Assembly: GCA_964502365.1 (NCBI GenBank)
Contig: CAZCWQ010000004.1
Location: 1-59,274 of the forward strand
Reading direction: 5' to 3'
Length of the DNA stretch: 59,274 nt
Origin: an uncultured Desulfobacterales bacterium
GTDB taxonomy: Bacteria > Desulfobacterota > Desulfobacteria > Desulfobacterales > C00003060
Shown here: positions 1 through 59,274 of the stretch, one piece after another
Layout: each line of letters opens with the position of its first letter
How positions within the stretch are numbered: position 1 is the stretch's first letter
Position numbers and translations under genes: made by a program
The notes under the pieces: model-generated
Databases searched by the model: none
What the model was told of the DNA's origin: nothing
The model's input: the letters and a program-made list of their open reading frames with translations, nothing else

Positions 1-357
<357 letters not shown>

Positions 358-515
358 AACCTATACCCGAAATTATCGGAGAGCCCAACTCGTCACAAGC
401 TCACTATTCAGTTTTCAAAGATCAACACAAAGGCCTGACCATGGCGCACAAAAGCGTAACATGCCATCCTTACCGTGTCAAGGGCCCTTCCCTTTGGTTA
501 GACAAAGTTCTTTTT

Positions 516-542
516 ATTATACCCACCTATTATCCTTGTCAA
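516..542 (-). promoter_or_regulatory. Candidate rRNA operon promoter (TTGACA-15 nt-TATAAT) with an A/T-rich upstream tract
   Basis: On the minus strand, 542-537 reads TTGACA and 521-516 reads TATAAT. The A/T-rich run AAAAAAGAAAAAAGG lies just upstream (543-560). The site is about 150 nt upstream of the 16S 5' end. The 15-nt spacer is shorter than optimal. Confidence 0.45.
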
Positions 543-577
543 TACCTTTTTTCTTTTTTTCTGTGATTAAGGGTCTG

Positions 578-1840
578 CTACTTAACGTGCATCCTTATTC
601 TGTGATATCGCTTTTTCCCTGCCCTTAGTAAGATTTCGTCTTTATTCAAGTCCTTCTCCGTAATCATCCTGTCAATAGCTTCGATTCGTCGTCCATTGAC
701 ATAGCCGCCGCCGTCTTTGATAAGCCGTCTTGCTGCGCTACTTGAATCTGCAAGACCCACCTCATGAAAGAGTTTAAAAGCTGCGATACCTTCTTTCAAT
801 CGCGCTTCATCCATAAATGAATCTGGCGTTACTGTTAAATTACCTGTAGCCTCGGTAACCCCTCCAATGGATGCTGACAGATTTACAAACTTGCTTAGCG
901 CATCGTTCCGAGCGTCTATCGCCTTTTCCTCGCCATGGGCAAGCTTTGTTGCTTCAAATGCTAGTTCGGCCTTGGCGTTGTTCAAATCGGCTCCTTGTAG
1001 CTTTTCAACCTCCCTCACTCTATCCATGCGCAAAAACGTGAAAAGGGCCATAAATCTTGCCACGTCCCGATCATCGGTATTTATCCAGTACTGATAGTAT
1101 TGTCGCGGGGTGGTCCTGTCAGCATCAAGCCAAATAGCACCTCTGGCAGTCTTGCCCATCTTATCACCCGAACTTGTTGTTATCAGTGGAAACGTAATGC
1201 CACGGGCAGTGCCCTGCTCAACGCGCCTAATAAGGTCAATGCCCGCCACAATGTTTCCCCACTGATCGCCCCCCCCCATCTGTAAGAGACAATTCTCAGT
1301 TCTGAAAAGGTGCAAGAAATCATAGGCCTGTAAGAGAGAATAGTTGAATTCGATAAAGCTGAGCCCAGTCTCGAGACGCATCCGGCAAGATTCACTGGCC
1401 AACATCCGGTTGACACTGAAGTGGCATCCTATATCCCTTAGAAAGGGGATATATTGCAGCTTTGTGAGCCACTGTGCGTTGTTCAGAAGCAGAGCCCGAT
1501 TGTTTTTAAAGTCTATGAACCTGCCCAATTGCCTCCTGAGGGCTTCGGCGTTTTCATTAACCTGTTGTTGCGTCAACATCTGACGCATTTCAATCTTCCC
1601 GCTGGGGTCCCCTACTAAGGCGGTGCCACCTCCAACCAGTGCAATCGGTCGATGGCCGTGTCGTTGCATATGGGCCAAAGCCATGATTGGAATCAAGCTT
1701 CCAACATGAAAACTGCTGGCTGTGGGATCAAAACCGATGTAGCAGGTCACGGAGTCCTCAAAAAGCCGATAGAGGTCCTCGTCGCCGGTAGTTTGCTCAA
1801 CAAAGCCGCGCTGTTTCAGTATGTCATAAACGTTTTCCAA
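578..1840 (-). CDS. tyrS: Tyrosyl-tRNA synthetase
   Basis: 420-aa ORF with a class I HIGH-region (FHVGSLIP), a KMGKT (KMSKS) motif and a C-terminal S4-like domain. The N-terminus is typical of TyrS. Confidence 0.95.
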   Translation of the reverse strand: MENVYDILKQRGFVEQTTGDEDLYRLFEDSVTCYIGFDPTASSFHVGSLIPIMALAHMQRHGHRPIALVGGGTALVGDPSGKIEMRQMLTQQQVNENAEALRRQLGRFIDFKNNRALLLNNAQWLTKLQYIPFLRDIGCHFSVNRMLASESCRMRLETGLSFIEFNYSLLQAYDFLHLFRTENCLLQMGGGDQWGNIVAGIDLIRRVEQGTARGITFPLITTSSGDKMGKTARGAIWLDADRTTPRQYYQYWINTDDRDVARFMALFTFLRMDRVREVEKLQGADLNNAKAELAFEATKLAHGEEKAIDARNDALSKFVNLSASIGGVTEATGNLTVTPDSFMDEARLKEGIAAFKLFHEVGLADSSSAARRLIKDGGGYVNGRRIEAIDRMITEKDLNKDEILLRAGKKRYHRIRMHVK

Positions 1841-1856
1841 CTGGTCAACCTATCCC

Positions 1857-3419
1857 TTATTTTGCAAACTCCACTGCTCGGGTCTCTCGAATCACAGTCA
1901 CTTTTATCTGACCTGGATACGAGAGCGATTCTTCGATCTTTCTGGCCATATCTCGACTCATCATAACCGCCTCAGCATCTGAGATTCTCTCACTTTCCAC
2001 AATAATTCGCAGTTCTCGCCCGGCCTGAATCGCGTATGACTTGCTGATTCCGCTAAATGACTCGGCGATCTTCTCCAGATCCTCCAGGCGCCTAACATAG
2101 CTCTCCAGTGTCTCTCTCCGGGCGCCTGGCCGCGCCCCTGAAAGAGTGTCAGCCGCTTGCAACAGCACAGCAAGAACCGAAGTTGGGGGGATGTCTTCAT
2201 GATGAGCGGAAATTGCATGCACCACACGGGGGGGCTCCCCGTACTTCTTTGCCAGTTTTGCCCCGATGAGGGCATGGGGACCTTCAACCTCATGGTCTAT
2301 GGCCTTGCCGATGTCATGCAGCAACCCAACCCTTTTAGCTTGCTTTATGTTCAGCCCCAACTCGGCGGCCATAATCCCACACAAAAACGCGACTTCTACT
2401 GAATGCTGCAAAACATTTTGACCATAGCTTGTTCGGAATTTCAGTTTTCCCACGTGTTGAATCAATTCCATATGAATCCCGTGCACCCCCAGGTCAAAGG
2501 CCGCCTGCTCCCCTGCCTCACGAATCTCTGTGTCTATCTCGTCAGAGACCTTCTTGACCGTCTCTTCGATTCTGGCAGGGTGGATACGTCCGTCATTGAT
2601 CAGTCGCTCAAGAGAAAGGCGGGCCACCTCACGTCTAACAGAATTGAATCCTGACAGAATGACTGCTTCTGGGGTGTCATCTATTATCAGGTCAACTCCT
2701 GTAGCAGCTTCCAGAGCCCTTATGTTACGCCCTTCACGGCCTATTATACGACCTTTCATCTCGTCGCTCGGCAAGTTCACAACCGATACCGTCTTCTCTG
2801 CCACATAATCCCCAGCATAGCGTTGTATAGCCGTGGCCATGATCTTTCTCGATTTTCGGTCTGCTTGCTCCCTACTCTCATTTTCAATGCGCTTTATCAG
2901 TTTTGCCGCTTCATAACGGGCCTCGCTCTCCATGGCCTTGATGAGAAGATTCTTGGCTTCCTCGGCCGTGAGGCCAGAGATTTTTTCCAACTGCCCCTTC
3001 TGCTCCTGAATCAGGTCTTGATACTTGGCTTCTTGATCTTGGAGCCCCGTTTCCCTCTGCGTCAACTGTTGTTCTTTCTTGGCAATGCCGGCCTCACGGC
3101 CCTCCAATTGCTCCAATTTTCCATCTATGCTTTCTTCTTTTTCCGCCAGCCTTTTTTCCCTTTTCTCAAGTCGAGCCCGCTTTTTCTTTGTGGCATCTTC
3201 GAAGTCAAGCTTCATCTGATAGAGCTGGTCTTTGGCCTGAAGCTTGGCCTCTTTCAGCACGGTCTTGCCTTCCCGTTCAGCCTTCTCAACAATGTTTCGG
3301 GCTTCCTGTTCAGCTGCCGCGATTTTTCCTGCCGTAAGTTTGCTGCGAAGCCAGAAGGCGAGCAAGAAGCCTACAGCAAAGACCATAATACTTAGAAATA
3401 TGACAGCATTAATCTCCAT
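1857..3419 (-). CDS. rny: Ribonuclease Y
   Basis: 520-aa ORF with an N-terminal TM helix, a long Lys/Glu-rich coiled coil, a KH domain ([15 protein letters not shown]) and an HD domain (LLHDIGK). Confidence 0.95.
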
Positions 3420-3784
3420 GTGTTGTCCTCAGTAATCGAATCTTTGTGAAATGAAAAAAGGTCAACGGGCGAGATAAGTGCAGCTAGGGGAAGCAGGGCG
3501 GTCAAGAACCACTGTAAGGCCCAGATCAAACTGGGCTTTCTATCTAAGGAGGCCGTATCGGCCATCAAAACATTGCTGATCGCTCGACAAGGCTGTTTCC
3601 GTTACTGTTGTCTACATTCACGCTCCGGGAATATAGCTAGCAATCACGGCTCCTTCTATGCACACCCTCAGAGGCTCTCAGTTGAAGAGGTACAGACCAT
3701 GTTTGCTCCCAATTATATCTAAGCATCTAGTGGCCTTATTCCGTTAACTCTTTTTCCATATATACACATATACCATATATTTAA

Positions 3785-3985
3785 AGGGTTACCCCCGCCA
3801 CAGTGCCGTGTCAGCAGCTTTTCCCGAACCTGTTTGCACAGGTGGGTACCTTGTTGCTCCTTTAGGCTTTTCTGTACCGAACAGAACGTGCACACCAAAG
3901 CAAGAGAAGGTTCCCGTTTCATATGTGTTGGCTCAGAGAAAATCTCCGCTGAACACAAACACGGCAGGGGTCTCACCCGCATTCC
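3785..3985 (-). ncRNA. ssrS: 6S RNA (SsrS) candidate
   Basis: It starts immediately downstream of the zapA stop, as in the conserved zapA-ssrS arrangement. The minus-strand RNA has a long closing stem (GGGUGAGACCCCUGCCGUGU pairing with ACACGGCA...GGGGGUAACCC). Its internal blocks resemble E. coli 6S: CUCUGAGCC.A.A..UGAAAC, AGAAAAGCCUAAAGG and GGUUCGGGAAAAGC. The ends are approximate. Confidence 0.7.
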
Positions 3986-3991
3986 TCAAAT

Positions 3992-4270
3992 TCATGCATT
4001 GGCATCAATATAGTCGAGCAGCCCTCTGCAACGCTGATCTATGTCCCTCAAAAGCTCCTCGCGGACACGCTTCATCCGAAAATAGTCGTTGGCAATATTC
4101 AAGGCTGCAAGAATGACTGTGTCCAGCTTGCTGGGCACCTCTCCAGAACTGCCGGCCTTTTCCACCTCTTTGACCACATAATCTGCAATTTTTTCAGCGT
4201 GAGAAGCTTCCGCGTCTGCCCTAAACGTATAAGACTGGTCAAATAGTTTTATGCTGATTAGTCGGTCCAC
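3992..4270 (-). CDS. zapA: Cell division protein ZapA
   Basis: 92-aa ORF with a ZapA-like sequence (IKLFDQSYTFRAD...LAALNIANDY). Confidence 0.85.
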   Translation of the reverse strand: MDRLISIKLFDQSYTFRADAEASHAEKIADYVVKEVEKAGSSGEVPSKLDTVILAALNIANDYFRMKRVREELLRDIDQRCRGLLDYIDANA

Positions 4271-4338
4271 AATAGCTCACACCTGCGTTTGGATACCCCA
4301 AGGGTCCTACCCCTCCTAATAGAGGTTTTTCGCAACGC

Positions 4339-4581
4339 CTATGTCGAGTCGAGAACTTCGTCTAATCTGCCCAGCAGGCTATCTATTCTTATCCGAATCA
4401 TCGATTTTTCTTCAATATAGGTCTTTGCTGCTACATCTCCAGCCCTGAGCCCCTCTTCAAGCTCCCTGATCTTTGCTTCCAACTCCGACTTGGCATGTCT
4501 AAGATCATGACATGTCCGAACCAATTGTTCAACTTTGTCTTCTAGCTCCTTGAATTGTCTTGGAATGCCGTCCTCGTCCAA
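4339..4581 (-). CDS. zapB: ZapB-like coiled-coil cell division protein
   Basis: 80-aa all-coiled-coil ORF. The pattern F.ELEDKVEQL ... LLGRLDEV parallels E. coli ZapB, and it lies directly upstream of zapA. Confidence 0.6.
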   Translation of the reverse strand: MDEDGIPRQFKELEDKVEQLVRTCHDLRHAKSELEAKIRELEEGLRAGDVAAKTYIEEKSMIRIRIDSLLGRLDEVLDST

Positions 4582-4679
4582 AACAGTCTCCTGAATCGTG
4601 TCTTGGATTCTGCCTCTTCAAACTTTATAGACAAGCCCCTGGACAAAGTCAAGGCTATTTTGGGTCCCTTAATTGCACC

Positions 4680-5405
4680 TTAAAGGTGCTTCCCCGCCTC
4701 TCTCAAGTCTTGCCTGGTGTTTACGCCGAGCACTTGAAGGGTATCATGAATCCCTATAAGGGATGCGGCACAACCTTCACGATACGCGACCCCCACCAAG
4801 TCTGTCAGATAAAACTCACCCTGGGCGTTGTCCCTGTTCAAACCAGGCAAGGACTTGTTAAGAAAATCGATGCTTATGCAATATGTCCCGGTGTTTACCA
4901 TTGTGATTTTCTTCTCTGCTTCGGTGGCATCCGATTCTTCCACTATGCGCACCACATCCCCATAAGCATCTAGTACTATTCTGCCGTATCCGAAAGGATC
5001 TTCAAGTTCTGTGACAACAAGGGTCAAGTGTTTTCTTGTCGCCTTATGCCTATCAATTAACATATGAAGCGTTTCCGGCCGTATCAAGGGCGTATCGCCG
5101 CACAAAACGACAACATCGCGGGTCTGAGCGGAGAGCTCTGGCAAAGCCGTCAATACCGCATGCCCTGTGCCAAGTACCTCTTCTTGAACTGCAAAACGAA
5201 GCATAGGGTAATGTGCGAGCACATTACGGACAGCATCGGCCTGGTGACCTATCACGACCACAACGTCTTCAACAAGATTCAGCGCAGTGTCTACGACATA
5301 CCGGATCATCGGCACACCGTCTATTTCATGAAGGACCTTGGCTCGATCAGACTTCATGCGCGTGCCCTTGCCGGCAGCTAATATGATAGCAGCTACATCT
5401 TGCAT
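4680..5405 (-). CDS. Sugar-phosphate nucleotidyltransferase (GlmU N-terminal domain-like; no acetyltransferase domain)
   Basis: 241-aa ORF with the LAAGKGTRMKS nucleotide-binding signature. It sits directly downstream of atpC, where glmU lies in many bacteria. It lacks the C-terminal left-handed beta-helix half. Confidence 0.75.
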   Translation of the reverse strand: MQDVAAIILAAGKGTRMKSDRAKVLHEIDGVPMIRYVVDTALNLVEDVVVVIGHQADAVRNVLAHYPMLRFAVQEEVLGTGHAVLTALPELSAQTRDVVVLCGDTPLIRPETLHMLIDRHKATRKHLTLVVTELEDPFGYGRIVLDAYGDVVRIVEESDATEAEKKITMVNTGTYCISIDFLNKSLPGLNRDNAQGEFYLTDLVGVAYREGCAASLIGIHDTLQVLGVNTRQDLREAGKHL

Positions 5406-5490
5406 AGTTCATTTTTACCAAAAAATAAGGGGCAAGTCAATTGACTTGCCCCTGTATGGATAGAACTTACTTGTACCAAACGCTTCCTGT

Positions 5491-5913
5491 CTAAGCGGCC
5501 CCCCTGCCCTCCGTGATCTTTATCCTGGCAATTGCCCGCTGCAATGCGACTTGGGCACGCCTAAAATCAATTTCTTCTTTCCTGCTCGTATCGGCTAAGC
5601 GATCTTCGGCCCGCTTCAAAGCAGCCTTGGCCCGCTCTACGTCTATATCTCTGCGTCGCTCGGCAGACTCGGCCAGCACTGTCACCGTGTTGAGCATAAC
5701 TTCCGCAAAGCCACCGCTCACAAATACAACCCGTTCATTACCGCCTTGGTCCTTGTACCTGATCATTCCTATTTTTAGGGTTGTCAGGAACGTTGTGTGG
5801 CCAGACAAGACACCAAATTCGCCGTATGTCCCGGGTGCGACTACAATCTGGGCCTCATCGCTGACAACCGATTTATCAGGAGTCACAACTTCCAAATTGA
5901 TATTGCCTGCCAT
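5491..5913 (-). CDS. atpC: F1 ATP synthase epsilon subunit
   Basis: 140-aa ORF; assigned from its typical AtpC sequence and its position after atpD. Confidence 0.93.
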   Translation of the reverse strand: MAGNINLEVVTPDKSVVSDEAQIVVAPGTYGEFGVLSGHTTFLTTLKIGMIRYKDQGGNERVVFVSGGFAEVMLNTVTVLAESAERRRDIDVERAKAALKRAEDRLADTSRKEEIDFRRAQVALQRAIARIKITEGRGAA

Positions 5914-5936
5914 AATGTCACCTAAACCTTATATAC

Positions 5937-7397
<1,461 letters not shown>

Positions 7398-7416
7398 TTA
7401 GACTGCCTGGACCCGA

Positions 7417-8319
7417 TTAACCCTTCAAGGCCTCTGCACCGCCCACGATATCCATGAGCTCTGCGGTAATGGCTGCCTGACGGGCCTTGTTATAGACCAA
7501 GGTGAGCGAGGTGATCATTTCCTTACAGTTGCTCGTGGCATTGTCCATAGCCTGCATACGCGCTGCATGCTCGCTGGTCGAGGTCTCCAACAGCCCGCTG
7601 AATAATTGGACGTAGACCTGGCGCGGAAGCAGTTCTGCCATCAGTTCCTCGGCCGGAGGTTCGCAGATATGTTCCGGAACATAGCCAACATCTTCGGCAG
7701 CTTGAACCTCCTCAACCGTTTCTACACTGGCAATGGGCAGCAACCGTTTCACGGTTGGTGCTTGCCTGGCCATGGAGATAAATTCCGAAAAGAGCATATG
7801 GGCCTCATCGGTTTCACCACCTAAAAAGCTGTCGATCAGGCCCTGCCCGGCAGTCACTGCGACGTTGAAGCCAAAATTTGCGCCCACAATACCTATATGG
7901 TCGCTTAGGATATTATATTTTCTGCGACGAAAGTAATCGCGTCCTTTTCGGCCCATGCAAATGAGCCGTACTTCAATACCTTGATCAGCCTTTCCCTTCA
8001 AAAAGCTTTCGGCCTTGTGTATCAGGTTCGTATTAAAGCTCCCGCACAGCCCGCGGTCTGAGGTCATAAGGACCAGATCGATGGTCTTGATTTCTGCCCG
8101 GGACGCCAGGAGGGGGGGGAGATGCTCTTCGTCTGCTTGTGTGCGTTCGGCCAAGCTTCCCAAGACCTCGGCAAATTTGCTTGCATAAGGTCTAAACGCC
8201 TCCATCTTTTCCTGGGCCCCCCTCAGTTTGGAGGCTGCCACCATGTTCATGGCCTTGGTAATCTTCTGCGTCTTCTTGACCGCTCCGATCTTTGTCTGTA
8301 TCTCCTTCAGTGTCGCCAT
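7417..8319 (-). CDS. atpG: F1 ATP synthase gamma subunit
   Basis: 300-aa ORF with the N-terminal ...IKEIQTKIGAVKKTQKITKAM and the C-terminal ITAELMDIVGGAEAL typical of AtpG. Confidence 0.95.
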   Translation of the reverse strand: MATLKEIQTKIGAVKKTQKITKAMNMVAASKLRGAQEKMEAFRPYASKFAEVLGSLAERTQADEEHLPPLLASRAEIKTIDLVLMTSDRGLCGSFNTNLIHKAESFLKGKADQGIEVRLICMGRKGRDYFRRRKYNILSDHIGIVGANFGFNVAVTAGQGLIDSFLGGETDEAHMLFSEFISMARQAPTVKRLLPIASVETVEEVQAAEDVGYVPEHICEPPAEELMAELLPRQVYVQLFSGLLETSTSEHAARMQAMDNATSNCKEMITSLTLVYNKARQAAITAELMDIVGGAEALKG

Positions 8320-8355
8320 ACCTTACCCCTGTACGGAACTGTCGCTCAGTATCAC

Positions 8356-9873
8356 TTACTTAATCGTGTCCTTGAACTCCTCATCGTATGCAGACAACGC
8401 GCCTGCCATAACCTTGTCCAGTTCGTCGCTAATTACCTTCTTTTCGGCAAGCTCGCTAAAGACTTTTGGATACTTGCTCTCCATAAAAGGGTACAGGCCA
8501 GCTTCGTATTTGCCCAGGACCTCCACGGGATACTTGTCCAGGTAGCCCCTTGTTCCAGCATATAGGATCGTCACCTGCTTTTCCATGGATAGTGGCTTGT
8601 ACTGAGGCTGTTTCAGGACTTCAACCAGACGTATCCCTCGGGCCAACTGTTGTTGGGTAGCCTTATCCAGATCGCTTCCAAACTGGGCAAAGGCCTCGAG
8701 TTCACGGAACTGGGCCAGATCGAGACGCAGAGACCCGGCCACCTGCTTCATGGCCTTAACCTGCGCCGCACCACCCACTCGAGACACGGAAAGCCCCACA
8801 TTAATGGCCGGACGGACACCGGAAAAGAAAAGGGCCGGCTCCAGATAAATTTGTCCATCCGTAATGGAAATCACATTGGTGGGAATAAAGGCAGAAACGT
8901 CGCCTGCCTGGGTTTCGATAATAGGAAGAGCCGTAAGCGAACCGGCACCCAGTTCATCATTCAGTTTAGCTGCCCGCTCCAAGAGGCGGGAGTGGTTGTA
9001 AAAGATATCTCCGGGGTACGCCTCACGCCCTGGTGGCCGTCTCAAAAGAAGGGAAATCTGACGATAAGCCGCTGCCTGTTTGGAAAGGTCATCATAAATA
9101 ATCAGGGCATGCTTGCCGATGTCGCGATAGTACTCGCCCATGGCACAAGCCGAATAAGGGGCAATATACTGCAGCGTGGCAGGATCGCTCGCACAAGCAG
9201 ATACGACGATGGTGTACTCCATGGCACCGGCTTTGGCTAAGACATCGACCACCTGAGCAACAGTGGACTTCTTTTGCCCGCATGCCACGTAAATACAGAC
9301 CACATCTTGGCCTTTTTGATTGATAATCGCATCCACCCCAATGGCCGTTTTCCCGATCTGGCGGTCCCCAATGATGAGCTCCCGTTGTCCGCGGCCCACC
9401 GGTGTCATGGCGTCAATCGCCTTGAGCCCGGTGTACATCGGTTCATTCACCGACTGTCGGGCAATGACCCCTGGAGCGACCATTTCTACACGCCGGAACT
9501 CCTTGGCGTCGATGGGCCCCTTCCCGTCCAAAGGGCTACCCAGGGAATCGACGACCCTGCCTACGACCGCATCCCCCACAGGGACCTGGGCGATCTTGCC
9601 GGTCCGTTTGCAGATGTCGCCTTCCTGGAGCTCAATATCTTCGCCCATGACCGCCACGCCCACATTGTCCTCTTCCAGATTGAGGACAAGCCCCATGATG
9701 CCATGGGGGAACTCAAGAAGCTCCATGGACATGGCCTTTTCCACGCCATACACCCTGGCAATACCATCTCCCACGGACAGGATGGTTCCTGTCTCGCTCA
9801 CGTCCACCTTCTTGTCGTAGTCCTTGATCTGCCCCTTGATAATGTCGCTGATCTCTTCCGCTCTAATTTCCAT
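8356..9873 (-). CDS. atpA: F1 ATP synthase alpha subunit
   Basis: 505-aa ORF with Walker A GDRQIGKT and overall AtpA similarity. Confidence 0.97.
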
Positions 9874-10424
9874 CAGATTCCCTCACCCCTTTGCAAAGAT
9901 TCTTTTAAACTCGTAAGTTGAGTTTTCACACTACCATCCAAGACCAAATCCCCGATCTTGGTCACAAGACCCCCGATCAAGGCCGGGTCCACTCTGGTTT
10001 CCATCCTCACCTCTTTGCCCGTTTTCTTGGACAGGGCCGCCCGGATCTTGTCGATGCTTTCTTCTGGCAGCTCCACAGCCGAGACAAGATCGGCTCGGAC
10101 GATGTTGGCGAGTTCATCGGTCAGCTTCTCATAAAAGAGATATATGTCCTTTACGTACTGAATCCTGCCCTTGTCAAATAGTAAGAGTAAAAATGACCTC
10201 ATCACCCCAGAGGGGCCAAGACGTTCCACAACCGCTCCTAAGACTTTCTTTCGACTTTCAGCATCATAGAGTGGGTTAGAGATGGCCATCTCCAGTTCCT
10301 TGTTTTCTTCAAGGAGCTTGGCAAATCCTCCCAGTTCTTCCTTATAGGTCTCTGCCTGGCCGTCTTCTCTGCCAACAGACAACAGTGCCTTGGCATACCG
10401 TCTGGCAATCCTCTGACTTATCAC
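9873..10424 (-). CDS. atpH: F1 ATP synthase delta (OSCP) subunit
   Basis: 183-aa ORF with the typical N-terminus [10 protein letters not shown]. It lies between atpF and atpA with overlapping stop/start codons. Confidence 0.9.
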
Positions 10425-11023
10425 TGGGCCACCACCACCTTTGTCAAATATTCGTCAATAATACGTTTCTGGTCTTCGTCTTTGATATTCTTCTTGATCA
10501 ATTCTTCCGCCATGGCCACGGCCTGTCCTGCCATCTCTGCTTTCAGCTCTTGCCGGGCCTTTTCAAATTCATGCTCAATATTCTTCTTGGCCTGTTCCTG
10601 AAGCTTTTCAGCCGAAGCCTTCGCCTCCTCAATGATCTTCGCTTTTATAGCCTCGCCATCCTTGACATACTCGGCAACGATTTTCTGGATTTCCTCGTCT
10701 AACCGGGTGAGTTTACTCTTGTATTCAGCAAGCTGCCTTTCCGCTTGCTGCTTCTGAAGTTCCAGCTCATTCAACTGGTCCTTGATCCCTTGTCTTCGGG
10801 CCCCCAAGCCCTGTGAAAGGGGTTTTTTCAAAAGAAAAATAAGTGCGCCAGCAAGCACGGCGAAGTTCAAAGTGCGGTAAATAAGGTCCTTGCCTTTGTC
10901 GAGGCCACCTTCGTGCTCTCCCTCAGAGGAAGCCCAAACCGATCCAAAGGCTAGGAGCACACAAACAACAGCTGACAGGGCGACAACATAGCGCGCCTTT
11001 CTCATCCCGTAAAACCCCTTCAT
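10421..11023 (-). CDS. atpF: Fo ATP synthase subunit b
   Basis: 200-aa ORF with an N-terminal membrane segment followed by a long charged helix. Assigned partly from its operon position. Confidence 0.85.
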   Translation of the reverse strand: MKGFYGMRKARYVVALSAVVCVLLAFGSVWASSEGEHEGGLDKGKDLIYRTLNFAVLAGALIFLLKKPLSQGLGARRQGIKDQLNELELQKQQAERQLAEYKSKLTRLDEEIQKIVAEYVKDGEAIKAKIIEEAKASAEKLQEQAKKNIEHEFEKARQELKAEMAGQAVAMAEELIKKNIKDEDQKRIIDEYLTKVVVAQ

Positions 11024-11448
11024 GACACAGCCCTCCCCAATATCTTCTCCGCAATCGCCGCTGAGAATGTCTCTATTTCGCCCCTCAGTTTAGCCCTGGC
11101 ACTTTCAGAATCTTTGGCAATTTGGGCGCGTATAGCCTCCAAATCCGCTTGTGCTTTCTGGCTAATTTCATCAACGAGCTGTCTCTCCTCTTCCTGGCCT
11201 GCTTGCTTCAACGCCTCTTTTTCCTGAAAGCCCTCGGTTTTGGCCTCACCAATCTTTGTTTGAAAGGTCTGCTCACTCTCGGCAGCATTCCCTTGAAGCA
11301 CCTCAATAGCCTGTTCAGCCCCCTGAATCTTTTTCTTTCTTTCGATTAGAATATTGCGGATAGGTTTATAGAGGATGCCATTTAAGATAAGGATGAGCAA
11401 AATAAAGTTTGCCATCTGAACAAACAGAAACGCACTAACACTGATCAT
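11020..11448 (-). CDS. atpF2: Fo ATP synthase subunit b'
   Basis: 142-aa ORF with one TM helix plus a charged helix. It overlaps the atpF start by 4 nt. No atpB or atpE is present in this window. Confidence 0.8.
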   Translation of the reverse strand: MISVSAFLFVQMANFILLILILNGILYKPIRNILIERKKKIQGAEQAIEVLQGNAAESEQTFQTKIGEAKTEGFQEKEALKQAGQEEERQLVDEISQKAQADLEAIRAQIAKDSESARAKLRGEIETFSAAIAEKILGRAVS

Positions 11449-11701
11449 AATAAACTCCCACTTTAGTCTTCAGGCCTTAGGAATCACAAAGGAACCCAGC
11501 AACATAGCCCCCAGAAAAGCTTTCCGTCTATACACCAATGTGGGCATCTTGTCAAAGGTTTTTTTTCCTTTCTCTATTTTGACGATTTCCCGCAGTAAGC
11601 TGGAGGGAATGTGATTGCCTAGCCAGTTCAAGCTGCCAATGTCTGGCCTCTGCAAACAGTTGATGCCACAGGAGAGAGTCTGTGAACATATAGTGGAGTA
11701 A

Positions 11702-12085
11702 TTAAGCCTGCCATTCGGCCAAGCTTATGGTTTTCCCGGCTTCCTCCTCATTAGGTTTCATGGTGCAGTTACCGTGGAAGACAACCCCGGCATCAATGAC
11801 TATTACAGGGGCATGGAGGTCACCAAAGACTCGGGCCGGCGGATGCAACTCGATCCGGTTTGTGGCCCGGATATTGCCGCTTACCTCCCCACTGACAGTG
11901 GCAGTGTGGACCAAAATATCGGCGTGGATTACAGCTTTTTCCCCAACCATTATCACCCCTTCCTTGCTTTCTATCGTCCCTGTAAAATGCCCGTCCAGAC
12001 GCACGGTTCCCTCAAATGCCAGCTTTCCTTCAAGTGTGGTTTCCAGACCCAGAAATGTCTGTATCTCGTTCTTTGGTTTTTTCAT
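11702..12085 (-). CDS. Bactofilin (polymer-forming cytoskeletal protein)
   Basis: 127-aa ORF with repetitive beta-helix-type segments (G.V.G.I..). It lies upstream of the rodA-mrdA-mre cluster. Confidence 0.85.
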   Translation of the reverse strand: MKKPKNEIQTFLGLETTLEGKLAFEGTVRLDGHFTGTIESKEGVIMVGEKAVIHADILVHTATVSGEVSGNIRATNRIELHPPARVFGDLHAPVIVIDAGVVFHGNCTMKPNEEEAGKTISLAEWQA

Positions 12086-12103
12086 ATAGGGCCTCTCTTT
12101 CTA

Positions 12104-13216
12104 TCAATCCTTAAACATAAACCTCCTCATGCTAATATTCATGAGGATCCCCATGCCAATCATGGTCGCCACCAGCGACGAACCCCCATAGCTGATAAGC
12201 GGCAGGGTTACACCCACCACAGGCAGCAGCCCCAAAGCCATTGCCACGTTAATAACAGCCTGCCAGAACATAATGCTGGTAATACCGACAGCCAAAATGG
12301 TCCCGAAAGGCTCCTTAGAACGTATTGCAATATTGAGCCCCCAGATTATTACTAACAGGTACAGAGTGACAACCAGGGCTGAGCCCACGAATCCCCACTC
12401 TTCGGCCAAGACAGAAAAGATGAAGTCCGTATGTTGCTCAGGGAGAAATGAAAGGGCATTTTGGGTTCCTTTCAAAAACCCCTTGCCAAAAAGCATCCCC
12501 GAACCAACTGCAATCTTCGACTGAATAATATGATAACCGGCACCCAAAGGGTCTGTCTCCGGATGCATAAATGCAAAGATACGCTGTTTCTGATATCCCT
12601 TCAGAAAGAACCATGCCACCGAACACCCGAATACACCACTACCGGCCAAACAAATCAAGGATCGACGCTCAATCTTTACAAAAAGAGTCACTGACCCGGC
12701 AACCAAAAGAACCACCAGACCTGTACCTAAGTCAGGCTGCCTGGCGATTAGAGCAAAAGGTACCAAGGTCCAGATAATAGGCCGCCAAAGGTTCTTGAGC
12801 ACAAAACCTTCTTCTGATGTGCGATCAGAAAAATATCGTGCCAGCATAATGACGACGGCGATTTTCACTATTTCTGAGGGTTGAAACGAGAATGCACCCA
12901 GCACAAGCCACCGCTGGGAACCAGACACCTGTTTCCCCACAAGGACCACTGCCAAAAGCAGGGCCACGGAAAAAACGTAGATGGCGACCCCCCAACGGTG
13001 CAGGCACTTATAGTTGAAGAGAAAGACTACGACCATGGCCGCGGCTCCAATGCCAAACCAATACGACTGTTTTAGATAGACTGCCCCCCCCAAATCCGCC
13101 AAATCTGCACTGGCATTCACTGCGCTGTAAAGGGTTAGGATACCGACTCCTCCGAGGACTAGTGTCAAGACCAACATGACCCAATCAAAATGCTGAACCA
13201 ACCTTCGATCAATCAT
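12104..13216 (-). CDS. rodA: Rod shape-determining SEDS protein RodA
   Basis: 370-aa polytopic FtsW/RodA/SpoVE-family ORF. It is adjacent to PBP2. Confidence 0.92.
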   Translation of the reverse strand: MIDRRLVQHFDWVMLVLTLVLGGVGILTLYSAVNASADLADLGGAVYLKQSYWFGIGAAAMVVVFLFNYKCLHRWGVAIYVFSVALLLAVVLVGKQVSGSQRWLVLGAFSFQPSEIVKIAVVIMLARYFSDRTSEEGFVLKNLWRPIIWTLVPFALIARQPDLGTGLVVLLVAGSVTLFVKIERRSLICLAGSGVFGCSVAWFFLKGYQKQRIFAFMHPETDPLGAGYHIIQSKIAVGSGMLFGKGFLKGTQNALSFLPEQHTDFIFSVLAEEWGFVGSALVVTLYLLVIIWGLNIAIRSKEPFGTILAVGITSIMFWQAVINVAMALGLLPVVGVTLPLISYGGSSLVATMIGMGILMNISMRRFMFKD

Positions 13217-13232
13217 AACATGACCCTAATCC

Positions 13233-15071
13233 CTAACTTTCCAAATACGTCCTGATCATCTCTCTGGCAATCGGTCCTGCCGCAGTGGCACCATGGCCGC
13301 CGTGTTCTACCAGCACGGCAACAGCAACTCTTGGATTTTCTGCGGGGGCGAAGGCTACAAACCATGCATGGTCGCGAAAACGAAAAGGGGTCTCCTCTCC
13401 AGATCTGTCCTGATCATCTTCTATTGCAACGACCTGGGCTGTGCCGGTCTTGCCGGCAACTTGCACACCGGCAATGCGGGCAATCCATCCGGTACCGGTG
13501 GGCTTGTTCACCGCATCAACCAGACCCCCCCTGAGAAGCCGCAGTGTCTTCTCCGATGCAGGGAGCATTCCCAGGGGCTCGGGCACACCCAGCTCGACCG
13601 TGGACCCTTCCACACTCTTGATCCGCTCGACCACCAATGGTCTGTATCTAGTTCCTCCGTTGGCCAACGCTGCCACCAAGGATACCATCTGGATGGGTGT
13701 AACCAGATTGAATCCTTGGCCTATTGCCGCGGAAAGGGTCTCCCCGGCCTGCCAGGGCGTCCCCATCTTTCTCAACTTCCAAGCTGATGTGGGTATCAAG
13801 CCAGCAGCCTCGTTGTCAAGCTGGATCCCCGTGCGCATACCCAGTCCGCACGACTTGGCAAAGTCGGCCAGACGATCAACTCCCAGTTTTTCTCCAACCT
13901 GAAAAAAAAATACGTCACACGATTCACTCAACGCGCTTACGACGTTCAAAGACCCGTGCCCTCCTCGGTTCCAGCATCGAAACATGCGGTTGCCACACCT
14001 GTATGAGCCTGCACAGTAATACTTCGTATTCTCGTGGATTGCCCCATTCTCCAGTCCTGCTATGGCCGTCACTATCTTGAAAGTGGAGCCAGGAGGATAC
14101 CGGCCCTGAATTGCCTTGTTCTCCATTGGATGGAATTCGTTGGTAGCCAGTTCGTTCCATACCTCGTGGGTCATGCCCTCCACAAAAGCGTTCGGGTCAA
14201 ATGCGGGGCTACTCGCCATGGCCAGGATATGGCCATTGGACGGATCCATGGCTACGGCTGCGCCTACTTTCCCAACGAGCATCTCTTCGGTCCTGCGCTG
14301 AAGTTGAATATCCAAAGTCAGGTACACATTTTTCCCCGGCACCGCCTCCACGGTTTCAAGGATTCTGGTTACCTGGCCAAGGGCATTGACCTGGACTTTC
14401 TGTCTCCCCGGCTTACCATGAAAGTATGACTCATAGCCTTTTTCCACTCCGAACTTTCCGATAAAATCGCCGCTTCTGCTATGCGGAAAGCCCCCGCTGT
14501 TGAGTTCCCCTTCACTGATTTCACTGAGGTATCCTATCAAGTGTGAGGCCCGGCTCCGTTCTATGTAATGACGCATTGGTTCAACTGTGACCACAATTCC
14601 GGGAAGATCCAATTTGTGAGCTTCCACAACAGACACGGCATTGCGCCTAAGGTCGCGTTTAAGAATAATCGGTCTAAAGGATGGCCACCCCCTAGCGGCC
14701 TCAAGTCTTGCCAGAAGTGCCTCCGGCTCACATTCCAGAAACTCGGCCAACTTGAACAAAACCACTCTAGGATTCTTTGCATCTTCTGGGACAATCGACA
14801 CACTAAAGGAAGGTCTATTATCTACCATGAGCGCCCCATTGTGATCAAAGATTAGACCCCGCGAGGGTGGTATGTTTCGGAGTCGAACGCAGTTGTTTTC
14901 AGACAGCTTCCTAAATTCGGCCCCTTTTATGATCTGCAAATAGTACAGCCTCACCATAAGAATCAAGAAAAGCACGGATACACAGATTACGGCTCCCGAC
15001 AACCTCTGCCTGTACCAGTCGCTATCAACCGTTCTCAGGTATGTATCATTCATTGGATCGCCAGATTCCAC
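13233..15071 (-). CDS. mrdA: Penicillin-binding protein 2 (elongasome transpeptidase)
   Basis: 612-aa ORF with the SxxK motif (STFK) and KTGT. It lies between mreD and rodA. Confidence 0.93.
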   Translation of the reverse strand: MESGDPMNDTYLRTVDSDWYRQRLSGAVICVSVLFLILMVRLYYLQIIKGAEFRKLSENNCVRLRNIPPSRGLIFDHNGALMVDNRPSFSVSIVPEDAKNPRVVLFKLAEFLECEPEALLARLEAARGWPSFRPIILKRDLRRNAVSVVEAHKLDLPGIVVTVEPMRHYIERSRASHLIGYLSEISEGELNSGGFPHSRSGDFIGKFGVEKGYESYFHGKPGRQKVQVNALGQVTRILETVEAVPGKNVYLTLDIQLQRRTEEMLVGKVGAAVAMDPSNGHILAMASSPAFDPNAFVEGMTHEVWNELATNEFHPMENKAIQGRYPPGSTFKIVTAIAGLENGAIHENTKYYCAGSYRCGNRMFRCWNRGGHGSLNVVSALSESCDVFFFQVGEKLGVDRLADFAKSCGLGMRTGIQLDNEAAGLIPTSAWKLRKMGTPWQAGETLSAAIGQGFNLVTPIQMVSLVAALANGGTRYRPLVVERIKSVEGSTVELGVPEPLGMLPASEKTLRLLRGGLVDAVNKPTGTGWIARIAGVQVAGKTGTAQVVAIEDDQDRSGEETPFRFRDHAWFVAFAPAENPRVAVAVLVEHGGHGATAAGPIAREMIRTYLES

Positions 15072-15103
15072 GGCTTCGCAAAAAGTATTTTGTGAACGAC
15101 TTA

Positions 15104-15637
15104 TTACAAAGCCGTCAGGTTGTGCCTATGTCTGTCGCCATCCAACCGTACGGCTTGCGTTCGTCCATGGACCTTTTCCAAACCCGTAACGATAGCTGGA
15201 CCCGTAACGGCAGCAAGGATGGTCTGCCATACTACAGGCCCGATTCGACAAGCCAGCACCGGGGCCACTGCACCGGGAATAACCGAAAAAACAAAAAGAA
15301 TGAGGTTCTCTGCCAACACGCAGAGAGCGATCAACATGGATCGAAACATACTGCCTTGCACGTCGAAGTAGTTTGAAACCCCTTTTACCACAACAAGTAT
15401 CCAGAAATAGATGCTCAAGTGGAGGCCAAATTGGCCCCCTGAAAAAAGATCCATAACAAAACCTATAACCAGGACCAGGATGACACTCTTCCTTCTTGGC
15501 AAATTAAGGCGAAAGAAAATCACCATTGGAACTACAAGGTCATAGAATATACCTTGAAACAACGGCAGGGCCAAAACAGTCGTCTGTGCAACAACTACGG
15601 CTAGTCCAACAATTCCATAAAGAGATAAGACTCTCAC
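15104..15637 (-). CDS. mreD: Rod shape-determining protein MreD
   Basis: 177-aa hydrophobic ORF located between mreC and mrdA. Confidence 0.8.
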   Translation of the reverse strand: MRVLSLYGIVGLAVVVAQTTVLALPLFQGIFYDLVVPMVIFFRLNLPRRKSVILVLVIGFVMDLFSGGQFGLHLSIYFWILVVVKGVSNYFDVQGSMFRSMLIALCVLAENLILFVFSVIPGAVAPVLACRIGPVVWQTILAAVTGPAIVTGLEKVHGRTQAVRLDGDRHRHNLTAL

Positions 15638-15672
15638 GTTATCCTTAGTAACATTCGTGCCACGCTATGCCT

Positions 15673-16479
15673 CTACTCGACAATAACCAAGACCTCTTCT
15701 AATCTTGCAAAATCGACAAAAGGCACAACTTTGACTACCTGGAAGATTCCAGGCTCACTCTTGGAAACCTCTTTTACAGAGCCCACACGAAGGCCTTTCG
15801 GAAAAAGCCCATCGAGTCCCGAAGATACCACAGTGTCTCCGACACTGATGTCTGCCTTTCTCAGAACATATTTGAATTGGCAATACTCATCGGTCTCTCC
15901 TTCAACAATACCTCGGGCCCTGGTCCGCTGTACAAGGGCATCAACGGCACTACTGCGGTCGATGATGAGCATCACTTTGGAGTGACGGTACGACGGGGCC
16001 ACAACTTGACCCACAATTCCTTCCGGGGCCATAACAGCCATACCCTTGCCGACACCGTCATGCGTGCCTCTGTCTATGATAATGGTCTTAAACCACCCGG
16101 AGGGGTCCAGTCCTACGACCTGGGCAGCAAGGAGCTGCTGAGGAAAGGCTGTTTTTACCTGCAAAAGCTTGCGAAGACGTTGACAACTGTGCTCAGATTC
16201 AATGTATTGACTTTTTTGAAGGTTCGCCTGAGCAAGCATCCTTGTAAGCTGATCGTTTTCTTGTCTGACAGCAACCAAGTAAAAGTAGTGACTCCAGACA
16301 TGCTCACAAAAACGGATAGCGTACATTACACCTTCCTGAAACGGTGCAATACCAGACATCACTACTCTATCAACCACCGTGCTGCCGTGACGATGCTTGG
16401 CACTTACAGAAAGGAAGATGATGTTAATCAGGACAAGCAGGATGAGACAAAGGATGCTCAGCAGTCTTTTTGAAAACAT
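15673..16479 (-). CDS. mreC: Rod shape-determining protein MreC
   Basis: 268-aa ORF with an N-terminal TM helix, a coiled coil, and the motifs SSGLDGLFPKGLRVG and V.P.VDF typical of MreC. Confidence 0.9.
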   Translation of the reverse strand: MFSKRLLSILCLILLVLINIIFLSVSAKHRHGSTVVDRVVMSGIAPFQEGVMYAIRFCEHVWSHYFYLVAVRQENDQLTRMLAQANLQKSQYIESEHSCQRLRKLLQVKTAFPQQLLAAQVVGLDPSGWFKTIIIDRGTHDGVGKGMAVMAPEGIVGQVVAPSYRHSKVMLIIDRSSAVDALVQRTRARGIVEGETDEYCQFKYVLRKADISVGDTVVSSGLDGLFPKGLRVGSVKEVSKSEPGIFQVVKVVPFVDFARLEEVLVIVE

Positions 16480-16542
16480 GGGCGCAGCCGGAATAGGATT
16501 TGAGTGGGCAGTCCGTCACAAGATGATACTGCGGCACCCCCT

Positions 16543-17679
<1,137 letters not shown>

Positions 17680-17791
17680 TTATACTATTAGCAAAGGCAA
17701 CTTCCCTTTTCAAGGCAAAAAAGCTTTAAAGCCTCTGGAGGCTGGAAAAGTATTTGAAATTTGTACTATCATGTGATTTCAAGGTTACGTT

Positions 17792-18625
17792 GTGCCATTG
17801 GTAAGCGTCATAATTCCCACCCACAATCGCGCATCTCTTGTCAAAGAGGCCATTAGGTCTGTGCAAGAACAGGACTTCAGCGATCTGGAAATCATTGTTG
17901 TTGACGATGGCTCAACTGACAATACACCACAGCTCCTCAGGTCTTATGCAAACATATATACGGTCAGACAAAACCATCGCGGGGTGAGTGCGGCACGCAA
18001 TGCCGGTATCACACAAGCCTCAGGGCAGTTTGTCGCGTTTCTTGACTCTGATGACCTCTGGTTTCCCAAAAAGCTATCGGCTCAGGTGGCCTTTTTTAAT
18101 GATCACCCAGGCGCCCTCATTTGCCACACAGAGGAGATCTGGATAAGGAACGGCGTCAGAGTGAATCCAAGAAGGCGCCACAAGAAGTATTCCGGGATGA
18201 TTTTCGAACATCTTGTAGAGCTGTGTCTTGTTAGTCCTTCGGCGGTTATGATTCATCAAAGCCTGTTTGATAAAATAGGTCGGTTTGACGAGACACTGCC
18301 TGCTTGCGAAGATTACGACCTTTGGCTAAGGATAGCCTGTCGTTATCCTATATATTTAATCAGCACACCTCTGGTTATCAAACGAGGCGGACACAAGGAT
18401 CAGCTTTCAAGGATAGCCGCGTTGGACCGTTTTCGCATCTATGCCTTAAGAAAGATTCTTGAAAATCCCCCAGAGGGCGGATTAGTCCCAGACCAACGTA
18501 CGGCGGCAATCAAGTCCTTGACCAACAAGTGTGCCATCTATGTGGCAGGATGTCTTAAGCGCGGGCGTGTGGATGAAGCAAACCAATACTTGCGGCTGAA
18601 GGCCAAATTCGAACCGGGAAATTGA
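17792..18625 (+). CDS. Family 2 glycosyltransferase
   Basis: 277-aa ORF (GTG start) with VSVIIPTHNR...VVDDGSTD...DSDD GT-A motifs. Confidence 0.85.
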   Translation: MPLVSVIIPTHNRASLVKEAIRSVQEQDFSDLEIIVVDDGSTDNTPQLLRSYANIYTVRQNHRGVSAARNAGITQASGQFVAFLDSDDLWFPKKLSAQVAFFNDHPGALICHTEEIWIRNGVRVNPRRRHKKYSGMIFEHLVELCLVSPSAVMIHQSLFDKIGRFDETLPACEDYDLWLRIACRYPIYLISTPLVIKRGGHKDQLSRIAALDRFRIYALRKILENPPEGGLVPDQRTAAIKSLTNKCAIYVAGCLKRGRVDEANQYLRLKAKFEPGN

Positions 18626-18706
18626 TGGACTCGCACAAAGTCTTTTGGGAGCGACATTGAACAAGACCGATTTTTTACGAAACCGTCAAAATTAGGGACA
18701 AGAGCG

Positions 18707-19654
18707 ATGACTAGGTTGTTTTTAGATGTCCTTGTGGCGGCGATATCGACCGGATTGTTGTGGAAAGGATCCGAATGGGTTGTTGATTCTTCAGTTCGTA
18801 TTGCGCATAAGCTTCGCATCTCCGACCTGACTATTGGGTTAACAATTGTTGCCATCGGGACATCTGCTCCTGAGTTTGCAGTCACGGTAAATGCCGCCAT
18901 TAGAGGTCTGCCAAACATATCGGTTAGCAATGTAGTGGGTTCCAACATCTTCAACTTGGGATTCATACTTGGCGGTTGCGCCGCTATCCGTACGATCAGG
19001 ACCAGCCCTGCAATTGTGTGGCGAGACGGTCTTTTCTTGCTGATTATGTCTTCCGTTTTGGTACTATTTCTCGGTGACTTAGCGCTAACCCCTAATGAGG
19101 CACTTGTACTCCTTCTTGCCCTCATCCTCTACATTACGTATCTGTTTTGGAAAAAGGTCCCCATGGAAGACCAAGATCACATTAATGAGGCCACGCGCAG
19201 AGACATCCTGCTGCTGGTCGTCGGAATCCTCGCCGTGGTGGGTGGTGGACACCTGCTTGTGTGGTCAGCGGCCTCCTTGGCACGAGGCCTTGGGTTGTCC
19301 GAGTGGGTCATTGGAGTGACCATCGTGGCAGCAGGAACCTCGGCGCCTGAATTTGCCACATCGTTTATGGCGGCTTATAAAGGTCGATATGCCATGTCCA
19401 TCGGCAACTTGATAGGCAGCGATCTGTTCAACCTCTTGGGAGTCCTTGGCTTGGCAGGCATGCTTGGCCCTCTGCGTATTAGTGCAGAGGGGCTGCAAAG
19501 CCTTTATCTCCTGGTCGCGATGATACTGCTTGTGGTTTTGTTCATGCGTACCGGTTTTCGCGTATCTCGGACCGAGGGCCTTGTCCTTATAGCGATCAGT
19601 GCCATTTACTGGATATTGTTGATTGCTCAGGGCTTCGAAACCTTCACGCTTTGA
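18707..19654 (+). CDS. Ca2+/Na+ antiporter (CaCA family, YrbG-like)
   Basis: 315-aa polytopic ORF with two alpha-repeat GTSAPEF motifs. Confidence 0.85.
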   Translation: MTRLFLDVLVAAISTGLLWKGSEWVVDSSVRIAHKLRISDLTIGLTIVAIGTSAPEFAVTVNAAIRGLPNISVSNVVGSNIFNLGFILGGCAAIRTIRTSPAIVWRDGLFLLIMSSVLVLFLGDLALTPNEALVLLLALILYITYLFWKKVPMEDQDHINEATRRDILLLVVGILAVVGGGHLLVWSAASLARGLGLSEWVIGVTIVAAGTSAPEFATSFMAAYKGRYAMSIGNLIGSDLFNLLGVLGLAGMLGPLRISAEGLQSLYLLVAMILLVVLFMRTGFRVSRTEGLVLIAISAIYWILLIAQGFETFTL

Positions 19655-19658
19655 CAGC

Positions 19659-19682
19659 CAACAAAAATAGTTGTTTTTTTTT
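19659..19682 (+). terminator. Weak hairpin plus T9 tract after the antiporter gene
   Basis: CAAC(aaaaata)GTTG is followed by nine T residues. The stem is only 4 bp. Confidence 0.3.
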
Positions 19683-19771
19683 CGAAATTCTGCTAATCCG
19701 CTACTACATCTCAGGTGCGAGCCATTCCCCAGACCCTTCACTCTTGTCCTATCAGACAGGGGGTTTTCAGG

Positions 19772-22700
19772 ATGTCGGATACCGTCCAAAAGAGCACCCA
19801 CCTTCACCTTGGAATAGATGTCGGCTCCGTCAGTGTTAACACAGTACTGGTAAGCGAACACAAAGATGTGGTCTGGGAAGACTATACGCGTACCAGGGGG
19901 CAGCCACTCAAGGCCACAGCAGCAGTTTTGTTTGAGTTAGTTGAAAAAGTTGCTGCTGAGCAAATCCTTTCATGCTCTCTTACCGGAATTGGAGCAACGC
20001 AACTTGCTGAAGCCCTTGAAGCGGTCTTCGTCAATGAAATCATCGCCCAGGCTAAGGCCATCGAATGTTTTCATCCCGAAGTTAAGACAATTATTGAGAT
20101 GGGAGGTGAAGATGCAAAACTGATCCTCGTAAATCAGGATTCCTCAGGAGATCTGGTTATTGAAGATTTCGCCATGAACAGCCTTTGTGCGGCGGGAACC
20201 GGCTCCTTTCTGGATCAACAGGCGCACCGCATGGGCTATACTATTGAAGAATTCGGTTGTCTGGCTTTAAAGTCTGAGATGCCACCCCGTATTGCCGGCC
20301 GGTGTACGGTCTTTGCAAAGACCGACATGATCCATCTTCAGCAGGGGGCCACGCCGGATTTTGAAATCATTGCAGGGCTTTGTTTTGCCCTTGCCCGCAA
20401 TCTGAAAAGCAATATCGGAAGAGGGAAAAAGATCCGAAGTCCCGTGGCCTTCCAAGGAGGGGTTGCAGCCAACCATGGTGTTCGAAAGGCATTTCAGGAG
20501 GTGTTGCGGCTCGGCGAAGATAGACTTGTTGTTCCGAAGCACTTCTATTCCATGGGCGCCATCGGAGCTGCGCTCACAACCATGGAAAAAGAATCCGCGC
20601 CACACCCTTTCAAGGGGGTTAAACGGCTGGAGGCGTACATTGCCAGCCGCTCCATCAAGACAAACCGCCTGCCCCCCCTGGGGGGTATGGTCAGTGGTCA
20701 ATGGTCGATGGTCAATGGTCAGAAAACGGACAAACCGATAAGTGGGCAAGACATCAAACAACAGGAAGTCTATCTTGGCCTTGACGTAGGGTCCATCAGT
20801 ACGAATGTCGTTTTAATAAACGACCAAAAGGAGCTTGTGGCGAAGGCCTACCTCATGACTGCGGGAAGACCTCTTGAGGCGGTGAAGCAGGGCCTGAGGA
20901 TCATCGGTGAACAGTGCGCAGACCGAGTCAAGGTCGTTGGAGCGGCCAGCACAGGTTCAGGCAGATATTTGACTGGAGACTTCGTGGGAGCCGACATCAT
21001 AAGGAACGAAATCACCGCACAGGCCACGGCAGCAGCCGATATTGATCCAAGGGTCGATACCATATTTGAGATTGGAGGCCAGGATTCAAAGTACATCAGT
21101 CTGGATAACGGCGTGATTGTCGACTTCATGATGAACAAGGTTTGCGCTGCGGGCACCGGTTCCTTTCTTGAAGAACAGGCCGAAAAGCTGGGTCTGTCCA
21201 TAAAGGAGGAGTTCGGCACCTTGGCCACGTCTGCCAAGCAGCCCGTGCGCTTGGGTGAGCGGTGCACGGTCTTCATGGAGTCAGACTTGGTGCACCACCA
21301 GCAGCAGGGATGTGCCAAGGACGACCTGGTGGCTGGTCTTTCTTACTCTATTGTGGAAAATTACCTGAATCGTGTCGTAGAGCGCCGCAAGGTGGGAAAT
21401 CACATTTTTTACCAGGGGGCTACGGCACTTAACCGTGGTATTGTGGCAGCCTTTGAGAAGGTGCTTGGAAAATCGATCACAGTGCCTCCCCACTGTGACG
21501 TGACAGGGGCCATTGGGGCCGCACTTCTTGCCATGAAGGAGCGCAACTGGAAGGAAAGCAATTTCAAGGGCTTCGGGGCCAGCGAATCCGAGTATACCAT
21601 TAAATCTTTTGAATGCAACAAGTGCCCCAACCGTTGTGAAATACGAAAAGTCACTGTGGAAGGAGGCAAACCACTTTTCTATGGGGGTCGCTGTGAGCGG
21701 TATGAAGTCTATCGCCAGGGATCGGCCAAAATCGAACTTCCGGACCTATTCGCCGAGAGGCAGGCTTGGCTCCTTGAGACCCCGTTTCAAGAAGTCGTAC
21801 ACACAGGACCGCGAGGGAGGCGTGGCACAATAGGGATTCCCAGGACGATGTTCTTTATGGAACTGGCCCCCTTCTTCATCACCTTCTTTGAACTGCTCGG
21901 CTATGAAGTCATTATTTCGGAGCAGACACACAAGCGACTCATCCACCAAGGCGTTGAACGTATCGTGGCAGAGACGTGTTTTCCTATAAAGGTTGCCCAT
22001 GGTCACATATTGGACCTTCTCGACAAAGGACTCAAGACCATCTTTCTGCCTCACGTGGTTGACATCAAGCAACCGTCCAAGTTCCCCTTCAGTTATCTGT
22101 GCCCGTATGCTCAGACACTTGCCTATACTGTGCATTCATCCATTAACTTCAAAGAAGCCGGTGCACAAGTACTGCAACCTGTCTTGTACTTCGGGCGGGG
22201 GTATTCGCGACTTCTAGCGGGGTTGAAAGTGCTTGGAAAGACTCTGCACTTAACTTCCCAAGCGGTCAGGAATGCCGCCGAAGCTGCTTGGCAGGCCCAG
22301 GAGCGGTTCTATCACAGGCTTATAAAGCGCGGAGATGAGATTTTTTCACGCCTGAGACCACACGAAAAGCTCATGGTGTTAGTCGGCAGACCATACAACG
22401 GATTTGACCCCGGTATAAACCTGAACCTTCCCAAAAAACTTCGTGACCTGGCAACACTGGCCATGCCCATGGACTTTCTACGTCTTGACGCCATGGCCAT
22501 TCAAAGTCCAGATGTGGCGAGTCAGTACTGGCGATTCGGGCAAAAAATCATGAGCGCAGCTGAAATCATCAAGCAAGACCCTCGCCTTTTTGCAATTTAT
22601 ATCACCAACTTCGGATGTGGGCCCGATTCGTTTATCTCCCACTTTTTCCAGAATCGTCTCCAAGGCAAACCGTATCTTGAGATCGAAATCGATGAACACA

Positions 22701-24010
22701 GCGCAGATGTTGGAGCGATCACTCGTCTGGAGGCCTTTTTGGACAGCTTGAATAACGTGAGACCAGATCTATGGAATGACGCTGTTGCGGTGCGCAAAAG
22801 GGGGATCAAGACAGGCAGGCGGAAGGTCTTCGTACCCCCCATGACCGATCAGGCATATGCAGTGGCCGCAGCCTTCAGGGCTTGCGGGGTAGACTCAGAA
22901 GTTCTTTCGGAGTCTGATGACGAGACATTGGCCATCGGGCGCCAACTTACTTCGGGCAAAGAGTGCTACCCATGTATTCTTACAACAGGAGACATGGTAA
23001 AACGTGTCCGCCGTTCGGACTTTGATCCTGAGAAATCAGCCTTTTTTATGCCCTCCGGCACCGGCCCTTGTCGTTATGGACAGTATCACCGTTTTCACCG
23101 ACTGATCTTGGACAGGCTCGGATATGAGGAGGTCCCAATCTATGCCCCTGACCAGAGCGAGGTCTTCTACAAGGAACTTGGGATGGTCAATGGCGATTTT
23201 CCAAGGCTGGGCTGGCAAGGGTTGGTGGCGGTGGATCTGCTGGAAAAACTGGTTCGGCAGTTCCGACCTTATGAAACCGAGCCCGGCGCCTCTGATCGGG
23301 CTTACAAAGATGGCCTTAAGGCCATCTGCCGAACCGTTGAAACACGGGGAGACCTTGTGAAAATCCTCAAAGAGATCAGGGCTTCATTTGAGACAATACC
23401 GGTGAAAGATCTCGGCAGCAAACCAGTAGTCGGAATTGTGGGAGAGATTTACACAAGGGCGAACCGATTTGCCAATGAAGATGCCATCCTGAGGATTGAG
23501 GCGCTGGGGGGAGAGGTATGGATGCCCCCGGTTGCCGAGTGGGTTTTGTACATCAATTACATTGCCAAAGAGCGGAGCCTGAGGAAACGACAGCTTAAGA
23601 CCTGGCTGAAAAATGTGTGGACCGACCGTGTCCAGCGCCGGTATGAGCACGAATACAGTGCAATCTTTGAGGGCATGCTCAGATACCTTTGGGAGCCGCC
23701 CACTGAGGAGGTTTTGGAAAACGCCCGGCCTTATCTTCATCCCTGTTTCAGAGGCGAATCTGTTTTGAGCATCGGAAAATCAGTTGACTATATCAGAAGA
23801 AAAACTGCAGGAATCGTAAGCATCATGCCCTTCACCTGTATGCCGGGGACAATTGTCAGCGCAATCTTGAAACGGTGCAAAGAAGAAAACAACAACATCC
23901 CATATCTGAATCTATCTTATGATGGGCAGGCCGAGACCAATACTATGACCCGCTTAGAGGCCTTCATGTATCAAGTGCGGCGATATGATGAAAGGCACGC
24001 GAGACCATGA
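19772..24010 (+). CDS. Large CoA-substrate-specific enzyme activase-like protein (two BcrA/BadF/HgdC-type ATPase domains plus a large C-terminal dehydratase-like/DUF domain)
   Basis: GIDVGS.S.N and NDKCAAGTGSFL-like motifs occur twice (LCAAGTGSFLDQQ and VCAAGTGSFLEEQ). A Cys-rich C-terminal ~800 aa follows. The start is set at the ATG at 19772 (MSDTVQK...). Confidence 0.85.
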   Translation: MSDTVQKSTHLHLGIDVGSVSVNTVLVSEHKDVVWEDYTRTRGQPLKATAAVLFELVEKVAAEQILSCSLTGIGATQLAEALEAVFVNEIIAQAKAIECFHPEVKTIIEMGGEDAKLILVNQDSSGDLVIEDFAMNSLCAAGTGSFLDQQAHRMGYTIEEFGCLALKSEMPPRIAGRCTVFAKTDMIHLQQGATPDFEIIAGLCFALARNLKSNIGRGKKIRSPVAFQGGVAANHGVRKAFQEVLRLGEDRLVVPKHFYSMGAIGAALTTMEKESAPHPFKGVKRLEAYIASRSIKTNRLPPLGGMVSGQWSMVNGQKTDKPISGQDIKQQEVYLGLDVGSISTNVVLINDQKELVAKAYLMTAGRPLEAVKQGLRIIGEQCADRVKVVGAASTGSGRYLTGDFVGADIIRNEITAQATAAADIDPRVDTIFEIGGQDSKYISLDNGVIVDFMMNKVCAAGTGSFLEEQAEKLGLSIKEEFGTLATSAKQPVRLGERCTVFMESDLVHHQQQGCAKDDLVAGLSYSIVENYLNRVVERRKVGNHIFYQGATALNRGIVAAFEKVLGKSITVPPHCDVTGAIGAALLAMKERNWKESNFKGFGASESEYTIKSFECNKCPNRCEIRKVTVEGGKPLFYGGRCERYEVYRQGSAKIELPDLFAERQAWLLETPFQEVVHTGPRGRRGTIGIPRTMFFMELAPFFITFFELLGYEVIISEQTHKRLIHQGVERIVAETCFPIKVAHGHILDLLDKGLKTIFLPHVVDIKQPSKFPFSYLCPYAQTLAYTVHSSINFKEAGAQVLQPVLYFGRGYSRLLAGLKVLGKTLHLTSQAVRNAAEAAWQAQERFYHRLIKRGDEIFSRLRPHEKLMVLVGRPYNGFDPGINLNLPKKLRDLATLAMPMDFLRLDAMAIQSPDVASQYWRFGQKIMSAAEIIKQDPRLFAIYITNFGCGPDSFISHFFQNRLQGKPYLEIEIDEHSADVGAITRLEAFLDSLNNVRPDLWNDAVAVRKRGIKTGRRKVFVPPMTDQAYAVAAAFRACGVDSEVLSESDDETLAIGRQLTSGKECYPCILTTGDMVKRVRRSDFDPEKSAFFMPSGTGPCRYGQYHRFHRLILDRLGYEEVPIYAPDQSEVFYKELGMVNGDFPRLGWQGLVAVDLLEKLVRQFRPYETEPGASDRAYKDGLKAICRTVETRGDLVKILKEIRASFETIPVKDLGSKPVVGIVGEIYTRANRFANEDAILRIEALGGEVWMPPVAEWVLYINYIAKERSLRKRQLKTWLKNVWTDRVQRRYEHEYSAIFEGMLRYLWEPPTEEVLENARPYLHPCFRGESVLSIGKSVDYIRRKTAGIVSIMPFTCMPGTIVSAILKRCKEENNNIPYLNLSYDGQAETNTMTRLEAFMYQVRRYDERHARP
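20688..20722 (+). repeat. Five tandem copies of heptanucleotide TGGTCRR inside the activase CDS linker
   Basis: The sequence is TGGTCAG TGGTCAA TGGTCGA TGGTCAA TGGTCAG. It is preceded by a C7-T-G6 tract at 20672-20685. Confidence 0.85.
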
Positions 24011-25494
24011 CAAGACAAAAGGAACCATACAAAATACTGATTAATGCGGTAGATCCTGAGGAATGCCGAATCGCTGTGGTGAAAGGGGGCCGCCTGGAAA
24101 ATTTCAGCATTGAGACCGCCGCCGGGGAACTGATCCGGGGAAACATCTATAAAGGGATGGTCACTAGAGTGGAACCGAGCCTGCAAGCCGCCTTTGTTGA
24201 CTTCGGAACAAACAGAAATGGTTTCTTACAACAACACGAGATACACAGCGACTACTATATTGACGGAGCCACGGCAAACAAGAAGCGGGATACTACTATC
24301 CGCCACTTGATCGAGCCCCGTCAGGAACTCCTGGTTCAGGTGACCAAAGAGCCTGTCTTGAACAAAGGGGCCATGCTCACCACTTATATCTCCTTGCCTG
24401 GCCGTTACGCGGTCTTGCTGCCAGGTGGGGAAAACTCTGGGGTTTCGAGGAAAATAGAAGACGAAAAAGAAAGGCAGCGCCTCAAGGGTATCATGGATTC
24501 ACTGAAAATTCCCGAAGGCTTTGGCACTATTGTCCGTACCGCAGGCAAACACCAGAAAAAACGGGGGATCTCCAAGGACATCCGCTACCTGCTTCGCTTG
24601 TGGGAAAATATCAAGAAACAGGGCCTTTCCAAGCCAGCGTCTTGTCTCCTTTACAAAGAACGGCATCTTGCCATTCGTGCCATCCGTGATCGTTTCACAT
24701 CAGAGGTCAACGAAATCCTCGTGGACAACAAGGAAATCTATAGGGACGTCAAGGACTTCATGCGGATCGTATCTCCGAGGCACACGAAGATCGTCAAGCT
24801 GTACAAAGATCCCCGTCCCATGTTCACCAAGTATCAACTCGAGGATCAGATTTCTTCCATCTTTGCAAGCCGGGTTACGTTAAAATCCGGCGGTCATATT
24901 GTAATCAGCCCCACAGAGGCATTGGTCGCTATTGATGTCAATTCCGGCAAGTCCACCCGGGAAGGCTCCATGGAGAAGACTGCGTACGCAACCAATATGG
25001 AGGCCGCATCGGAAATTGCCAGGCAATTGCGCTTGCGGGATCTGGGCGGACTGATCGTTATCGACTTTATAGACATGCGTGATCGCAAACATAAACAAGC
25101 CGTGTTAAGAGCCATGAACGAGCATACCAAGCTTGACACAGCCCGCGTCAGCGTTGGCATGATATCCAAGTTCGGGCTCATGGAACTGGTTCGCCAGAGA
25201 ACCAGTGCATCCATTGAGTATGGCAGCTTTATCCCGTGCCCTCATTGTCATGGAAGAGGTTTGATTGCCTCAGCCGAGAAGCTCGCATTGGAATTTTTGA
25301 GGAGGCTTCGTTCTGAGATCCTGAAGAATAACATAAGACTAGTGAAGGGCATCGTGCCTGTCAATGTGGCAGACTACCTGCTCAATAGAAAACGAAAAGA
25401 AATCCTGGATGTGGAGATAAGTCGAAACATTACTATCATAATAGAAGGGGATCCAGCCTTGCAACCTGGGGAAAGCCGTATACTTCGTGAATAA
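24007..25494 (+). CDS. rng: Ribonuclease G (RNase E/G family)
   Basis: 495-aa ORF with an S1 domain (GNIYKGMVTRVEPSLQAAFVDFG) and the catalytic region VAIDVNSGK. Its ATG overlaps the stop of the upstream gene (ATGA). Confidence 0.9.
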   Translation: MTRQKEPYKILINAVDPEECRIAVVKGGRLENFSIETAAGELIRGNIYKGMVTRVEPSLQAAFVDFGTNRNGFLQQHEIHSDYYIDGATANKKRDTTIRHLIEPRQELLVQVTKEPVLNKGAMLTTYISLPGRYAVLLPGGENSGVSRKIEDEKERQRLKGIMDSLKIPEGFGTIVRTAGKHQKKRGISKDIRYLLRLWENIKKQGLSKPASCLLYKERHLAIRAIRDRFTSEVNEILVDNKEIYRDVKDFMRIVSPRHTKIVKLYKDPRPMFTKYQLEDQISSIFASRVTLKSGGHIVISPTEALVAIDVNSGKSTREGSMEKTAYATNMEAASEIARQLRLRDLGGLIVIDFIDMRDRKHKQAVLRAMNEHTKLDTARVSVGMISKFGLMELVRQRTSASIEYGSFIPCPHCHGRGLIASAEKLALEFLRRLRSEILKNNIRLVKGIVPVNVADYLLNRKRKEILDVEISRNITIIIEGDPALQPGESRILRE

Positions 25495-25583
25495 TGAGAG
25501 GTGCCAGCTTCGACATTTCATGTTGTTTCGATCCGACCGAATCTCCTTGACCTCCACTGGGTTTTTCTGTAAAGCCCGTGCTG

Positions 25584-25614
25584 AAACACTCTGTGGGTTA
25601 CCCAGAGTGTTTTT
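25584..25614 (+). terminator. Intrinsic terminator after rng
   Basis: AAACACTCT(gt)GGG tta CCC AGAGTGTTT forms a hairpin that runs into a T5 tract. Confidence 0.65.
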
Positions 25615-25686
25615 GAATATAGAGGGCTAGTTCTTGCTGGTGTCCAAACCATTGTTGATTGACGCCATAGATGAAGGAACCGTCTT

Positions 25687-26835
25687 ATGACCTTGGACAC
25701 ATTTGTTGATGTCTTGCTGGATATTTTGACCACACAAACCGGGCTTTTCCATGTACATTATAAACTCGTTATTATGTGGGGTATTGGGCTGTTCTTTATT
25801 TATTTGGCTGTAGCAAAGAAGTACGAACCTCTCCTCTTACTGCCCATCGGTTTTGGAATCTTCCTGGTTAACTTCCCACTGACCCCGCTCATGGGCTTTG
25901 ATGCCCATGGCAAAAGGGAACTCTTCAACATATTTTATTACTACGGCGTCCAATGGGAGGTCATCCCATGCGTCATATTTCTGGGTCTGGGGGCAATGAC
26001 CGATTTCGGGCCCCTTATTGCCAATCCCAAGACCTTGATCGTGGGCGCGGGCGCACAGCTTGGGGTCTTCATAACATTCCTGGGAGTCCTCCTTTTCGGA
26101 TTTACCATGAAAGAGGCCGCATCAGTGGCAATTATCGGAGGGGCCGACGGGCCCACCACCATCTACCTGACGGCAAAGCTGGCCCCCAATCTGTTGGGAG
26201 CTAATGCCCTTGCCGCTTATTCTTACATGGCCATGGTTCCGCTGATTCAACCCCCGATCATGAAACTTCTGACCACCAAGGAACAACGGCAGATTGTCAT
26301 GAAACAGTTGAGGCCCGTATCCAAGCGTGAAAAGATATTTTTTCCCCTCATCGTGGCAGGGGTTATAGCTCTCTTGGTCCCTGCAGTAACCCCCTTGATG
26401 GGGATGTTCATGCTTGGAAACTTCATGCGTGAAAGCGGGGTTGTTGACAGGCTGGCAGGCTCCGCACAGGGCTCCCTGATGAATATTGTCACCATATTCC
26501 TCGGGATCTCTGTAGGTGCCACCATGCAAGCCGAAAAGTTTCTTACGGCCAAACCATTACTGATCTTTACATTTGGGCTGCTGGATTTCGGTGTTTGTAC
26601 TGTAGGGGGCATCCTCACGGTAAGGATTATGAACATTTTTCTCAGGGACAAGATGAATCCCCTCATCGGTTCAGCAGGTGTTTCCGCAGTCCCCATGGCA
26701 GCACGGGTTTCGCAGGTGGTGGGACAACAGGAGAATCCGAATAACTTTTTACTCATGCACGCCATTGGCCCGAACCTAGCCGGTGTCATAGGAAGCGCGT
26801 CTGCAGCCGGTATGCTCATCGCCATGTTTGGTTGA
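25687..26835 (+). CDS. Na+-translocating decarboxylase beta subunit (OadB/GcdB/MmdB family)
   Basis: 382-aa ORF closely parallel to OadB, with the blocks KYEPLLLLPIGFG, GADGPT.IY, AYSYMA.VPLIQPPIMK and SAGVSAVPMAARVS. Confidence 0.9.
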   Translation: MTLDTFVDVLLDILTTQTGLFHVHYKLVIMWGIGLFFIYLAVAKKYEPLLLLPIGFGIFLVNFPLTPLMGFDAHGKRELFNIFYYYGVQWEVIPCVIFLGLGAMTDFGPLIANPKTLIVGAGAQLGVFITFLGVLLFGFTMKEAASVAIIGGADGPTTIYLTAKLAPNLLGANALAAYSYMAMVPLIQPPIMKLLTTKEQRQIVMKQLRPVSKREKIFFPLIVAGVIALLVPAVTPLMGMFMLGNFMRESGVVDRLAGSAQGSLMNIVTIFLGISVGATMQAEKFLTAKPLLIFTFGLLDFGVCTVGGILTVRIMNIFLRDKMNPLIGSAGVSAVPMAARVSQVVGQQENPNNFLLMHAIGPNLAGVIGSASAAGMLIAMFG

Positions 26836-26893
26836 GGTAAAGCAAGTGAGCTAAAGTGCCACTTGAACTGAGATACGAAAGGACAAGTAAAGA

Positions 26894-27127
26894 ATGGAAA
26901 CTATCGACTGGAACTATGCTATTTCCACATTGGTTATACGCTTTGTAGGCATATTCATTGTCCTTGGCGTCCTCCAGGTGATCATGCAGATTACGGGCAG
27001 AGTCTTCACCCGACTGGACGCCAAGAAGGATTCGGACTCACAGAAGACTTCTGCCACTTCAGAGGGACTCACGCCGGAGGAAGCCGCCGTTGTGGGCGTG
27101 GCTTTGTACTTATGCGAGAAAGGATGA
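26894..27127 (+). CDS. OadG-like small membrane subunit of the Na+-decarboxylase
   Basis: 77-aa ORF with a single N-terminal TM helix (FVGIFIVLGVLQVIM). It lies directly after the beta subunit. Confidence 0.6.
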   Translation: METIDWNYAISTLVIRFVGIFIVLGVLQVIMQITGRVFTRLDAKKDSDSQKTSATSEGLTPEEAAVVGVALYLCEKG

Positions 27128-27372
27128 CAGTCTGGCCTCCGTCGTGGTCCGTTCCCGCCAAAGGATCTTAGAATGATTGGCTTTCCCGGAATCTTGCCAA
27201 AAAAACCATAAATAATTTGACTTCGCACAGAAAAGTGGCTTATCATAAAATCAATCAATAAAGGGCCGTCTCTATTGGCGTCCCGGTTTCGTTCCGAGGG
27301 AAGATCCATTTGTCAAGAGTGGCAACCTGAAGTTTGGAACCTTGAGAATTTTTTTGAAAGGAGGGTGTCACT

Positions 27373-27573
27373 ATGGCCGATGGAATTGTGAAGTGGTTTA
27401 ATGACCACAAAGGCTACGGCTTCATTGAGCAGGAAGATGGCCCGGATGTATTTGTTCATCATTCAGGGATCAACGCCAGCGGTTTTAAATCTCTCAATGA
27501 AGGCGACAGGGTAACCTTTGATGTCGAGCAGGGCACAAAAGGTCCTTCTGCGGTTAATGTAACTGTCGTCTAA
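27373..27573 (+). CDS. cspA: Cold-shock protein (CspA family)
   Basis: 66-aa ORF with the RNP1 motif KGYGFI and the RNP2 motif VFVHH. Confidence 0.95.
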
Positions 27574-27594
27574 GTCGCTTTTCAAACCCACAAC

Positions 27595-27634
27595 AGGGCA
27601 TTCCATCGATTCAGATGGAGTGCCCTCTTTCGTT
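27595..27634. terminator. Shared hairpin terminator between convergent cspA and the MFS gene
   Basis: AGGGCATTCCATC gattca GATGGAGTGCCCT forms 13 bp including one G-U pair. CTTTCGTT follows it. Confidence 0.55.
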
Positions 27635-27656
27635 CCCCAAGCGTGTTTCAGATTAT

Positions 27657-28973
27657 TCACTCTTCTAGGGCCAGAACGCGCGCCCTCTTCGGGTCCACGC
27701 GGCTCAACAAGATCATCCCCACTGCAAAGAATAAGACCAATGATACAATGGCGTTTCGAGGATTATCAGAAAGGTCTGTAACCAGACCAAAGGTCAGGGG
27801 TCCGAATATGGAAGCGAACTTTGCGCTGATAGTAAAAAACCCGAAGAACTCTGCCGGCCTTTGCCGTGGAATCAGACGCCCGTAAAGGGATCGACTAACA
27901 GCCTGACTGCCGCCCAAAATAAGGCCGACGAGTCCTCCGAGTATCCAGAACTCAACGGCCGATCTCAAGAAATAGGCGTATGTCACAATGCCAATCCACA
28001 ATGCCAGTGAGACCATGATCGCGCCTTTAGCCTGTACGTGTTGGGCCAGCTTGCCGAATAGTAACGCCCCTGGCAGGGCAATTACCTGTGTCATTAGAAG
28101 CGTGCCGATCAAAGTCCCAATATCAAGACCAAGGGCAGTCTTACCAAAGATGGCTGCCATGCCGATTACGGTTTGAATGCCATCGTTATAAATGAGGAAT
28201 GCGGCAAGGAACCATAGCAGATCCCGATAGTTCCCGAAAGATTTTAGCGTCTTGAAGAAGCGGATAAAGCCGTACCTAACATAAGAAAATCTTACCGGTT
28301 TCTCCTGAAGCCGCCCGGCCTCAGGAACCCACAAAAACACGGGAACAGCAAAAAGTCCCCACCAAATACCCACAGAGGCAAGGCAGATCCGAATGATCAT
28401 TGATCTGTCAGTAAATCCGAAAGTATCGTAACAACTAATCATAAGCACGTGCAGGGCCAGCAGAAGGCCTCCGCCAGCATAGCCGAAGGCATAGCCCTTC
28501 GCAGAAATCCAATCTATTTCTTTTTCAGACGCAATCTTAGGCAAGAAGGCATTATAAAAGGGCATGCCGCCGGCAAATCCTACGTTGGCAACTGCAAAGA
28601 GGCCGAGACAAAACAACCAGTCCCCTTCTTGAACACAATACAAGAGTGATGTGAACAGAGCTCCAGTGTATGTAAAGGCGCAAAGGAACTTCTTCTTGGA
28701 ACTTGAAAAATCAGCCAAGGCCCCCAGTATTGGTGCCCCCAGGGCGACCATGAGGACCGAAAAGGAGATGCCGTAGGCCCAAAGACCGCTCGCCGATGCC
28801 GTAAACTTCAGTGAGCCCCACCGCACCGTGACCCCTTCTGGCGGCACCAGCGTGGCAAAATAGACCGGCAGAATTGCTGCCAGGACACTGGTGGCAAATG
28901 CGGAGTTGGCCCAGTCATACATGCACCAGGCAAATACTGTCTGTTTTCTGGTTGGACGCAACGATAGTTTCAT
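27657..28973 (-). CDS. MFS transporter (UMF1/Atg22-like family)
   Basis: 438-aa ORF with about 12 TM segments and an N-terminus (AWCMYDWANSAF) typical of the UMF1 family. Confidence 0.8.
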   Translation of the reverse strand: MKLSLRPTRKQTVFAWCMYDWANSAFATSVLAAILPVYFATLVPPEGVTVRWGSLKFTASASGLWAYGISFSVLMVALGAPILGALADFSSSKKKFLCAFTYTGALFTSLLYCVQEGDWLFCLGLFAVANVGFAGGMPFYNAFLPKIASEKEIDWISAKGYAFGYAGGGLLLALHVLMISCYDTFGFTDRSMIIRICLASVGIWWGLFAVPVFLWVPEAGRLQEKPVRFSYVRYGFIRFFKTLKSFGNYRDLLWFLAAFLIYNDGIQTVIGMAAIFGKTALGLDIGTLIGTLLMTQVIALPGALLFGKLAQHVQAKGAIMVSLALWIGIVTYAYFLRSAVEFWILGGLVGLILGGSQAVSRSLYGRLIPRQRPAEFFGFFTISAKFASIFGPLTFGLVTDLSDNPRNAIVSLVLFFAVGMILLSRVDPKRARVLALEE

Positions 28974-28984
28974 GTTTATATACA

Positions 28985-29253
28985 GAGTTGAACCCTAATT
29001 GAGCGAAAGTCGAGGATGCCCCAGATCCAAGGCGTCGAGGGTGAAGCCGTAGTAAACTACTGCGAACCCTTGACAACACAGGAGATGGGGTATCATCGGC
29101 TTTCCCGAAGGGTAAACAAAATTAAGTTCTAAAAGACAAATTACGGCTCACTAATAGAAGAGATATGCTCCTCCAAAGGAATCTGCAAATACTCTTTGCT
29201 GTTAATATGTTACAGTATCTCTTCATTTTGTTCACGCTCATTTAGGGTTGAAG
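28985..29253. repeat. Nested inverted-repeat element in the MFS leader: 19-nt flanking inverted repeats enclosing a ~100-nt imperfect hairpin and a second hairpin
   Basis: The left repeat is 28987-29005 (GTTGAACCCTAATTGAGCG) and the right repeat is 29235-29253 (CGCTCATTTAGGGTTGAAG); 16 of 19 positions are complementary. The long hairpin spans 29005-29104 with its apex near 29055. A 9-bp stem pairs 29158-29166 with 29217-29225. Confidence 0.6.
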
Positions 29254-29357
29254 TTGGCCGCTTTGTCCGTTATTTAGAAAAGACCTCATCATCCCTCCCC
29301 AGATTGCATGGAATGTGGACTATCTGATGCACTGAGTAGCAAATGATTAGGTGATAG

Positions 29358-30233
29358 ATGCCCAAAGAATTGAGTCATATCCTGATTGCTCACAATGTCT
29401 TCGCTCAAGCGAAAGGATCTGCACAGGAATGTTTCGCCCGCGTAATTGAGAAAAACCTCTCAGCCTTTTACCTGGGAGCAATAATCCCGGATGCTTTTTT
29501 CTACGATGTAACGCCTTTTCGCAAATTTTCTCAAGACTACTCTTACATCTCTCGTGCCCTTCACCAGGAAGAAGGGTACAAGAATGACGAAAGGGCCTTG
29601 AGCCTCTTTCCCGCCATTAGATGCAATCCTTGCCATTGGCCTCTAAAAGTAGCCTTTGCTGCGGGGGTTGTAACACATACAGTAAGTGACCGTATCATTC
29701 ATGGAGTCATAGACTACTACACGACAAGCTTGGGCCAAGAGGGAAGTCTTGCCACAACAATCCACCGCGAGTTTGAGACGCTGATCGATATGGTGCTGCT
29801 GAAGCGTGTGGGCCTGCATCCAAGAAATTTTCAATGGGAAACCCTGGTAAGTGTGGATCGAACCACACGCGCTCGCCTGTTCAACTTCTATCTCACACAT
29901 TTAATGGGAGACCAGCGTGCCTTACATCCTTGTCTCATAGTCGCCCTCAGGCGGGCTTACGGCCAACAATGTTTTTTCTTGAAACTTTTTACTATGAAAT
30001 CCTTATACCACACCATGAATTTGTCAAACAGGCTCATGGGAGAGCGTGTGAGGGTATGGTCCAGTTTGTTTTATCCGGAAACGATTGGAACGGAAAATCT
30101 TAAGATTATGCACCATCTTGATTTAGACTCCCTAACGGATGGCCGTTCCTTTTTGGGACCGCTGCACGCCCTTGTAAAGGAAACCACGACCAGTGCGCTC
30201 CGCAACCTTTGTGTTGGCCTAAACAGGTTGTGA
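29358..30233 (+). CDS. Hypothetical protein, possibly zinc-dependent phospholipase C-like
   Basis: 291-aa ORF. The N-terminal SHILIAH and several His/Asp-containing helices resemble the Zn-dependent PLC fold family. The assignment is tentative. Confidence 0.5.
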   Translation: MPKELSHILIAHNVFAQAKGSAQECFARVIEKNLSAFYLGAIIPDAFFYDVTPFRKFSQDYSYISRALHQEEGYKNDERALSLFPAIRCNPCHWPLKVAFAAGVVTHTVSDRIIHGVIDYYTTSLGQEGSLATTIHREFETLIDMVLLKRVGLHPRNFQWETLVSVDRTTRARLFNFYLTHLMGDQRALHPCLIVALRRAYGQQCFFLKLFTMKSLYHTMNLSNRLMGERVRVWSSLFYPETIGTENLKIMHHLDLDSLTDGRSFLGPLHALVKETTTSALRNLCVGLNRL

Positions 30234-30599
30234 CACAGAACAATATTGCACGGCGTAGGCATACAAGGCGAGCAGATTTAGCCCAGTTTCCATCCATAAA
30301 TGGCCCTTTTTCCTCTGAGCAGCGTTCTCCGCGGGTTTTCGCCTGCGACGTACGAAAAGTACGTCTCGGCATAAACCCTTGTGCGGCCTTGCTCAGAGAA
30401 AACATTTCTCATTTCTGAACAGGAAACTAACGCAAGTGCCCATTGTTTGAAGATTCATTTATGGATGGGCACTAGCCTAAGAATATCCTTATGATATCGT
30501 AGGGGTACATGTGCCATCGCAACCCTGATTAGTGTTGACAGCACACATGTAATCCTGTAACTAGCCCATCCATGAAATGCTCGGCAAAGGCCTGGAGGG

Positions 30600-31367
30600 G
30601 TGAATTTAACGAACAAAATGCGTAAATATCTCCTTTTTGCTGCTTTCTGTGGCGTCATAATTGGGGGTGGGTCTTGGCTACTTTTGAGGCAAGCTGAACC
30701 GCCGGAGACACCGCCTGAAAGTGCAGCTGTATCAGGTAACAAGAAAAAGATACTGATTCCTCCCGAGAAGATCATTGACTACGGCAAGTTGAAAGATCAC
30801 AGTGACGAGGCGCTTAGCGATTTGATGAAAGAGCGCAAAGAAGCATACGGCATCGAAAGTAGCATTGATATGATTGTAAGGTCAGACGAATCTATCAGGG
30901 TTGGAGACAAAACCGTTCCAGTGCAAAAAATACTGGATGAAGTCCGGCTCACCCAGGGAAAAATCTTGGAGACCGACCTTACGACGGGGGCCAGAAAAGA
31001 AAAGCCCGGTGAATTTGGGATTTACGTAGTTCACCAGAACAGTAACATATGGGATATTCACTTCAAGCTTCTAAAGGACTATTATAAGCGCAAGGGGATA
31101 CAGCTTTCTCCCTTGGCCGACGAACCGGACCATGTCGGGCGCAGTTCCGGTGTTGGCAAGATATTGAAATTTTCAGAACACATGGTTCAAGTTTACAATC
31201 TTAAAGAGCACAAAGTGGAAACAAATTTGAATCAGATATACCCATTGTCTAAAATCGTAATATACAATATGGGTACCATATACGCCCTTCTGGACCGAAT
31301 TGATTACAAAGATGTTAACCGGATCGAGTTCGATGGTGAGACGTTGTGGTTACCGGCTGAGCAGTAG
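30600..31367 (+). CDS. Membrane-anchored hypothetical protein with a LysM-like segment (the ATG at 30618 is an alternative start)
   Basis: 255-aa ORF with an N-terminal TM helix (YLLFAAFCGVIIGGGSWLLL). The segment YVVHQNSNIWDIHFKLL resembles a LysM core. Confidence 0.55.
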   Translation: MNLTNKMRKYLLFAAFCGVIIGGGSWLLLRQAEPPETPPESAAVSGNKKKILIPPEKIIDYGKLKDHSDEALSDLMKERKEAYGIESSIDMIVRSDESIRVGDKTVPVQKILDEVRLTQGKILETDLTTGARKEKPGEFGIYVVHQNSNIWDIHFKLLKDYYKRKGIQLSPLADEPDHVGRSSGVGKILKFSEHMVQVYNLKEHKVETNLNQIYPLSKIVIYNMGTIYALLDRIDYKDVNRIEFDGETLWLPAEQ

Positions 31368-31405
31368 TAAAATGTAACCCTTCTGGGTAACCAACACAAT
31401 AGGCA

Positions 31406-32698
31406 ATGATCAAACGATACACCCGTGAGGCCATGGGCCTCATCTGGACAGAAGAGAACAGGTTCCAGACTTGGCTTCAGGTTGAGGTTCTGGTTTGCGA
31501 AGCATTGGCCAAGACCGGCAAGATTCCAAAGAAGGCTGCACAAAACATCCGGAAGAAGGCACAGTTTTCTGTTGAAAGGATCGAGGCTATTGAGGCCGAG
31601 ACCAAGCACGACGTGATTGCCTTTTTAACCGATGTGGCACGGACCGTTGGCTCGGATGCGCGCTACATTCATTTGGGGCTAACGTCTTCGGACGTTCTGG
31701 ACACAGCCATGGCAGTCAGGCTCCGCCAGGCATCCAACATGATCTTGAAGGGCTGTGACCGGATGCTAGCCACCCTCAAGAAAAAAGCCATGGTTCACAA
31801 ACACACCGTAATGGTGGGGCGATCTCATGGCATCCACGCGGAACCGATCACATTCGGCCTCAAGCTTGCCCTGTGGTACGACGAAATGCGGCGAAACCGC
31901 CGACGAATGAAACAGGCCATGGAAACGATCAGTGTCGGCAAGATCTCGGGGGCTGTCGGCACCTTTGCCCACATCTCGCCAAAGGTGGAAGCCCACGTGT
32001 GTCGAAAACTTGGGCTGAAGCCAGCTCCCATTTCTACACAAATCATCCAGAGAGACCGGTATGCCGAGTACTTCACAACGTTGGCCATCATGGCGTCGTC
32101 AATAGAGAAAATGGCAGTGGAAATTCGGCACCTCCAAAGGACAGAAGTTTTGGAAGCTGAGGAGTATTTTTCAAAAGGACAAAAAGGGTCTTCTGCCATG
32201 CCACACAAACGCAACCCGATCTCATCGGAAAATCTTTCCGGCCTCGCGAGATTGGTGCGCTCCAATGCGTCTGCCGCACTAAATAACATTCCCCTCTGGC
32301 ATGAGCGCGACATCAGCCATTCTTCAGTGGAAAGGGTGATTATTCCTGACAGTACAATCCTGGTTGACTACATGCTGGACCGTATGACATCGGTTATTCG
32401 TCATCTTGTGGTCTATCCTAAACGGATGCAGCAGAACTTGGAAATGACCCATGGGCTCATCTTTTCCCAAAAGATACTTCTGGCATTGGCTAAACGAGGA
32501 GTCGCGCGAGAAGAGGCCTACCGGATGGTCCAAAAGCAAGCCATGCGGGCGTGGAAGTCGAATAAAAACTTCAAAGACCTTGTGGAAAGTGATGAGGATA
32601 TTGCCAAGTTTCTTAAACGCGAGGAGATTGAAGAAGTGTTTGACATAAATTCCCAACTTAGACATGTGGACACTATCTTTGCCCGTGTTTTCAAATAG
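31406..32698 (+). CDS. purB: Adenylosuccinate lyase
   Basis: 430-aa ORF with the fumarate-lyase signature GSSAMPHKRNP and a PurB-type N-terminus. Confidence 0.95.
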   Translation: MIKRYTREAMGLIWTEENRFQTWLQVEVLVCEALAKTGKIPKKAAQNIRKKAQFSVERIEAIEAETKHDVIAFLTDVARTVGSDARYIHLGLTSSDVLDTAMAVRLRQASNMILKGCDRMLATLKKKAMVHKHTVMVGRSHGIHAEPITFGLKLALWYDEMRRNRRRMKQAMETISVGKISGAVGTFAHISPKVEAHVCRKLGLKPAPISTQIIQRDRYAEYFTTLAIMASSIEKMAVEIRHLQRTEVLEAEEYFSKGQKGSSAMPHKRNPISSENLSGLARLVRSNASAALNNIPLWHERDISHSSVERVIIPDSTILVDYMLDRMTSVIRHLVVYPKRMQQNLEMTHGLIFSQKILLALAKRGVAREEAYRMVQKQAMRAWKSNKNFKDLVESDEDIAKFLKREEIEEVFDINSQLRHVDTIFARVFK

Positions 32699-32731
32699 AA
32701 CCGCAGAACCGTATTGTGAGTTCATAAACAT

Positions 32732-33370
32732 ATGACTACTTTTCTCGGCAGGCTTAACATTTTCCTCGTGGCAACCTTGTTGTTATTTACTGCAAATTGC
32801 ACTAAAGTGAATAGGCTTGTTCAATCTGCCGACCCCTATAAGACAGAGACTTACAAGAGGATCTGTGACAAGTGGACCCGTGAAGCTCGCATTCATCGAG
32901 GGCTCGAGGTACTCCTCATTGCTTCGGCGACTTTGAAGTCTGACGAATTTCGCCGTGCCTATGCAGAGGAATACGCAGCGGCTTACGAACTAACATCAGA
33001 AGAAGAAGAACCGTATCTAGAAAACCAGGTCGATGTGTCCTGCCGAGAACACGAGTTTCTAATGGCAGGCTTTGTGCCTGAGAATAGTTGGGATGACTTT
33101 GACAAGGTCAAATCGATGTGGAAGCTCTATCTGGTTAATGACAAGAACGAACGCGTGGTACCGATTGAAGTCAGAAAGATTAAGCGACGCGACGCTGTCA
33201 TGCCTCATTTCTTTCCGTATATCACGCCGTGGAAGTCTGTCTACACTGTGAGGTTTCCTCACAACATAGGTAAAAGCGACCGGCCGATCATTGGCGGCGA
33301 CACAAAGCAAGTCAGGTTAGTCATCACAGGCGTGCTTGGTACTGCTGAGATGGCTTGGAATCTGGAGTAA
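32732..33370 (+). CDS. Hypothetical exported protein or lipoprotein
   Basis: 212-aa ORF with a hydrophobic N-terminus ending in ...LLFTANC. I recognise no family. Confidence 0.55.
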   Translation: MTTFLGRLNIFLVATLLLFTANCTKVNRLVQSADPYKTETYKRICDKWTREARIHRGLEVLLIASATLKSDEFRRAYAEEYAAAYELTSEEEEPYLENQVDVSCREHEFLMAGFVPENSWDDFDKVKSMWKLYLVNDKNERVVPIEVRKIKRRDAVMPHFFPYITPWKSVYTVRFPHNIGKSDRPIIGGDTKQVRLVITGVLGTAEMAWNLE

Positions 33371-33445
33371 TTGTGAGTTAAGAGTTAGAGCCCATATCCT
33401 TTCGTGATTTTGTGGCCAAGAATTCTATAAAAGGAGGTATTCATT

Positions 33446-33775
33446 TTGATCAATGTTGCTTATGCCTTGGGTACCGGGGGGACAGCATCAGGACAGGGCG
33501 GCGGATTTGGGGCCTTTGTTCCTCTGATCCTAATGTTTGTCATATTCTATTTCCTTTTGATTCGTCCCCAACAAAAGAAACAGAAGCAGCACCGTCAGAT
33601 GATCAGTGACCTGAAAAAAGGCGATCGTGTTGTTACCAGTGGTGGTCTGTATGGCCGGGTCACAGGGCTTACCGACGCGGTAGTGACCCTTGAGATCTCC
33701 GAGAAGGTTCGTGTCAAAGTCGCCAGAGCCAACATCTCAGGTATAGTGCAAACTGATAAGCAGAGCGCGAAATGA
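33446..33775 (+). CDS. yajC: Preprotein translocase subunit YajC
   Basis: 109-aa ORF with the motifs LIRPQQKKQK and GDRVVTSGGLYGRVTG. Confidence 0.9.
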   Translation: MINVAYALGTGGTASGQGGGFGAFVPLILMFVIFYFLLIRPQQKKQKQHRQMISDLKKGDRVVTSGGLYGRVTGLTDAVVTLEISEKVRVKVARANISGIVQTDKQSAK

Positions 33776-33791
33776 GAGTCGTCATGAGACT

Positions 33792-33856
33792 TCCCCGCCC
33801 CCTTTGCTCTTGTCTAAGGTGTGTCGTCTTAGTGGCGGGAGGGCACAGTTTTTTTT
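33792..33856 (+). terminator. Terminator/attenuator-like hairpin plus T8 tract between yajC and secD
   Basis: TCCCCGCC...GGCGGGAG forms the outer stem and CTAAG...CTTAG an inner stem. The tract TTTTTTTT at 33849-33856 follows. Confidence 0.4.
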
Positions 33857-33897
33857 GGTTGGGGGAGCTTTCTTGTGGTGTGTTAAGGAGGTATTGA

Positions 33898-35502
33898 TTG
33901 AAGCAATTTAAGTGGAAGTTGTTTCTAATTGCCGGGCTCGTGCTGGTAGCATGGATCTATGTGATCCCCTCGTTGTATTCTACGACGCCTGGGTGGTGGA
34001 CGGCCATGCGCATCCTGCCCAGGGAAAAGGTCCGTCTTGGTTTGGACCTCCAGGGAGGCGTGCATCTTGTTCTGGAGGTCCAAACCAGAAAAGCCGTTGA
34101 AAACAGGATAGAACGTACAGCCGAAGACTTGCGGGCCGCTATAAGAAGGGCGAGGATACGACATGTCGAAGTTGCCCGTGTCGAGGGGATGGAAATATCA
34201 GTCAGTATTGTGAACCAAGACAGTGTAGAGCCTTTTGACAAAATGCTCGATAAGGGCTTCGGAATGCTCCGCGTGGTGTCCAGAACCTCGGGGGGCGAAG
34301 GTCTCCTGGTACGGCTCGATCTGCCTGACCGGGAGGTCAAATACATAGAAGAAATGGCTGCAAAACAGGCCATGGAAACCATCCGGAATCGTATTGACCA
34401 GTTTGGCGTGAGTGAACCAGACATACGCCGCCAGGGAGAAAATCGCATCCTGGTACAACTGCCCGGGATCAAAGACCCACAGAGGGCCATCAACCTCATT
34501 GGAAAAACGGCTCTGCTTGAATTCAAGTTAGTGGACGAAGACCATGACGTTGAAGAGGCCTTGAAAGGACAAGTGCCACCAGGTGATGAGATCCTTTACC
34601 AAGTGGTTCAAGACAAGGCCACAGGCCGAACGAGAAAAACACCTTTGTTACTGCAAAAACGAACGTATTTGACCGGCGAGTACCTTACCGATGCGAGGGT
34701 CCAAATCGATCGCCAGTTTAATGAATCCTATGTGACTATAGACTTTGACAAGAAAGGGGCGCGGCTTTTCGAACGGATCACTGAGGCAAATGTGAAAAAG
34801 CGGTTGGCTATTGTCCTAGATGATCATGTTTACTCAGCCCCTGTAATTCAGGAAAAAATTGGTGGAGGACATGCCCGCATTACCGGTACTTTCACGACCG
34901 AAGAGGCCCATGATCTGGCCATCGTTCTGAGGGCCGGGGCACTGCCAGCCCCGGTGCAGATCCTTGAAGAACGGACTGTGGGACCTTCCTTGGGCCACGA
35001 CTCGATTCATAGAGGTCTTGTCTCCATGGTGATTGGTGGAATCATTGTGGTGCTCTTTATCAGTATCTACTATAAAGTGTCCGGTATCATCGCAAATATC
35101 GCCCTTGTGCTGAATATTATGTTCATTGCAGCCGGGCTGGCCGCATTTCAGGCGACCCTCACTCTGCCGGGCATGGCCGGGATCATTCTTACTATTGGTA
35201 TGGCCGTTGACGCCAACGTGATTATCTTTGAACGTATCCGTGAAGAGGTGCGCCTGGGCAAGACCCCCAGAGCCGCAGTGGATGCGGGCTTTTCCAGGGC
35301 TACGATGACCATTTTGGATGCCAATATTACGACGTTGATTGCAGCAGTGGTGCTCTTTCAGTTTGGAACCGGACCGGTGAAAGGCTTTGCAGTCACACTC
35401 AGTCTTGGTATTTTAGCCAGCCTTTTTACTGCTATTGTTGTGGCCAGAGTGATGCTTGATTATCTTGTGTTCTACCGACGTATAACACGTTTGAGTATTT
35501 GA
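33898..35502 (+). CDS. secD: Protein translocase subunit SecD
   Basis: 534-aa ORF (TTG start) with a large periplasmic domain and a C-terminal 6-TM bundle with SecD motifs. Confidence 0.95.
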   Translation: MKQFKWKLFLIAGLVLVAWIYVIPSLYSTTPGWWTAMRILPREKVRLGLDLQGGVHLVLEVQTRKAVENRIERTAEDLRAAIRRARIRHVEVARVEGMEISVSIVNQDSVEPFDKMLDKGFGMLRVVSRTSGGEGLLVRLDLPDREVKYIEEMAAKQAMETIRNRIDQFGVSEPDIRRQGENRILVQLPGIKDPQRAINLIGKTALLEFKLVDEDHDVEEALKGQVPPGDEILYQVVQDKATGRTRKTPLLLQKRTYLTGEYLTDARVQIDRQFNESYVTIDFDKKGARLFERITEANVKKRLAIVLDDHVYSAPVIQEKIGGGHARITGTFTTEEAHDLAIVLRAGALPAPVQILEERTVGPSLGHDSIHRGLVSMVIGGIIVVLFISIYYKVSGIIANIALVLNIMFIAAGLAAFQATLTLPGMAGIILTIGMAVDANVIIFERIREEVRLGKTPRAAVDAGFSRATMTILDANITTLIAAVVLFQFGTGPVKGFAVTLSLGILASLFTAIVVARVMLDYLVFYRRITRLSI

Positions 35503-35807
35503 GCCCTTGGTGAGGACACGTCCATAGAAGACGGTCTATGAAACATAGTCCGTTGTTTTCGTCTTAACGAATGCTTAAATATCGAAATCAATCCCATTAA
35601 CTTGAGAATACTTTGAATATCGAATAATGAACAAGGAATTTCGAACTAAGAACTTTCACTTTGATTTGCAACAGTTCGATATTCATTATTCCTTGTTCGA
35701 CATTCTGCGGTTCAAGACAATGTTTAAGTAAATGGCACTGGATCCGAATTTCGAATTTTCCGGCTTGTCCGGATGAACAACAAAAGAAAGGGATTCAAGG
35801 TCTGCGT

Positions 35808-36878
35808 ATGGAATTCATAAAACCGGACATTAACATCGACTTTATCGGAAAAAAGAAATTTGCCTTTTCGGGATCCTTGCTGTTGATTGCTGCAAGCATA
35901 TTCTCACTTGTACTGAAAGGCGGACCGAGCTATGGAATCGACTTTGCTGGGGGCACTCTTATTCAAGTCCAGTTTTCGCAGACCATATCCCCACTAGCCA
36001 TCAAGCGAGCCCTCACATCGATGGATCTGGGCATCACGTCCGTCCAGGAATTCGGAGAGAAAAAAAACAATGAGTTCTTGATTAGGGCTGCCGGATCTTC
36101 TGTGGCCTTAAAAAGTATAGGCCCTAACATCGAGGAGAAGCTCCGGGCAGCACACCCCGACAATGGTGTGGAAGTGCGTCGTGTGGAAATGGTAGGCCCC
36201 AAGGTGGGCAAAGACCTTCGCGAAAAGGCCCTGTTGGCTATGTTTTCCGCTATCCTCTTCATCGTTGTCTACATTTCGGGCCGTTTCGAACTCAAGTGGA
36301 TGTTGAGTATCATCTTGGCATTCTGCTTGTTTGTGGTTCTTTTCATCATGAAGGGATTCGGTGTCAGTATCCCTGTTCTTATTGTGGCGGCTGTGCTGGT
36401 CACTATGGCGCTGAGTTTCTACCTGAAGCTCACATTTGCCACAGGTGCAATCGTTGCATTGATCCACGATGTCATGATTACCGTCGGAGTCTTCTCGTTA
36501 ATGGATAAGGAATTCACACTCCCAATCATTGCGGCTTTGCTCACCATTATAGGGTATTCGCTAAATGACACCATTATCGTTTTTGACAGAATAAGGGAAA
36601 ACACCCGCAGATATCACCGAGAGCCTTATGATGTGATCATAAACCGCAGTATCAATGAAACCTTAAGCCGCACTCTGCTGACGTCTGCGACCACCTTGAT
36701 AGTCGTAGTGGCCCTCTTTGTGTTGGGAGGCGGCATCATACACGATTTTGCCTTTGCCCTGATCGTCGGCATCGTGGTTGGAACCTATTCATCGATATAC
36801 GTGGCAAGTCCCATTTTACTTGTCTGGCAGCAAGCCGCAATATCACCTAAGGGCCGCATCAAGGCAAGGCGGCGATAA
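35808..36878 (+). CDS. secF: Protein translocase subunit SecF (start moved to the ATG at 35808)
   Basis: MEFIKPDINIDFIGKKKFAF is a typical SecF N-terminus. The 49 upstream codons of the track ORF are AT-rich and Cys-rich with no homology. Confidence 0.93.
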   Translation: MEFIKPDINIDFIGKKKFAFSGSLLLIAASIFSLVLKGGPSYGIDFAGGTLIQVQFSQTISPLAIKRALTSMDLGITSVQEFGEKKNNEFLIRAAGSSVALKSIGPNIEEKLRAAHPDNGVEVRRVEMVGPKVGKDLREKALLAMFSAILFIVVYISGRFELKWMLSIILAFCLFVVLFIMKGFGVSIPVLIVAAVLVTMALSFYLKLTFATGAIVALIHDVMITVGVFSLMDKEFTLPIIAALLTIIGYSLNDTIIVFDRIRENTRRYHREPYDVIINRSINETLSRTLLTSATTLIVVVALFVLGGGIIHDFAFALIVGIVVGTYSSIYVASPILLVWQQAAISPKGRIKARRR

Positions 36879-36890
36879 ACGGAGGATGCT

Positions 36891-37709
36891 ATGAACGATC
36901 TCCATGCCCATCGTGCTCGGACTCATGTAACTTTGGCCCTTCTTATTGTTGCACTGCCAGCATGCGCATCATTTAAGGATATGTTTCATTCAAAGGAAGA
37001 GGCCCAAATGGCTGGACTCCAACGAGAGATGCGTCAGATTACCAAGTCGAATGTGACCACACAAAAGACCATAGAAGACATCTATGACAGGCTTGACACC
37101 CTGGAGGCAACCGTTGCCAGCCTTGAGAACACCGTTGAAGATCTGGCAACCCCACCAGAGCCTGTTGTTGCCATTGGGCCTGAAACAAAACCTTCACCGC
37201 CAAAAGTTGTCCCTCAACCGCCTGCTACTCCGACGAAAACACAGCCAACCTCCACAAAACAGGCAACGGAATTTACGCCCACAAAGCCTGTTCCAATAGC
37301 AAGGAAAAAAGCCTCTGTGTCTGCAAAGCACTCCCCTCGGCGTGAATATGACAAGGCATATGCAGCCTACACAGCACACCGCTACGATGAGGCACTGTCC
37401 CTGTTCAAGAACTTTTTGCAGCGCCATCCTCAACACCACCTTGCAGACAATGCGCAATACTGGGTTGGCGAGATTTATTATGACATTGGAAACTACCCAA
37501 ACGCCATTCTTGCCTTCAAGGAGGTCATGACTCGTTATGGAAAGGAGAACAAGGCCCCTGATGCGTTGCTCAAAATAGGTTATGCGTATATCGCTTTGGA
37601 TGATCCGAGCAATGCACGCATTTTCTTCAAAAGGGTCATCAAGAACTATCCTTTCAGTGAGGCAGAAGCCAAGGCACGGGCCAAATTGAAAGAACTCGAA
37701 AACCTGTAA
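36891..37709 (+). CDS. cpoB: Tol-Pal system protein CpoB/YbgF (coiled coil plus TPR)
   Basis: 272-aa ORF with a signal/lipoprotein-like N-terminus, a coiled coil, a Pro-rich linker and a C-terminal TPR block (YDEAL..F..FL..HP......A.YW.GE.YY). Confidence 0.85.
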   Translation: MNDLHAHRARTHVTLALLIVALPACASFKDMFHSKEEAQMAGLQREMRQITKSNVTTQKTIEDIYDRLDTLEATVASLENTVEDLATPPEPVVAIGPETKPSPPKVVPQPPATPTKTQPTSTKQATEFTPTKPVPIARKKASVSAKHSPRREYDKAYAAYTAHRYDEALSLFKNFLQRHPQHHLADNAQYWVGEIYYDIGNYPNAILAFKEVMTRYGKENKAPDALLKIGYAYIALDDPSNARIFFKRVIKNYPFSEAEAKARAKLKELENL

Positions 37710-38803
37710 TGGACACCCTCAGTTACTGGCTTGCGTTAAAAGCTGTGCCCGGCGTGGGCAATCGCCTGTTTCTACAGCTCCTGAAACAATTTGGAGAGCC
37801 GGAGAAAGTTTTCGGGGCCTCAAGAAAAGAACTCCTGAAGGTCGAGGGGGTCAGCGACAGCCTGGCATCCCTGATTGTCCACTTTACAGTTCCCAATGAG
37901 GTGGTAGAAGATCTTGCCCTTGTCCGCAAGAACGGATATAAGATCGTTACATTTTCAGATTCTGAGTACCCTGCCCTTCTGCGGCATATTCACGATCCTC
38001 CTCCTGTGCTTTATGTACACGGGAATCTGCGTTCGGATAGCCTCAACATAGCTATCGTGGGATCCCGAAATGCTACATCTTACGGTCGCACAGTAACCGA
38101 GCGCCTGAGTAGCGATCTGATAGCTCGTGGATTTACGGTAATCAGCGGCATGGCCCGAGGTATTGACTCTGCTGCGCACACGGGGGCCCTGGCAGGAAAG
38201 GGGGAAACCGTTGCGGTTTTGGGGTGCGGCCTCGGGACCGTCTATCCGGCTGAAAACAAAAGCCTGTTTCAGAAAATTGCCAGCAACGGGGCGGTAATTT
38301 CCGAGTTTCCATTTCTCGCCCGTCCTGAAGCACACCATTTCCCGATACGAAACCGGATTATCAGTGGAATGGCCTTGGGAACAGTCATTGTCGAAGCCAC
38401 CCATAAGAGCGGAAGCCTCATTACGGCCCGACTGGCCACCGAGCAAGGTCGCGAGGTCTTTGCCGTGCCAGGCAGTGTTAGATCATTCAAAAGCATGGGA
38501 ACCCACAGGCTTATAAAGCAAGGGGCAAAGCTCGTAGAGCATGTAAATGATATCATTGAAGAACTCAATATCGGTCCAGTAACGGCCCCTGCGGAACTGA
38601 AAGCCCCCTCAGGCGTAAAGCTTACGCCTGAGGAGAAAATAGTCCTCAAGCAATTGAGCCCCTATCCGACACATATTGACAGCCTGGTGCGACAGGTGTC
38701 ACTGTCTGCGGGCCATGTGTCAAGCCTGCTGCTTCAACTGGAGTTGAAGGGTCTGGTTACCCAGAGCCCTGGAAAGCTTTTTGCAAGACCTGAATCTGTT
38801 TGA
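37709..38803 (+). CDS. dprA: DNA processing protein DprA (Smf)
   Basis: 364-aa ORF with SGMARGIDSAAH and a Rossmann-like DprA core. Confidence 0.92.
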   Translation: MDTLSYWLALKAVPGVGNRLFLQLLKQFGEPEKVFGASRKELLKVEGVSDSLASLIVHFTVPNEVVEDLALVRKNGYKIVTFSDSEYPALLRHIHDPPPVLYVHGNLRSDSLNIAIVGSRNATSYGRTVTERLSSDLIARGFTVISGMARGIDSAAHTGALAGKGETVAVLGCGLGTVYPAENKSLFQKIASNGAVISEFPFLARPEAHHFPIRNRIISGMALGTVIVEATHKSGSLITARLATEQGREVFAVPGSVRSFKSMGTHRLIKQGAKLVEHVNDIIEELNIGPVTAPAELKAPSGVKLTPEEKIVLKQLSPYPTHIDSLVRQVSLSAGHVSSLLLQLELKGLVTQSPGKLFARPESV

Positions 38804-38816
38804 GAAAGGATTAACA

Positions 38817-41117
38817 TTGAGCAAATCTCTTGTCATAGTTGAATCTCCCACAAAGACCAGAACCCTCAAGAAATACCTCGGCCCCGAATATGAGCTGGCA
38901 GCAACCGTGGGGCACATCAAAGATCTTCCTGTAAAGGAACTTGGTATATGTGTTGAAGAAGGATTCAAACCAAAATACGCGACCATTGAGGGAAAGGAAA
39001 AAGTCATACGGGCGTTAAAAAAGGCGGCTTCAAACCTGACTGATATCTATCTTGCGCCTGACCCGGACCGTGAGGGAGAGGCCATAGCCTGGCATACGGC
39101 CGAAGTGCTGAAGAAAAGGGGTCGAAGATTTCATCGCGTCCTTTTTCATGAACTCACGGAAAAGGCTATACAGACCGCCATGGCCTCACCTCAGAAACTT
39201 GACAGTAACAAGTTTGAATCGCAACAGGCCAGACGGATTCTGGATCGCTTGGTAGGATATCAGATCTCGCCTGTCTTGTGGAAAAAAGTCCAACGGGGTC
39301 TGAGCGCAGGTCGAGTCCAGTCGGTGGCGGTCCGCATGATTTGCGAACGTGAAAGGCAGATACAGGCCTTCGACCCCGAAGAATATTGGAGCATCACCGC
39401 AGAGCTTGAAGGCGAAACCCCTCCAACATTTTTTGCCAAACTAACGAAAAAGAACAACAAGAAGCTCCGGATCCCCGATGAAAAGGCGGCACGGGCGATC
39501 TTGAAGCAGCTTGAAGGGGAATCCTTCAGGGTTGAAAAGATCGTCAAGAAGACCCAGCAGAAAAGACCCCTGCCCCCTTTTACTACCAGCAAACTCCAGC
39601 AGGAGTCGATTCGAAAACTCGGTTTCTCAGCAAGAAAAACTATGAGGGTGGCCCAGCAGCTCTATGAGGGCCTTGAAATGGGACCTGGAGAGCCTGTGGG
39701 CCTCATTAGTTACATGCGAACCGACTCCACCCGCATCGCCCAGGAAGCGATAGATGAAGCCCGAGAGTTGATTCAGGAAGAATTTGGCCAGGCATATGTG
39801 CCGACAAAGCCTCACGCCTTTAAGAACAAGAAAAAGGCCCAAGATGCTCACGAGGCTGTACGCCCCACGTCAGTCTTTCGAAAGCCTAAAGAGATCGCCC
39901 AATTCCTCTCCAAAGACCAGCTTGACCTGTACGAGTTGATTTGGAAACGTTTTGTAGCATGTCAAATGCAGCCTGCTCTTCTTGACATGACCTCGGTGAC
40001 CATTTCTGCCGGACCTTACATCTTTCAGGTCTCTGGATCAGTGGTGCGGTTCCCAGGCTTTATGGCGCTGTACATCTCCTCAAATGAAGGCGAGACTCAT
40101 GCAGGGAGCAATGGAGCTCTTCCTCCCCTGTCTGAGCAAATGATCCTTAGACGCCATGGCCTGGAACCGAAGCAACACTTCACGCAGCCACCACCTCGGT
40201 TTTCTGAGGCCTCACTGGTGAAGGCGTTGGAAGATAATGGCATTGGAAGGCCCAGCACCTATGCAACCATCCTTTCCACGATTAGGGGAAAGGGGTACGT
40301 AGACCTGACGAAGGGCTATTTTAGGCCCACTGAACTCGGCTTTATCGTCAACGACCTTCTGATAGAAGGCTTTCCAGATATCCTGAATGTCGATTTTACC
40401 GCACGGCTGGAGGATAGCCTCGACAAGATTGAAGAAGGAGCAACAGACTCCACGGCCGTGTTGGAAGATTTTTACCGCTCTTTTAAGAAGGATCTGGAAC
40501 GGGCGGAAAAACAGATGAGAAGTGTCAAGGGCGATGGCCTGCCGGTTAATCTACACTGCCCTGCGTGTGACAAACCTCTGAGAATCAAGATAGGACGAAA
40601 TGGTCCATTTCTCGCCTGTTCAGGGTATCCAGATTGCACCTTTACTCAGAACTACACACGCAACGAAAAAGGCGAAATCGAGGCTAGTCGCCGAACTGAA
40701 GAGAAGGCAACTGACGAGACATGCGAAAAATGTGGAAGCCCGATGGTACAAAAAGAGGGGCGTTTTGGGCCATTCCTTGCGTGCTCGGCCTATCCGGCAT
40801 GTAAGAATACGCGGTCTCTTAAAACTAGAGGCGTTTCCACAGCCGAGCATACCGGTGTTAAGTGCCCGGAGAAAGGATGTTCGGGTGAGCTTGTCTCACG
40901 CCGATCAAGGCGGGGCAAGCTTTTTTACGGGTGCAGCCGCTATCCTGCATGCACCTTTGCCGCATGGGACAAGCCCGTGCCCAAACCATGCCCCAAGTGC
41001 GGCGCCCCATTTGTTACAGAGCGTATAACCAAAAGGGACGGTCCGCACCTGAAGTGTTTTGACAAGCAGTGCTCTTACAAAGAACCGCTCAAAGATACTG
41101 TAAACGGGCATACGTAG
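38817..41117 (+). CDS. topA: DNA topoisomerase I (start placed at TTG 38817; the track ORF starts at 38781)
   Basis: It has a TOPRIM N-terminus (SLVIVESPTKTRT), the active-site region SYMRTDS and several C-terminal CxxC zinc ribbons. TTG at 38817 follows an AAAGGA site and avoids overlap with dprA. Confidence 0.94.
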   Translation: MSKSLVIVESPTKTRTLKKYLGPEYELAATVGHIKDLPVKELGICVEEGFKPKYATIEGKEKVIRALKKAASNLTDIYLAPDPDREGEAIAWHTAEVLKKRGRRFHRVLFHELTEKAIQTAMASPQKLDSNKFESQQARRILDRLVGYQISPVLWKKVQRGLSAGRVQSVAVRMICERERQIQAFDPEEYWSITAELEGETPPTFFAKLTKKNNKKLRIPDEKAARAILKQLEGESFRVEKIVKKTQQKRPLPPFTTSKLQQESIRKLGFSARKTMRVAQQLYEGLEMGPGEPVGLISYMRTDSTRIAQEAIDEARELIQEEFGQAYVPTKPHAFKNKKKAQDAHEAVRPTSVFRKPKEIAQFLSKDQLDLYELIWKRFVACQMQPALLDMTSVTISAGPYIFQVSGSVVRFPGFMALYISSNEGETHAGSNGALPPLSEQMILRRHGLEPKQHFTQPPPRFSEASLVKALEDNGIGRPSTYATILSTIRGKGYVDLTKGYFRPTELGFIVNDLLIEGFPDILNVDFTARLEDSLDKIEEGATDSTAVLEDFYRSFKKDLERAEKQMRSVKGDGLPVNLHCPACDKPLRIKIGRNGPFLACSGYPDCTFTQNYTRNEKGEIEASRRTEEKATDETCEKCGSPMVQKEGRFGPFLACSAYPACKNTRSLKTRGVSTAEHTGVKCPEKGCSGELVSRRSRRGKLFYGCSRYPACTFAAWDKPVPKPCPKCGAPFVTERITKRDGPHLKCFDKQCSYKEPLKDTVNGHT

Positions 41118-41426
41118 ACATGCGGCTCACAGTGGACAATGCTGCCAATAGCTTTTGAAGTAAACTGAATTGAGCGTTAAGAGCTTAGCCTTTTGAAAAA
41201 ACCTCGATTTTGCTCACTCCTGTGAGCAATTTTGGGATTCACTATGAGTCTGGCTAAATTGCAAAAACTCGGGCTAACGCCCTCAGACAGTTTGCAATTC
41301 TTCACGCCAGCCTCATCGTGAGTCTTTTTCCGAAATTGCTCAATGTCGTTCACAAAACGGCCTTTTTCAAACAATGCGCAATGATTTCCTTTTTGGTTCC
41401 GGCCTGTCCGGGTTAGGAGTAACCAG

Positions 41427-42008
41427 ATGATCAAGACAGGAGTTATCCACGGTCGATTTCAGGTTCTCCACAATGACCATCTCAGATACCTGATGGCGGG
41501 AAAAGCCAGATGTCAGCATCTTGTAGTAGGCATCACCAACCCTGATCCAACACTTACAAGACAAGAGAATGCGGACCCACACCGAAGCAGGTCCTTTGCA
41601 AATCCTTTGACCTATTTTGAACGTTACGCCATGGTACGGGCAGCGCTGGAATCAGAAGGTGTGAACCAAGAAGATTTCTCGGTTGTGCCCTTCCCTATTA
41701 ACTTCCCAGATCTTTACAGGTACTATGTTCCACTTGAAGCCACCTTTTTTCTCACCATTTATGACGATTGGGGCAGGAAAAAGTTGGAACGGTTCCGCTC
41801 ACTTGGACTCGCAGTGGAAGTGTTGTGGGAACGACCTCTTGGCCAGAAAGGTCTCAGTGGTGGCGACATCCGTCTTCGAATGGTCAGGGGTGAACCTTGG
41901 GAAGACTTGGTTCCGCCGAGTACGCGACAACTTATAGAAGCCTGGGATATCCCGGTTCGGCTCAAAGATCTTCACAGATCAATTGGACGGCCAGCAGCTT
42001 CTGGTTAA
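41427..42008 (+). CDS. Cytidylyltransferase-family nucleotidyltransferase (NMN adenylyltransferase-like)
   Basis: 193-aa ORF with an (H/T)xGH-type motif in GVIHGRFQVLHNDH. Confidence 0.65.
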   Translation: MIKTGVIHGRFQVLHNDHLRYLMAGKARCQHLVVGITNPDPTLTRQENADPHRSRSFANPLTYFERYAMVRAALESEGVNQEDFSVVPFPINFPDLYRYYVPLEATFFLTIYDDWGRKKLERFRSLGLAVEVLWERPLGQKGLSGGDIRLRMVRGEPWEDLVPPSTRQLIEAWDIPVRLKDLHRSIGRPAASG

Positions 42009-42082
42009 TGAACAACTCAATTGGGCATCTGACTCCGGTTCTTCACGAACCTCAAAAACAACTAATTGACTAAGAAGATTGA

Positions 42083-44056
42083 CTAAGAAAAGTGTGGAGC
42101 AGGAGTGGGATTCGAGCTGTGTCCTCGGAGTATCCGACTATCTCCCACAGGTACTGTATACTGAATACTATCCAAGTAGTCCAGCAGGGTAGCCGCACGA
42201 CTACAGTTAATTCCGGCCAACTCCTTCAAGTCGACAATAGAAATCTGGCCATGTTTTGCTACATAGCCTCCAACTATGTTCTTGATTCCTTCCAGATTCT
42301 TCCTATGCATATAAGCTCCTTTTTGTAATGGATGCCTTTTCGACAAACGAGGGTTTCTTACGAATATCAGATCCTCAACTTTTGTTAGGAACGAAACGAC
42401 ATTATGTACCTCTCTGGGGTCAGCGTGATTCATGGCTATCAGCAAGGCGTTCATGGTGAAAACTGCATTTTGCTTCTGGGTGGCAAACTCTTCTATGGCA
42501 GAACGAACAATCTCTTGCGTAGGGCTTAAATGTGCTTGAAAGTCAGCCAGCCGAACGATTCCTTTGTTTGTGAAGATAACGTCTTCTTTCAATAGTTCCT
42601 CGATAAGATGCTCAAACACACCAATATCTATGTGCCTGAAATAAGACGACCTCATGTCCTCCTTGGGGATACCCCTTTCAAGAGGATTCGTCTCGTGAAA
42701 TTGTTTGATAACATTTACCATCTGGATCTTCATTGCATCGTATTTTTCTCTATGAAAGAATTGATCATTTCCCAGTGAAACGATTCTGCATTTTTCTTCA
42801 AGACTCGTCAGGATTTTTTCTATTCTCTTCCGACTAACCCCGGTCTTGCTGCTCAAAGTCTTTATGCAGATTGGGCAGCATGTCTCCTCCTTAATTACAT
42901 TTTCTATGACCTCGTCATCTGCGCCATCCATGATAAGTCTCAAATACTGAACATTAGCTCCGCCCCCTCTTCTAAACTTCCTTCTTGCGATCTCGAGAAC
43001 AGTTCCGCCTCCAATAGTGGTCACCGGACTCAAGGTCCTAACAATATATCTATCGAAAGGAAGCGGGGTGAGTCTGTCAAGAAGGCGAAACTGCACAAAG
43101 GCACTTTCTCCCGGACGGACCACATCTTTATCCATAAAAACCATAAGCGCATTCGTTTCACTTGCACCTGTATGAAATCTGATTCTTGTCCGGTTTTGCA
43201 AGGGCTTTGTTTGAGAAGCTAAATAGTAGAATCGAGCATTTAGGAAATGAGAGGACATCAAACTTCCCGGTTCACCGACAACCATTCCCCTACAAATGTC
43301 GCTCAGTCCAACCTGAGGCAGGTTCAGTGCCACCCGCTCGCCAGCATATGCTTCATTAACCTTTTTCCGATAAACCTGGATGGAACGAACTCTGTCCCGT
43401 ATGCTTGAAGGATATATCTCTATCTCATCTTCCTTTCCAATCTTACCTGAAGCCATAGTTCCAGTCACAACAGTTCCAAATCCCCGCATATGAAACACTC
43501 TATCAATGGGAAGACAAAAAACCCCTTCAGGATCCTTTGTCAGACTAGTTTCGCCAAGTGTCTCCAAGGCAGTCTCGATCTCCGCTTTGCCTTCAAGGGT
43601 GCGTACAGAAAAAGGTACGCACGGGGCACCTTCCAAAAAGGAGCCCCTGGTTAAGTCATTGATTTCATCCATGGCCATTGCTATGAGTTCTTGATCTACC
43701 AAATCCACCTTTGAAAGCACTACTAAACCCTGCCTAATACCCAGTAGCTTGAGGATATCAAGATGTTCTCTGGTTTGGGGCATCACACCATCATCAGCAG
43801 CCACCACCAACATTGCCACATCAATCCCGCATATACCGCGAAGCATATTTTTTATGAAACGCTCATGACCCGGCACATCTATAAAGGCCATATTTTGACC
43901 AGAGGGAAGGCTATAAGGAGCAAAGCCCGGCTGTATAGTCAACCCTCTTTGTTTTTCTTCCTGCAAAGAATCTGTGTCTATCCCGGTCAGGGCCTTAACC
44001 AAGGCTGTTTTTCCATGATCAACGTGTCCAGCCGTTCCCACAACCACATGCTTCAA
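42083..44056 (-). CDS. selB: Selenocysteine-specific elongation factor SelB (start placed at TTG 44056)
   Basis: It has GTPase motifs AGHVDHGKT, DVPGHERF and SKVD, EF-Tu-like domains II/III and about 250 aa of C-terminal winged-helix repeats ending in LDYLDSIQYTVPVGDSRILRG. GGAGG (44068-44064) lies 7 nt upstream of the TTG. The 40 codons further upstream in the track ORF are the tRNA gene read as protein. Confidence 0.9.
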   Translation of the reverse strand: MKHVVVGTAGHVDHGKTALVKALTGIDTDSLQEEKQRGLTIQPGFAPYSLPSGQNMAFIDVPGHERFIKNMLRGICGIDVAMLVVAADDGVMPQTREHLDILKLLGIRQGLVVLSKVDLVDQELIAMAMDEINDLTRGSFLEGAPCVPFSVRTLEGKAEIETALETLGETSLTKDPEGVFCLPIDRVFHMRGFGTVVTGTMASGKIGKEDEIEIYPSSIRDRVRSIQVYRKKVNEAYAGERVALNLPQVGLSDICRGMVVGEPGSLMSSHFLNARFYYLASQTKPLQNRTRIRFHTGASETNALMVFMDKDVVRPGESAFVQFRLLDRLTPLPFDRYIVRTLSPVTTIGGGTVLEIARRKFRRGGGANVQYLRLIMDGADDEVIENVIKEETCCPICIKTLSSKTGVSRKRIEKILTSLEEKCRIVSLGNDQFFHREKYDAMKIQMVNVIKQFHETNPLERGIPKEDMRSSYFRHIDIGVFEHLIEELLKEDVIFTNKGIVRLADFQAHLSPTQEIVRSAIEEFATQKQNAVFTMNALLIAMNHADPREVHNVVSFLTKVEDLIFVRNPRLSKRHPLQKGAYMHRKNLEGIKNIVGGYVAKHGQISIVDLKELAGINCSRAATLLDYLDSIQYTVPVGDSRILRGHSSNPTPAPHFS

Positions 44057-44079
44057 AATGCAACCTCCATTGCAGAAGT

Positions 44080-44171
44080 TGGAAGGGGCAAGGGGAATCG
44101 AACCTCCTCCTCGTTTCTTAGACGAGGCCAACGGGTTTGCAGCCCGCGGGGCGCCCAGCACCTTTGCCCCT
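44080..44171 (-). tRNA. tRNASec-like tRNA with Cys anticodon GCA and U73 (selC*/tRNAReC-like)
   Basis: Hand fold of 92 nt. The acceptor stem is 8 bp (AGGGGCAA/TTGCCCCT) and the D arm is GGTG/CGCC. The anticodon stem GCGGG/CCCGT carries the loop CTGCAAA. The variable arm is CCTCGT/ACGAGG (6 bp). The T stem GG(A)GG/CCCC carries the loop TTCGATT. The discriminator is T and CCA is encoded. Confidence 0.85.
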
Positions 44172-44374
44172 AACAAACCATAGATACGAAAATGGATTTT
44201 GTCTCTACACTCTTTTCTCGATTGGTCGATTCGTACAGATTACGCTGCCGGAATACTGTTTGCTAATGAAAGAATCTTATGCGGCAGGTCTTCTTCTCGC
44301 CTCCGGTCTCCCCTTTTCTCGTGTTCGGGATCAGTTGAGCCTATTTTACAGACATTCTATCTGGAGAATATCAA

Positions 44375-44437
44375 TATGTCAAATAGATAATGTCAATCCT
44401 ATTGTCAGGGAAATATAGTGATAGTCTATGTCAAATA
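44375..44437. promoter_or_regulatory. Cluster of TGTCA-containing repeats upstream of the tRNA-selB unit
   Basis: TATGTCAAATA occurs twice (44375-44385 and 44427-44437). AATGTCAAT and ATTGTCAGG lie between them. AATAGATAAT is at 44382-44391. Confidence 0.4.
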
Positions 44438-44536
44438 CGATCCTGGAAGGCCTTTCGACTATCCATCTCTGAGATAGGTGCTTCATTTTGAGGCAAGAAC
44501 ATCTTTGGAGTAACCCGATTCAAGGCCGCTCCTCGA

Positions 44537-46000
44537 CTACCTGAGTTCGGCCAAGTCCCTGGATATGACAAGCAAAAACCCCAAGGGGAAGACCATCAGG
44601 AAGGGTATAGCTATCCACGTCCCTCTTTCCCAGGCAAAAAACAAGGGCAGGAGGGTGTATAAGAACAGGGCTGCATTCATGATGATGTACGACCAAGCCC
44701 GCTGACGGTAGAGATAAGCCAACTTAGGCAAAGGAGCGCCGCCGTGAACACCAAATTTCGCAGTGCGCCTAAAAATACCACCTTTACATATCATTCCTTG
44801 AACAACCGCCAGTCCCAGGCTGGGTGCCAGACCTATGGTCAACATTGGAAGGAGAAGTAGTGGAAGAAAAGGATTTCCATCCTTTTGCTTAGCAGCGTAA
44901 AGACAAAAGTAAAGCATTACAGCCCCGCTTCCAAAAAGAAGAAGGGGAAAATCAGACCGAAACAGTTGATATGGCCCTATTCCAATTCTAACATGAATCG
45001 CAGGATAAAGGGTAAGGGTCACGATGGCACCCAGCAGCCAGCCAAAGTTAGCCAATAGATGTACAGAGGCCTCAACTTTCAGCCGAAGTGGCACAGAACG
45101 GGACAGCAGGAGAGAAGGAAGGATTTTTTTTGCTGTTTGGATCGACCCTTTTGCCCAGCGCTGTTGTTGGCTTCGAAATGCGCTTAGTGTTACGGGAAGC
45201 TCGGAAGGAACGACCAGGTCGTCAACATATACGAACCGCCAACCTGCAAGTTGAGCCCGGTAGCTCAAATCCAGATCTTCCGTTACGGTGTCGGGTTTCC
45301 AGCCTCCAGCTGACAGGATGGCTTCCCGTCGCCAAATACCCGCGGTACCATTGAAGTTAAAGAAGAGTCCTCGCGTGAATCGGACCTGATGTTCGATCCT
45401 GAAATGCTGACCTAGAAGCAAGGATTGAACACCTGTAAGCCAAGAACGTTCCTTATTCAAGAAACCCCAACGGGCTTGGACCATACCAACTCTTGAATCT
45501 GAAAAGTAGGGTACGGTCCGAACCAAAAAGTCACGAGGAGGAACAAAATCAGCATCAAAAATAGCTATGAATTGCCCAGTTGCGTCGGCAAGGCCTTGGT
45601 CCAAAGCTCCAGCCTTGAAACCGTCACGGCTCTCACGACGAAATACCTTGATGTCAATCCCGTTCCCTGACCAATGTGCAACTCGCTCATCCACAATCGT
45701 CCTCGTATCGTCTGTAGAGTCATCTAATACTTGTATTTCTAACCTCCTGCGGGGCCAATCTAGTCTTGCCGCAGCGTCAATGAGACGTCCTGCCACAAAG
45801 CGTTCATTGAAAAGCGGCAACTGGACAGTTACACTACATGGCCTTGAGGCGGAAGGGCCAGCTTTTTCTGCTACGCTAGGATCGAGACGTTGTGAGCACC
45901 AACACGCAAAAAACCACAGTCTGTGCAAACCGTATAGAGCAAGACCTCCCAAGGCAAAAAGATAAACAGTTATCCAAAATTGTTCAATGCAAGAACTCAT
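44537..46000 (-). CDS. Membrane-embedded processive family 2 glycosyltransferase (cellulose-synthase-like superfamily)
   Basis: 487-aa ORF with N-terminal TM helices, DDSTDDT, DADF, a QQQRWAKG (QxxRW) motif and a multi-TM C-terminus. Confidence 0.85.
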   Translation of the reverse strand: MSSCIEQFWITVYLFALGGLALYGLHRLWFFACWCSQRLDPSVAEKAGPSASRPCSVTVQLPLFNERFVAGRLIDAAARLDWPRRRLEIQVLDDSTDDTRTIVDERVAHWSGNGIDIKVFRRESRDGFKAGALDQGLADATGQFIAIFDADFVPPRDFLVRTVPYFSDSRVGMVQARWGFLNKERSWLTGVQSLLLGQHFRIEHQVRFTRGLFFNFNGTAGIWRREAILSAGGWKPDTVTEDLDLSYRAQLAGWRFVYVDDLVVPSELPVTLSAFRSQQQRWAKGSIQTAKKILPSLLLSRSVPLRLKVEASVHLLANFGWLLGAIVTLTLYPAIHVRIGIGPYQLFRSDFPLLLFGSGAVMLYFCLYAAKQKDGNPFLPLLLLPMLTIGLAPSLGLAVVQGMICKGGIFRRTAKFGVHGGAPLPKLAYLYRQRAWSYIIMNAALFLYTLLPLFFAWERGTWIAIPFLMVFPLGFLLVISRDLAELR

Positions 46001-46191
46001 GGATACGCCACTTCGTTGGAACTGGTATCGTCCCCGCTCAAACTGTTTCTTATTTCAATTACGCTTCACAAGGAAAACCACTGCAGCCCACCGCTAGAAG
46101 CGCCTATTTCTCATTTTGTATGACATTTTATAGAAGCACTCTTTCAGAAGCAAATTGATTTTTTGAATAGAGCAGTTCAAAATGTATTGAG

Positions 46192-46216
46192 ATTATCTAT
46201 TTGCGTAATAGATAAT
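46192..46216. promoter_or_regulatory. Perfect 10-bp-arm palindrome ATTATCTATT-n5-AATAGATAAT (candidate operator)
   Basis: Read directly from the sequence. It lies in the divergent intergenic region between the GT2 gene (-) and the barrel-rhodanese genes (+). Confidence 0.5.
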
Positions 46217-46231
46217 ATTAGTGTAAAAAGG

Positions 46232-46251
46232 TATGTAATGTTAATTACATA
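46232..46251. promoter_or_regulatory. Second palindrome TATGTAAT-n4-ATTACATA
   Basis: Perfect 8-bp arms, about 45 nt upstream of the ATG at 46296. Confidence 0.4.
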
Positions 46252-46295
46252 ACAGAAGCATTAGGTGCAAAGAAGCTAAGGGGAAAGGAGTTTCT

Positions 46296-47135
46296 ATGAA
46301 AAGGAGTGTTATCATTACTGTGTTTACATCTTTAATTGTGTTGGCCTTGACAAATCAAAGTTTTGCTGGCGCTTGGACGCGAGAAAAGGGCAGTTCTTAT
46401 AACCGGCTTGCTTTCAACTATTATTACTCCAATAAGAATTACATCGAGAACAGTGACAGGGTAGCCTTCCCTAATGATGGCTGGTTTCAAGATGTGAATC
46501 TCAATTACTATGTGGAATATGGACTAGTCGACCGTACTACACTTATTGGATCCTTTTACTACAAGTGGATCAGAAAGCAAGACAGTACAATTAGAATGAA
46601 GACTTATGGAGTCGGGGATGTCGAACTGGCTGCCAAATACAGAATGCTTGATTCCTCTTTCGGTATTCTTTCAGCCCAAGGATTGATCAAGATTCCGGAA
46701 CTCTATGATGAGGACGACGCTCTTCCCCTTGGCAACGGGCAGTATGATTTCGAAGTGAAACTTCTATACGGACGTTCTCTGTGGCCCCACGTCCCTGGCT
46801 ACTGCAATTTCGAGGTCGGCTACCGCCTGAGAGCGGAAGAACCTGCCGATGAGTTCAGATTCGTTGCTGAATTGGGCCTCAACTTTGGACAGCATTTTTA
46901 CGGCCGCGTCAAGGCAGATGGCATTCTGGGCGCTGATAACGGCGAAACAATTGTTGATATTAGTGGCAATCCCTCAATTACCAATGACTTTGATCTGATA
47001 AAACTCGATATGGCGTTTGGATATAAGATCACGAAAAGTTGGGCAGTGGAAGCAGCATGTACCCCTTCGATCTATGGCGAGAACACAGCAGCCGGTACGA
47101 CTTACACGCTGGCTCTGGTGATGGAGACCTGGTAG
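46296..47135 (+). CDS. Putative outer-membrane beta-barrel protein
   Basis: 279-aa ORF with a signal peptide (…LALTNQSFA/GAW), an alternating amphipathic pattern rich in Tyr/Gly and a terminal aromatic residue (…METW). Confidence 0.65.
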   Translation: MKRSVIITVFTSLIVLALTNQSFAGAWTREKGSSYNRLAFNYYYSNKNYIENSDRVAFPNDGWFQDVNLNYYVEYGLVDRTTLIGSFYYKWIRKQDSTIRMKTYGVGDVELAAKYRMLDSSFGILSAQGLIKIPELYDEDDALPLGNGQYDFEVKLLYGRSLWPHVPGYCNFEVGYRLRAEEPADEFRFVAELGLNFGQHFYGRVKADGILGADNGETIVDISGNPSITNDFDLIKLDMAFGYKITKSWAVEAACTPSIYGENTAAGTTYTLALVMETW

Positions 47136-47292
47136 GCGCGTCCGTTCGCCTAGGGCTGATCGCCAAGATTGGGGTATTCGAAGGTCAATTCTGAAAGGGA
47201 AATCTTAACGAAAGGGGGTGTATCGATACCTTAGCACATGCTCTCATAGGCAAATGCCTTTGAGAATCTCTTCAATAATAGGAGGCGACAAA

Positions 47293-49389
47293 ATGAGGAG
47301 GAGAAACTATTACTTATTAACTTTCGTCGTGTTAATTGTTTTAGCTGGTCTCTGCCTAAACGGTTGCGGCGAGTCGGTGGACTTGGCGGAGCAAGGATCA
47401 ATATCAGGTTTGTCTGAAGAAACTCCGTCAGGTTCTGTCTTGGCTTTTGGGACAGGTGATTACCCAAACTCTGAACTTCTTGTGTCTGGAGAGGAGATTG
47501 AAGACAACCTGTCCAAGGTGCGGAAAGCGAGCCTTCAGGCCAGCCAGGCAGAGACTGCCGAATCTTATGACTTCGTCATCATTGACGCAAGAGGCGAACC
47601 ACTGCCCGACCCACAGGACCCCGATTATGACCAGCACCCGTACGTGCAAGGGCACATTCCGGGTGCTATTAGCCTAGCTTGGCAGCAGTTTGGCGCACCA
47701 AACTTGAACCCGGTGTCAGAACTTGAAGATGTCTTGACCAACACAGGTATCACCAGAGACATGACCATCGTCATTTATGATGATACGACAGCATCATGGG
47801 GTGCCGCCGGTCGCGTCTTTTGGACTCTGGAATACTTGGGGTGTGAAGATGTGCATCTTTTGCAAGGCGGCTGGGACAAATGGGTGGCCGACGGCCGGCT
47901 TACTGAAACCAGGGCCAACACTTTGCCGGATGCTCCAGCGTTTGTCGCCCAAGTCAACAATGACATCATGGCCACAAAAGAACACGTAAGTGACCGGCTA
48001 GAGGATGACGACTTCGTGATCATCGACTCCCGGACCGACGAGGAATACAACGGCTGGACGCTCTACGGTGAAGCCCGGGGCGGACACGTTTCGGGGGCCG
48101 TGCAAATCCCTTATGAGTGGTTTTTTTACGAAGACAAGACCATATTGAGCAGCGATGATCTGCAAGACCTGTTTGAGTCCAGGGGTATCACTCTGGACAA
48201 GGAGGTGAGTTCTTACTGCACGGCTGGTATCCGCAGCGGATTCGTGTACTTTGCACTCCGCCTAATGGGGTATCCGAACTGCTCGAACTACGATGGGTCC
48301 ATGTATGACTGGGCTGTTGCTTCCGTGGCTGATCCCGATGTCTACCCCATGGAACAAATGGCCAATTACCAGAAGCTTGTACATCCAGGATGGGTGAAAA
48401 ACCAGCTTATCGACGGGAACAACGCTGGCAAACCCTATGTCATCGTTGAAACGTCGTGGGGCCCTGCCGGCGACTATTATAATGACGGTCACATTCCAAA
48501 AGCAGTACACGTGAACACGGATGAAATCGAATATGACTGTTTCAACCCCCGCAATGACTGGCCTGTAGACCCCGGAGACCCTCCTTGCTGGGATCGCAGC
48601 ACCACTGAGGAGGAGGATGCCGCTAAAGGTCTAGGGCCAGATGACGCGCTCCCTAAAAACTGGTGGAATCTCTACCCAGACCAATATCTACTGCCTGCCA
48701 TCGCCTATATGGGGATTGATAAGGACACGACGGTCGTTGTGTACAGCAAAAGTTTCTCGGCCGCAGCACGGATCGTGTGGACGTTGATGTATGCGGGCGT
48801 TGAGGATGTGCGCCTGCTTAACGGCGGCAAGGACACCTGGGTAGCAGCCGGCTACACATTGGAAACCACAGCCAATGATCGCACCCCCGTGTCTGAGTTT
48901 GACCCCGAAGACCCTGGCGCAACATCAGCCCTTCACCCGGAGTACCTTGTGGATACGGCCTATGTCCTCCAGGCAACGGCCGATCCAAACAACGTCGATC
49001 CTCCTGCCGTGATTGCCGAGATTCGCAGGTGGGAGGAGTTCATCGGTGCCTCCCGTCCCTATTCCTATATCCCCGCTGATGGCCGTATTGCAGGTGCCGT
49101 ATGGGGCCACAATACAGATGCCTTTGTCGACGCTGACGGGACTCTTCGAACCTACACGGAGGTTGAGAAATTGTGGTCCGAAAATGGCATTACCTCCGAT
49201 ATGTCGGCGAGCTTTTACTGAGGGACAGGATGGAGGTCAAGTTTGGCCTGGTTTTTGGCCCACCTGATGGGCTGGGACAATATCACCAATTATGATGGTT
49301 CATGGTATCAATGGACTGAGGGGCTGGATCCGCTGGATCCCGGCTATCCCCCTAACCCCGTGGTGGATGAGGAGCCAGATCTGCCCTAG
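47293..49389 (+). CDS. Four-domain YnjE-like rhodanese lipoprotein with in-frame TGA (49219-49221) at the last catalytic Cys position; candidate selenoprotein
   Basis: The ATG at 47293 follows GGAGG, and a lipobox is present (LCLNGC). The domains run inactive/active/inactive/active, with active loops YCTAGIRS and FY-TGA-GTGWRSS. Reading through the TGA gives 55 further in-frame codons (GTGWRSSLAWFLAHLMGWDNITNYDGSWYQW...) that complete the rhodanese fold. Confidence 0.75.
49243..49272 (+). promoter_or_regulatory. Candidate SECIS-type hairpin(s) downstream of the TGA
   Basis: There are two mutually exclusive small hairpins 22-50 nt after the TGA. One is TTGGCC(tggttttt)GGCCCA and the other is GCCCA(cctga)TGGGC. 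Neither was evaluated with a model. Confidence 0.3.
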
Positions 49390-49694
49390 AAGTTAGGAGA
49401 GCGTGACTTGTTGTGCTATCAAGAAGCATCTTTGAACAATTAGTCAGAGAGGTATTGGGACCTAGGGCAAAACAACAGCAATACATGAGGCAAAAGACGG
49501 GAAGCCATGGGAGGCGTTTCAGGGTCCCCTCGCCTTCCTAGTGTATACATCCTATGGGATTCAGTTCGTTCAAGTTGGCGCACGAGTGGTCATTTTGTTT
49601 CGATTCGACGTGCCCAGCAGAGGGTTCATTATACTTCCGTAGGTTCGTGAACCCCACTGCCAGTTATGAAGCCTAGCTTCGAAGATGAGACACC

Positions 49695-51545
49695 ATGTGT
49701 CTTTACAAAACCATAGCCCCAGACTCGGTAAGAAAAGACTTGGCCCATGACGGCGTTGATTCATTACCTAGGACAGAGGCAAAAAGCATCTTTGAAAAAT
49801 GCATCAACTGTGAGCTCTGCCAAAAGGAGTGCCAACTCCTCAGAAAGTACGGCAAGCCCAAGGATATTGCAGAATCCTATAACCCTTCTGATAATGACCA
49901 TCAGGCTGTGCCCTTTGAGTGCAGCCTTTGCCAGCTTTGTGCTGCGGTGTGTCCCGTGGATGTCAATCCTGGCAACATGTTCCTGGAGATGCGCCGGGGG
50001 TTGGTAAACCAGAGGAATGGGGACTATCCAGAATATTCCACTATCCTCGGGTACGAACGGCGGGGAACGTCCCGTCGCTATACCTACTATGCTATTCCTG
50101 CTGGTTGTGACACCATCTTTTTTCCAGGTTGTACCCTCCTGGGCACCAGGCCAGACAAGACATCAGAACTCTATGATCACATGAAAAAGGACATTCCCGC
50201 ACTGGGGATCGTCCTCGACTGCTGCACAAAGCCCTCACATGACCTTGGTCGACAAGATTATTTCAATGCTATGTTTGATGAAATGAAAGGTTTTCTTATA
50301 AGAAACGGCGTTTCAAGAGTTCTCGTTGCATGTCCCGACTGTTATGATGTCTTCAGAAAGTACGGCGAGGAGCTCTCTGTCAGAACAGTCTATGAGTTCA
50401 TGGTAGAAAACGGTTTGCCGAACAAAGAAGAAGTGAATGGAACTGTGACCATTCACGATCCATGTGTTATCAGGTGGGAAGAGGCCATTCATTCTGCTGT
50501 CAGAGATCTGTGTACAAGAAAGGGACTAACCATCGAAGAGATGCCCCATCATGGGAAAACAACAATGTGCTGTGGGGAAGGGGGCGCGGTCGGTTGCGTG
50601 TCACCCCATCTTGCAAACAAATGGGGAGCTCTCATCAAGAAGGAAGCTAATGGCAGGAGGATTGTTACTTATTGTGCTGGGTGTGCAAATTTGTTAGATG
50701 CCATAACACCCACCAGCCATGTCCTGGATGTCTTATTTGAGCCGGAAACCACACTGTCTGGCAAAGCCAAGGTTTCCAAGTCGCCGGTTACCTACCTGAA
50801 CCGGCTAAGGCTGAAGAAGCGGCTCAAGAATACGGTCAATGCTTCAGTAACACGGGAGAGGACATTCACTGGGGGGGAGGAAAAGAAAAAAGGAACAGTG
50901 ATTAAGCGCGTCTTTTTTCTTTTGGCTATCCTGACTGCGATTCTGGCAGTGCGGTTCACAGGTGCAGCACATTACCTGCAACAAGAGACGCTCAGGCAGT
51001 GGATTCAGGGTTATGGAGCACTGGCTCCGGTTGTTTACATGCTCATATACACGGTTGCACCGGCCCTCTTTTTGCCTGCCCTTCCCATCACCATAGTGGG
51101 CGGAGTCCTCTTTGGCCCGTTCTGGGGCGTGGTTTACACTATCACCAGTGCTACCTCAGGTGCTTGTGTGGCCTTCATCATATCACGTTACATAGCCAGG
51201 GAATGGATCGAGGAAAAGCTGAAAAGTCCGAAATGGCATCAGCTTGACGAGGGGGTGCAACGGCATGGATGGAAGGTTGTTGCCTTCACCCGTCTGATAC
51301 CGTTGTTTCCTTTTAACCTGCTTAATTACGCCTTCGGCCTTACGAAAATAAGATTTATCCACTATGCCATAACGACATTCATCTGCATGCTCCCAGCCTG
51401 CATTGCATATGTTGTCTTTTCAAGCTCGCTGCTCGATGTGATAAAAGGAAGGATATCTCCCGCATTTATTGCCGGGATGGGTCTCATTGTGCTGGTCTCG
51501 TCAGTGCCCATTTTTTACAGACGCTACAAGGCAAAAAAAGGATGA
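49695..51545 (+). CDS. Fusion protein: 2x[4Fe-4S] ferredoxin motifs plus two CCG Cys-rich domains (HdrD/GlpC/LldE-like) plus a C-terminal TVP38/DedA (SNARE-associated) membrane domain
   Basis: The ferredoxin motifs are CINCELCQKEC and CSLCQLCAAVCP. The CCG-type motifs are ...PGCTL...DCCTKP... and HDPCV...MCCGEGG...YCAGC. From about aa 400 there are TM helices and the TVP38 signatures GVLFGPFWG and FTRLIPLFPFNLLNYAFG. Confidence 0.8.
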   Translation: MCLYKTIAPDSVRKDLAHDGVDSLPRTEAKSIFEKCINCELCQKECQLLRKYGKPKDIAESYNPSDNDHQAVPFECSLCQLCAAVCPVDVNPGNMFLEMRRGLVNQRNGDYPEYSTILGYERRGTSRRYTYYAIPAGCDTIFFPGCTLLGTRPDKTSELYDHMKKDIPALGIVLDCCTKPSHDLGRQDYFNAMFDEMKGFLIRNGVSRVLVACPDCYDVFRKYGEELSVRTVYEFMVENGLPNKEEVNGTVTIHDPCVIRWEEAIHSAVRDLCTRKGLTIEEMPHHGKTTMCCGEGGAVGCVSPHLANKWGALIKKEANGRRIVTYCAGCANLLDAITPTSHVLDVLFEPETTLSGKAKVSKSPVTYLNRLRLKKRLKNTVNASVTRERTFTGGEEKKKGTVIKRVFFLLAILTAILAVRFTGAAHYLQQETLRQWIQGYGALAPVVYMLIYTVAPALFLPALPITIVGGVLFGPFWGVVYTITSATSGACVAFIISRYIAREWIEEKLKSPKWHQLDEGVQRHGWKVVAFTRLIPLFPFNLLNYAFGLTKIRFIHYAITTFICMLPACIAYVVFSSSLLDVIKGRISPAFIAGMGLIVLVSSVPIFYRRYKAKKG

Positions 51546-51640
51546 CAGATCTTTTGTGAGATTCAACCGAGCGATTATAATACAGCCGTCGGTGCACCAG
51601 CCCCGGTAGTTTCGAATCTTGGCTTTGCAGATCACATGCC

Positions 51641-52363
51641 ATGTATTTAGGAAAAACCATAGCCCTGCTTCTTCCGGCAAGAAACGAAGCGGCTGCCTTA
51701 CCTGGCGTCCTTAAGATGGTTCCTCAACAGGTGGATCGAGTCCTAGTGCTTGATAACGCTTCCATAGATTCGACTGCACAGGTAGCAAAGGAACACGGAG
51801 CAGAGGTTGTCATAGAGAATAAGCCGGGATATGGGCGAGCCTGTCTGCGAGGGTTAAAGTTTCTCGAAACCAATCCTCCTGACATTGTAGCCTTTGCGGA
51901 TGCAGACGGCAGTGACAATCTTTCTTTCCTGCCTGAGATGCTCAAGCCCCTTGTTAAAGGAGACTCTGATCTGGCATTAGCTTGCCGGATCCCTGATAGT
52001 CACGACGCCATGAGTGCTCAGCAACGCCTGGGCAACTGGCTGGCCACTCAGCTCATACGCCTTTTCTGGCGCCATGTGTACAATGACCTTGGACCCATGC
52101 GGGCCATTGCATGGAAGGCCCTTTCTGAGCTCCATATGAGGGATCCGAACTACGGGTGGACTGTGGAAATGCAGATAAGAGCCCTCAAGAAGCGGTTGCG
52201 GGTAAGGGAATACCCAGTCTTGTACTACAAAAGGGCCGCAGGCCGTTCGAAAGTCAGCGGTTCCTTGGTGGGCAGCCTTCGGGCTGGAATAAAGATACTG
52301 TGGATCATCGGGCGGGAAGCCATTTTGAGAAAATCCAGCTGGCAACAGTGTGATGTCTCTTAA
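51641..52363 (+). CDS. Family 2 glycosyltransferase (polyprenyl-phosphate glycosyltransferase-like)
   Basis: 240-aa ORF with LLPARNE, LDNASIDST and ADADGSD motifs. Confidence 0.85.
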   Translation: MYLGKTIALLLPARNEAAALPGVLKMVPQQVDRVLVLDNASIDSTAQVAKEHGAEVVIENKPGYGRACLRGLKFLETNPPDIVAFADADGSDNLSFLPEMLKPLVKGDSDLALACRIPDSHDAMSAQQRLGNWLATQLIRLFWRHVYNDLGPMRAIAWKALSELHMRDPNYGWTVEMQIRALKKRLRVREYPVLYYKRAAGRSKVSGSLVGSLRAGIKILWIIGREAILRKSSWQQCDVS

Positions 52364-52368
52364 GTCTT

Positions 52369-53850
52369 TCATCCGGTCGTCAATAGACTATTTTGCCGTG
52401 CCACTGACCTGTAGATTGTAATAAGAACGAAGGCTGCTACCGGTCCTATCCACGTCATGAATGCAGTTACGTCACCTTCAACCCATTGTCCACCCAAGGC
52501 ATAGGGTATAAGGACACGATATCCCAGGAAGACTGACCAAGTAAATATTAATCCTGCTGGCCCTGCAACAAAAGGGAGAAAACAGACCAGATATAATGCG
52601 TACCAAGGATGAAGGGTGGGCGTGAAAAGCAAGAACGTTATCATGATATTGTATAGCACTGAAAAAAGCATTGAAATTATTTGCTTGCTGGCACACTGGG
52701 TGTCGTATTCCAATTTCTTAAGGTAAAGCTTAACATATAGAAAAATTGTCGCTGTGAGAAAGGCGGAGCCCAGAGCCAACCTAGCAGCATTTCCGGAGAC
52801 CATTAAACGCCGCAAACTTCGATAGGCAAAGCTGCCAAATTCCCAGTGCTTGGCGTATTCTCTCAGAGTGCCGAGGGCATTTAGGACATCGGGAAAGAAA
52901 GGGAGTGTCAACAATAAGAATCCAATCATGATGCCTATCATTGCAAATGTCAGGCATCGTCTAGGCAATAGGATCAGACATCCTGGTATGAAAATGAGGG
53001 CGAAGAGTTTAACGAAACCTGCACAGGCAAGAGCCAAACCTGCAAACAAAAATAAATGGATTCTAGTTGATAACAAATGACCGTGGACTAAAGAAACTAA
53101 GCCATGGGAGTTATTAGTAGACCGCAAAGCAGCTATCAAGGTCAAGAAGCCAAGAAGAAAAAACAGTAACCCGGCCCCGTCTACATGACCTGAAGCGGCA
53201 ATTTCAAGGACCGGCAGGGGGTGCCATGCATAGAGGGCGGCCCGCCAAGCTGGGAGTTCCAGAGTAGAGAGCAGCCGCAGGATTACAGCGCATGTTGCCA
53301 GGTCCATAGCCACCAGCATGGATTTAAGGCCCAGTACGCTGCTGCCTAATGCGGATCCTGCCATGAATATGAGTTGAGCCGCAGGAGGATAAATGGTGAC
53401 TAGGTCTGGGTGGTTAACTTGTTCCAACAAATTGACTAGGATGCCACCCAGAGGTTGGCTGTCTGCGGGAGGAAGAGAATAAGGATTGTGCCCTGACAGG
53501 GTCTGAAGTCCGTCCCATAAGTATCGATAGATATCATCTGAGAGTTCAGGTGATCGAAACCAAAAAATGAGGCGAAGGCATACAGCCACAAGCATGATCA
53601 TACAAGGCGTCCATTTGATTGCTTGCTTTTCTCCCAAATACAGAGCAATAGCGAGAAGAACAGTCACGTTAGCCGTGACACCAGTGAGAGTGGGAACAGC
53701 GAGCCGCAAATCTGCCTTAATAGCTAATAAACCATAGGAGGCCACGATGAGAAAAGGTATTCCCCACGTGAGCCAGAAGTTCGTCCTCATCTTATCGAGT
53801 ATTTTAGTACCGTCCATCTTGATGCCGTGCGTTTTTCCGGCAGAATGCAA
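52369..53850 (-). CDS. Polytopic GT-C-type glycosyltransferase (DUF2029/GT87-like); the true start may be an internal Met (about 53790)
   Basis: 493-aa ORF with more than 10 TM segments. The first loop has an Asp-containing motif (SDDIYRYLWDG) typical of lipid-linked-sugar-dependent GT-C enzymes. Confidence 0.65.
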   Translation of the reverse strand: MHSAGKTHGIKMDGTKILDKMRTNFWLTWGIPFLIVASYGLLAIKADLRLAVPTLTGVTANVTVLLAIALYLGEKQAIKWTPCMIMLVAVCLRLIFWFRSPELSDDIYRYLWDGLQTLSGHNPYSLPPADSQPLGGILVNLLEQVNHPDLVTIYPPAAQLIFMAGSALGSSVLGLKSMLVAMDLATCAVILRLLSTLELPAWRAALYAWHPLPVLEIAASGHVDGAGLLFFLLGFLTLIAALRSTNNSHGLVSLVHGHLLSTRIHLFLFAGLALACAGFVKLFALIFIPGCLILLPRRCLTFAMIGIMIGFLLLTLPFFPDVLNALGTLREYAKHWEFGSFAYRSLRRLMVSGNAARLALGSAFLTATIFLYVKLYLKKLEYDTQCASKQIISMLFSVLYNIMITFLLFTPTLHPWYALYLVCFLPFVAGPAGLIFTWSVFLGYRVLIPYALGGQWVEGDVTAFMTWIGPVAAFVLITIYRSVARQNSLLTTG

Positions 53851-54643
53851 TGGGGCTGCAACTTATGACCTTGCTCTTATCGAACCAGCGACTCTCAACC
53901 GCAACCTTTCAGATTGGATCGTCCTCGATGCTCGTCCGAAAACCGAATGGCGAACTTCACATATACATGGTGCCATGTCGTTTTCCTGGGAAGACTATAC
54001 TTCAACGGACAAGAAAAATATACCTTACAGGATCTGGTCGCCAGAAAAGATAGCTGCGGCCCTGGGAAACATGGGAATTAGTGAAAGCAGTCGAATCGTA
54101 GTGTATGGAGATGCGGACACAAGCTGGGGGGGAGAAGGATGGGTGTGTTGGGTATTCACATGGCTGGGGCATCAGGGACCCATCCGTGTGCTCGCCGGGG
54201 GGATCCAGTCCTGGAAAAAGCATGGCTTTCCCATGGGGCCACATGTTAGACAGACGGCAGGTGTACCAGTGGAGTACAGATTCAAAGTGAGGCCACAAGT
54301 CAATATCACAACAAATGAGATTGAGCAGGAAAAATCGAACATCGTACTGGTTGACACGCGTTCAACCCTTGAGTGGATCAAAGGACATCTCCCAGGCGCG
54401 GTTCATGTAAAGTGGAACCGATTCTACTCGGGAAAGGATCGACGTCCCCTGAGCTCCAATGAGATGAGAGACCTTTTGCACCGGCATAAGGTTGGCCAAC
54501 AGAAACCAGTAGTTTATTACTGCACGGGCGGGATTCGATCGGCATATGCTTGGCTGGTGCATACGTTATCCGGAATGCCACCAGCACGCAACTACGAGGG
54601 GGGAACGGAAGCCTGGAAGCGTCTTTCTTCCGATTCCGGTTAG
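53747..54643 (+). CDS. Two-domain rhodanese sulfurtransferase (SseA/TST-like)
   Basis: 298-aa ORF. The N-terminal domain is inactive (YGDADTSWG) and the C-terminal active loop is YCTGGIRS. A hydrophobic N-terminus suggests export. The start is uncertain because it overlaps the divergent gene. Confidence 0.8.
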   Translation: MRKGIPHVSQKFVLILSSILVPSILMPCVFPAECNGAATYDLALIEPATLNRNLSDWIVLDARPKTEWRTSHIHGAMSFSWEDYTSTDKKNIPYRIWSPEKIAAALGNMGISESSRIVVYGDADTSWGGEGWVCWVFTWLGHQGPIRVLAGGIQSWKKHGFPMGPHVRQTAGVPVEYRFKVRPQVNITTNEIEQEKSNIVLVDTRSTLEWIKGHLPGAVHVKWNRFYSGKDRRPLSSNEMRDLLHRHKVGQQKPVVYYCTGGIRSAYAWLVHTLSGMPPARNYEGGTEAWKRLSSDSG

Positions 54644-54707
54644 CTTCTTATTTTCCCATGAACCCTTCATTATTATATTACTGTTGCTTTAGTCACTTTT
54701 AACACTC

Positions 54708-54736
54708 TTGACTTGGCCTATTCAGCACCCTATATT
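54708..54736 (+). promoter_or_regulatory. Near-consensus sigma70-type promoter TTGACT-17 nt-TATATT
   Basis: TTGACT is at 54708-54713 and TATATT at 54731-54736. The site is about 55 nt upstream of the ATG at 54791. Confidence 0.55.
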
Positions 54737-54790
54737 GCGTTTCACAAAGTGCGTGAAGAACTTTTAGACTTTGGGAAAGGAGGTGTTAAT

Positions 54791-55051
54791 ATGGAAGGAA
54801 AACATGAACACAGGCACCTGCATTCTCACGAGCACACCCATCTTCACACCCATGAGCACCGGCACGGGGATGAGGTCCACAACCACGAACACTCACACGC
54901 GCACACCCACGAACACGAGCACGAACATTCCCACGAGCATTCTCATCCTGGAGACAAGCATGTGCATAACCACGATCACAGCGGAGACCACGGCACCCAC
55001 GACCATGTCCATCCAGGTCATGAAGCTGAAGTGCACGATCACACGCACTGA
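54791..55051 (+). CDS. Histidine-rich small protein (putative metal-binding or metal-storage protein)
   Basis: 86 aa, roughly 40 percent His by eye, with HEH/HxH repeats (HEHTHLHTHEHRH...HTHEHEHEHSHEHSH). AAGGAGG lies 7 nt upstream of the ATG. Confidence 0.75.
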   Translation: MEGKHEHRHLHSHEHTHLHTHEHRHGDEVHNHEHSHAHTHEHEHEHSHEHSHPGDKHVHNHDHSGDHGTHDHVHPGHEAEVHDHTH

Positions 55052-55073
55052 GTCTCTGCACAACTGGCTTTCA

Positions 55074-55110
55074 AGAAAGGGCGAACCCACAAGGTTCACC
55101 CTTTCTGCTT
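55074..55110 (+). terminator. Strong hairpin after the His-rich gene (terminator or attenuator)
   Basis: AGAAAGGGCGAACC cacaa GGTTCACCCTTTCT pairs at 13 of 14 positions. GCTT follows it. Confidence 0.5.
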
Positions 55111-55149
55111 GTGGAATACTTATTCCATTCGTAACATGGAGTGGCTAAT

Positions 55150-56169
55150 ATGCAAATAGATCCTAAGGTCACGGACATTGTTGCCAAGGTATTGGATGGT
55201 CACCTTCTTACACGGGATGAAATCGACTTTGCTCTGAAAATTCCTGCTCATTCTCCTGAGGCTGGCCTTGTAATGGCGGCTGCTGACGCAATTAATCGTG
55301 CAGCCTCAAAGGGCAAGGCTGAAGTTCACGCTCAAATAGGTGTTAATCTGTCACCTTGCCCGAACAACTGTTCATTTTGTGCATTTGCTGCCAAGAATAA
55401 GGTCTTCAAAGAAAGAAATGAACTTAGCGCAGACAATGTTACTAAACTGGCGCTGATAGCAGAGCGAGACGGAGCTAACGCGATATTTTTCATGACTACC
55501 GCTGATTATCCCTTTGGTAAATTCGTAGAGATATCAAAGGAAGTCAGGACAGTACTTGCGCCGCACACGGTCATGATAGCCAATATTGGCGACTTTAATT
55601 ATGAAGAAGGTAAGCGGCTGAAGGATGTGGGTTATGCGGGCATATATCACGCTGTGAGAATGGGCGAAGGGGAAGAAACCAAGATCGATCCCAAGACCCG
55701 ACTTAATACTCTTAGAGCTGGTCGTGACGCTGGGCTGTTGATCGGCACATGTGTGGAACCTGTAGGTCCGGAACACTCCATAGAGGAGATTGCCGAAAAG
55801 ATTCTCATAGGACGGGGCATGACACCCTGTTACAGCGGTGCCATGCGGAGAATCAGTATACCGGGCTCTGAAATGGAGAAATATGGAATGATAAGCGAGT
55901 ACCATTTGGCATTTCTGGTTGCCGTTGTTCGATTGGCCATGGGCAAGGAGGTTATTGGAAACTGCACTCATGAACCTAACGTGCTGGGGGCAACATCTGG
56001 GGCCAACCTATTTTGGGCCGAAGTAGGTGCCAATCCCCGCGATACGGAGGTTGAGACTTCCAAGGGGCGAGGATCGGGCGTGGGATCGTGTGTTAAAATG
56101 TTCAAAGAAGCTGATTTTGACATACTTCAGGGGTCATCAGTTATTTACAGCAACAACCATCGTGGCTAA
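55150..56169 (+). CDS. Radical SAM protein, BioB-like family
   Basis: It has the CPNNCSFC (CX3CX2C) motif and a TIM-barrel-like length. The ATG at 55150 lies 8 nt after GGAG. Confidence 0.85.
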   Translation: MQIDPKVTDIVAKVLDGHLLTRDEIDFALKIPAHSPEAGLVMAAADAINRAASKGKAEVHAQIGVNLSPCPNNCSFCAFAAKNKVFKERNELSADNVTKLALIAERDGANAIFFMTTADYPFGKFVEISKEVRTVLAPHTVMIANIGDFNYEEGKRLKDVGYAGIYHAVRMGEGEETKIDPKTRLNTLRAGRDAGLLIGTCVEPVGPEHSIEEIAEKILIGRGMTPCYSGAMRRISIPGSEMEKYGMISEYHLAFLVAVVRLAMGKEVIGNCTHEPNVLGATSGANLFWAEVGANPRDTEVETSKGRGSGVGSCVKMFKEADFDILQGSSVIYSNNHRG

Positions 56170-56375
56170 AAGTAAGAGTGCAAGATTCCTGGAGATCATT
56201 CCGCCATGTATGATTGGAAGGTATTCAGGGCGATCCAAACCCACGGCTATCTGAACCTAGCCCCTTATTGCCAACGAAACACTCTCTAGTTCTTGGAGCC
56301 CATGGGTAGAGTCGGCAGTCTGGACTCGGTTTAGAAGAAAGGGTTGTAGCCAAGTGCCTCTATCCCAGATGTCCA

Positions 56376-56825
56376 GTGAGCGGGACGAACATCAACTGTC
56401 CGCCTCACACGCCTGATCCAGAACGGATCAGACAAATAGTCCAAGAATTTCAATACGCTGTTTTCTTCAAAGTGGATGGACCCTATGAGAAAGACAGTGG
56501 GAGCATCCAGGAGATGAAGCTGAAGAACCTTGAGATTTTATCAAAAATCGAGGCCCAAGCATATTATGATGGCTACTATCTGGCTGTTGGGTTTGGCGGA
56601 GCATCGTGTAAAACTACCCTTTGCTCTGACGAGGATTGCAGGGCTTTGCAGCCCGGGAACTCATGTAGACATCCGTTAAAGGGAAGGCCTTCTATGCACG
56701 CAGTAGGGATGGATGCTTACAAAATGGCAACCCGGGCAGATTGGAATATCTATCCGATTGGAAAAGCGACGGTGCCATCTGAAGTACCATTCGTCTCCCA
56801 CTTGGGACTCATCCTCCTCTATTGA
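56376..56825 (+). CDS. DUF2284-like Cys-rich metal-binding protein, apparently N-terminally disrupted
   Basis: 149-aa ORF (GTG) beginning within a ...C....C........CPP motif. The two upstream Cys codons lie in frame before the GTG but behind a TAG at 56307. A plausible N-terminus (MYDWKVFRAIQTHGY...) is in another frame at 56206. Confidence 0.5.
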   Translation: MSGTNINCPPHTPDPERIRQIVQEFQYAVFFKVDGPYEKDSGSIQEMKLKNLEILSKIEAQAYYDGYYLAVGFGGASCKTTLCSDEDCRALQPGNSCRHPLKGRPSMHAVGMDAYKMATRADWNIYPIGKATVPSEVPFVSHLGLILLY

Positions 56826-56839
56826 AGAAGAAACTCCGC

Positions 56840-57124
56840 TCAGGTATTTTGAGCCAATAAGCCTGCGCCATAGGCGCCCACGATCTGCGGATCTTCTGGC
56901 ACTGCGATTGTCTTCTCCATCGTTTCTTCCAGCAGGCTGTGCATGCATACGTTTCGCCCCACGCCTCCGGCAAAGACGATGGGTTCATCCAATGAAACCC
57001 TCCTCAGCATCCCGGCCACCTGGCGCACCACGGACCGGTGCAAGCCCAGGGCTTGTTGACCAAACCGGAATAGCCCGGCGCCACCAAAACCAACGACTAC
57101 TATAATGGCGACATCGTGGTACAT
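56840..57124 (-). pseudogene. C-terminal remnant of a BcrA/HgdC-type activase ATPase
   Basis: Only the last ~70 aa (GLHRSVVRQVAGMLRRV...PIVFAGGVGRN...VPEDPQIVGAYGAGLLA) match the activase family. No ATPase N-terminal domains lie upstream. Confidence 0.6.
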
Positions 57125-57262
57125 CGCTTCCCTGAGCCTTGAAAATGTTTTTCCGCCAATATCACCTGGACCTTAAAGAAGCAGCCCACGCATAAGCAGA
57201 AAGGGCAGGAAGGACAGGTCTTGCAGTAACAGGGAAACGACTTGGGAGCAGTTGGGCGACAT

Positions 57263-57502
57263 TTACTCACATGCCATGCTAAGTCTTTGTGACCCCATCA
57301 ATCTGTGAATGATAACCTCCGGGGTCATAGCAAAGCAGTCTTCGCAGAGGCAAAGCTGAATAGGCAAGCCGTCAAGTTCAAATCTAGAAAGATGAACAGC
57401 TGGCCTTTGGCAGTCCATGTTAAAGCAACGAAGGCTAAATCCGGATCGGGGCAACTCAGAATGAAATGTTTCGATTACCATGAAGGCCTCTTTGAAATAC
57501 AT
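57263..57502 (-). CDS. Small Cys-rich hypothetical protein (weak call)
   Basis: 79-aa ORF with C..C ... C.C..C spacing suggestive of a zinc ribbon. No RBS or homology is evident. Confidence 0.3.
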   Translation of the reverse strand: MYFKEAFMVIETFHSELPRSGFSLRCFNMDCQRPAVHLSRFELDGLPIQLCLCEDCFAMTPEVIIHRLMGSQRLSMACE

Positions 57503-57560
57503 TGTTCACGCCGTAAGTCAGGCTTTGTACCATTTTGTAGGTCATATCCGCTCCGCGAAA

Positions 57561-57590
57561 GGGGCAGAACATGCGCTCATGTTCTGCCCC
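57561..57590 (-). terminator. Perfect 13-bp hairpin GGGGCAGAACATG cgct CATGTTCTGCCCC
   Basis: Read directly from the sequence. On the minus strand it is followed by TTTCG. No annotated gene ends here. Confidence 0.4.
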
Positions 57591-58073
57591 CAAGAAAGGA
57601 AAGGAGGAAGGTACTTTTGCTTCCATTACAGAATATGTCGTTGTTCTGAATATGTCAAATTGATAATTTCAATATTTGAAACGCCGAAACAAATAGGAAA
57701 TCTATACTCCTGCTTTGGGACCATATTTGTGAATCGAAGGTGCTTTGCTAGCAAGCCCAGTCCTCGACAGTTTGACCGCCCATGCCAAGCAGGGAGGTTC
57801 GCGACAAACATTGAGAATGCAGCCGTTGACGAGTGGTTCCTTTTTCTATTTGTGGCCAACGGGATGCCAACAATGGGTATTTGTTTTCTTATCACGGATG
57901 TGTTGTTGTGGAAAGTTTTGCCCAGGGTTATTCTCTAAGAACGGGTAACCTTCCAAAAAGATAAAGAATGTCTCCATCGATCGGAAACGGCACGTTTGTT
58001 GCTTATATATTTTTTGATAGTCCTAAAAAGACCGCTGAAGGGTCCTAGAGAACCATAGTACAGATACAATCCA

Positions 58074-58120
58074 GGCCACGAAGGCTATCCACCTGAAGGT
58101 GGGGTTCGTGGCCTTTTTTT
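58074..58120 (+). terminator. Bipartite terminator-like hairpin plus T7 tract, copy 1, 12 nt upstream of the methyltransferase ATG
   Basis: The outer stem is GGCCACGAA/TTCGTGGCC and the inner hairpin is CCACC tgaa GGTGG. The tract TTTTTTT follows. Confidence 0.6.
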
Positions 58121-58131
58121 GTGAGCAGAAG

Positions 58132-58830
58132 ATGGAAAAGGAAATATGGAAAAGAGCAACAACATCGTCCTTCTGGCAAGGGTATTCCCGTTGGTACCAG
58201 CAATGGATGGCCCATAGTCATTATCACGACGGGATTACAAGAATCATGACCTTCATGGCAAGGCCCACATGGCGTGTTCTTGATATCGGGGCCGGGAATG
58301 GCGTTCTTTCCATGCCCCTGGCCCGAATGGGATGCGAGGTAACAGCGCTAGAGCCATCCTCGGCCATGAGACATCTGCTCAGGCAGGCAGCAGATCGCTC
58401 CCATGGTATGCACACTGACATGCGAAGATGGGAGACGGTTCCGTGCGAAGCATTTCGTGGTTATGATTTGATTTTAGCCTGCAACAGTCTTCATCTCACT
58501 CAAATTGGCTTTACACCAGCTTTGGCAAAGGTTTTTGCTACCGAGCCGAAACGCGTAGTCGTCGTCACGGAGTTTGTCTCCCCTGAAATAAGGATTCCCA
58601 TCCGGTTAAGGAATTACTACATGGAGTATGGCAGGATAGAGCAGGTAGACAGCTCCTTTGCCTACCACAGCGTGGATGAGGCCTTGGAGCACTGGTCCGC
58701 CAATAACGGCAAGCCTCCTGACACGTGGAAGTGTGACGAGATCAAGCAAAAGCTTGTGAACAGAGGGGATCACCTGTGGATAGAGGATTCGGCCTTCGTG
58801 GGTATTTTTTGTTGGAAGGCTTTCCAGTGA
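58132..58830 (+). CDS. Class I SAM-dependent methyltransferase
   Basis: It has the motif I sequence VLDIGAGNGVLS and the acidic motif II CEVTALEPS. The start is set at the ATG at 58132, after the terminator-like hairpin. Confidence 0.85.
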   Translation: MEKEIWKRATTSSFWQGYSRWYQQWMAHSHYHDGITRIMTFMARPTWRVLDIGAGNGVLSMPLARMGCEVTALEPSSAMRHLLRQAADRSHGMHTDMRRWETVPCEAFRGYDLILACNSLHLTQIGFTPALAKVFATEPKRVVVVTEFVSPEIRIPIRLRNYYMEYGRIEQVDSSFAYHSVDEALEHWSANNGKPPDTWKCDEIKQKLVNRGDHLWIEDSAFVGIFCWKAFQ

Positions 58831-58983
58831 TTATTGAAACTCGACACGGAAACAAAACAGGTACGGCATTCATTTATTCTTGTCAGTTGTCGCAAAAGGT
58901 TCTATGTGAGTCATTGTATCTTGAAACAGGGCAGTAGAAACTGCCCGTAGGCGTCAATTCGAAGCACAAAAAATCACTATTCG

Positions 58984-59037
58984 AGCCACGAAGGCTGTCA
59001 TCCGAGAACGGATGAGATGTCTTCCTGGCTTTTTTTG
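58984..59037 (+). terminator. Bipartite terminator-like hairpin plus T tract, copy 2 (paralogue of 58074-58120)
   Basis: The outer stem is AGCCA(C)GAAG/CTTCCTGGCT and the inner hairpin is CATCCG agaa CGGATG. A T6-7 tract and then GTGAGG follow, as in copy 1. Confidence 0.55.
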
Positions 59038-59193
59038 TGAGGCAAAAGAGGTGAAAGGAGGTGGCGAGGGCTTCCTCCCCTCCAAATACTACCAATTTGC
59101 AGGGAACAATGGCCCTGAGCACCACTTCGTAGGATGCCCTCGTCTCCATTGTCCAGCAACGGATGTTTCCACCTTATAGAAAAAAAGCTTCAT

Positions 59194-59274
59194 TCAACTC
59201 TCCTGAGCCAGCAAGGCGGCTCCATAGGCACCCACCATTTGCGGGTCTTCTGGCACAGTGATTGTCTTTTCCAG
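59194..59274 (-). CDS. 3' end of a BcrA/HgdC-type activase ATPase gene (partial; continues beyond window end)
   Basis: The reverse translation reads LEKTITVPEDPQMVGAYGAALLAQES*. It is paralogous to the 56840-56915 tail. Confidence 0.6.
   Translation of the reverse strand: MEKTITVPEDPQMVGAYGAALLAQES

Follow-up and report, generated by a model that had tools for sequence, protein, structure and literature searches.

A probable selC*-selB* module with altered tRNA and elongation-factor details in an uncultured Desulfobacterales bacterium

We describe a full-length SelB gene that lies directly behind a Cys-identity mimic of tRNASec in a 59,274-nucleotide stretch of DNA (here the window). The locus is a fresh example of a system that has been known since 2017, with a few unusual details, and it leaves the picture of the genetic code unchanged. 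We put at roughly 65% the probability that it is a selC*-selB* module in the sense of Mukai et al. 2017, i.e. a tRNAReC together with a dedicated SelB* that delivers cysteine at UGA codons accompanied by a SECIS. The selC*-selB* modules belong to a small group of natural systems in which a tRNA has apparently been duplicated along with its own elongation factor, and such a joint duplication would open a parallel decoding route in which cysteine replaces selenocysteine. To our knowledge SelB* has never been characterised biochemically, and the published recoding experiments reportedly relied on factors that were canonical or from E. coli alongside the tRNAs; well-defined examples, with start codon, promoter and partner tRNA in hand, are usable material for SelB* biochemistry.

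The genes and reading frames at the locus are as follows.

42083..44176, minus strand: 697-aa open reading frame, with TTG as its first codon, that runs through the tRNA gene
44057..44176, minus strand: 40 spurious codons at the N-terminal end of the 697-aa frame, produced by reading through the tRNA
44080..44171, minus strand: selC*-type tRNA (tRNAReC), called by ARAGORN as a 92-nt tRNA-Cys(GCA)
44057..44079, minus strand: tRNA-selB* spacer of 23 nt, from the encoded CCA end to the TTG, containing the Shine-Dalgarno sequence GGAGG
42083..44056, minus strand: selB* coding sequence, 657 aa plus stop, with a TTG start

An initial annotation had placed a full-length SelB right behind the tRNA mimic and had held that the annotated frame masks the tRNA; ARAGORN, Rfam, TIGR00475 and the coordinates bear out both points. 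The tRNA sits wholly within codons 1-33 of the 697-aa frame, and homology to SelB and EF-Tu begins with residue 1 of the 657-aa version. We rejected the 697-aa frame as a real protein and regard it as an ORF-calling artefact that spans the tRNA. The same annotation had proposed a TTG start for a 657-aa protein beginning 23 nt past the tRNA, and each element is present: an in-frame TTG (44056..44054) is preceded by GGAGG (44068..44064) with, on reading the sequence, a spacer of 7 nt. The 657-aa product opens MKHVVVGTAGHVDHGKT and its N-terminal length equals that of A. aeolicus SelB. The gene call on a Logan contig that is 100% identical (L081) gives the same 657-aa product (an identical protein is on record only on one 3.8-kb Logan contig), and in the nearest relative (L082, at 67% identity) the TTG is retained, with a G-rich Shine-Dalgarno sequence at equal spacing. 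A GTG at 44047, which lies 16 nt from the Shine-Dalgarno sequence, was rejected as the start. The locus illustrates how ORF callers can conceal a tRNA by stretching selB* across the tRNA gene. An annotated selB frame also traverses a tRNA gene in the overlapping or nested selB-selC genes of alphaproteobacteria (Mukai 2021, PMC8124441), for which a coupling between tRNA processing and SelB expression was proposed; in those genes, however, it is the 3' end of selB that holds the tRNASec, and translation may include the extension, whereas here the tRNA precedes selB* and the added N-terminal codons are an artefact.

The tRNA matches the Rfam tRNA-Sec family (RF01852) over 44083..44172 on the minus strand with 50.0 bits, the gathering score being 47. 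It has the marks of a tRNAReC, namely U73 with a GCA anticodon on a tRNASec-like fold with an 8-bp acceptor stem, a bulged A (A51a) in a 4-bp T-stem, and a long variable arm (6-bp stem). It also has an A1:U72 pair and an encoded CCA, and its D-arm, with 5 bp and a 3-nt loop, is unlike the 6-bp/4-nt D-arm of bacterial tRNASec. Of 74 unique 92-nt homologues, 64 have A-U as the eighth acceptor pair and 8 have G-C; for pair 1-72 the counts are 32 A-U and 42 G-C, and several compensatory pairs occur in the stem of the variable arm. Thus the 8/4 fold of the tRNA is backed by covariation. (Note that the T-stem was fixed by the search pattern and could not vary in this set.)

In the module as we envisage it, a cysteinyl-tRNA synthetase would load the tRNA with cysteine. 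U73 and GCA are the two strongest identity elements for CysRS, and the GCA-bearing selC* tRNA of Desulfomonile tiedjei is cysteinylated in vitro by the normal CysRS of that organism (PMC5389517). A1:U72, on the other hand, is described as unrecognised by ordinary CysRS (PMC7609411), and has been reported to block that enzyme and to accompany CysRS* and a UCA anticodon (PMC5389517, PMC7609411). Here A1:U72 occurs with GCA, a combination found in 2 of 103 tRNAs, and so falls outside the subclass in which A1:U72 goes with UCA and cysS*. A Pfam search of 31 of the approximately 40 larger ORFs in the window detected no CysRS-like gene, the only class-I synthetase being TyrRS; nor does a cysS* directly follow selB*, the next gene being convergent and cytidylyltransferase-like. 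The pairing of A1:U72 with GCA, taken with the lack of a CysRS-like gene among these ORFs, counts against charging with cysteine. It could instead be that the tRNA does not carry cysteine in vivo, and that SerRS charges it, SelA converts the product into Sec-tRNA(GCA), and SelB* places selenocysteine at UGC/UGU or at UGA. Such a route would accommodate both A1:U72 and the want of a cysS* in the window, and would sit well with a long variable arm and G73/U73 (deemed compatible with serylation in allo-tRNAs, PMC5389517), with a SelB* pocket that retains the Arg and Asp residues used for Sec, and with the switch from U73 to A73 in three related tRNAs. We consider it very improbable given the CysRS identity elements, the behaviour of the D. 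tiedjei tRNA in vitro and a D-arm that is not that of bacterial tRNASec; moreover, a cysS* may sit elsewhere in the genome. (A tRNASec with a GCA anticodon is reportedly present in Aeromonas salmonicida, which a selenocysteine route here would resemble.) To read UGA, a G34 anticodon has to form a G-A wobble mismatch, which we count against UGA decoding by this tRNA.

The protein can be divided as follows.

42983..44056, minus strand: EF-Tu-like domains D1-D3 (aa 1-358), with the GTPase motifs and the aminoacyl pocket
42122..42973, minus strand: four winged-helix domains (aa 362-645), from the secondary structure of the model
42134..42208, minus strand: WH4 motif at aa 617-641, altered relative to canonical S-R-K-Y...T-x-R...D-x-R

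It is a member of the SelB family with full-length SelB architecture. It scores 322 bits against TIGR00475 (NCBIfam selB; cutoff 242.25), with aa 4-644 aligned to profile positions 1-580 of 581, and contains the Pfam domains GTP_EFTU, GTP_EFTU_D2, Beta-barrel_SelB, SelB-wing_2 (aa 449-503) and SelB-wing_3 (aa 598-643; 24.6 bits, cutoff 23.2). An AlphaFold model (pLDDT 86.3, pTM 0.75) has four helix-helix-helix-strand-strand units in its C-terminal half (aa 366-643), and its best Foldseek matches in the PDB, over 651-652 columns, are 4ZU9 (E=2.6e-43) and chain z of 5LZB (TM 0.71/0.75). Identity is 25% in the structural alignments to 4ZU9 and 5LZB and 34-40% to the canonical SelBs found in genomes. 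The initial annotation had regarded loss of GTPase residues as telling against its reading; on alignment, the motifs GHVDHGKT, DVPGH and SKVD ((S/T)KxD) are all intact. Residues F45, D185, R186 and R241 of the aminoacyl pocket (A. aeolicus numbering) are likewise all retained. In A. aeolicus SelB the Sec pocket is defined by Phe45, the Asp185-Arg241 salt bridge and a basic residue at 186, and free L-cysteine occupies it in the crystal (PMC4605307). Two positions characteristic of bacterial SelB differ: His229, which contacts the alpha-amino group in A. aeolicus SelB and is 95% conserved in both of the SelB clades described below, is Tyr here (codon 43372..43370; of the 22 nearest, this protein alone has Tyr), and Arg30 of switch I, 96% conserved in canonical SelBs, is Ser. 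We envisage that SelB*-GTP would use the Arg/Asp pocket and the 8-bp acceptor helix to hold the Cys-tRNA. Transfer RNAs with an 8-bp acceptor are poor ligands for EF-Tu.

A scan of the GTDB representative genomes with a tRNA pattern returned 119 loci, of which approximately 110 are selC*-type. A SelB was found downstream of 100 of these tRNAs, at a median gap of 31 nt and at 50 nt or less in 66 of the 100. All eight of the fetched relatives with at least 45% identity have the tRNA 19-31 nt upstream. None of the 13 sampled loci at 40% identity or below has one directly upstream, but two of them (L003 and L077) have a tRNA-SeC approximately 1.6-2.7 kb away. Because the adjacency recurs in approximately 100 independent genomes, it is more than chance. 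The initial annotation had called for the protein to be placed in a SelB phylogeny. In a tree of 199 SelBs, built by neighbour joining only, 124 sequences, made up of 68 tRNA-linked SelBs and the highest-ranking database hits, split off from 75 unlinked SelBs, which include those of Desulfobacterium and Syntrophales genomes, in 100 of 100 bootstrap replicates; the window protein is among the 124, in the tRNA-linked clade and apart from the canonical SelBs, and carries the signature residues of that clade (A73R, E89D and D273N). Our survey of approximately 100 loci thus documents a tight linkage and a factor that forms its own clade with signature residues. Three features of SelB* as described by Mukai et al. 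2017, the hosts of which are Desulfobacterales or Syntrophobacterales, are found together here, i.e. an (8/4) tRNA 23 nt upstream, membership of the tRNA-linked clade and a Desulfobacterales host.

Placement in this clade, together with the complete selABCD set that Mukai et al. 2017, who named selC* and selB*, found in all selC*-bearing genomes (PMC5389517), leads us to favour the reading of the protein as a dedicated paralogue. (The selC*, selB* and cysS* genes and the complete selABCD set of selC* genomes are also described in PMC7609411.) The other option left open by the initial annotation, namely that this is the only SelB of the organism and serves both the canonical tRNASec and the Cys mimic, fares less well, as does the variant in which selenocysteine has been lost and the pair is a remnant; we judge these quite unlikely. 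They are in keeping with the retention of the selenolate/thiolate-binding pocket residues and with the incomplete Sec systems that Mukai et al. noted on some metagenomic contigs (PMC5389517). We also detected no second selB or selC in the 59-kb window, and no locus with two SelB homologues among those fetched from relatives (8-22 kb), although stretches as short as the window or an 8-kb locus cannot demonstrate absence. A comparison of assembly prefixes gave no overlap between the canonical-SelB loci and the selC* loci sampled, and the best SelB match among the genome contigs was 46% identical. Against a sole SelB stand the 100% bootstrap separation of the protein from canonical SelBs of the same orders, the selABCD sets cited above, which were complete in every selC* genome examined, and the finding of a canonical SelC alongside tRNAReC (PMC13582414).

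For a dedicated SelB* the most likely function, to go by the literature, would be the delivery of Cys-tRNA to UGA/SECIS sites. SelB* would carry the tRNA to a UGA followed by a SECIS-type hairpin, cysteine would enter where selenocysteine otherwise would, and selenoprotein mRNAs could then be completed independently of selenium. The closest experimental precedent is the clostridial tRNAReC, which likewise mimics tRNASec, has Cys identity and carries GCA or UCA as its anticodon, and for which SECIS-dependent recoding of UGA to Cys by tRNAs of both kinds has been reported (Vargas-Rodriguez 2018, as cited in PMC13582414 and PMC8124441) and a backup role under selenium scarcity proposed. The initial annotation had treated a selenium-starvation backup and a Cys-at-UGA channel as alternatives, and that opposition does not hold, since the published proposal joins the two (as cited in PMC13582414). 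The clostridial tRNAs reportedly use ordinary SelB and have no dedicated SelB*, in contrast to the diverged factor encoded with the tRNA here. A screen of the window for in-frame TGA read-through found no selenoprotein genes; its best candidate was rejected as just the ATP synthase b subunit with a non-coding stretch ahead of it, and the others resemble noise.

Within the tRNA-linked clade the window protein belongs to a 22-member split with 100% bootstrap, the other labelled members of which are Nitrospirota/Thermodesulfovibrionia and 'Deltaproteobacteria' MAGs. The tRNA has U72 in all four members in which it was read, usually with a GCA anticodon, and about half of the sub-lineage, the window protein included, has an altered WH4 motif, which is found in 11 of the 22 closest relatives. 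In the window protein the motif reads N-C-S-R...T-L-x-D...T-V-P...D-S-R, as opposed to the canonical S-R-K-Y...P-L-x-E...T-x-R...D-x-R, so that R618, K619 and R636, which are conserved in 100%, 99% and 97% of 75 canonical SelBs, are replaced by C, S and P. None of the 75 has the 11-aa insertion in WH3-4 (aa 568-578), which the model renders with low pLDDT over aa 574-577. The initial annotation had argued from the C-terminus, which indeed contains ...LDYLDSIQYTVPVGDSRILRG..., that the SECIS-binding module is retained; the four winged-helix domains are present, but the three residues just named are not. It had also treated loss of SECIS-binding residues as decisive, and the replacement of WH4 residues that are at least 97% conserved in canonical SelBs does not settle that point, the argument being one of conservation alone (the literature searched does not list the SECIS-contact residues). 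The altered form N-[CS]-[SN]...T-[LV]-P-V-G is in turn kept by 11 relatives of 50-67% identity, which argues for selection on an altered surface rather than decay, and the mRNA signal used by this sub-lineage may differ from the canonical SECIS.

The same substitutions admit two further explanations. The first is that this copy of the pair is in decay or has been repurposed, so that SelB* would have dropped out of SECIS-directed decoding and be non-functional or have a regulatory, non-decoding role. R618C, K619S, R636P, R30S and H229Y could be signs of this, as could a wing_3 domain barely over the Pfam cutoff; the GC content of the module, which is lower than that of the flanking genes, and its absence from the site in the nearest genomes suggest an accessory module of recent acquisition. 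We regard decay or repurposing as very unlikely in the face of an intact 657-aa frame with all GTPase motifs and a confident four-winged-helix model, and of the conservation not only of the WH4 variant but also of the Shine-Dalgarno sequence, start codon and promoter element. The second is that the sub-lineage has left the SECIS/UGA mechanism for another mRNA signal or none, for UGC/UGU codons, or for charging by an enzyme other than CysRS (e.g. SerRS/SelA). This explanation draws on R618C/K619S/R636P, on U72 in the four tRNAs and on the lack of an adjacent CysRS*; we think it doubtful, but if true, the pair would constitute a recoding channel not yet described.

A comparison with known systems sets the SelB* reading in context. 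The selC*-selB* loci of D. tiedjei and Desulfococcus biacutus (PMC5389517) share with this one the 8/4 tRNA with U73, bulged A and a GCA or UCA anticodon, the second-type selB directly downstream, the Desulfobacterales affiliation and membership of the tRNA-linked SelB group. They differ in that PMC5389517 ties A1:U72 to UCA and cysS*, whereas here it goes with GCA and no cysS* stands behind selB*; a sub-lineage that combines an altered WH4 with an A1:U72/GCA tRNA thus breaks the published A1:U72-UCA-CysRS* rule. Canonical SelBs (those of E. coli, A. aeolicus (4ZU9) and M. thermoacetica) have the same D1-D3 and four winged helices, GTPase motifs and pocket, but lack the clade signatures, the replaced SRKY and T-x-R of WH4 and the WH3-4 insertion, and are partnered by a tRNA of Ser/Sec rather than Cys identity. 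Archaeal MM1309, which is reported in PMC4329189 as a SelB-family GTPase that binds Cys-tRNACys and not selenocysteinyl-tRNA, is an analogy only, being without the bacterial winged-helix SECIS-binding half and without a linked tRNASec mimic.

The host is an uncultured Desulfobacterales bacterium and the module is chromosomal: TopA is 74-81% identical to that of Desulfobacterales MAGs, with which the order secD-secF-dprA-topA is shared. In the eight closest genomes synteny extends up to topA and is followed by full divergence, the module being absent from the site. Because synteny is lost after topA, no empty-site comparison is possible, and a clean insertion into a conserved site was rejected for the same divergence of the flanks.

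Upstream of the tRNA we recognise the following features.

44378..44391, minus strand: candidate regulator site, a conserved element ATTATCTATTTGAC that overlaps the -35 box
44354..44382, minus strand: sigma-70-like promoter TTGACA-17-TAGAAT (11/12), from a scan and conservation in relatives
44396..44367, minus strand: weaker sigma-70-like promoter, overlapping the TTGACA-17-TAGAAT promoter
44172..44353, minus strand: leader of approximately 180 nt, from the promoter to the 5' end of the tRNA

We propose that the tRNA and selB* would be made as one precursor from the conserved promoter approximately 180 nt upstream of the tRNA, and that RNase P and 3' processing would free the tRNA and leave the selB* mRNA with a leader of at most 23 nt that carries the Shine-Dalgarno sequence. 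In E. coli, the thrU, tyrU, glyT and thrT tRNA genes are co-transcribed with tufB, and processing of the tRNAs releases the mRNA. There too, tRNA genes lie just upstream of the gene for their aminoacyl-tRNA carrier, but those tRNAs are ordinary substrates among the many of EF-Tu, whereas the pair here is presumed to be exclusive. The sigma-70-like sites in the region are not enriched (4 observed against 3.9 expected from shuffles), so that support for the promoter call comes from its conservation in relatives and not from scan statistics. The leader has no Rfam match at E<=1 and folds no better than shuffled sequences (z=0.45), and the distance from promoter element to tRNA is shorter in relatives, at 79-128 nt. 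No convincing terminator and no Rfam match were found 3' of selB*.

A separate promoter or terminator between the two genes, which the initial annotation had singled out as evidence against a shared transcript, did not turn up in a sigma-70 and terminator scan of the 23-nt spacer on the selB* strand, and the spacing is tight across approximately 100 loci. Expression of tRNA and selB* from separate transcripts, with selB* transcribed from a site of its own within the tRNA gene or shortly past it and the adjacency a matter of shared history, is unlikely in our view: the gap here is mostly ribosome-binding site, two-thirds of the loci (66/100) have gaps of at most 50 nt, and in L001, L002 and L086 the tRNA is packed, operon-like, approximately 10-15 nt behind the preceding gene. 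What speaks for it is that a sigma-70 scan covers no other promoter types and that the gap exceeds 200 nt, reaching 1.5 kb, in approximately 10% of loci. Transcription of the module may also arrive by read-through from the upstream glycosyltransferase gene. The upstream element recurs as ATTATCTATTTGAC or AACTATTTGA ahead of the tRNA in L082, L184/L083, L084/L196 and L169, often accompanied in relatives by ATAGATA/TATCTAT inverted repeats, and may bind a regulator. A LysR-type gene adjoins the locus in L083 and L085.

The SelB gene and the tRNA gene overlap in the original calls, as follows.

42083..44176, minus strand: long open reading frame (ORF) of 697 aa with a TTG start (ORF list)
44080..44171, minus strand: tRNA-Cys(GCA) of 92 nt (ARAGORN)

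This tRNA is the only one that ARAGORN found in the whole window, and the Rfam tRNA-Sec model matches at its position (50.0 bits against a gathering score of 47). The initial annotation had proposed that the long ORF runs through the tRNA gene, and the two sets of coordinates agree with this: the first 33 codons of the ORF contain the whole tRNA. It had further placed the start of SelB at an in-frame TTG at position 44056, with GGAGG 7 bases upstream (44068..44064) and 23 bases between the tRNA's encoded CCA and the start codon, yielding a 657-aa product with the N-terminus MKHVVVGTAGHVDHGKT. These distances were read again from the sequence. Moreover, a gene caller produces the same 657-aa product on a Logan contig that is 100% identical to the window, the first residues of this product and of A. 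aeolicus SelB align with each other, and in the closest relative (locus L082, 67% identity) both the TTG and, at identical spacing, a G-rich ribosome-binding site are conserved. The observation is accurate in all details.

That the gene directly behind the tRNA encodes a full-length SelB, as had also been claimed, is supported by a score of 322 bits on NCBIfam TIGR00475 (selB; cutoff 242.25), by its Pfam domains (GTP_EFTU, GTP_EFTU_D2, Beta-barrel_SelB, SelB-wing_2 and SelB-wing_3), and by an AlphaFold model (input alignment of 56 sequences; mean pLDDT 86.3, pTM 0.75) whose predicted fold consists of three EF-Tu-like domains and then four winged-helix units. The top PDB matches of the model are both full-length bacterial SelB structures, with ~650 aligned columns each (4ZU9, E=2.6e-43; 5LZB chain z, TM 0.71/0.75).

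The initial annotation had considered this protein to be either the only SelB of the organism or a dedicated paralogue, and had proposed a SelB phylogeny as a check. We aligned 199 SelBs: 68 full-length tRNA-linked SelBs, the database matches P0002-P0060, and 75 unlinked SelBs, whose loci lack a selC*-type tRNA (tRNASec-like, with cysteine identity) immediately upstream and which include SelBs of Desulfobacterium, Syntrophus and Syntrophales genomes. The neighbour-joining tree (100 bootstraps) divides with 100% support into 124 sequences, comprising all tRNA-linked SelBs and the top database hits, and the 75 unlinked ones. Signatures of the former, SelB* clade are R in place of A73 (98% of SelB*; A in 93% of canonical SelBs), D in place of E89 (96%; E in 95%) and N in place of D273 (98%; D in 95%), together with T115S, V128A, V149F and Y342L. 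The window copy falls in the tRNA-linked clade by bootstrap support (100%) and signature residues, and within it in a 22-member group (100% bootstrap) that includes Nitrospirota MAG223 and Thermodesulfovibrionia copies. This sequence-based tree places the window SelB as a SelB* paralogue; the presence of a canonical selB in the same genome is a separate matter.

The linkage of tRNA and selB* is not peculiar to the window. Among relatives with at least 45% identity, the tRNA lies 19-31 nt upstream of the SelB gene in all eight loci fetched, and at 40% identity or below it is directly upstream in none of the 13 loci sampled, two of which (L003 and L077) have a tRNA-SeC 1.6-2.7 kb distant. When one genome per GTDB species was scanned with the 3' pattern of the tRNA, at least 119 loci matched; about 110 of those listed are selC*-type tRNAs. 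Nearly all of these come from Thermodesulfobacteriota MAGs, and a few carry the label Nitrospirota or Thermodesulfovibrionia. A same-strand SelB homologue stands behind 100 of the listed tRNAs, at a median gap of 31 nt (≤50 nt in 66 and ≤200 nt in 90). In a minority of loci the gap is 0.7-1.5 kb (L090, L143 (Desulfacinum), L091, L094, L099 and L158).

The window tRNA has an acceptor stem of 8 bp (A1:U72 to A8:U65), U73 and an encoded CCA, a 5-bp D-stem, a 6-bp anticodon stem with the loop CUGCAAA, a 6-bp variable-arm stem, and a 4-bp T-stem interrupted by a bulged A. Of 74 unique homologues of 92 nt, 64 have A-U and 8 have G-C as the eighth acceptor pair; at pair 1-72, 32 have A-U and 42 have G-C. 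Compensatory pairs of several types occur in the variable stem; invariance of the T-stem is uninformative because this stem belonged to the search pattern.

Anticodon, first acceptor pair and base 73 in the 103 listed tRNAs with an encoded CCA
UCA, A1:U72, U73: 43 tRNAs
GCA, G1:C72, U73: 33 tRNAs
UCA, G1:C72, U73: 21 tRNAs
UCA, G1:C72, A73: 3 tRNAs
GCA, A1:U72, U73: 2 tRNAs (the window and L177)
GCA, G1·U72, U73: 1 tRNA (L082)

The selC*-like UCA tRNAs with A73 in place of U73 are those of L118, L132 and L149; the SelBs 94-260 nt behind them fall within the SelB* clade, and A73 may represent a switch of amino-acid identity inside the family. Locus L165 has two selC-like tRNA genes (1000..1091 and 4168..4258) on a single contig, 3 kb from each other, and no SelB homologue follows them. 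The selC* tRNA was reportedly renamed tRNAReC by Vargas-Rodriguez et al. in 2018.

The window locus is a rediscovery of the described selC*-selB* module. Mukai et al. 2017 (PMC5389517) reported selC* tRNACys as tRNASec-like tRNAs with U73 and a GCA or UCA anticodon and, for Syntrophobacterales and Desulfobacterales, an additional selB (selB*) downstream of an (8/4) selC* gene, the same arrangement as in the window. Every selC*-bearing genome had the full set of selA, selB, selC and selD, and a subgroup had a truncated cysS* after selB*, always with A1:U72 and a UCA anticodon (PMC5389517), whereas the window combines A1:U72 with GCA. A review (PMC7609411) restates the selC*/selB*/cysS* findings. 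A 2026 article (PMC13582414) cites Vargas-Rodriguez et al. 2018 for decoding of UGA as Cys by tRNAs of either anticodon when a SECIS lies downstream, and describes how tRNASec and tRNAReC divide their tasks as unclear. From this literature and the conserved anatomy, the best-supported function of the window protein would be that of a dedicated SelB paralogue delivering Cys-tRNA to UGA/SECIS sites.

As for the charging enzyme, L100, L116, L134 and L190 have a cysS*-like ORF that overlaps selB* at its stop codon, and an HGD-D family gene stands behind selB* instead in L088, L145 and L197; neither follows selB* in two members of the window's subgroup, L177 and L085. In the window the gene after selB* is convergent and cytidylyltransferase-like, and TyrRS is the sole synthetase among the 31 Pfam-scanned of ~40 larger ORFs. 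Given GCA and U73, the simplest candidate would be the ordinary CysRS. Against this candidate stands the published view that A1:U72 blocks it, this pair being reported as not recognised by ordinary CysRS (PMC7609411).

The GTPase motifs of the window SelB are intact. F45, D185, R186 and R241, pocket residues that (themselves or as E. coli equivalents) hold the thiol of bound cysteine in the A. aeolicus crystal, are all present; position 30 is Ser instead of R30. His229, which in A. aeolicus SelB contacts the aminoacyl alpha-amino group and is 95% conserved in both the canonical and the SelB* clade, is replaced by Tyr (codon 43370..43372, minus strand), a residue unique to this protein among its 21 nearest relatives; the identical Logan contig (L081) has the same base in this codon.

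The C-terminal SECIS-binding module, which had been described as kept, is so in its winged-helix fold but not in several residues of its fourth winged-helix domain (WH4). There, the canonical S-R-K-Y...P-L-x-E...T-x-R...D-x-R becomes N-C-S-R...T-L-x-D...T-V-P...D-S-R, replacing R618, K619 and R636 (100%, 99% and 97% conserved in canonical SelBs). R618 and R636 are 90% and 84% conserved in SelB* overall and only ~41-45% in the 22-member group, 11 proteins of which share the alternative motif N-[CS]-[SN]...T-[LV]-P-V-G. The literature searched yielded no list of SECIS-contacting residues. Together, the model and this residue pattern suggest that the fold is kept while the presumed RNA-contact surface is altered in a conserved manner. 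The novelty of the locus is modest: it adds a member, on a Desulfobacterales chromosome, to a sub-lineage otherwise mostly seen in Nitrospirota-labelled MAGs, and brings a tRNA of a rare type (A1:U72/GCA), a changed WH4 motif and the unique H229Y.

The initial annotation had suggested a single tRNA-selB transcription unit, and our scan of the minus strand between the two genes saw no promoter-like or terminator-like site. Two features lie upstream of the tRNA, the first from a promoter scan that overall gave no enrichment over shuffles.

44382..44354, minus strand: promoter-like site, TTGACA-17-TAGAAT (promoter scan)
44378..44391, minus strand: conserved element ATTATCTATTTGAC, overlapping the -35 box (recurrence upstream of the tRNA in relatives)

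The tRNA and selB* would share a single precursor transcript, and excision of the tRNA would leave selB* with a short leader; the E. coli tRNA-tufB operon is an analogous precedent for a tRNA cut from a shared precursor. The 180-nt leader matches nothing in Rfam, and its folding is unremarkable. ATTATCTATTTGAC also occurs upstream of the tRNA in L082, L184, L084/L196 and L169, and this recurrence raises the idea that it may be a dedicated regulator site travelling with the module. The hosts in which it overlaps the -35 box of the module come from different phyla. ATAGATA/TATCTAT inverted repeats lie near it, and L083 (8765-9667) and L085 (5070-5981) each have an adjacent gene for a LysR-type regulator. 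The tRNA is ~10-15 nt behind the preceding gene in L001, L002 and L086.

Genes recurring beside the selC*-selB* pair (in L001, L002, L082-L086, L088, L145 and L197) are HGD-D and BcrAD_BadFG (activase-type), a TusA-DsrE fusion, YedE-like Sulf_transp, Se_S_carrier and Carb_kinase. The relatives' neighbourhood is one of sulfur/selenium handling, which the window copy lacks. On the plus strand of the window, 3-10 kb from the module, are genes for a 667-aa protein with three rhodanese domains (47218..49221), a 298-aa protein with two (53747..54643), and an HdrD-like Fer4/CCG protein fused to a VTT membrane domain (49695..51545); an in-frame TGA is not evident in these three.

The window is chromosomal core DNA (TyrRS, RNase Y, 6S RNA, ATP synthase, RodA/PBP2/MreBC, RNase G, SecDF, DprA, TopA and a 16S rRNA end). 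Its TopA is 74-81% identical to those of uncultured Desulfobacterales MAGs, which also have secD-secF-TPR-dprA-topA. In the eight closest MAGs (L287-L294), synteny ends right after topA, with no cytidylyltransferase-like gene, selB* or tRNA following. The selB* region (42000..44500) has a GC content of 43-47%, versus 50-52% for topA and neighbouring flanks. The lower GC, the loss of synteny after topA and membership in the 22-member group suggest that the module is accessory and possibly transferred. Two RNA genes mark the other end of the window.

3788..3973, minus strand: 6S/SsrS RNA (Rfam RF00013, 102.7 bits, full length)
1..357, minus strand: bacterial 16S rRNA gene, 5' end (289 bits)

This rRNA gene is cut by the start of the window, as at a contig break, and TyrRS and RNase Y adjoin.

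Follow-up and report, generated by a model that had tools for sequence, protein, structure and literature searches.

Cysteine tRNAs built like selenocysteine tRNAs and encoded with a SelB paralogue, the selC* tRNACys and selB* module, have been described by Mukai et al. 2017 and, as later papers cite it, by Vargas-Rodriguez et al. 2018 (RNA Biol 15:471). The selC*-selB* arrangement is reported for Syntrophobacterales and Desulfobacterales by Mukai et al. 2017 (PMC5389517). The designation tRNAReC and the recoding of UGA to cysteine with SelB are attributed to Vargas-Rodriguez et al. 2018 in PMC13582414 and PMC8762117, and the former also cites that study for SECIS-dependent UGA recoding by both anticodon types; an earlier note on this DNA, which had drawn on the selC*/tRNAReC literature, was therefore correct on this point. 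Members of the class are recognised by U73 together with the anticodon GCA, by their long variable arm, and by an acceptor stem of 8 bp combined with a T stem of 4 bp from which A51a bulges out (PMC5389517, PMC7609411); a further trait is that their genome also carries the whole canonical Sec system (selA, selB, selC and selD). The selC* tRNA of Desulfomonile tiedjei is cysteinylated in vitro by its own CysRS, and the selC*(UCA) of Desulfococcus biacutus suppresses UGA with Cys, for which the 8-bp acceptor stem is required (PMC5389517). Charging, binding by SelB or SelB* and insertion of Cys at a SECIS-flagged UGA have been reported for the homologues of D. tiedjei, D. biacutus and Desulfotomaculum nigrificans (PMC5389517; in part as related in PMC13582414). 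In Mukai et al., the first acceptor pair is A1:U72 only in tRNAs that have a UCA anticodon and whose selB* is followed by the gene of a dedicated CysRS* (PMC5389517), and A1:U72 tRNAs may be poorly charged by ordinary CysRS (PMC5389517, PMC7609411).

Judged by its sequence features, the locus analysed here, in a 59-kb stretch of DNA (the window), is a new member of this known class and not a new class. With the modules of D. tiedjei, D. biacutus and D. nigrificans it shares U73, GCA, the long variable arm, a fold that can be drawn with 8 acceptor pairs and 4 T-stem pairs around a bulged A (A51a), a selB* gene directly downstream and delta-proteobacterial (Thermodesulfobacteriota-type) relatives. 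New here are a nearby rhodanese gene with a catalytic-site TGA and a SECIS-like hairpin, the substitutions R30S and H229Y in SelB*, whose SECIS-binding helix has also diverged, and the pairing of A1:U72 with GCA without an adjacent cysS*, whereas the published A1:U72 group (Desulfobacterales type) has UCA and a cysS* after selB*. The selC*/tRNAReC reading of the earlier note thus stands as far as the class features go, but was over-rated, as the class was already known.

A tRNA gene of selenocysteine-tRNA shape with cysteine marks

The single tRNA that ARAGORN finds in the window is called tRNA-Cys with anticodon GCA (Table 1), and its best Rfam clan member is tRNA-Sec (RF01852; 50.0 bits, E = 4e-7, against a gathering score of 47 bits), which agrees with the tRNASec shape that the earlier note saw in this minus-strand RNA alongside GCA and U73. 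The anticodon (44140-44138) lies in the loop CUGCAAA, the discriminator is a U (U73; 44083, tRNA position 89) and CCA is encoded in the gene (44082-44080); U73 and the GCA anticodon are the two main CysRS identity elements. Eight Watson-Crick pairs can be drawn in the acceptor stem (1-8 with 81-88), the first being A1:U72. They are accompanied by a 5-bp D stem with a 3-nt loop, an anticodon stem of 6 bp in which one U is bulged, a variable arm of 19 nt (6-bp stem, 7-nt loop) and a T arm GG-A-GG / CCCC with four G-C pairs and A67 bulged. At 92 nt and with its 19-nt variable arm, the RNA does not match the canonical class I tRNACys form (7/5 cloverleaf, short variable loop, ~74 nt). Altogether, these data confirm a genuine tRNA gene with the shape of a selenocysteine tRNA and the marks of a cysteine tRNA. 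As the sequence is G+C-rich, we take the shuffle z-scores of the tRNA (z = -0.8, folding no better than shuffled sequence) and of the post-UGA hairpin described below (z = -0.6 to +0.5, without significance) as uninformative and not as support.

Table 1. Features of the locus, numbered along the window.
Feature	Position	Strand	Details and basis
selC*/tRNAReC-type tRNACys gene	44080..44171	-	92 nt; ARAGORN, Rfam, 11 homologues and pair counts
selB* (SelB paralogue)	42083..44056	-	657 aa, TTG start; TIGR00475, Pfam, signature columns
GGAGG ribosome-binding site of selB*	44064..44068	-	7 nt before the TTG start; read from sequence
Leader, promoter-like site to tRNA	44172..44353	-	Upstream-region alignment; ~130 nt longer than in related loci
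Sigma-70-like promoter, TTGACA-17 nt-TAGAAT	44354..44382	-	11/12 consensus positions; ~180 nt upstream of tRNA
GT2 glycosyltransferase	44537..46000	-	487 aa; Pfam and NCBIfam; directly upstream of the selC*-selB* promoter
Secreted protein, unknown family	46296..47135	+	279 aa; no family match in Pfam/NCBIfam
Multi-rhodanese lipoprotein gene, candidate target	47293..49388	+	Lipobox LNGC; in-frame TGA 49219-49221; translation
SECIS-like hairpin just after the TGA	49222..49261	+	Folding; core stem 49234-49239 with 49244-49249
Fer4-dicluster/CCG and VTT (DedA-type) membrane domain fusion	49695..51545	+	Pfam Fer4_8, Fer4_17, CCG, VTT_dom; downstream of rhodanese gene

The fold proposed in the earlier note, with an 8-bp acceptor and a 4-bp T stem, is favoured over a 7/5 fold, although the sequence alone is compatible with both. 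The 8/4 fold can be drawn with standard pairs throughout and comes out more stable, at -36.2 kcal/mol, than a 7/5 fold of the mismatch type (-33.5 kcal/mol). Across an alignment of 12 sequences (the window and 11 homologues) it pairs 97.7% of cells, against 94.8% in the 7/5 fold and 49-62% when the partners are slid, and its eighth acceptor pair changes on both sides, from A:U to G:C, in three sequences. Against it, this eighth pair is A·C in 2/12 sequences, the G65:Y81 pair of the alternative 7/5 fold is kept in 12/12, and minimum-energy folding without constraints yields a 7/5 variant; experimental support for the 8-bp acceptor stem comes from a selC* homologue only (PMC5389517).

Several features link the gene to canonical tRNASec (RF01852): the favoured 8-bp acceptor stem, the long variable arm, the 6-bp anticodon stem, the anticodon loop CU-NCA-AA, the best clan match and the linkage to a SelB-family gene. 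It departs from canonical tRNASec in its GCA and U73 (UCA and G73 in all aligned canonical genes), in its D arm (5-bp stem and 3-nt loop, against 6 bp and 4 nt), in its length of 92 nt (95-98 nt) and in an acceptor-T helix of at most 12 pairs (8/4) plus a bulge, in place of 13 bp (8/5). Contrary to the earlier note, 8/4 is not the characteristic architecture of bacterial tRNASec: the canonical form is 8/5, with a 13-bp acceptor-T helix, and 8/4 is a minor form (PMC4605307, PMC7609411). The near-identity to E. coli selC claimed there for the anticodon and variable region is overstated: in a MAFFT alignment with K-12 selC the similarity is confined to the anticodon arm (~15/21 positions), the variable arm differs in sequence, and BLASTN of the tRNA against 5,426 E. 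coli genomes gave no selC alignment. On the tRNA-Sec model the selC*-type tRNAs score 48.8-57.6 bits and canonical tRNASec genes 66-84 bits, so that the former make up a distinct tRNASec-like class; with 50 bits, the window tRNA lies above the threshold and in the low group. A 12-bp acceptor-T branch, a lengthened acceptor and a long variable arm are also found in allo-tRNAs (8/4 or 9/3, serine identity; Mukai et al. 2017), which are recovered as tRNASec false positives. These differ by a tRNASec-like D arm, many anticodons, predicted Ser charging and no selB linkage, whereas the type found in the window has a fixed GCA, U73 and strict selB* synteny.

The 11 homologues, all independently assembled, have a mean identity of 94%. 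U73 is present in 12/12 aligned sequences; 11 of them carry the anticodon GCA, and the twelfth (locus L164) carries UCA. The first anticodon base, at 44140 in the window, is G in 10/11 homologues, which rules out the sequencing error that the earlier note had named as a possible refutation. Five stem pairs show two-sided changes, the anticodon stem is paired in 100% and the variable arm in 91.7% of cells, and the anticodon loop, the T loop UUCGAUU and the discriminator are conserved, as is CCA in 10/12. Since the SelB* proteins encoded alongside are only 39-67% identical, this conservation shows strong purifying selection on the tRNA. Furthermore, a UCA member inside one tRNA family points to UGA as the codon read.

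Thirteen distinct loci of the SelB* sub-clade, to which the identity range above refers, were examined, and in each of them the tRNA lies directly 5' of selB*; in the window, 23 nt separate it from the selB* start codon. No tRNA-Cys was found near canonical selB in ~155 such loci. This synteny, absent from the earlier note, was found here in related loci chosen by exact-protein look-ups. A metagenome scan with the SelB* query was dominated by the generic SelB motif HERFIKNM, with an orthologue in 1/80 loci (L081), and the best SelB* match among species representatives is 46% identical.

SelB*, its leader and the search for partner genes

The selB* ORF is intact and encodes the full SelB architecture of an EF-Tu-like GTPase followed by winged-helix domains (Pfam GTP_EFTU, D2, Beta-barrel_SelB, SelB-wing_2 and SelB-wing_3), with 322 bits on TIGR00475 selB against a cutoff of 242. 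Residue 1 of A. aeolicus SelB falls on its start at 44056. A 697-aa ORF running from 44176 through the tRNA was rejected as an artefact, as the SelB alignment begins at the TTG at 44056, which is preceded by GGAGG. In the aminoacyl pocket, the invariant residues D185, R186 and R241 are retained, and R30S and H229Y mark the lost positions; free L-cysteine binds this pocket in A. aeolicus SelB (PMC4605307). UPGMA of 117 SelB sequences, a distance-based clustering and not a full phylogeny, gave a 59-member paralogue clade split from canonical SelB at ~60% distance. Twelve near-perfect signature columns distinguish this clade, and the window SelB* has the paralogue state at 12/12 and groups with the tRNA-Cys-linked clade, not with canonical SelB, from which its SECIS-binding helix has diverged. 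Thermodesulfobacteriota/Deltaproteobacteria entries occur in both clades, which fits paralogy.

The -35 element of the promoter sits within ATTATCTATTTGAC, a motif that recurs ahead of the module in five selC*-selB* loci whose upstream regions do not otherwise align. No terminator was found between tRNA and selB*, and the leader has no Rfam match at gathering score. The tRNA and selB* are probably transcribed together from this one promoter, ~180 nt upstream of the tRNA. The next gene after selB* is a convergent NMN-adenylyltransferase-like ORF. Canonical selA, selB, selC and selD were not found within the 59-kb window, and neither was cysS or cysS* (no KMSKS motif, no CysRS family hit); downstream of selB* in three related loci (L161, L164, L170), cysS* was likewise not found.

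The neighbours of selC*-selB* are recurrently of the sulfur/selenium-relay type (TusA-DsrE, rhodanese, Se_S_carrier, a cysteine-desulfurase-like aminotransferase), and related loci carry many genes for selenium handling (SelD with UGA, YedE-type Sulf_transp, TusA, Se_S_carrier). The TusA-DsrE, TusA and small rhodanese genes of related loci were ruled out as UGA targets, as they have ordinary Cys codons.

A multi-rhodanese gene as candidate target

The adjacent candidate targets that the earlier note had announced are borne out by a multi-rhodanese lipoprotein gene 5 kb from the tRNA, presently annotated as a truncated 642-aa product, in which the in-frame TGA replaces the catalytic Cys of the last domain (FY-TGA-GTGWR). 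We searched for such candidates by a homology-backed junction scan in which antisense 'shadow' hits of conserved genes were discarded by strand, a naive scan being mostly noise. At the junction, Cys aligns in 13/13 ORFs from other loci. Among 120 listed database entries of the family, 117 are uncut at the TGA site and three, the window product included, end at '...FY'; for the residue at the UGA position the C-terminal ends were used, since internal rhodanese domains confound a whole-protein table. The three UGA forms are independent, and all continue in frame through the conserved domain.

A hairpin follows the TGA in 3/3 UGA forms at fixed spacing, with changes on both stem sides in one of them (L174). 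Counting from the U of UGA, the G and U of its apical loop AGUU are nucleotides 23 and 24; in the closest Cys-form rhodanese gene, U24 is lost. Cys-form genes can form part of the hairpin too, as their RNA is constrained by the encoded protein. Rfam SECIS families gave no match in the rhodanese region, a negative that carries no weight, as a strong SelD hairpin in a related locus (L162) is likewise without a match. The arrangement resembles SECIS recoding of E. coli fdhF, where the corresponding loop bases are numbered G23/U24: in both, an in-frame UGA occupies a catalytic Cys/Sec site, a hairpin begins a few nt downstream and has an apical-loop G and U ~23-24 nt from the U of UGA, and Cys-containing homologues exist. 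It differs from fdhF-type recoding in that the predicted residue is Cys, not Sec, the factor is a paralogue with a different RNA-binding helix, and the hairpin lacks an Rfam SECIS family match.

The glycosyltransferase is part of the conserved rhodanese cluster, as judged from the 494-aa GT2 of the L174 cluster, which has 3 of the same 4 Pfam GT2 families. Each of the three clusters has a 279-aa gene beside the multi-rhodanese gene; it lies upstream of it in the window and L176/L177, and downstream in L174. The window copy encodes the secreted protein, possibly an outer-membrane beta-barrel, and the counterparts are matched to it by size, position and absence of a Pfam hit. The Fer4-dicluster/CCG-VTT architecture recurs in L174; in the window, the product partially matches NCBIfam NF045663 'diclust_near_Sec' (228 bits vs a cutoff of 530).

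Linkage between module and UGA gene is limited: a homology-supported recoded TGA lies within 10 kb in only 2/13 selC*-selB* loci, and no selB* was found near the other two UGA-rhodanese loci. From the evidence above we infer that the multi-rhodanese gene is the best local candidate target, and a plausible one. Should a canonical Sec system be present in the genome as well, the rhodanese UGA could simply be a selenocysteine codon.

Cysteine at UGA: a proposed mechanism, alternatives and meaning

We consider it likely that the locus is a two-gene recoding module, in which the tRNACys and its dedicated SelB* read UGA as cysteine. Cysteine charging, SelB* binding and UGA reading by the GCA anticodon are here inferred by analogy with the described homologues. 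The tRNA would be cut out of the shared selB* transcript and charged with cysteine by cysteinyl-tRNA synthetase, because it carries U73 and the GCA anticodon. Owing to its tRNASec-like shape (acceptor stem of 8 bp, long variable arm), EF-Tu would reject it and SelB*-GTP would bind it instead. The C-terminal winged-helix domains would tether SelB* to the SECIS-like hairpin just after an in-frame UGA, and SelB* would deliver Cys-tRNA so that this UGA is read as cysteine and not as stop or selenocysteine. Against this mechanism stands the combination of A1:U72 with GCA and no cysS* in the window, with which charging by an ordinary CysRS may be poor. Moreover, GCA is cognate to UGC/UGU, not UGA, and as the long variable arm is an identity element for SerRS, some serylation is possible.

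We hold it improbable that the gene is a true tRNASec with a variant anticodon, charged by SerRS, converted to Sec by SelA and delivered by SelB* at UGA or at SECIS-flagged UGC/UGU. Such a tRNA would agree with the score above the tRNA-Sec gathering threshold, the long variable arm and 8-bp acceptor stem, the retention in SelB* of the selenol-binding residues D185, R186 and R241, the selenium-handling genes in related loci, and the existence of tRNASec species with sense anticodons (Mukai 2016, as noted in PMC7609411). However, U73 is found in 12/12 sequences, whereas all canonical tRNASec examined have G73, the determinant for SerRS (PMC7609411); the D arm, with 5 bp and a loop of 3-4 nt, departs from the 6 bp and 4 nt read by SelA (PMC7609411); the tRNA-Sec model scores are 10-35 bits under those of canonical genes; and a selC* homologue is cysteinylated in vitro (PMC5389517).

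The strict synteny with the SelB paralogue in 13/13 loci and the replacement of GCA by UCA in L164 make it quite improbable that we deal with an odd cysteine isoacceptor that serves ordinary UGC/UGU via EF-Tu or SelB* without stop-codon recoding. GCA is indeed cognate to UGY, ARAGORN calls a tRNA-Cys, and U73 with GCA makes the RNA a CysRS substrate in principle; yet normal Cys decoding needs no class-II shape, and the 8-bp acceptor stem is an EF-Tu antideterminant and a SelB determinant (PMC7609411).

Since the tRNA is located towards the 5' end of the selB* transcript, is not separated from selB* by a terminator and is preceded by a conserved promoter motif, one may also think of a tRNA-like element acting outside translation, either as a cis-acting or titrating regulator of selB* or, in SelB*-bound form, with Cys-tRNA as a protected aminoacyl or sulfur/selenium carrier. 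The recurrent sulfur/selenium-relay neighbours would fit a carrier or regulator of this kind, and balancing of tRNASec and selB expression via gene overlap has been discussed (PMC8124441). We regard this as very improbable, given that the whole molecule is selected as a tRNA (anticodon loop, T loop, discriminator, CCA in 10/12) and that homologues work in E. coli translation (PMC5389517). Finally, a decaying, functionless duplicate of selC and selB, for which the marginal Rfam score (50 vs 47) and the folding z of -0.8 might speak, appears effectively refuted by the conservation pattern, that is, a 94% identical tRNA beside 39-67% identical SelB*, two-sided stem changes, an intact 657-aa selB* with all domains and a conserved promoter motif.

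Within 7 kb, the window thus holds a tRNA, a dedicated SelB* and a natural UGA gene with a SECIS-like hairpin, a compact and testable set for which the Cys-form orthologues of the rhodanese gene are close enough to act as controls. Orthogonal Cys-inserting tRNA/SelB pairs would be useful for genetic-code engineering. As UGA-interrupted genes in genomes that bear the UGA-to-cysteine module may encode Cys, selenoproteome predictions can be wrong.

A 'backup' role for such tRNAs has already been suggested, and we know of no dedicated target set or SelB*-specific SECIS in the literature. The functional partitioning of tRNASec and tRNAReC 'remains unclear' according to PMC13582414. We put forward, as a doubtful possibility, that UGA is recoded through a second, separate channel, made up of tRNA and SelB* and independent of selenium, which puts Cys into sulfur/selenium-trafficking proteins at their catalytic UGA. 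With its diverged SECIS-binding helix and, in this sub-lineage, its R30S/H229Y pocket, SelB* might recognise its own subset of hairpins, and the targets of the channel would be the periplasmic multi-rhodanese lipoprotein here and, in a related locus, SelD itself. If this is true, proteins acting before Sec synthesis could be made even without selenium, which would solve the start-up problem of a selenium pathway that itself depends on selenoproteins.

A cysteine tRNA with the shape of tRNASec

In the 59-kb window ARAGORN finds just one tRNA, a tRNA-Cys with anticodon GCA, for which the top tRNA-clan model in Rfam is tRNA-Sec (RF01852; 50.0 bits, E = 4e-7, gathering score 47 bits). By direct reading, its 92-nt RNA, AGGGGCAAAGGUGCUGGGCGCCCCGCGGGCUGCAAACCCGUUGGCCUCGUCUAAGAAACGAGGAGGAGGUUCGAUUCCCCUUGCCCCUUCCA, can be drawn with eight Watson-Crick acceptor pairs (1–8 with 81–88), a D stem of 5 bp closing a 3-nt loop, an anticodon stem of 6 bp that has one bulged U and the loop CUGCAAA, a 6-bp variable arm whose loop has 7 nt, a T arm of four G-C pairs (GG-A-GG/CCCC, A67 bulged), and, at the 3' end, discriminator U followed by an encoded CCA. 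The earlier note's tRNASec-shaped tRNA with GCA and U73 is thus borne out by both programs and by direct reading. The note had named a sequencing error at 44140, the first anticodon base, as a possible objection; 10 of 11 independently assembled homologues share this G, and it is not an error.

In the 8/4 structure (acceptor-stem/T-stem base pairs), standard pairs occupy 97.7% of alignment cells, versus 49–62% when partners are slid and 94.8% for a mismatch-type 7/5 fold, and both-sided changes occur at five pairs (1:72, 3:70, 8:81, the anticodon-loop-closing pair and one variable-arm pair); the cloverleaf is well supported. The 8/4 fold is also more stable than the 7/5 alternative (-36.2 vs -33.5 kcal/mol), which keeps G65:Y81 in 12/12 sequences but leaves an invariant A·C mismatch within the T stem. 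Without constraints, the minimum-energy fold is a further 7/5 variant, via A64:U81, a pair that is impossible in the five sequences with C at position 81. At the eighth acceptor pair, three sequences have G:C in place of A:U through changes on both sides, probably in one event since the three are close relatives, and two other sequences have A·C. We regard 8/4 as favoured for the window tRNA, not proven.

The earlier note's description of 8/4 as typical of bacterial tRNASec does not hold: in the canonical 8/5 form the acceptor-T helix has 13 bp, and 8/4 is a minor form (PMC4605307; PMC7609411; PMC5389517). Likewise, the near base-for-base match of the anticodon and variable region to E. coli selC shrinks, on direct alignment with the K-12 gene, to the anticodon arm (~15/21 positions), the variable-arm sequence being different, and BLASTN against 5,426 E. 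coli genomes gave no selC alignment to the window tRNA. Canonical tRNASec genes further differ in their G73 end, 5-bp T stem and length of 95–98 nt.

tRNASec-like tRNAs with U73 and GCA or UCA were described by Mukai et al. 2017, as was a second selB copy (selB*) directly downstream of selC* in Syntrophobacterales and Desulfobacterales; the D. tiedjei tRNA is cysteinylated in vitro, and that of D. biacutus suppresses UGA with Cys (PMC5389517). The name tRNAReC goes back to Vargas-Rodriguez et al. 2018, as cited in PMC13582414 and PMC7609411, and these two papers also relate that the D. nigrificans tRNAReC is charged by CysRS, is recognised by SelB and recodes UGA to Cys in a SECIS-dependent manner. 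A 2026 study screens genomes for the class routinely (PMC13582414). The window module belongs almost certainly to this selC* tRNACys/tRNAReC class, as the earlier note had proposed, and its U73, GCA anticodon, long variable arm and downstream selB* match the published description (PMC5389517); the module type is already known, and a specialist would recognise it at once.

In the data of Mukai et al., A1:U72 is found only where the anticodon is UCA and a dedicated CysRS* that lacks the anticodon domain is encoded after selB* (PMC5389517). In contrast, the window tRNA combines A1:U72 with GCA, and neither cysS nor cysS* was found adjacent to selB* or anywhere in the window; no adjacent cysS* was found either in the related loci L164 and L170 (A1:U72) and L161 (G1·U72). 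The family's one UCA tRNA, in L164, precedes a SelB* that has Thr at position 30; lacking an adjacent cysS*, this locus departs from the published UCA/A1:U72/cysS* pattern.

Coordinates of features in the window and in related loci (L numbers, from other genomes)
Feature	Locus	Position (strand)	Remarks
16S rRNA, 5' end	window	1-357 (-)	cut by window edge
6S RNA (SsrS)	window	3788-3973 (-)	RF00013, 102.7 bits; between RNase Y and glmU-like genes
GlmU-like protein gene	window	4680-5405 (-)	241 aa; N-terminal uridyltransferase half, without acetyltransferase half
Activase ORF	window	19715-24010 (+)	1431 aa; two acyl-CoA dehydratase activase (BcrAD/BadFG-type) modules
selB*	window	42083-44056 (-)	TTG start at 44056
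selC* tRNA	window	44080-44171 (-)	
Motif ATTATCTATTTGAC	window	44370-44400 (-)	overlaps -35 element
Rhodanese cluster	window	44537-56169	
Rhodanese cluster	L174	4584-21698	
Rhodanese cluster	L176	1144-8972	
Multi-rhodanese lipoprotein gene	window	47293-49388 (+)	TGA at 49219-49221
SelD gene	L162	16033-17124 (+)	TGA at 16111-16113
UCA tRNA	L164	2945-3037 (+)	U73, A1:U72
PhosphMutase/Metalloenzyme-family gene	L163	7719-9023	~430-440 aa
PhosphMutase/Metalloenzyme-family gene	L170	6422-7717	~430-440 aa
PhosphMutase/Metalloenzyme-family gene	L174	2874-4196	~430-440 aa
Fluoride riboswitch	L172	19490-19554 (-)	60 bits

The SelB paralogue and its family

selB* starts 23 nt downstream of the tRNA in the same orientation, and a GGAGG site precedes its TTG by 7 nt. 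The 657-aa product matches TIGR00475 selB at 322 bits (cutoff 242) and contains, according to Pfam, GTP_EFTU, domain 2, the SelB beta-barrel and SelB winged-helix domains 2 and 3. A 697-aa ORF running through the tRNA was discarded as an artefact, since A. aeolicus SelB aligns from the first residue of the shorter, 657-aa form. A promoter-like site (TTGACA-17-TAGAAT, 11/12 matches) lies ~180 nt upstream of the tRNA, and no terminator was found between tRNA and selB*. The motif ATTATCTATTTGAC is also present upstream of the L161, L162, L169 and L170 tRNAs; that these five upstream regions, otherwise unalignable, share it suggests a common regulator. LysR-type genes adjoin several of the motif-bearing loci, but not the window's.

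The window's genome is absent among 185,579 species representatives, where the best SelB relative is 46% identical. Among 5.8 billion proteins, relatives are graded at 67%, ~55%, ~50% and 42–46% identity, followed by the mass of canonical SelBs near 40%. Clustering of 117 full-length SelBs yielded a 59-member group (the window's subclade, P0001–P0017, plus P0018–P0061 and P0065), split from canonical SelB at ~60% distance; twelve alignment columns tell the two apart with hardly an exception, and in the window protein all twelve show the paralogue state. Since both groups hold Thermodesulfobacteriota/Deltaproteobacteria entries, the split looks like paralogy, not taxon divergence. A tRNA of ~92 nt lies directly upstream of selB in 13/13 distinct paralogue-group loci (window, L001, L002, L081, L161–L165 and L169–L172, leaving out L166–L168 and L173 as duplicates of L165 and L172), while tRNA-Cys was found at none of ~155 canonical selB loci, many of which have tRNA-Sec(UCA) nearby.

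The pocket residues contacting the selenol or thiol have been defined in A. aeolicus SelB (PMC4605307). All 117 sequences have Asp185, Arg186 and Arg241 (window numbering). In the window SelB*, Ser replaces switch-I Arg30 (Arg in 104/117), Ser or Thr at this position being confined to P0001, P0002, P0011, P0013–P0017 and three others, and Tyr replaces His229 (His in 111/117). In the last winged-helix domain, the SECIS-binding recognition helix has the sequence SRKYAIPLLEYFD in canonical SelB and NCSRAATLLDYLD in the window protein; with its helix so altered, SelB* may prefer a different hairpin than canonical SelB.

A rhodanese gene with an in-frame TGA

Among in-frame TGAs in real genes of the window, just one is convincing. 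It interrupts a 698-aa lipoprotein (lipobox LNGC) with several rhodanese domains, which gene callers cut to 642 aa, and falls on the catalytic Cys of the last rhodanese domain (FY-TGA-GTGWR). Cys is aligned across the junction in all 13 ORFs from other loci, and 117 of the 120 listed family entries, the closest homologues (70–74% identity) included, are uncut there, most running on to a PDLP-type tail that resembles the window's read-through end. The other three, P0173, P0205 and the product of the window gene itself, break off precisely at '...FY', and the UGA forms (3/3) stay in frame through GT(G/A)WR...NYDGSWY.W up to a normal stop. Because nearly all homologues carry Cys there, most entries run past the site and the UGA forms stay in frame, this TGA is, judged by comparison, a recoding site and not decay, and the rhodanese is probably a selenoprotein or a Cys-recoded protein.

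In each of the three UGA forms a hairpin lies at a constant distance from the UGA, with stem ~16–21 paired to 26–31 (numbered from the U of UGA) and apical loop A22-G23-U24-N. In L174 the stem is maintained by changes on both sides, and the closest Cys form has AGC where the UGA forms carry AGU, losing U24; in the E. coli fdhF SECIS, G23 and U24 are the critical loop bases. Part of the hairpin is dictated by the protein sequence, its energy is no better than that of shuffled sequence, and the Rfam SECIS families match neither this hairpin nor the strong one at the L162 SelD gene. From its sequence, the rhodanese hairpin would be described as SECIS-like.

The gene belongs to a cluster conserved in the window, L174 and L176/L177. 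Besides one to three multi-rhodanese genes, the cluster encodes a 279-aa secreted protein, a Fer4-CCG(-VTT/DedA) protein and a GT2 glycosyltransferase; in the window and L174 it also holds a second rhodanese and a radical-SAM gene. A large GT2 (487 or 494 aa) is part of the cluster as well and lies, in the window, directly upstream of the selC*-selB* promoter. Weak NCBIfam matches in the cluster, to the ExtH selenite/tellurite-reduction rhodanese and to 'diclust_near_Sec', hint at chalcogen handling. A PhosphMutase/Metalloenzyme-family gene adjoins selB* or the rhodanese cluster on three unrelated contigs.

Genomic setting and proposed function

In other genomes, selC*-selB* lies amid sulfur/selenium-trafficking genes: TusA-DsrE fusion, YedE-type Sulf_transp, TusA, Se_S_carrier (PF11823), Carb_kinase, a cysteine-desulfurase-like aminotransferase, HGD-D with activase and, in L162, SelD with a UGA at the catalytic position. 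The relay neighbours, such as TusA-DsrE, use ordinary Cys codons. A homology-supported recoded TGA occurs within 10 kb in only 2 of the 13 selC*-selB* loci, the window (rhodanese) and L162 (SelD), and neither of the two further loci with a UGA-rhodanese has selB* within 10 kb; here the tie to a neighbouring UGA gene is suggestive, but it does not hold generally. The L162 SelD (selenophosphate synthetase), in a Nitrospirota MAG, has its TGA near the N terminus at the catalytic position, with a strong hairpin (-26.7 kcal/mol) after it, and stands 4 kb downstream of selC*-selB*, after TusA, YedE-type Sulf_transp, TusA, Se_S_carrier and Carb_kinase genes.

The rest of the window is ordinary chromosomal housekeeping (tyrS, RNase Y, ATP synthase operon, rodA-mrdA-mreDCB, RNase E/G, purB, secDF, dprA, topA); selA, selD and a second selB were not found in the window. 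Its 16S rRNA features and the source names of the closest protein matches are consistent with a delta-proteobacterial (Thermodesulfobacteriota) organism. The window has an ORF with two activase modules, and HGD-D dehydratase and activase genes recur beside selC*-selB* in other genomes. The fluoride riboswitch belongs to the Syntrophorhabdaceae locus with the most distant selC*-selB* pair.

Altogether, we consider the module likely to be a Cys-inserting UGA-recoding system, with the neighbouring rhodanese as best local candidate target. By analogy with its homologues, the tRNA would be processed out of the selC*-selB* transcript, charged with Cys by CysRS and carried by SelB*, and Cys would be inserted at SECIS-flagged UGA codons. 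A variant tRNA that inserts selenocysteine is unlikely: on the Rfam tRNA-Sec model the selC*-type tRNAs form a distinct class (48.8–57.6 bits vs 66–84 bits for seven canonical tRNASec genes). The anticodon is GCA in 11 of the 12 aligned tRNAs and UCA in L164; since this family member carries UCA, the sequences support UGA, not UGC or UGU, as the codon read, and an ordinary reader of Cys codons appears more doubtful still. U73 is invariant (12/12) and CCA is encoded in 10/12, and we give a role outside translation even less credence. The twelve tRNAs have a mean column identity of 94%, their SelBs being only 39–67% identical to the window's, and a decaying duplicate is scarcely credible.

This locus compactly unites the tRNA, its dedicated factor and a natural candidate target with UGA, for which Cys forms can serve as controls, and this makes the physiological role somewhat easier to test.

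Follow-up and report, generated by a model that had tools for sequence, protein, structure and literature searches.

A conserved envelope gene cluster of anaerobic bacteria with a predicted rhodanese selenoprotein and an FeS-CCG-DedA fusion: a possible relay for selenium or sulfur

Three consecutive open reading frames on the forward strand of an uncultured Desulfobacterales contig, here called g1, g2 and g3, belong to a conserved cluster of predicted envelope genes. We tentatively propose that they are functionally linked and may form a relay for selenium or, as the second choice, sulfane sulfur. Because these genes recur together in many anaerobes, often beside selenium genes, they may represent an undescribed envelope route for either element. 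This reading is based on homology and gene context throughout.

Results

An earlier note on the window, that is the whole stretch of DNA analysed (59,274 nucleotides), had described three same-strand genes for a barrel, a rhodanese and an iron-sulfur membrane protein. Open reading frames, Pfam domains and an AlphaFold2 model of g1 agree with this makeup (Table 1). The idea that these three genes are the system had to be given up, as they are only a subset of a conserved cluster of 8-10 genes spanning ~44537-56169, whose other members include two GT2 glycosyltransferases, a GT-C (GT87-like) enzyme, a BioB-like radical SAM enzyme and, besides g2, a further periplasmic rhodanese. We compared 81 distinct species-level loci holding g3 (numbered with L below) and counted neighbours within 10 kb. 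Cluster membership is kept across orders and lineages, although gene order is shuffled. The earlier note had let its proposal hang on synteny in other genomes, and the proposal survives this check because the genes do co-occur there. In the window, genes for a DUF2284 protein and a SAM methyltransferase come after the cluster.

Table 1. Features of the cluster and its surroundings (window positions)
Feature	Position	Strand	Evidence
selB-type elongation factor (selB*), directly downstream of selC*	42083-44068	-	TIGR00475, 322 bits, above cut-off
selC*, tRNASec-like tRNA-Cys, anticodon GCA	44083-44172	-	ARAGORN; Rfam tRNA-Sec 50 bits
Second palindrome copy, 3 mismatches	44367-44391	.	motif search
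Membrane-embedded GT2 (CelA/PgaC-like), divergent from g1	44537-46000	-	profile match
Perfect 10-5-10 palindrome ATTATCTATT-TGCGT-AATAGATAAT	46192-46216	.	motif search
g1, predicted outer-membrane 12-stranded beta-barrel channel, COG4313/'XagA'-like, signal peptide	46296-47135	+	ORF, AF2, Foldseek
g2, predicted periplasmic lipoprotein and selenoprotein, four rhodanese domains	47293-49389	+	ORF, Pfam, YnjE match, lipobox
Predicted selenocysteine UGA replacing the catalytic Cys, fourth rhodanese domain (FY-U-GTGWRS)	49219-49221	+	orthologue alignment
SECIS-like hairpin; inner stem-loop 49234-49249, apical loop AGUU	49222-49261	+	folding, orthologues
g3, 2x[4Fe-4S] + 2xCCG (HdrD-like) fused to DedA/VTT of YdjX/YdjZ (COG0398) type	49695-51545	+	Pfam, alignments
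Small GT2, polyprenyl-phosphate-sugar synthase-like (AglJ/DPM/PpgS-like)	51641-52363	+	profile match
GT-C fold glycosyltransferase (GT87/PimE/ALG3-like)	52369-53850	-	homologue Pfam, AF2, Foldseek
Second exported rhodanese, two domains, active loop YYCTGGIRS	53747-54643	+	Pfam, signal peptides
BioB-like radical SAM enzyme, conserved cluster member	55141-56169	+	profile match

The g1 product has 279 amino acids, an N-terminal signal helix and the C-terminus ...METW, and gave no match in Pfam or NCBIfam profile searches. Its AlphaFold2 model is an all-beta barrel (pLDDT 86.5, pTM 0.80). Among PDB structures, Foldseek placed the COG4313 outer-membrane channel 4rl8 first (TM 0.69-0.72) and also found FapF. 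In this respect g1 is closer to channels that pass hydrophobic molecules or export polymers than to anion porins. The outer-membrane pore of the earlier note thus stands as a barrel channel of the COG4313/'XagA' type, not as an anion porin. Some of the 221 g1 homologues are named 'protein XagA' by JGI. The barrel gene occurs in 24 of the 81 g3 loci, with a median gap of 35 nt and on the same strand in 22 of the 24; in 15 it lies directly adjacent (<250 nt), which makes it the tightest g3 partner.

Translation of g2 starts at an ATG at 47293 (N-terminus MRRRNYY...LAGLCLNGC), passes an in-frame TGA and ends with TAG at 49387-49389. Pfam recognizes four rhodanese stretches (E 1.4e-55) in the pattern inactive-active-inactive-active, and the three C-terminal domains are YnjE-like (residues 234-683 align with YnjE, E 1.4e-55). 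The active loops are SSYCTAGIRS and SFY-U-GTGWRS. As read from the sequence, D or S replaces the catalytic Cys in domains 1 and 3, and the loops have the 6-residue form of sulfurtransferases instead of the CX5R form of arsenate reductases. The closest solved relatives, YnjE and EanB, are both sulfurtransferases. A lipobox Cys after a signal peptide is seen in most of 18 long orthologues. The UGA codon aligns with Cys in 22 homologous loops and with TGA in L008 and L045, and the closest orthologue (L088) has Cys; downstream of the UGA the frame is conserved and encodes the rhodanese core GTGWRS...NYDGSW. A hairpin occupies the same place in each of the three UGA-bearing orthologues, with a mean MFE of -16.3 compared with -11.4 +/- 3.5 in 22 Cys versions. 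In g2, the folding energy after the UGA does not stand out from that of shuffled sequences (z = 0.31). Aligned Cys/TGA codons, frame and hairpin bear out the Sec/Cys reading of the last loop in the earlier note and indicate that the UGA is a genuine Sec codon and that one predicted active site of g2 uses selenocysteine; most orthologues carry Cys instead. Pfam and the lipobox of the orthologues likewise confirm a lipobox four-domain rhodanese with YCTAGIRS and FY-U/C-GTGWRS loops. The second rhodanese is the commonest cluster partner of g3 (29 loci), and both proteins are predicted to be exported carriers of the persulfide or perselenide kind.

The g3 product (616 aa) combines Fer4_8/Fer4_17 (residues 34-91), CCG (251-334) and VTT_dom (460-577) matches in Pfam. 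Both ferredoxin motifs (C36xxC39xxC42xxxC46 and C76xxC79xxC82xxxC86P), a first CCG-like set (C146, C176C177, C213xxC216) and the canonical second set (C257, C292C293G, C327xxC330) show no variation among 15 homologues. The best profile for the FeS-CCG half is NCBIfam NF045663 'diclust_near_Sec' (positions 293-668, 2.3e-67), at a score of 228 under the cut-off of 530; the DedA half shares 32-38% identity with E. coli YdjX/YdjZ. With no signal sequence and a place ahead of the first membrane helix, the FeS/CCG part should be cytoplasmic. Domains, cysteine motifs and the missing signal sequence all fit the cytoplasmic-type FeS-CCG and TVP38/DedA fusion noted earlier, and the N-terminal half is predicted to be an HdrD-like iron-sulfur disulfide reductase module on an inner-membrane DedA protein.

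Rhodanese genes lie within 10 kb of g3 in 46/81 loci, at a median distance of 1.4 kb, and 20 loci have YdjY homologues flanking g3. In 14/81 loci we found selenium marker genes, namely selD, yedF, a selenium-metabolism LysR, selC or selC*-selB*. By gene, the loci with a marker next to g3 number 6 for selD, 5 for yedF and 9 for LysR, with every match above the NCBIfam cut-offs. In four of the LysR loci, the LysR gene stands immediately upstream of g3 and is transcribed divergently from it. All loci together contain 5 tRNA genes, of which 3 are Sec-type. The 6 loci with selD compare with ~0.5 expected by our own estimate (one selD per ~3.5 Mb genome); chance proximity to Sec-related genes may be inflated by selenoprotein-rich anaerobes. 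The position of g3 beside selenium genes in 14/81 loci is therefore independent evidence for a chalcogen role, and this neighbourhood favours selenium above all. Carriers of g3 include Desulfuromonas, Geobacter and Desulfocapsa, lineages known for S0 reduction or disproportionation; Geomonas silvestris Red330 (L084) is one cultured carrier.

The membrane GT2 is conserved with g3 in 20-21 loci, the small GT2 in 18-19 (median gap to g3 13.5 nt), the GT87 enzyme in 19/81 and the BioB-like radical SAM enzyme in 11-12, in L087 directly after g3. GT-C homologues carry PF09594/PF26314 and the motif SDDIYRYLWDG is conserved; the AlphaFold2 model (pLDDT 85) matches ALG3, PIG-M and PimE in Foldseek, and the true start of the gene may lie downstream of the TTG at 53850.

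The perfect palindrome lies between the divergent membrane GT2 and g1 genes, where it overlaps a promoter-like site; its second copy overlaps promoter-like sites upstream of selC*. The pattern ATTATCTATT-N5-AATAGATAAT has only 2 matches in 59 kb (0 expected), in accordance with the operator-like motif noticed earlier as common to both regions. Weight had also been given to the nearness of a tRNASec mimic and selB. Both genes are present, and selC* is of the type of tRNASec-like tRNA-Cys described by Mukai et al. (PMC5389517). The pair also occurs in L010 and L079, at 5-6 kb upstream of g3, but adjacency to g3 recurs in only 3 loci and the GCA anticodon cannot read the g2 UGA.

Discussion

In the relay that we tentatively favour, g1 would admit reactive chalcogen species into the periplasm, with selenium as the favoured candidate cargo and sulfane sulfur second. 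The chalcogen would be held covalently on the Cys/Sec rhodanese loops and then passed to the DedA domain. In the cytoplasm, reductive cleavage of the Se-S or S-S bond by the CCG/[4Fe-4S] module could free selenide or sulfide for SelD and other users. An extra glycoconjugate step, or a glycan-bound chalcogen form, may also be involved, because glycosyltransferases and the radical SAM enzyme are co-conserved. Co-occurrence, exported rhodaneses, a cytoplasmic FeS/CCG module and selenium neighbours speak for the relay inference of the earlier note. It leaves the larger cluster unexplained, as a simple relay needs neither the two or three glycosyltransferases kept there nor a radical SAM enzyme. 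Also against it, no rhodanese gene lies within 10 kb in ~40% of g3 loci, one example being in a complete genome, and g3 is likewise found without rhodanese or barrel in ~40% of loci. The window itself holds no selD, yedF or LysR gene, and g3 shows no obvious electron-input module. Furthermore, current opinion holds COG0398 DedA proteins to be scramblases of lipids rather than carriers of ions or small molecules (PMC10127716), although a DedA protein has been linked genetically to selenite (Ledgham 2005, as cited in PMC10127716).

The conserved glycosyltransferases lend themselves to another reading, unlikely in our view though not negligible, in which the cluster serves to make or export a glycoconjugate of the envelope, either a glycolipid or an exopolysaccharide. 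Its synthase would be the membrane GT2, with a CelA/PgaC-like catalytic core and membrane spans, and its exporter the 'XagA'-like barrel. The small GT2, which resembles AglJ/DPM/PpgS, would make a polyprenyl-phosphate sugar that the GT-C enzyme (GT-C fold, homologues with GT87 matches in Pfam) spends in the periplasm, and DedA would scramble or recycle the lipid carrier. Rhodaneses and the FeS-CCG module would be accessory, for example in redox care or sulfur decoration of the product. All the glycosyltransferases are conserved with g3 (18-21 loci), JGI calls g1 homologues XagA, xagABCD is required for EPS-dependent biofilm (PMC3609779), and DedA proteins act as flippases for undecaprenyl phosphate or phospholipids (PMC9876793, PMC10193950). 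However, g3 is of the COG0398 type, argued to be no undecaprenyl-phosphate flippase (PMC10127716), and known lipid-carrier recycling has no role for a fused HdrD-like reductase. Rhodaneses outnumber glycosyltransferases as g3 neighbours (46 vs 18-21 loci), and g3 stands beside selD, yedF or the selenium LysR without any glycosyltransferase, e.g., in L010, L017, L038 and L071.

Quite improbable is a role in sulfur alone, with polysulfide, thiosulfate or S0 handled for respiration, detoxification or assimilation; Sec would then simply be the better nucleophile, and the selenium-gene neighbours would serve selenoproteins encoded nearby. Rhodanese, TusA-like and DsrE-like genes do adjoin g3, CCG enzymes reduce S-S bonds, the sulfurtransferases YnjE and EanB are the closest solved relatives of g2, and many carriers come from the S0-reducing or -disproportionating lineages named above. 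In Geobacter, a periplasmic Sec-dependent polysulfide reductase adjoins the rhodanese ExtH (PMC13510729). But selD, yedF and the selenium-metabolism LysR, divergent with g3 in four loci, are specific selenium markers, and since most g2 orthologues use Cys, the neighbourhood does not simply track the Sec codon. We give little credence to a pathway for arsenic or selenium sugars or lipids, an extended ArsS/TIGR04283 'arsenosugar' neighbourhood with g3 as metalloid transporter-reductase. ArsS (TIGR04167) and/or TIGR04283 GT2 genes lie within 10 kb of g3 in 26/81 loci and extend the cluster in Geobacter-type loci. ArsS accompanies g3 in L004, which also has a DedA and pyridine-nucleotide disulfide oxidoreductase pair, and in L079, which has an aquaglyceroporin-like ORF (identified by translation alone); the DUF2284 and methyltransferase genes after the window cluster would fit as well. 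However, neither ArsS nor TIGR04283 is encoded in the window, whose radical SAM enzyme is of the BioB kind and whose small GT2 misses the TIGR04283 cut-off by a wide margin. Genes for arsM or other ars functions were not seen either, and the rhodanese loops are not of the arsenate-reductase type. That g1-g3 are adjacent by chance, with the TGA a true stop or pseudogene lesion, is scarcely credible. The unexceptional folding energy and the 305-nt spacer between g2 and g3 would allow it, but it is contradicted by a neighbourhood kept across orders despite shuffling, by the rhodanese core encoded after the TGA, and by the aligned codon, TGA with the same hairpin in two other orthologues and Cys in 22.

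The statement in the earlier note that no system of this composition has been described was too strong, with partial precedents in E. coli ydjXYZ-ynjABCD/ynjE, Geobacter ExtH/ExtI and UxxG rhodanese selenoproteins. The E. coli genes ydjX-ydjY-ydjZ-ynjABCD and the adjacent ynjE (function unknown) lie on one strand and encode the DedA subfamily of g3, the FeS-type lipoprotein YdjY, whose homologues flank g3, and the YnjE rhodanese matching g2; both units are FNR-activated (PMC3688515). In E. coli, however, the parts are separate proteins, an HdrD-like CCG module, outer-membrane barrel, Sec and glycosyltransferases are missing, an ABC transporter and an AhpD-like protein are added, and YnjE has one active domain where g2 has two. 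In Geobacter sulfurreducens (Desulfuromonadales), the rhodanese-like lipoprotein ExtH sits beside the outer-membrane channel ExtI, and both are implicated in selenite uptake and in selenite/tellurite handling (PMC5877670). They come with the Sec-cytochrome ExtKL = MccSep and adjoin a Sec-dependent polysulfide reductase (PMC5877670, PMC13510729). With 71 bits against a cut-off of 200 for the ExtH profile, g2 is no ExtH orthologue. ExtI is a larger phosphate-porin-like channel, unlike the 12-strand COG4313-type barrel of g1, and the Ext cluster has cytochromes instead of the DedA-CCG protein and lacks glycosyltransferases. UxxG rhodanese selenoproteins of prokaryotic surveys have, like g2, Sec for the catalytic Cys in a U-G-T-G motif (PMC9312934, PMC13188914), but are listed only as Pfam Rhodanese or COG0607/COG2897, whereas g2 is a predicted four-domain exported YnjE-type lipoprotein.

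HdrD/DsrK/GlpC-type CCG reductases and NF045663 share with g3 the order of 2x[4Fe-4S] and then two CCG motifs, and in the HdrD/DsrK/GlpC type the FeS/CCG part likewise lies on the cytoplasmic side of a membrane partner. This partner is cytochrome b there and a DedA domain in g3, which lacks the N-terminal flavoprotein domain of NF045663 and, unlike all of these, reads CCT in its first CCG motif. Disulfide oxidoreductases are frequent fusion partners of COG0398 DedA proteins, and rhodanese is fused to COG0586 ones; Todor et al. (2023, PMC10127716) describe both and call the rhodanese connection unclear. The reductases in those fusions are flavoproteins, in contrast to the FeS/CCG module of g3, and the same study ties COG0398 to aerobic metabolism, whereas g3 carriers are strict anaerobes. 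The YedE/YedF/LysR_Se candidates were likewise found by neighbourhood to selD and Sec genes, and two of them, yedF and the selenium LysR, adjoin g3 (PMC5322559). DedA, CCG and rhodanese lipoproteins are absent among the candidates of that study, and g3 is unrelated in sequence to YedE. Finally, several JGI labels of homologues liken g1 to XagA of the Xanthomonas xagABCD exopolysaccharide operon, and g1 lies divergent beside a membrane GT2 as xagA lies beside xagB (PMC3609779). In other genomes, g1 homologues adjoin g3 (15/24 loci) more often than GT2 (7/24).

Results

A conserved gene neighbourhood around the DedA-CCG fusion protein

The three plus-strand genes singled out in the earlier note are present as described: an outer-membrane barrel (g1), a four-domain rhodanese lipoprotein (g2) and an FeS-CCG half fused to a DedA/VTT membrane domain (g3). 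A homologue search with g3 returned 2301 matches. Among the best 120 of the 2301, all from Thermodesulfovibrionales/Nitrospirota and Thermodesulfobacteriota, nearly all are about 590-650 aa long with the same DedA-plus-CCG make-up, and three have ~841 aa. We fetched 85 loci with g3 or its relatives (L-numbers), 81 of them distinct, and clustered all flanking ORFs; a locus search with a single protein gave one relative only, and an alignment-based search was required. The proposal had been made to depend on these genes co-occurring in other genomes, and among the 81 g3 loci they do. Together with the neighbours tabulated below they form one compact cluster in Geobacter, Geomonas, Desulfuromonas, Desulfobacterales, Desulfosudaceae and Syntrophobacteraceae, in which the gene order varies by lineage and the membership is kept. 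However, the conserved unit is not the three genes at 46296-51545, as first thought, but extends over about 44537-56169 of the window and includes several glycosyltransferases.

Coordinates of features in the window and in related loci
Source	Feature	Position	Strand	Remark
Window	ORF with activase-like regions	19715-24010		1431 aa
Window	selB-type gene (selB*)	42083-44068	-	
Window	selC*	44083-44172	-	tRNASec-like tRNA-Cys, anticodon GCA
Window	Palindrome copy	44367-44391		3 mismatches; overlaps promoter-like sites upstream of selC*
Window	Membrane GT2	44537-46000	-	
Window	Perfect palindrome	46192-46216		ATTATCTATT-N5-AATAGATAAT; overlaps promoter-like site in membrane GT2/g1 divergent spacer
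Window	g1	46296-47135	+	279 aa
Window	g2	47293-49389	+	most plausible start ATG at 47293; TAG at 49387-49389
Window	In-frame TGA of g2	49219-49221	+	
Window	g3	49695-51545	+	616 aa
Window	Small GT2	51641-52363	+	
Window	GT-C	52369-53850	-	493 aa
Window	Second rhodanese	53747-54643	+	
Window	His-x-His protein	54713-55051		112 aa
Window	DUF2284 protein	56376-56825		
Window	SAM methyltransferase	58099-58830		
L010	selC*-selB	2459-4501		
L010	Run of selenium-delivery genes	4719-9875	+	
L079	selC*-selB	2916-4931		
L027	219-aa membrane protein	11875-12534		
L088	Short g3 orthologue	10368-11615		
L089	Short g3 orthologue	5087-6325		
L062	ATTATCCATTTG	about 4865-4880		
L063	ATTATCCATTTG	about 4710-4725		
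L041	Extension of the cluster	17303-19761		
L060	Extension of the cluster	14390-18229		

Gene families found near g3 (within 10 kb for counts out of 81)
Family	Occurrence	Gap to g3
Rhodanese proteins	46/81 loci	median 1.4 kb
ArsS and/or TIGR04283 GT2	26/81 loci	
g1 barrel	24/81 loci	median 35 nt; <250 nt in 15/24
YdjY-like lipoproteins	20/81 loci	
GT-C enzyme	19/81 loci	
Small GT2	18/81 loci	median 13.5 nt
Membrane GT2	21/84 clustered sources, window counted in	
BioB-like radical SAM	12/84 clustered sources, window counted in	

Domain architecture of g3

The N-terminal half of g3 carries two 4Fe-4S motifs of the ferredoxin type together with two CCG motifs, of which the first is a CCT variant, and is followed by the VTT domain (PF09335, 98 bits against a cut-off of 33.9). 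Fer4_8, Fer4_17 and CCG all score above their Pfam cut-offs, and the FeS/CCG cysteines are invariant among the aligned homologues. From its motifs (two CxxCxxCxxxC(P) and two Cx(n)CCGx(m)CxxC) this half is predicted to be an HdrD-like module; no partner supplying electrons to it was found. Since it has no signal sequence and precedes a basic stretch and the first membrane helix, it should be cytoplasmic, in agreement with its earlier description as a cytoplasmic-type module. The most similar NCBIfam family is NF045663, a pyridine nucleotide-disulfide oxidoreductase/dicluster-binding protein named for its position near Sec genes. We rejected membership of g3, which scores 228 bits against a curated cut-off of 530 and matches only profile positions 293-668 of 759, so that a full-length match including the N-terminal flavoprotein domain is not given.

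The DedA half is 32-38% identical to E. coli YdjX/YdjZ, and JGI names g3 homologues 'YdjX (TVP38/TMEM64 family)'. A function as undecaprenyl-phosphate recycler for the GT2/GT-C pair is weakened because g3 appears to be of the YdjX/YdjZ (COG0398) type; it has been argued that COG0398 proteins are not undecaprenyl-phosphate flippases (Todor et al., PMC10127716). Distant g3 homologues share one membrane-domain cysteine (LPAC, C569) that YdjX/YdjZ lack, a suggestive but thin hint of a cysteine relay; a conserved relay was rejected, only C569 being retained.

Two variants of g3 were observed. The homologues P0069, P0079 and P0085 (841-842 aa) carry an extra C-terminal membrane domain, which corresponds to a 219-aa membrane protein of unassigned family encoded ~11 nt after g3 in 12 loci (for example L027) and absent from the window. 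This gene fusion hints at a further partner. The g3 orthologues of L088 and L089, the loci with the closest g1/g2 relatives, are only 412-415 aa long and stop behind the FeS-CCG half. They lack the DedA domain, and no ORF follows them, which could reflect domain loss, a pseudogene or an assembly break.

The outer-membrane barrel g1

The g1 protein carries a signal helix at its N-terminus and an aromatic residue at its C-terminus. Neither Pfam, even at E <= 5, nor NCBIfam gives a match. An AlphaFold2 model built on an alignment of 40 homologues is a confident all-beta barrel (pLDDT 86.5, pTM 0.80). The best solved match in Foldseek is 4rl8, a 12-stranded COG4313 outer-membrane channel of Pseudomonas putida (E 5e-10, TM 0.69-0.72), and FapF is also among the best matches. 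The model thus points to a 12-stranded COG4313/Phenol_MetA_deg-type barrel; a PF13557 sequence match is absent from g1 and carried by only 4 of 120 g1 homologues among the matches listed. We rejected g1 as a YdjY homologue, there being no similarity between the two.

The rhodanese lipoprotein g2 and its UGA codon

The g2 frame starts with MRRRNYY...LAGLCLNGC and reads through the TGA. Profile and alignment predict a YnjE-type sulfurtransferase: PF00581 gives 186 bits over four rhodanese stretches, the match to YnjE of known structure (2wlr) has 4e-50, and residues 234-683 align with E. coli YnjE (BLASTP 1.4e-55). Domains 1 and 3 have D or S where the catalytic Cys would be. The active loops are CTAGIRS in domain 2 and U-GTGWRS in domain 4, the latter aligning with CGTGWRA of YnjE, which fits the pattern of a six-residue loop C-x4-R-[ST] whose catalytic Cys sits in the second, C-terminal member of every inactive/active domain pair. 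We rejected g2 as an orthologue of ExtH because it reaches 71 bits against a curated NCBIfam cut-off of 200; ext cytochrome genes do not occur at 41-59 kb of the window.

Among the fetched loci, the UGA position is occupied by Cys in 22 homologous loops and by TGA in 2 further orthologues (L008, L045). The closest orthologue found, that of L088 (about 80% similar), has Cys. In all g2 orthologues compared, the rhodanese core stays in frame past this codon, with 55 conserved residues downstream. On these comparative grounds the UGA encodes selenocysteine, at residue 643 of g2. Catalogues of selenoproteins already list rhodaneses with a UxxG motif (PMC9312934, PMC13188914), hence Sec in g2 belongs to a known kind of feature. 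In all three UGA versions a hairpin whose apical loop contains GU lies 13-28 nt past the UGA, with a mean energy of -16.3 kcal/mol (n=3) versus -11.4 +/- 3.5 in the Cys versions (n=22), most of which are weaker. The energy of this candidate SECIS element is not exceptional against shuffles in single-sequence folding statistics, and therefore we rely on the comparison of the three UGA with the 22 Cys versions. In an Rfam search of 40-59 kb the tRNA-Sec-like gene was the sole hit, and the 305-nt spacer between g2 and g3 gave none.

The GT-C gene

Homologues of the GT-C membrane protein carry PF09594 (GT87). Its model (pLDDT 85) matches ALG3, PIG-M (GPI mannosyltransferase I), PimE and ALG6 in Foldseek, and an SDD motif (S104-D105-D106) is invariant. 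The modelled fold and the acidic motif in the first periplasmic loop argue for a GT87-like GT-C glycosyltransferase. As naively called, the ORFs of GT-C and the second rhodanese share ~100-200 nt at their 5' ends, as they do in L041 and L053. Their true starts are probably internal, and the two genes probably diverge from a very short or shared control region.

Selenium genes and regulation

At least one selenium marker is found in 14 of the 81 g3 loci, a link beyond the reach of the earlier note. Six loci (L007, L010, L028, L038, L071, L083) have a bona fide selD (TIGR00476, above cut-off) no more than 10 kb from g3, and five have yedF (TIGR03527) near it. Directly upstream of g3 in L010 is a cysteine-desulfurase-family gene (TIGR01977) whose second-best match is the selenocysteine lyase SclA, below its cut-off; related class-V aminotransferase genes occur close to g3 in four other loci. 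Of the ten LysR genes in the g3 neighbourhoods, nine belong to the NCBIfam 'selenium metabolism-associated LysR', each above cut-off. This regulator is divergent and directly upstream of g3 in L017, L038, L062 and L063, and near it in L029, L042, L053, L071 and L079; g3 may be one of its direct targets. One plus-strand run of L010, ending 84 nt ahead of g3, encodes a double-cubane reductase with the corresponding activase, followed by selD, a small ORF, yedF and the cysteine-desulfurase-family gene, a compact selenium-delivery neighbourhood.

The 59-kb window itself lacks selD, yedF and the selenium LysR, and carries selC* directly upstream of selB*. This arrangement fits a tRNASec-like tRNA with Cys anticodon preceding a second selB, a pair described by Mukai et al. 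(PMC5389517). The GCA anticodon cannot decode the UGA of g2. Five tRNA genes occur across all loci, among them two selC* (GCA) followed by selB (L010, L079) and one selC (UCA) in L053. In the window and in two Thermodesulfovibrionales genomes (L010, L079), selC*-selB lies 5-6 kb upstream of g3, a neighbourhood that is not described in the portions of Mukai et al. (PMC5389517) covered here.

An operator-like motif had been noticed at both the g1 locus and the selC*/selB* region, and two palindrome copies are indeed found there; they are the only matches in the window, where none is expected. No exact copy occurs in the other fetched loci, so that co-regulation of the cluster with selC*/selB* is plausible for the window organism only. 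Comparison of the LysR-g3 spacers for a common operator yielded only a half-site in L062 and L063, 11/12 identical to the left arm of the palindrome (window 46192-46203), a resemblance that may be due to chance.

Discussion

We consider a chalcogen-trafficking system, with selenium favoured over sulfur, to be the best-supported reading of the cluster, at somewhat less than an even chance. The exported Cys/Sec rhodaneses would be the carriers, the g1 barrel would give access across the outer membrane, and g3 would couple membrane passage to reductive release in the cytoplasm. The analysis establishes what the genes encode, where their products are predicted to lie, the Sec codon and the conservation of the neighbourhoods; cargo, direction of transport and hand-over steps are those that we infer. 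The relay proposed in the earlier note stands in part: co-occurrence and the selenium-gene neighbours speak for it, but the unit is larger. The weakest point of the trafficking reading is that a set of glycosyltransferases is conserved along with it, which suggests a glycoconjugate as product or carrier. This lends support to the main rival, a pathway for an envelope glycolipid or EPS in which DedA would be a lipid scramblase. We regard this pathway as rather unlikely, yet as the most serious competitor. Unlikely as a whole is a joint proposal in which g3 would be an importer-reductase dedicated to selenium that has been missed in anaerobes so far. With Sec/Cys rhodanese lipoproteins and a channel of the COG4313 type it would form a trans-envelope line feeding SelD, under the control of the selenium LysR and, in the window organism, also sharing regulation with selC*/selB* via the palindrome; the glycosyltransferases would make a Se- or S-bearing envelope glycoconjugate.

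A system handling sulfur only has a still smaller chance, in the face of the selD, yedF and selenium LysR genes near g3. Organo-metalloid chemistry, for which the ArsS neighbourhood speaks, appears improbable, and chance adjacency or a pseudogene is effectively excluded, given the conserved neighbourhoods and the rhodanese core that stays in frame past the TGA.

The cluster has a partial counterpart in E. coli, where ydjX (DedA), ydjY (FeS-type lipoprotein), ydjZ (DedA), ynjABCD and ynjE lie on one strand and both transcription units (ydjXYZ-ynjABCD; ynjE) are FNR-activated (PMC3688515). Several loci have a YdjY homologue immediately after g3, with up to 58% identity to its E. coli counterpart, and the g3 family suggests a function for the uncharacterised E. 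coli locus. Geobacter encodes, beside a Sec-dependent polysulfide reductase, a rhodanese lipoprotein (ExtH) and a porin (ExtI) that have been implicated in selenite uptake (PMC5877670, PMC13510729). Todor et al. reported frequent disulfide oxidoreductase fusions in COG0398 DedA and rhodanese fusions in COG0586 DedA, and termed the rhodanese connection unclear (PMC10127716). The individual parts of the cluster are of known kinds. In the literature searched we found no description of the g3 fusion family or of its conserved partnership with periplasmic rhodaneses, the barrel and selenium genes: no paper was found that joins DedA, rhodanese, selenium and SelD, work on Sao proteins and on ydjX/ynjE yielded no description of the cluster, the Haft preprint on the SAO selenoprotein system mentions neither DedA, CCG, VTT nor rhodanese, and the list of selenium-linked genes of Lin et al. 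does not contain DedA, CCG proteins or rhodanese lipoproteins.

The family, with more than 2000 members, unites DedA and an HdrD-like reductase in one protein, and its genes recur next to those for periplasmic rhodaneses and next to selD, yedF and the selenium LysR. The family offers a testable handle on how anaerobes take up trace selenium and pass it safely on to selenophosphate synthetase. So far, YedE and YedF are no more than candidates for this acquisition and delivery. The family also bears on the biochemical role of the YdjX/YdjZ branch and on the frequent fusion of DedA to disulfide reductases or rhodaneses, and cultured Geomonas and Geobacter relatives, such as Geomonas silvestris Red330 (L084), are among the organisms in which these questions can be approached. 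If the product is a chalcogen-bearing glycoconjugate, a new envelope chemistry would emerge.

Several further genes were seen in the window and in related loci. The gene for the His-x-His protein, which is largely made of such repeats and probably metal-binding, is flanked by those for the second rhodanese and the radical SAM enzyme and is not conserved in other loci. The DUF2284 metal-binding protein, a relative of the domain at the C-terminus of the selenoproteins MbdU and ArsM-DUF2284, and the SAM methyltransferase come after the cluster. In Geobacter-type loci (L041, L060) the cluster runs on into TIGR04283 'arsenosugar' GT2 genes, a MauE-like membrane protein and a small TsoB-like rhodanese, and ArsS comes next in L045 and L049. 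The 1431-aa ORF of the window has two BcrAD/BadFG-type ATPase regions, and activases of this type go with double-cubane proteins near selD in related loci.

Follow-up and report, generated by a model that had tools for sequence, protein, structure and literature searches.

How is a TGA to be read when it stands in frame at the very place where a rhodanese carries its catalytic cysteine? The question arises from a gene in the window analyzed here, a contig of 59,274 nt from an uncultured Desulfobacterales bacterium, in which the reading frame continues past the TGA to a TAG (Table 1). We consider it highly probable, on the strength of sequence comparison, that the codon specifies SelB/SECIS-directed selenocysteine (Sec) at the persulfide-carrying position of the fourth rhodanese domain. 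This reading draws on the pairing of TGA with cysteine codons in relatives, an intact downstream frame, the recurrence of the TGA in other assemblies, a hairpin specific to the TGA forms, and the synonymous changes around it.

The interrupted gene and its relatives

In the mechanical list of open reading frames, the rhodanese gene is entered at 47218–49221, with a GTG start and a product of 667 aa ending in MSASFY. The true start is likely the ATG at 47293, which has an AGGAGG 7 nt on its 5′ side and is also where the database protein P0001 (642 aa) begins; from this start the TGA is codon 643. The DNA around the site reads ATG TCG GCG AGC TTT TAC TGA GGG ACA GGA TGG AGG TCA AGT, and the frame past the TGA translates as GTGWRSSLAWFLAHLMGWDNITNYDGSWYQWTEGLDPLDPGYPPNPVVDEEPDLP before the TAG at 49387–49389. 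An earlier note on this DNA had described the same arrangement, with the 667-aa frame ending MSASFY-TGA and 55 in-frame codons following, and the sequence agrees with it.

Table 1. Coordinates of the features discussed, as positions of the window.
Feature	Position	Strand	Remarks
Read-through coding sequence	47293..49389	+	697 sense codons and TAG; TGA is codon 643; four rhodanese domains, predicted lipoprotein
Predicted lipoprotein signal peptide MRRRNYYLLTFVVLIVLAGLCLNGC	47293..47367	+	Lipobox L-N-G-C with Cys25; sequence pattern only
TGC, Cys309	48217..48219	+	Catalytic residue of the second rhodanese domain, an ordinary cysteine; loop CTAGIRS
In-frame TGA, predicted selenocysteine codon 643	49219..49221	+	Site of the catalytic residue in the fourth rhodanese domain; loop U-G-T-G-W-R
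Post-TGA codons (n = 55)	49222..49386	+	Rest of the active-site loop, next helix and NYDGSWYQW motif of domain 4
SECIS-like hairpin core AGGUCA-AGUU-UGGCCU	49234..49249	+	6 bp, 4-nt apical loop; G23 and U24 counted from the U of UGA
Extended imperfect stem, GGG.CAGGA...core...UUUUG.CCC	49222..49261	+	−16.7 kcal/mol over 48 nt
Sec-like tRNA, anticodon GCA	44083..44172	-	A1:U72, discriminator U73; selC*-type tRNACys; no fit to UGA
SelB-family elongation factor	42083..44056	-	Directly downstream of the Sec-like tRNA; selC*/selB* arrangement (PMC5389517)

Pfam PF00581 matches the protein four times (E = 1.4e-55), and its signal peptide marks it as a predicted exported lipoprotein; orthologues have similar N-termini (LWGC, LAGC, LPGC, LSGC and the like). 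The domain 4 loop, [TGA]-G-T-G-W-R, is identical to the CGTGWR of YnjE except for the first codon. Comparison of the AlphaFold model of the cysteine-containing orthologue P0002 (pLDDT 90) with EanB and YnjE, in which the corresponding cysteine bears the persulfide, gave TM values of 0.83–0.86. In P0002, C290 and R295 of the CTAGIRS loop occupy invariant columns of a 52-sequence alignment.

Alignment places the TGA opposite the catalytic cysteine of E. coli YnjE (SFYCGTGWRAS vs SFY-TGA-GTGWRSS, E = 4.8e-48). Among the best 120 homologues, all those that extend to the site have a cysteine at it (FYCGT[AG]WRS); a few partial or aberrant sequences fall short of it, and three stop at FY immediately before it, namely P0001, which is the window's own product, P0053 and P0085. 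The earlier note had put the stop codon at the persulfide-carrying cysteine and had suggested an alignment of YnjE-like homologues as a check, and both the YnjE alignment and the homologues uphold this placement. TGT occupies the site in the two closest orthologues (P0002, 74% identical; P0003, 70%), and their loci are syntenic with the window, comprising a 279-aa protein, the four-rhodanese protein and an Fer4/CCG protein. Over the first 32 residues past the TGA, 26 are the same as in the nearest cysteine orthologue, and the corresponding codons differ by seven synonymous and six non-synonymous changes.

Three further, independent assemblies also have TGA at this codon (L001, L002 and L018, with L004 on the same contig as L002), where the tails after it are open and conserved over 44–47 codons. 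In the BLAST similarity ranking these variants are interspersed among the cysteine forms; the window and L018 share the loop U-G-T-G, and L001 and L002 share U-G-T-A. TGA variants were sought with the degenerate pattern TTYTAYTGAGGNACNGSNTGGMG, which returned 17 genome and 11 metagenome loci. Other than L004 and L018, the matches were chance hits in unrelated frames, about as numerous as estimated in advance.

That the TGA is an assembly or sequencing error hiding a TGC or TGT is extremely unlikely. The codon is indeed one base away from either, and P0001 is found on one contig only, the window's own, with no second contig holding the protein; yet the same TGA stands in three unrelated assemblies, and in the 24 nt that follow it seven more bases differ from the cysteine orthologue, all of them towards the other TGA variants, so a single error cannot account for the TGA.

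A hairpin that accompanies the TGA

The core of a SECIS-like hairpin lies 13–28 nt past the TGA, that is at nt 16–31 counted from the U of UGA; the hairpin is a short one of 6 bp, with a folding energy of −7.1 kcal/mol (z = −1.35). The same element is found in the same register in L001, L002 and L018. All four TGA variants (4/4) have a hairpin of 6–9 bp that starts at nt 14–16 from the U of UGA and displays G23-U24 in a loop of 3–5 nt, whereas a hairpin of such geometry was found at none of nine cysteine-codon sites in relatives. Within the window, 21 of 2169 TGA triplets (about 1%) satisfy the rule used for this comparison (at least 6 bp, start at nt 14–16, GU in a 3–5 nt loop), a background which, taken with the recurrence of the TGA codon in three other assemblies, places the association beyond chance. 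Folding in small windows gave the TGA variants z values between −1.35 and −4.27, as against −0.34 to +1.17 for the five cysteine-codon sites treated likewise.

The earlier note had reported small hairpins 22–50 nt downstream and had proposed folding the 82-nt interval that begins with the TGA. A downstream hairpin does exist, but its relevant core is nearer to the codon than indicated, and the whole 82-nt region folds no better than its shuffles (z = −0.13). Total folding energy is uninformative here, which is why we relied on the geometry rule with its window-wide background and on the comparison of TGA with cysteine sites. The other TGA variants do not share the stem extension around the core. 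RNAalifold, applied to the four variants, gave eight pairs, none with a double compensatory change; the changes in pairs are one-sided only (G-C to G-U, U-G to U-A), and L002 has its 3′ stem strand displaced by one base. The support that the hairpin lends is consequently one of presence versus absence, not of covariation. Two cautions apply: conservation of the RSSLA protein segment alone favours part of the stem, and the comparison comprises only four TGA variants and nine cysteine sites.

Near the site, the differences between the window and its closest cysteine orthologue are mainly synonymous and build the hairpin: TCC>TCA, AGC>AGT and CTG>TTG give the stem and the AGUU loop. Between codons +1 and +11, three of eight synonymous codons are identical to those of the nearest cysteine orthologue, as against 199 of 281 over the remainder of the C-terminal stretch compared. 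The proportions are reversed against the distant TGA variant L001, with which six of eight synonymous codons are kept at +1 to +11 and 88 of 212 elsewhere.

It is very unlikely that the TGA is a true stop in a truncated or decaying gene, with the hairpin and the T-run behind it acting as an intrinsic terminator. Gene callers do finish P0001, P0053 and P0085 at the TGA, but the truncated product would have neither the catalytic loop nor the final helices of domain 4, and the 44–55 codons past the TGA are open and conserved in four lineages. Although a terminator scan flags the hairpin at 49234–49249, followed by GGTTTTTGGC, and the remaining three TGA variants also have a T-rich run behind their hairpins, the stem has three G-C pairs only, and the scan gave two terminator-like sites against a shuffle mean of 4.0. 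The T-run consists of Phe/Leu codons of a conserved AWFL/AFFY helix, which also occur in cysteine orthologues that have no hairpin, and it is this conserved coding role, together with selection on the downstream frame, that leads us to reject the terminator. Under the selenocysteine reading, the SECIS hairpin and the U-run might, speculatively, attenuate downstream transcription when selenium is scarce.

Decoding of the UGA and a proposed function

About 3 kb upstream of the rhodanese gene lies a SelB-family gene (TIGR00475 selB, 321.6 bits vs a cut-off of 242) that encodes the SelB winged-helix domains recognized by Pfam. It adjoins the sole tRNA in the window, a Sec-like tRNA whose anticodon loop, CUGCAAA, yields GCA in a covariance-model alignment. 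As a candidate decoder of the UGA at codon 643 this neighbouring tRNA was ruled out, since the anticodon GCA reads UGC/UGU; with GCA and U73 it cannot read UGA, and the idea in the earlier note that a nearby Cys-charged tRNASec mimic restores cysteine at the TGA is not supported. The SelB-like gene may encode SelB*, a paralogue, instead of canonical SelB. No selA, selD or tRNASec(UCA) was found on the 59-kb contig; every genome in which the selC*/selB* arrangement has been seen had a complete sel system (PMC5389517).

Decoding of the UGA as cysteine or another standard amino acid could still come about through a selC* tRNACys(UCA) encoded elsewhere and working with the SelB-like factor, or through near-cognate read-through. 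Desulfobacterales can carry selC* tRNACys(UCA), SelB* and CysRS*, a selC* tRNACys(UCA) put cysteine at UGA in an E. coli test, and the A1:U72 pair of the window tRNA is tied to UCA-type selC* (PMC5389517), with the selC*/selB*-type pair only 3 kb upstream. We nevertheless regard such decoding as improbable: the tRNA that is present pairs with cysteine codons, the SelB-like gene is followed not by a cysS*-like gene but by an opposite-strand ORF for a cytidylyltransferase, a change from TGY to TGA merely to reinsert cysteine would bring no gain, and a SECIS-like hairpin has been gained or kept in the TGA variants, as in true selenoprotein genes. The selenocysteine reading advanced in the earlier note is supported by the homologues, the three further TGA variants, the TGA-specific hairpin and the codon changes.

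Elsewhere in the window, 13 other large ORFs use TGA as a normal stop, and no convincing second gene with an in-frame TGA emerged from a scan of the entire window; three in-frame ORFs at 17057–19654 appear to be adjacent genes. Selenoprotein forms of DUF2284 are known, and an upstream in-frame TGA was looked for at the DUF2284 gene (56376–56825), where none was found.

The protein would be organized as two rhodanese tandems, in which domains 1 and 3 are predicted to be inactive and domains 2 and 4 catalytic. Domain 2 would act through Cys309, and in domain 4 the codon for the catalytic cysteine would have been replaced by UGA. The hairpin 13 nt past the UGA would serve as a bacterial SECIS and bind SelB.GTP.Sec-tRNASec at the mRNA channel entrance. 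Sec would thereby be inserted at 643 in place of termination, and the last 55 residues could finish domain 4. The selenolate would then attack a sulfane-sulfur donor, for example thiosulfate or polysulfide, keep the sulfur bound in an Se-S(H) adduct and hand it to an acceptor. Insertion of Sec at 643 is an inference, as are the chemistry, the substrate and the presence of selA, selC(UCA) and selD at other genomic loci.

The gene cluster containing the Sec-rhodanese gene recurs in several Desulfobacterales-type contigs. It encodes a predicted outer-membrane protein, multi-rhodanese lipoproteins, an Fe-S/CCG/VTT membrane fusion and a radical SAM protein, along with a GT2 transferase of the polyprenyl-phosphate-sugar type and an MptA/B-like membrane glycosyltransferase. 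Together with the persulfide C-S bond chemistry of EanB, which is among the closest structures, this content suggests that the cluster could serve to load an envelope molecule, such as a lipid-linked sugar, with sulfur or selenium. That the Sec-rhodanese is the chalcogen-carrying catalyst of an undescribed envelope pathway, and not a generic thiosulfate sulfurtransferase, is a long shot.

Because gene callers cut the protein at residue 642, its database entry lacks the active site. Of the three further TGA variants, at least two (P0053, P0085) are truncated in the same way. Taking the TGA for selenocysteine would make the enzyme complete again. The predicted Sec form and its cysteine counterpart are 85% identical across the catalytic module of a YnjE/EanB-type rhodanese, and such a close natural pair would be handy for probing what selenium contributes, be it a more reactive Se-S intermediate, protection against over-oxidation or the handling of selenium itself. 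None of this alters how selenoproteins are currently understood.

Comparison with known selenoproteins, rhodaneses and SECIS elements

Rhodanese selenoproteins have been predicted from 2004–2005 on. A rhodanese-related sulfurtransferase and a sulfurtransferase of COG2897 were listed as predicted selenoproteins in surveys of the Sargasso Sea and of an Olavius symbiont (PMC1088965, PMC1976440), and a 2026 review lists rhodanese-like domain-containing protein forms 2 and 4 with the motif UxxG (PMC13188914), all of which confirms what the earlier note had said of such families. We found no biochemically characterized rhodanese selenoprotein in the literature, nor one in which selenium had been shown. 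The window gene is a well-supported new example of this already predicted type. It resembles the catalogued proteins in that Sec is predicted at the rhodanese catalytic cysteine and cysteine homologues exist; compared by motif and description, its U-G-T-G fits the UxxG of forms 2 and 4. Homologues of the window protein carry the same COG2897/SseA-type annotation, and the Olavius examples likewise stem from deltaproteobacterial sulfate reducers. It differs in being a predicted four-domain lipoprotein with the Sec domain of the YnjE/EanB subtype.

No NCBIfam model matches the four-domain rhodanese protein above its cut-off. The rhodanese selenoprotein model NF041203 (LYCAU) scores 44.3 vs a cut-off of 115, and NF045694 (TsoB) is absent from the matches of this protein; the latter matches only the neighbouring two-domain rhodanese (53747–54643), at 38.9 vs a cut-off of 805. 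Domains 3–4 give a weak match to the ExtH model NF040901 (71.1 bits vs 200). ExtH of Geobacter is a rhodanese-like outer-surface lipoprotein of the extHIJKL cluster for selenite/tellurite reduction (PMC6148476), and here too a rhodanese lipoprotein gene adjoins that of a predicted outer-membrane protein. The cluster in the window, unlike that of ExtH, is without cytochromes, and its neighbours are glycosyltransferases, the Fe-S/CCG/VTT fusion and the radical SAM protein.

The C-terminal half of the window protein aligns with YnjE (PDB 2WLR/3IPO), including the active-site loop apart from its first codon, and in EanB from Chlorobium (PDB 6KTV/6H98) the equivalent Cys412 was crystallized as a persulfide. 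Both enzymes use cysteine and have three domains in place of the four seen here, and EanB forms a C-S bond on hercynine, a substrate of which there is no sign at this locus.

In the SECIS of E. coli fdhF, numbering from the UGA likewise gives G23/U24, and the spacing is 11 nt. No counterpart to its bulged U17 is evident in the window hairpin, whose loop is the 4-nt AGUU, and the minimal upper stem-loop of fdhF is 17 nt (PMC11431864). Both elements are coding-sequence hairpins just past the UGA, with an upper stem that starts 10–12 nt past the codon and a small apical loop that presents G23 and U24 in the same numbering.

The in-frame TGA and the residue it replaces

The four-rhodanese gene reads ATG TCG GCG AGC TTT TAC TGA GGG ACA GGA at 49201-49230, and the mechanical ORF (47218-49221, 667 aa) accordingly has the C-terminus MSASFY. 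Past the TGA, the frame continues as GTGWRSSLAWFLAHLMGWDNITNYDGSWYQWTEGLDPLDPGYPPNPVVDEEPDLP to a TAG at 49387-49389; translation confirmed the 55 codons counted in the earlier note. The gene probably starts at ATG 47293, which is preceded by AGGAGG and is also where the database protein of the window (P0001, 642 aa) begins, making the TGA codon 643 of a 697-residue product. Its N-terminus, MRRRNYYLLTFVVLIVLAGLCLNGC, resembles a lipoprotein signal peptide, with equivalent lipoboxes in the orthologues, and four rhodanese stretches are recognized (Pfam, E = 1.4e-55).

E. coli YnjE aligns with the C-terminal half (E = 4.8e-48), its SFYCGTGWRAS lying opposite SFY-TGA-GTGWRSS. For P0002, the closest Cys orthologue, an AlphaFold model (pLDDT 90, pTM 0.86) superposes on EanB and YnjE structures with a target-normalised TM of 0.83-0.86, and the equivalent residue, Cys412, is a persulfide in several of the matched EanB entries. 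The alignment and superposition place the TGA exactly where a rhodanese domain of the YnjE/EanB type has the residue that carries the persulfide, as the earlier note had claimed in assigning it to the catalytic Cys of the fourth domain.

Among the best 120 database homologues, three stop at FY just before the site (P0001, the window's own product, P0053 and P0085) and a few partial or aberrant sequences fall short of it; all the others read FYCG[TGSD][AGS][WY]R, and the alignment to homologues that had been proposed as a check thus has Cys at the TGA position in every non-TGA homologue reaching the site. P0002 (74% identity, and the closest at 85% over the catalytic module) and P0003 (70%) are the nearest relatives; both have TGT as the site codon and lie in loci syntenic with the window (279-aa protein, four-rhodanese protein, Fer4/CCG protein). 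In the contigs of P0053 and P0085 the site reads TTT TAC TGA GGG ACN GCA TGG AGG, and the frame after it stays open and conserved. Scanning genome and metagenome collections with a degenerate pattern re-found the P0085 contig and added one new case, L018, a Thermodesulfobacteriota genome bin with TGA at the site; the 26 other loci it returned were chance matches. TGA is found at this codon in four independent assemblies (the window, L001, L002 and L018), and by similarity ranking these variants are interleaved with Cys forms, L002 and L018 being nearest to the Cys proteins P0109 and P0082. Such a scattered Sec/Cys distribution is usual in selenoprotein families.

Two of these loci have peculiarities of their own. 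L002 has three tandem multi-rhodanese genes (627, 964 and 565+44 aa) with a TGA in the third only; a motif search found no second catalytic-type Cys loop in the third product, so Sec would be its sole active-site residue. The metagenome contig L001 has lost the N-terminal part of its variant to an IS element, with HTH_Tnp_1 and rve transposase genes immediately upstream, and despite this loss still has TGA, hairpin and open tail.

Hairpin and codon signature after the TGA

In the window, the hairpin AGGUCA-AGUU-UGGCCU (49234-49249) has a 6-bp stem, spans nt 16-31 from the U of UGA and contains G23 and U24 in its loop; a longer imperfect stem lies at 49222-49261. Its spacing and G23-U24 positions coincide with those of the E. 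coli fdhF SECIS. The minimal stem-loop of that element is 17 nt (PMC11431864). The core AGG TCA AGT TTG is common to the window, L001 and L018, and L002 has AGG ACC AGT ATG GTC, pairing as GGAGGACC-AGU-GGUCUUC. Small-window folds gave -6.1 to -11.3 kcal/mol for the four TGA variants (z -1.35 to -4.27) and z -0.34 to +1.17 for five Cys-codon sites. A hairpin was counted when its stem had 6 bp or more and began at nt 13-18 and its 3-6 nt loop included GU; by this rule one was found at all four variants, at none of nine Cys-codon sites in relatives and after 21 of the 2169 TGA triplets of the window. RNAalifold found no double compensatory change in the hairpin, and its support is therefore one of presence and absence, not covariation.

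Were the TGA a true stop, or the gene a pseudogene, the hairpin and T-run could be a terminator, and a terminator scan did flag the hairpin with GGTTTTTGG. However, the T-run encodes a conserved Trp-Phe-Leu/Phe-Phe-Tyr and also occurs in Cys orthologues without the hairpin, each of the four variants has an open tail of 44-55 codons that keeps the NYDGSWY.W motif, and the first 32 codons compared with the nearest orthologue comprise 19 identical, 7 synonymous and 6 non-synonymous ones; this reading is rejected. A T-rich run of Phe/Leu codons directly follows the hairpin in all four TGA variants, looks terminator-like to a simple scan and is probably a coding by-product, though hairpin and T-run might still have a role in selenium-dependent polarity on downstream genes.

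Compared with the closest Cys orthologue, L031, the gene has only 3/8 synonymous codons identical within the eleven codons after the site (L031 to window: GGT>GGG, ACT>ACA, GCC>GGA, TCC>TCA, AGC>AGT, CTG>TTG), but 199/281 in the remainder of the C-terminal portion that was compared. The distant TGA variant L001 gives the opposite picture, with 6/8 identical after the site and 88/212 elsewhere; the numbers are small and the direction is consistent. A single-base assembly error at the TGA is an inadequate explanation, because the following codons go with the TGA variants rather than with the nearest relative, which is consistent with selection on an RNA element there. A recoded genome is ruled out: TGA ends 13 other large ORFs of the window (stops among 35 ORFs: 14 TGA, 11 TAA, 10 TAG) and no other gene in it has a convincing in-frame TGA, which therefore indicates the standard code with local recoding.

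Gene cluster and proposed mechanism

The gene adjoins one for a predicted outer-membrane protein, within a cluster that recurs in L002, L031, L033 and L036. The cluster encodes a GT2/GT21-like synthase, multi-rhodanese lipoproteins, a small GT2, a two-domain rhodanese, a radical SAM protein, a 279-aa secreted, outer-membrane-like protein with an aromatic C-terminal residue, a Fer4-dicluster/CCG/VTT (DedA-like) fusion and a polytopic MptA/B-like membrane protein, whose homologue in L037 is annotated as MptA_B family.

Features of the window and of the other TGA loci
Feature	Position	Strand	Remark
16S rRNA gene, 5' end	1-357	-	cut by contig end
6S RNA gene	3788-3973	-	102.7 bits
SelB-family gene	42083-44056	-	TIGR00475, 321.6 bits (cut-off 242)
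Sec-like tRNA gene	44083-44172	-	directly upstream of SelB-family gene; Rfam tRNA-Sec, 50 bits (threshold 47)
Gene cluster	44537-56169		
Cys309 codon	48217-48219	+	ordinary Cys; catalytic loop CTAGIRS, rhodanese domain 2
Hairpin and T-rich run, window	49234-49259	+	
Hairpin and T-rich run, L001	4647-4672		
Hairpin and T-rich run, L002	9709-9737		
Hairpin and T-rich run, L018	2424-2449		
Fe-S/CCG/VTT fusion	49695-51545	+	
His-rich ORF	54713-55051	+	112 aa
DUF2284 metal-binding protein	56376-56825	+	after cluster
SAM-dependent methyltransferase	58099-58830	+	after cluster
Tandem multi-rhodanese genes, L002	2584-9833		
TGA variant and IS element, L001	2025-3163, 3150-4775		

The Fe-S fusion partially matches the NCBIfam model 'diclust_near_Sec' (NF045663; 227 bits against a cut-off of 530), whose name hints at selenoprotein neighbourhoods; its counterpart is called at only 412 aa in L031 and L033. 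The extremely His-rich ORF (HEHxH repeats), immediately before the radical SAM gene, overlaps an alternative 125-aa ORF in a different frame and, from its composition, may encode a metal-binding protein. DUF2284/methyltransferase fusions are known selenoproteins; no in-frame TGA was found with the DUF2284 and methyltransferase genes of the window.

At UGA643, the hairpin would recruit SelB with Sec-tRNASec, and selenocysteine would be inserted to complete the domain. The selenolate would then replace the rhodanese thiolate and carry sulfane sulfur as a Se-S adduct in a protein predicted to be exported and lipid-anchored.

Comparison with known selenium systems

The Sec-like tRNA and SelB-family genes correspond to the selC*/selB* arrangement of Desulfobacterales and Syntrophobacterales, in which the tRNA accepts cysteine and full selA-D sets are present in the same genomes (PMC5389517). 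The anticodon loop CUGCAAA gives the anticodon GCA, which cannot read UGA, so the rescue of Cys by this tRNA suggested in the earlier note does not apply. Canonical tRNASec, selA and selD are absent from the 59-kb contig, and we infer that they lie in the rest of the genome. The tRNA has an 8-bp acceptor stem starting with A1:U72 and a U73 discriminator; in the original description, A1:U72 was linked to the anticodon UCA and to a dedicated CysRS* (PMC5389517), whereas here the anticodon is GCA and no cysS*-like gene follows the SelB-family gene. Judged by these sequence features, the pair would seem to be an intermediate form or a variant that has yet to be described.

The rhodanese protein stays below the cut-off of every NCBIfam selenoprotein model. 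The Sargasso Sea survey already counted rhodanese-related sulfurtransferases among predicted selenoproteins (three sequences, COG2897; PMC1088965), they were abundant in the deltaproteobacterial symbionts of Olavius (PMC1976440), and five rhodanese forms, of which two have a UxxG motif, are given in a review of 2026 (PMC13188914); the statement of the earlier note on this family is thereby borne out. The case is solid, and it serves annotation as well as the comparative enzymology of Sec and Cys. The U-G-T-G of the window fits UxxG of the two review forms, a likeness judged on the motif (PMC13188914), and because rhodanese forms including UxxG were already listed, this four-domain YnjE/EanB-type lipoprotein is very probably a further example of a selenoprotein type predicted before.
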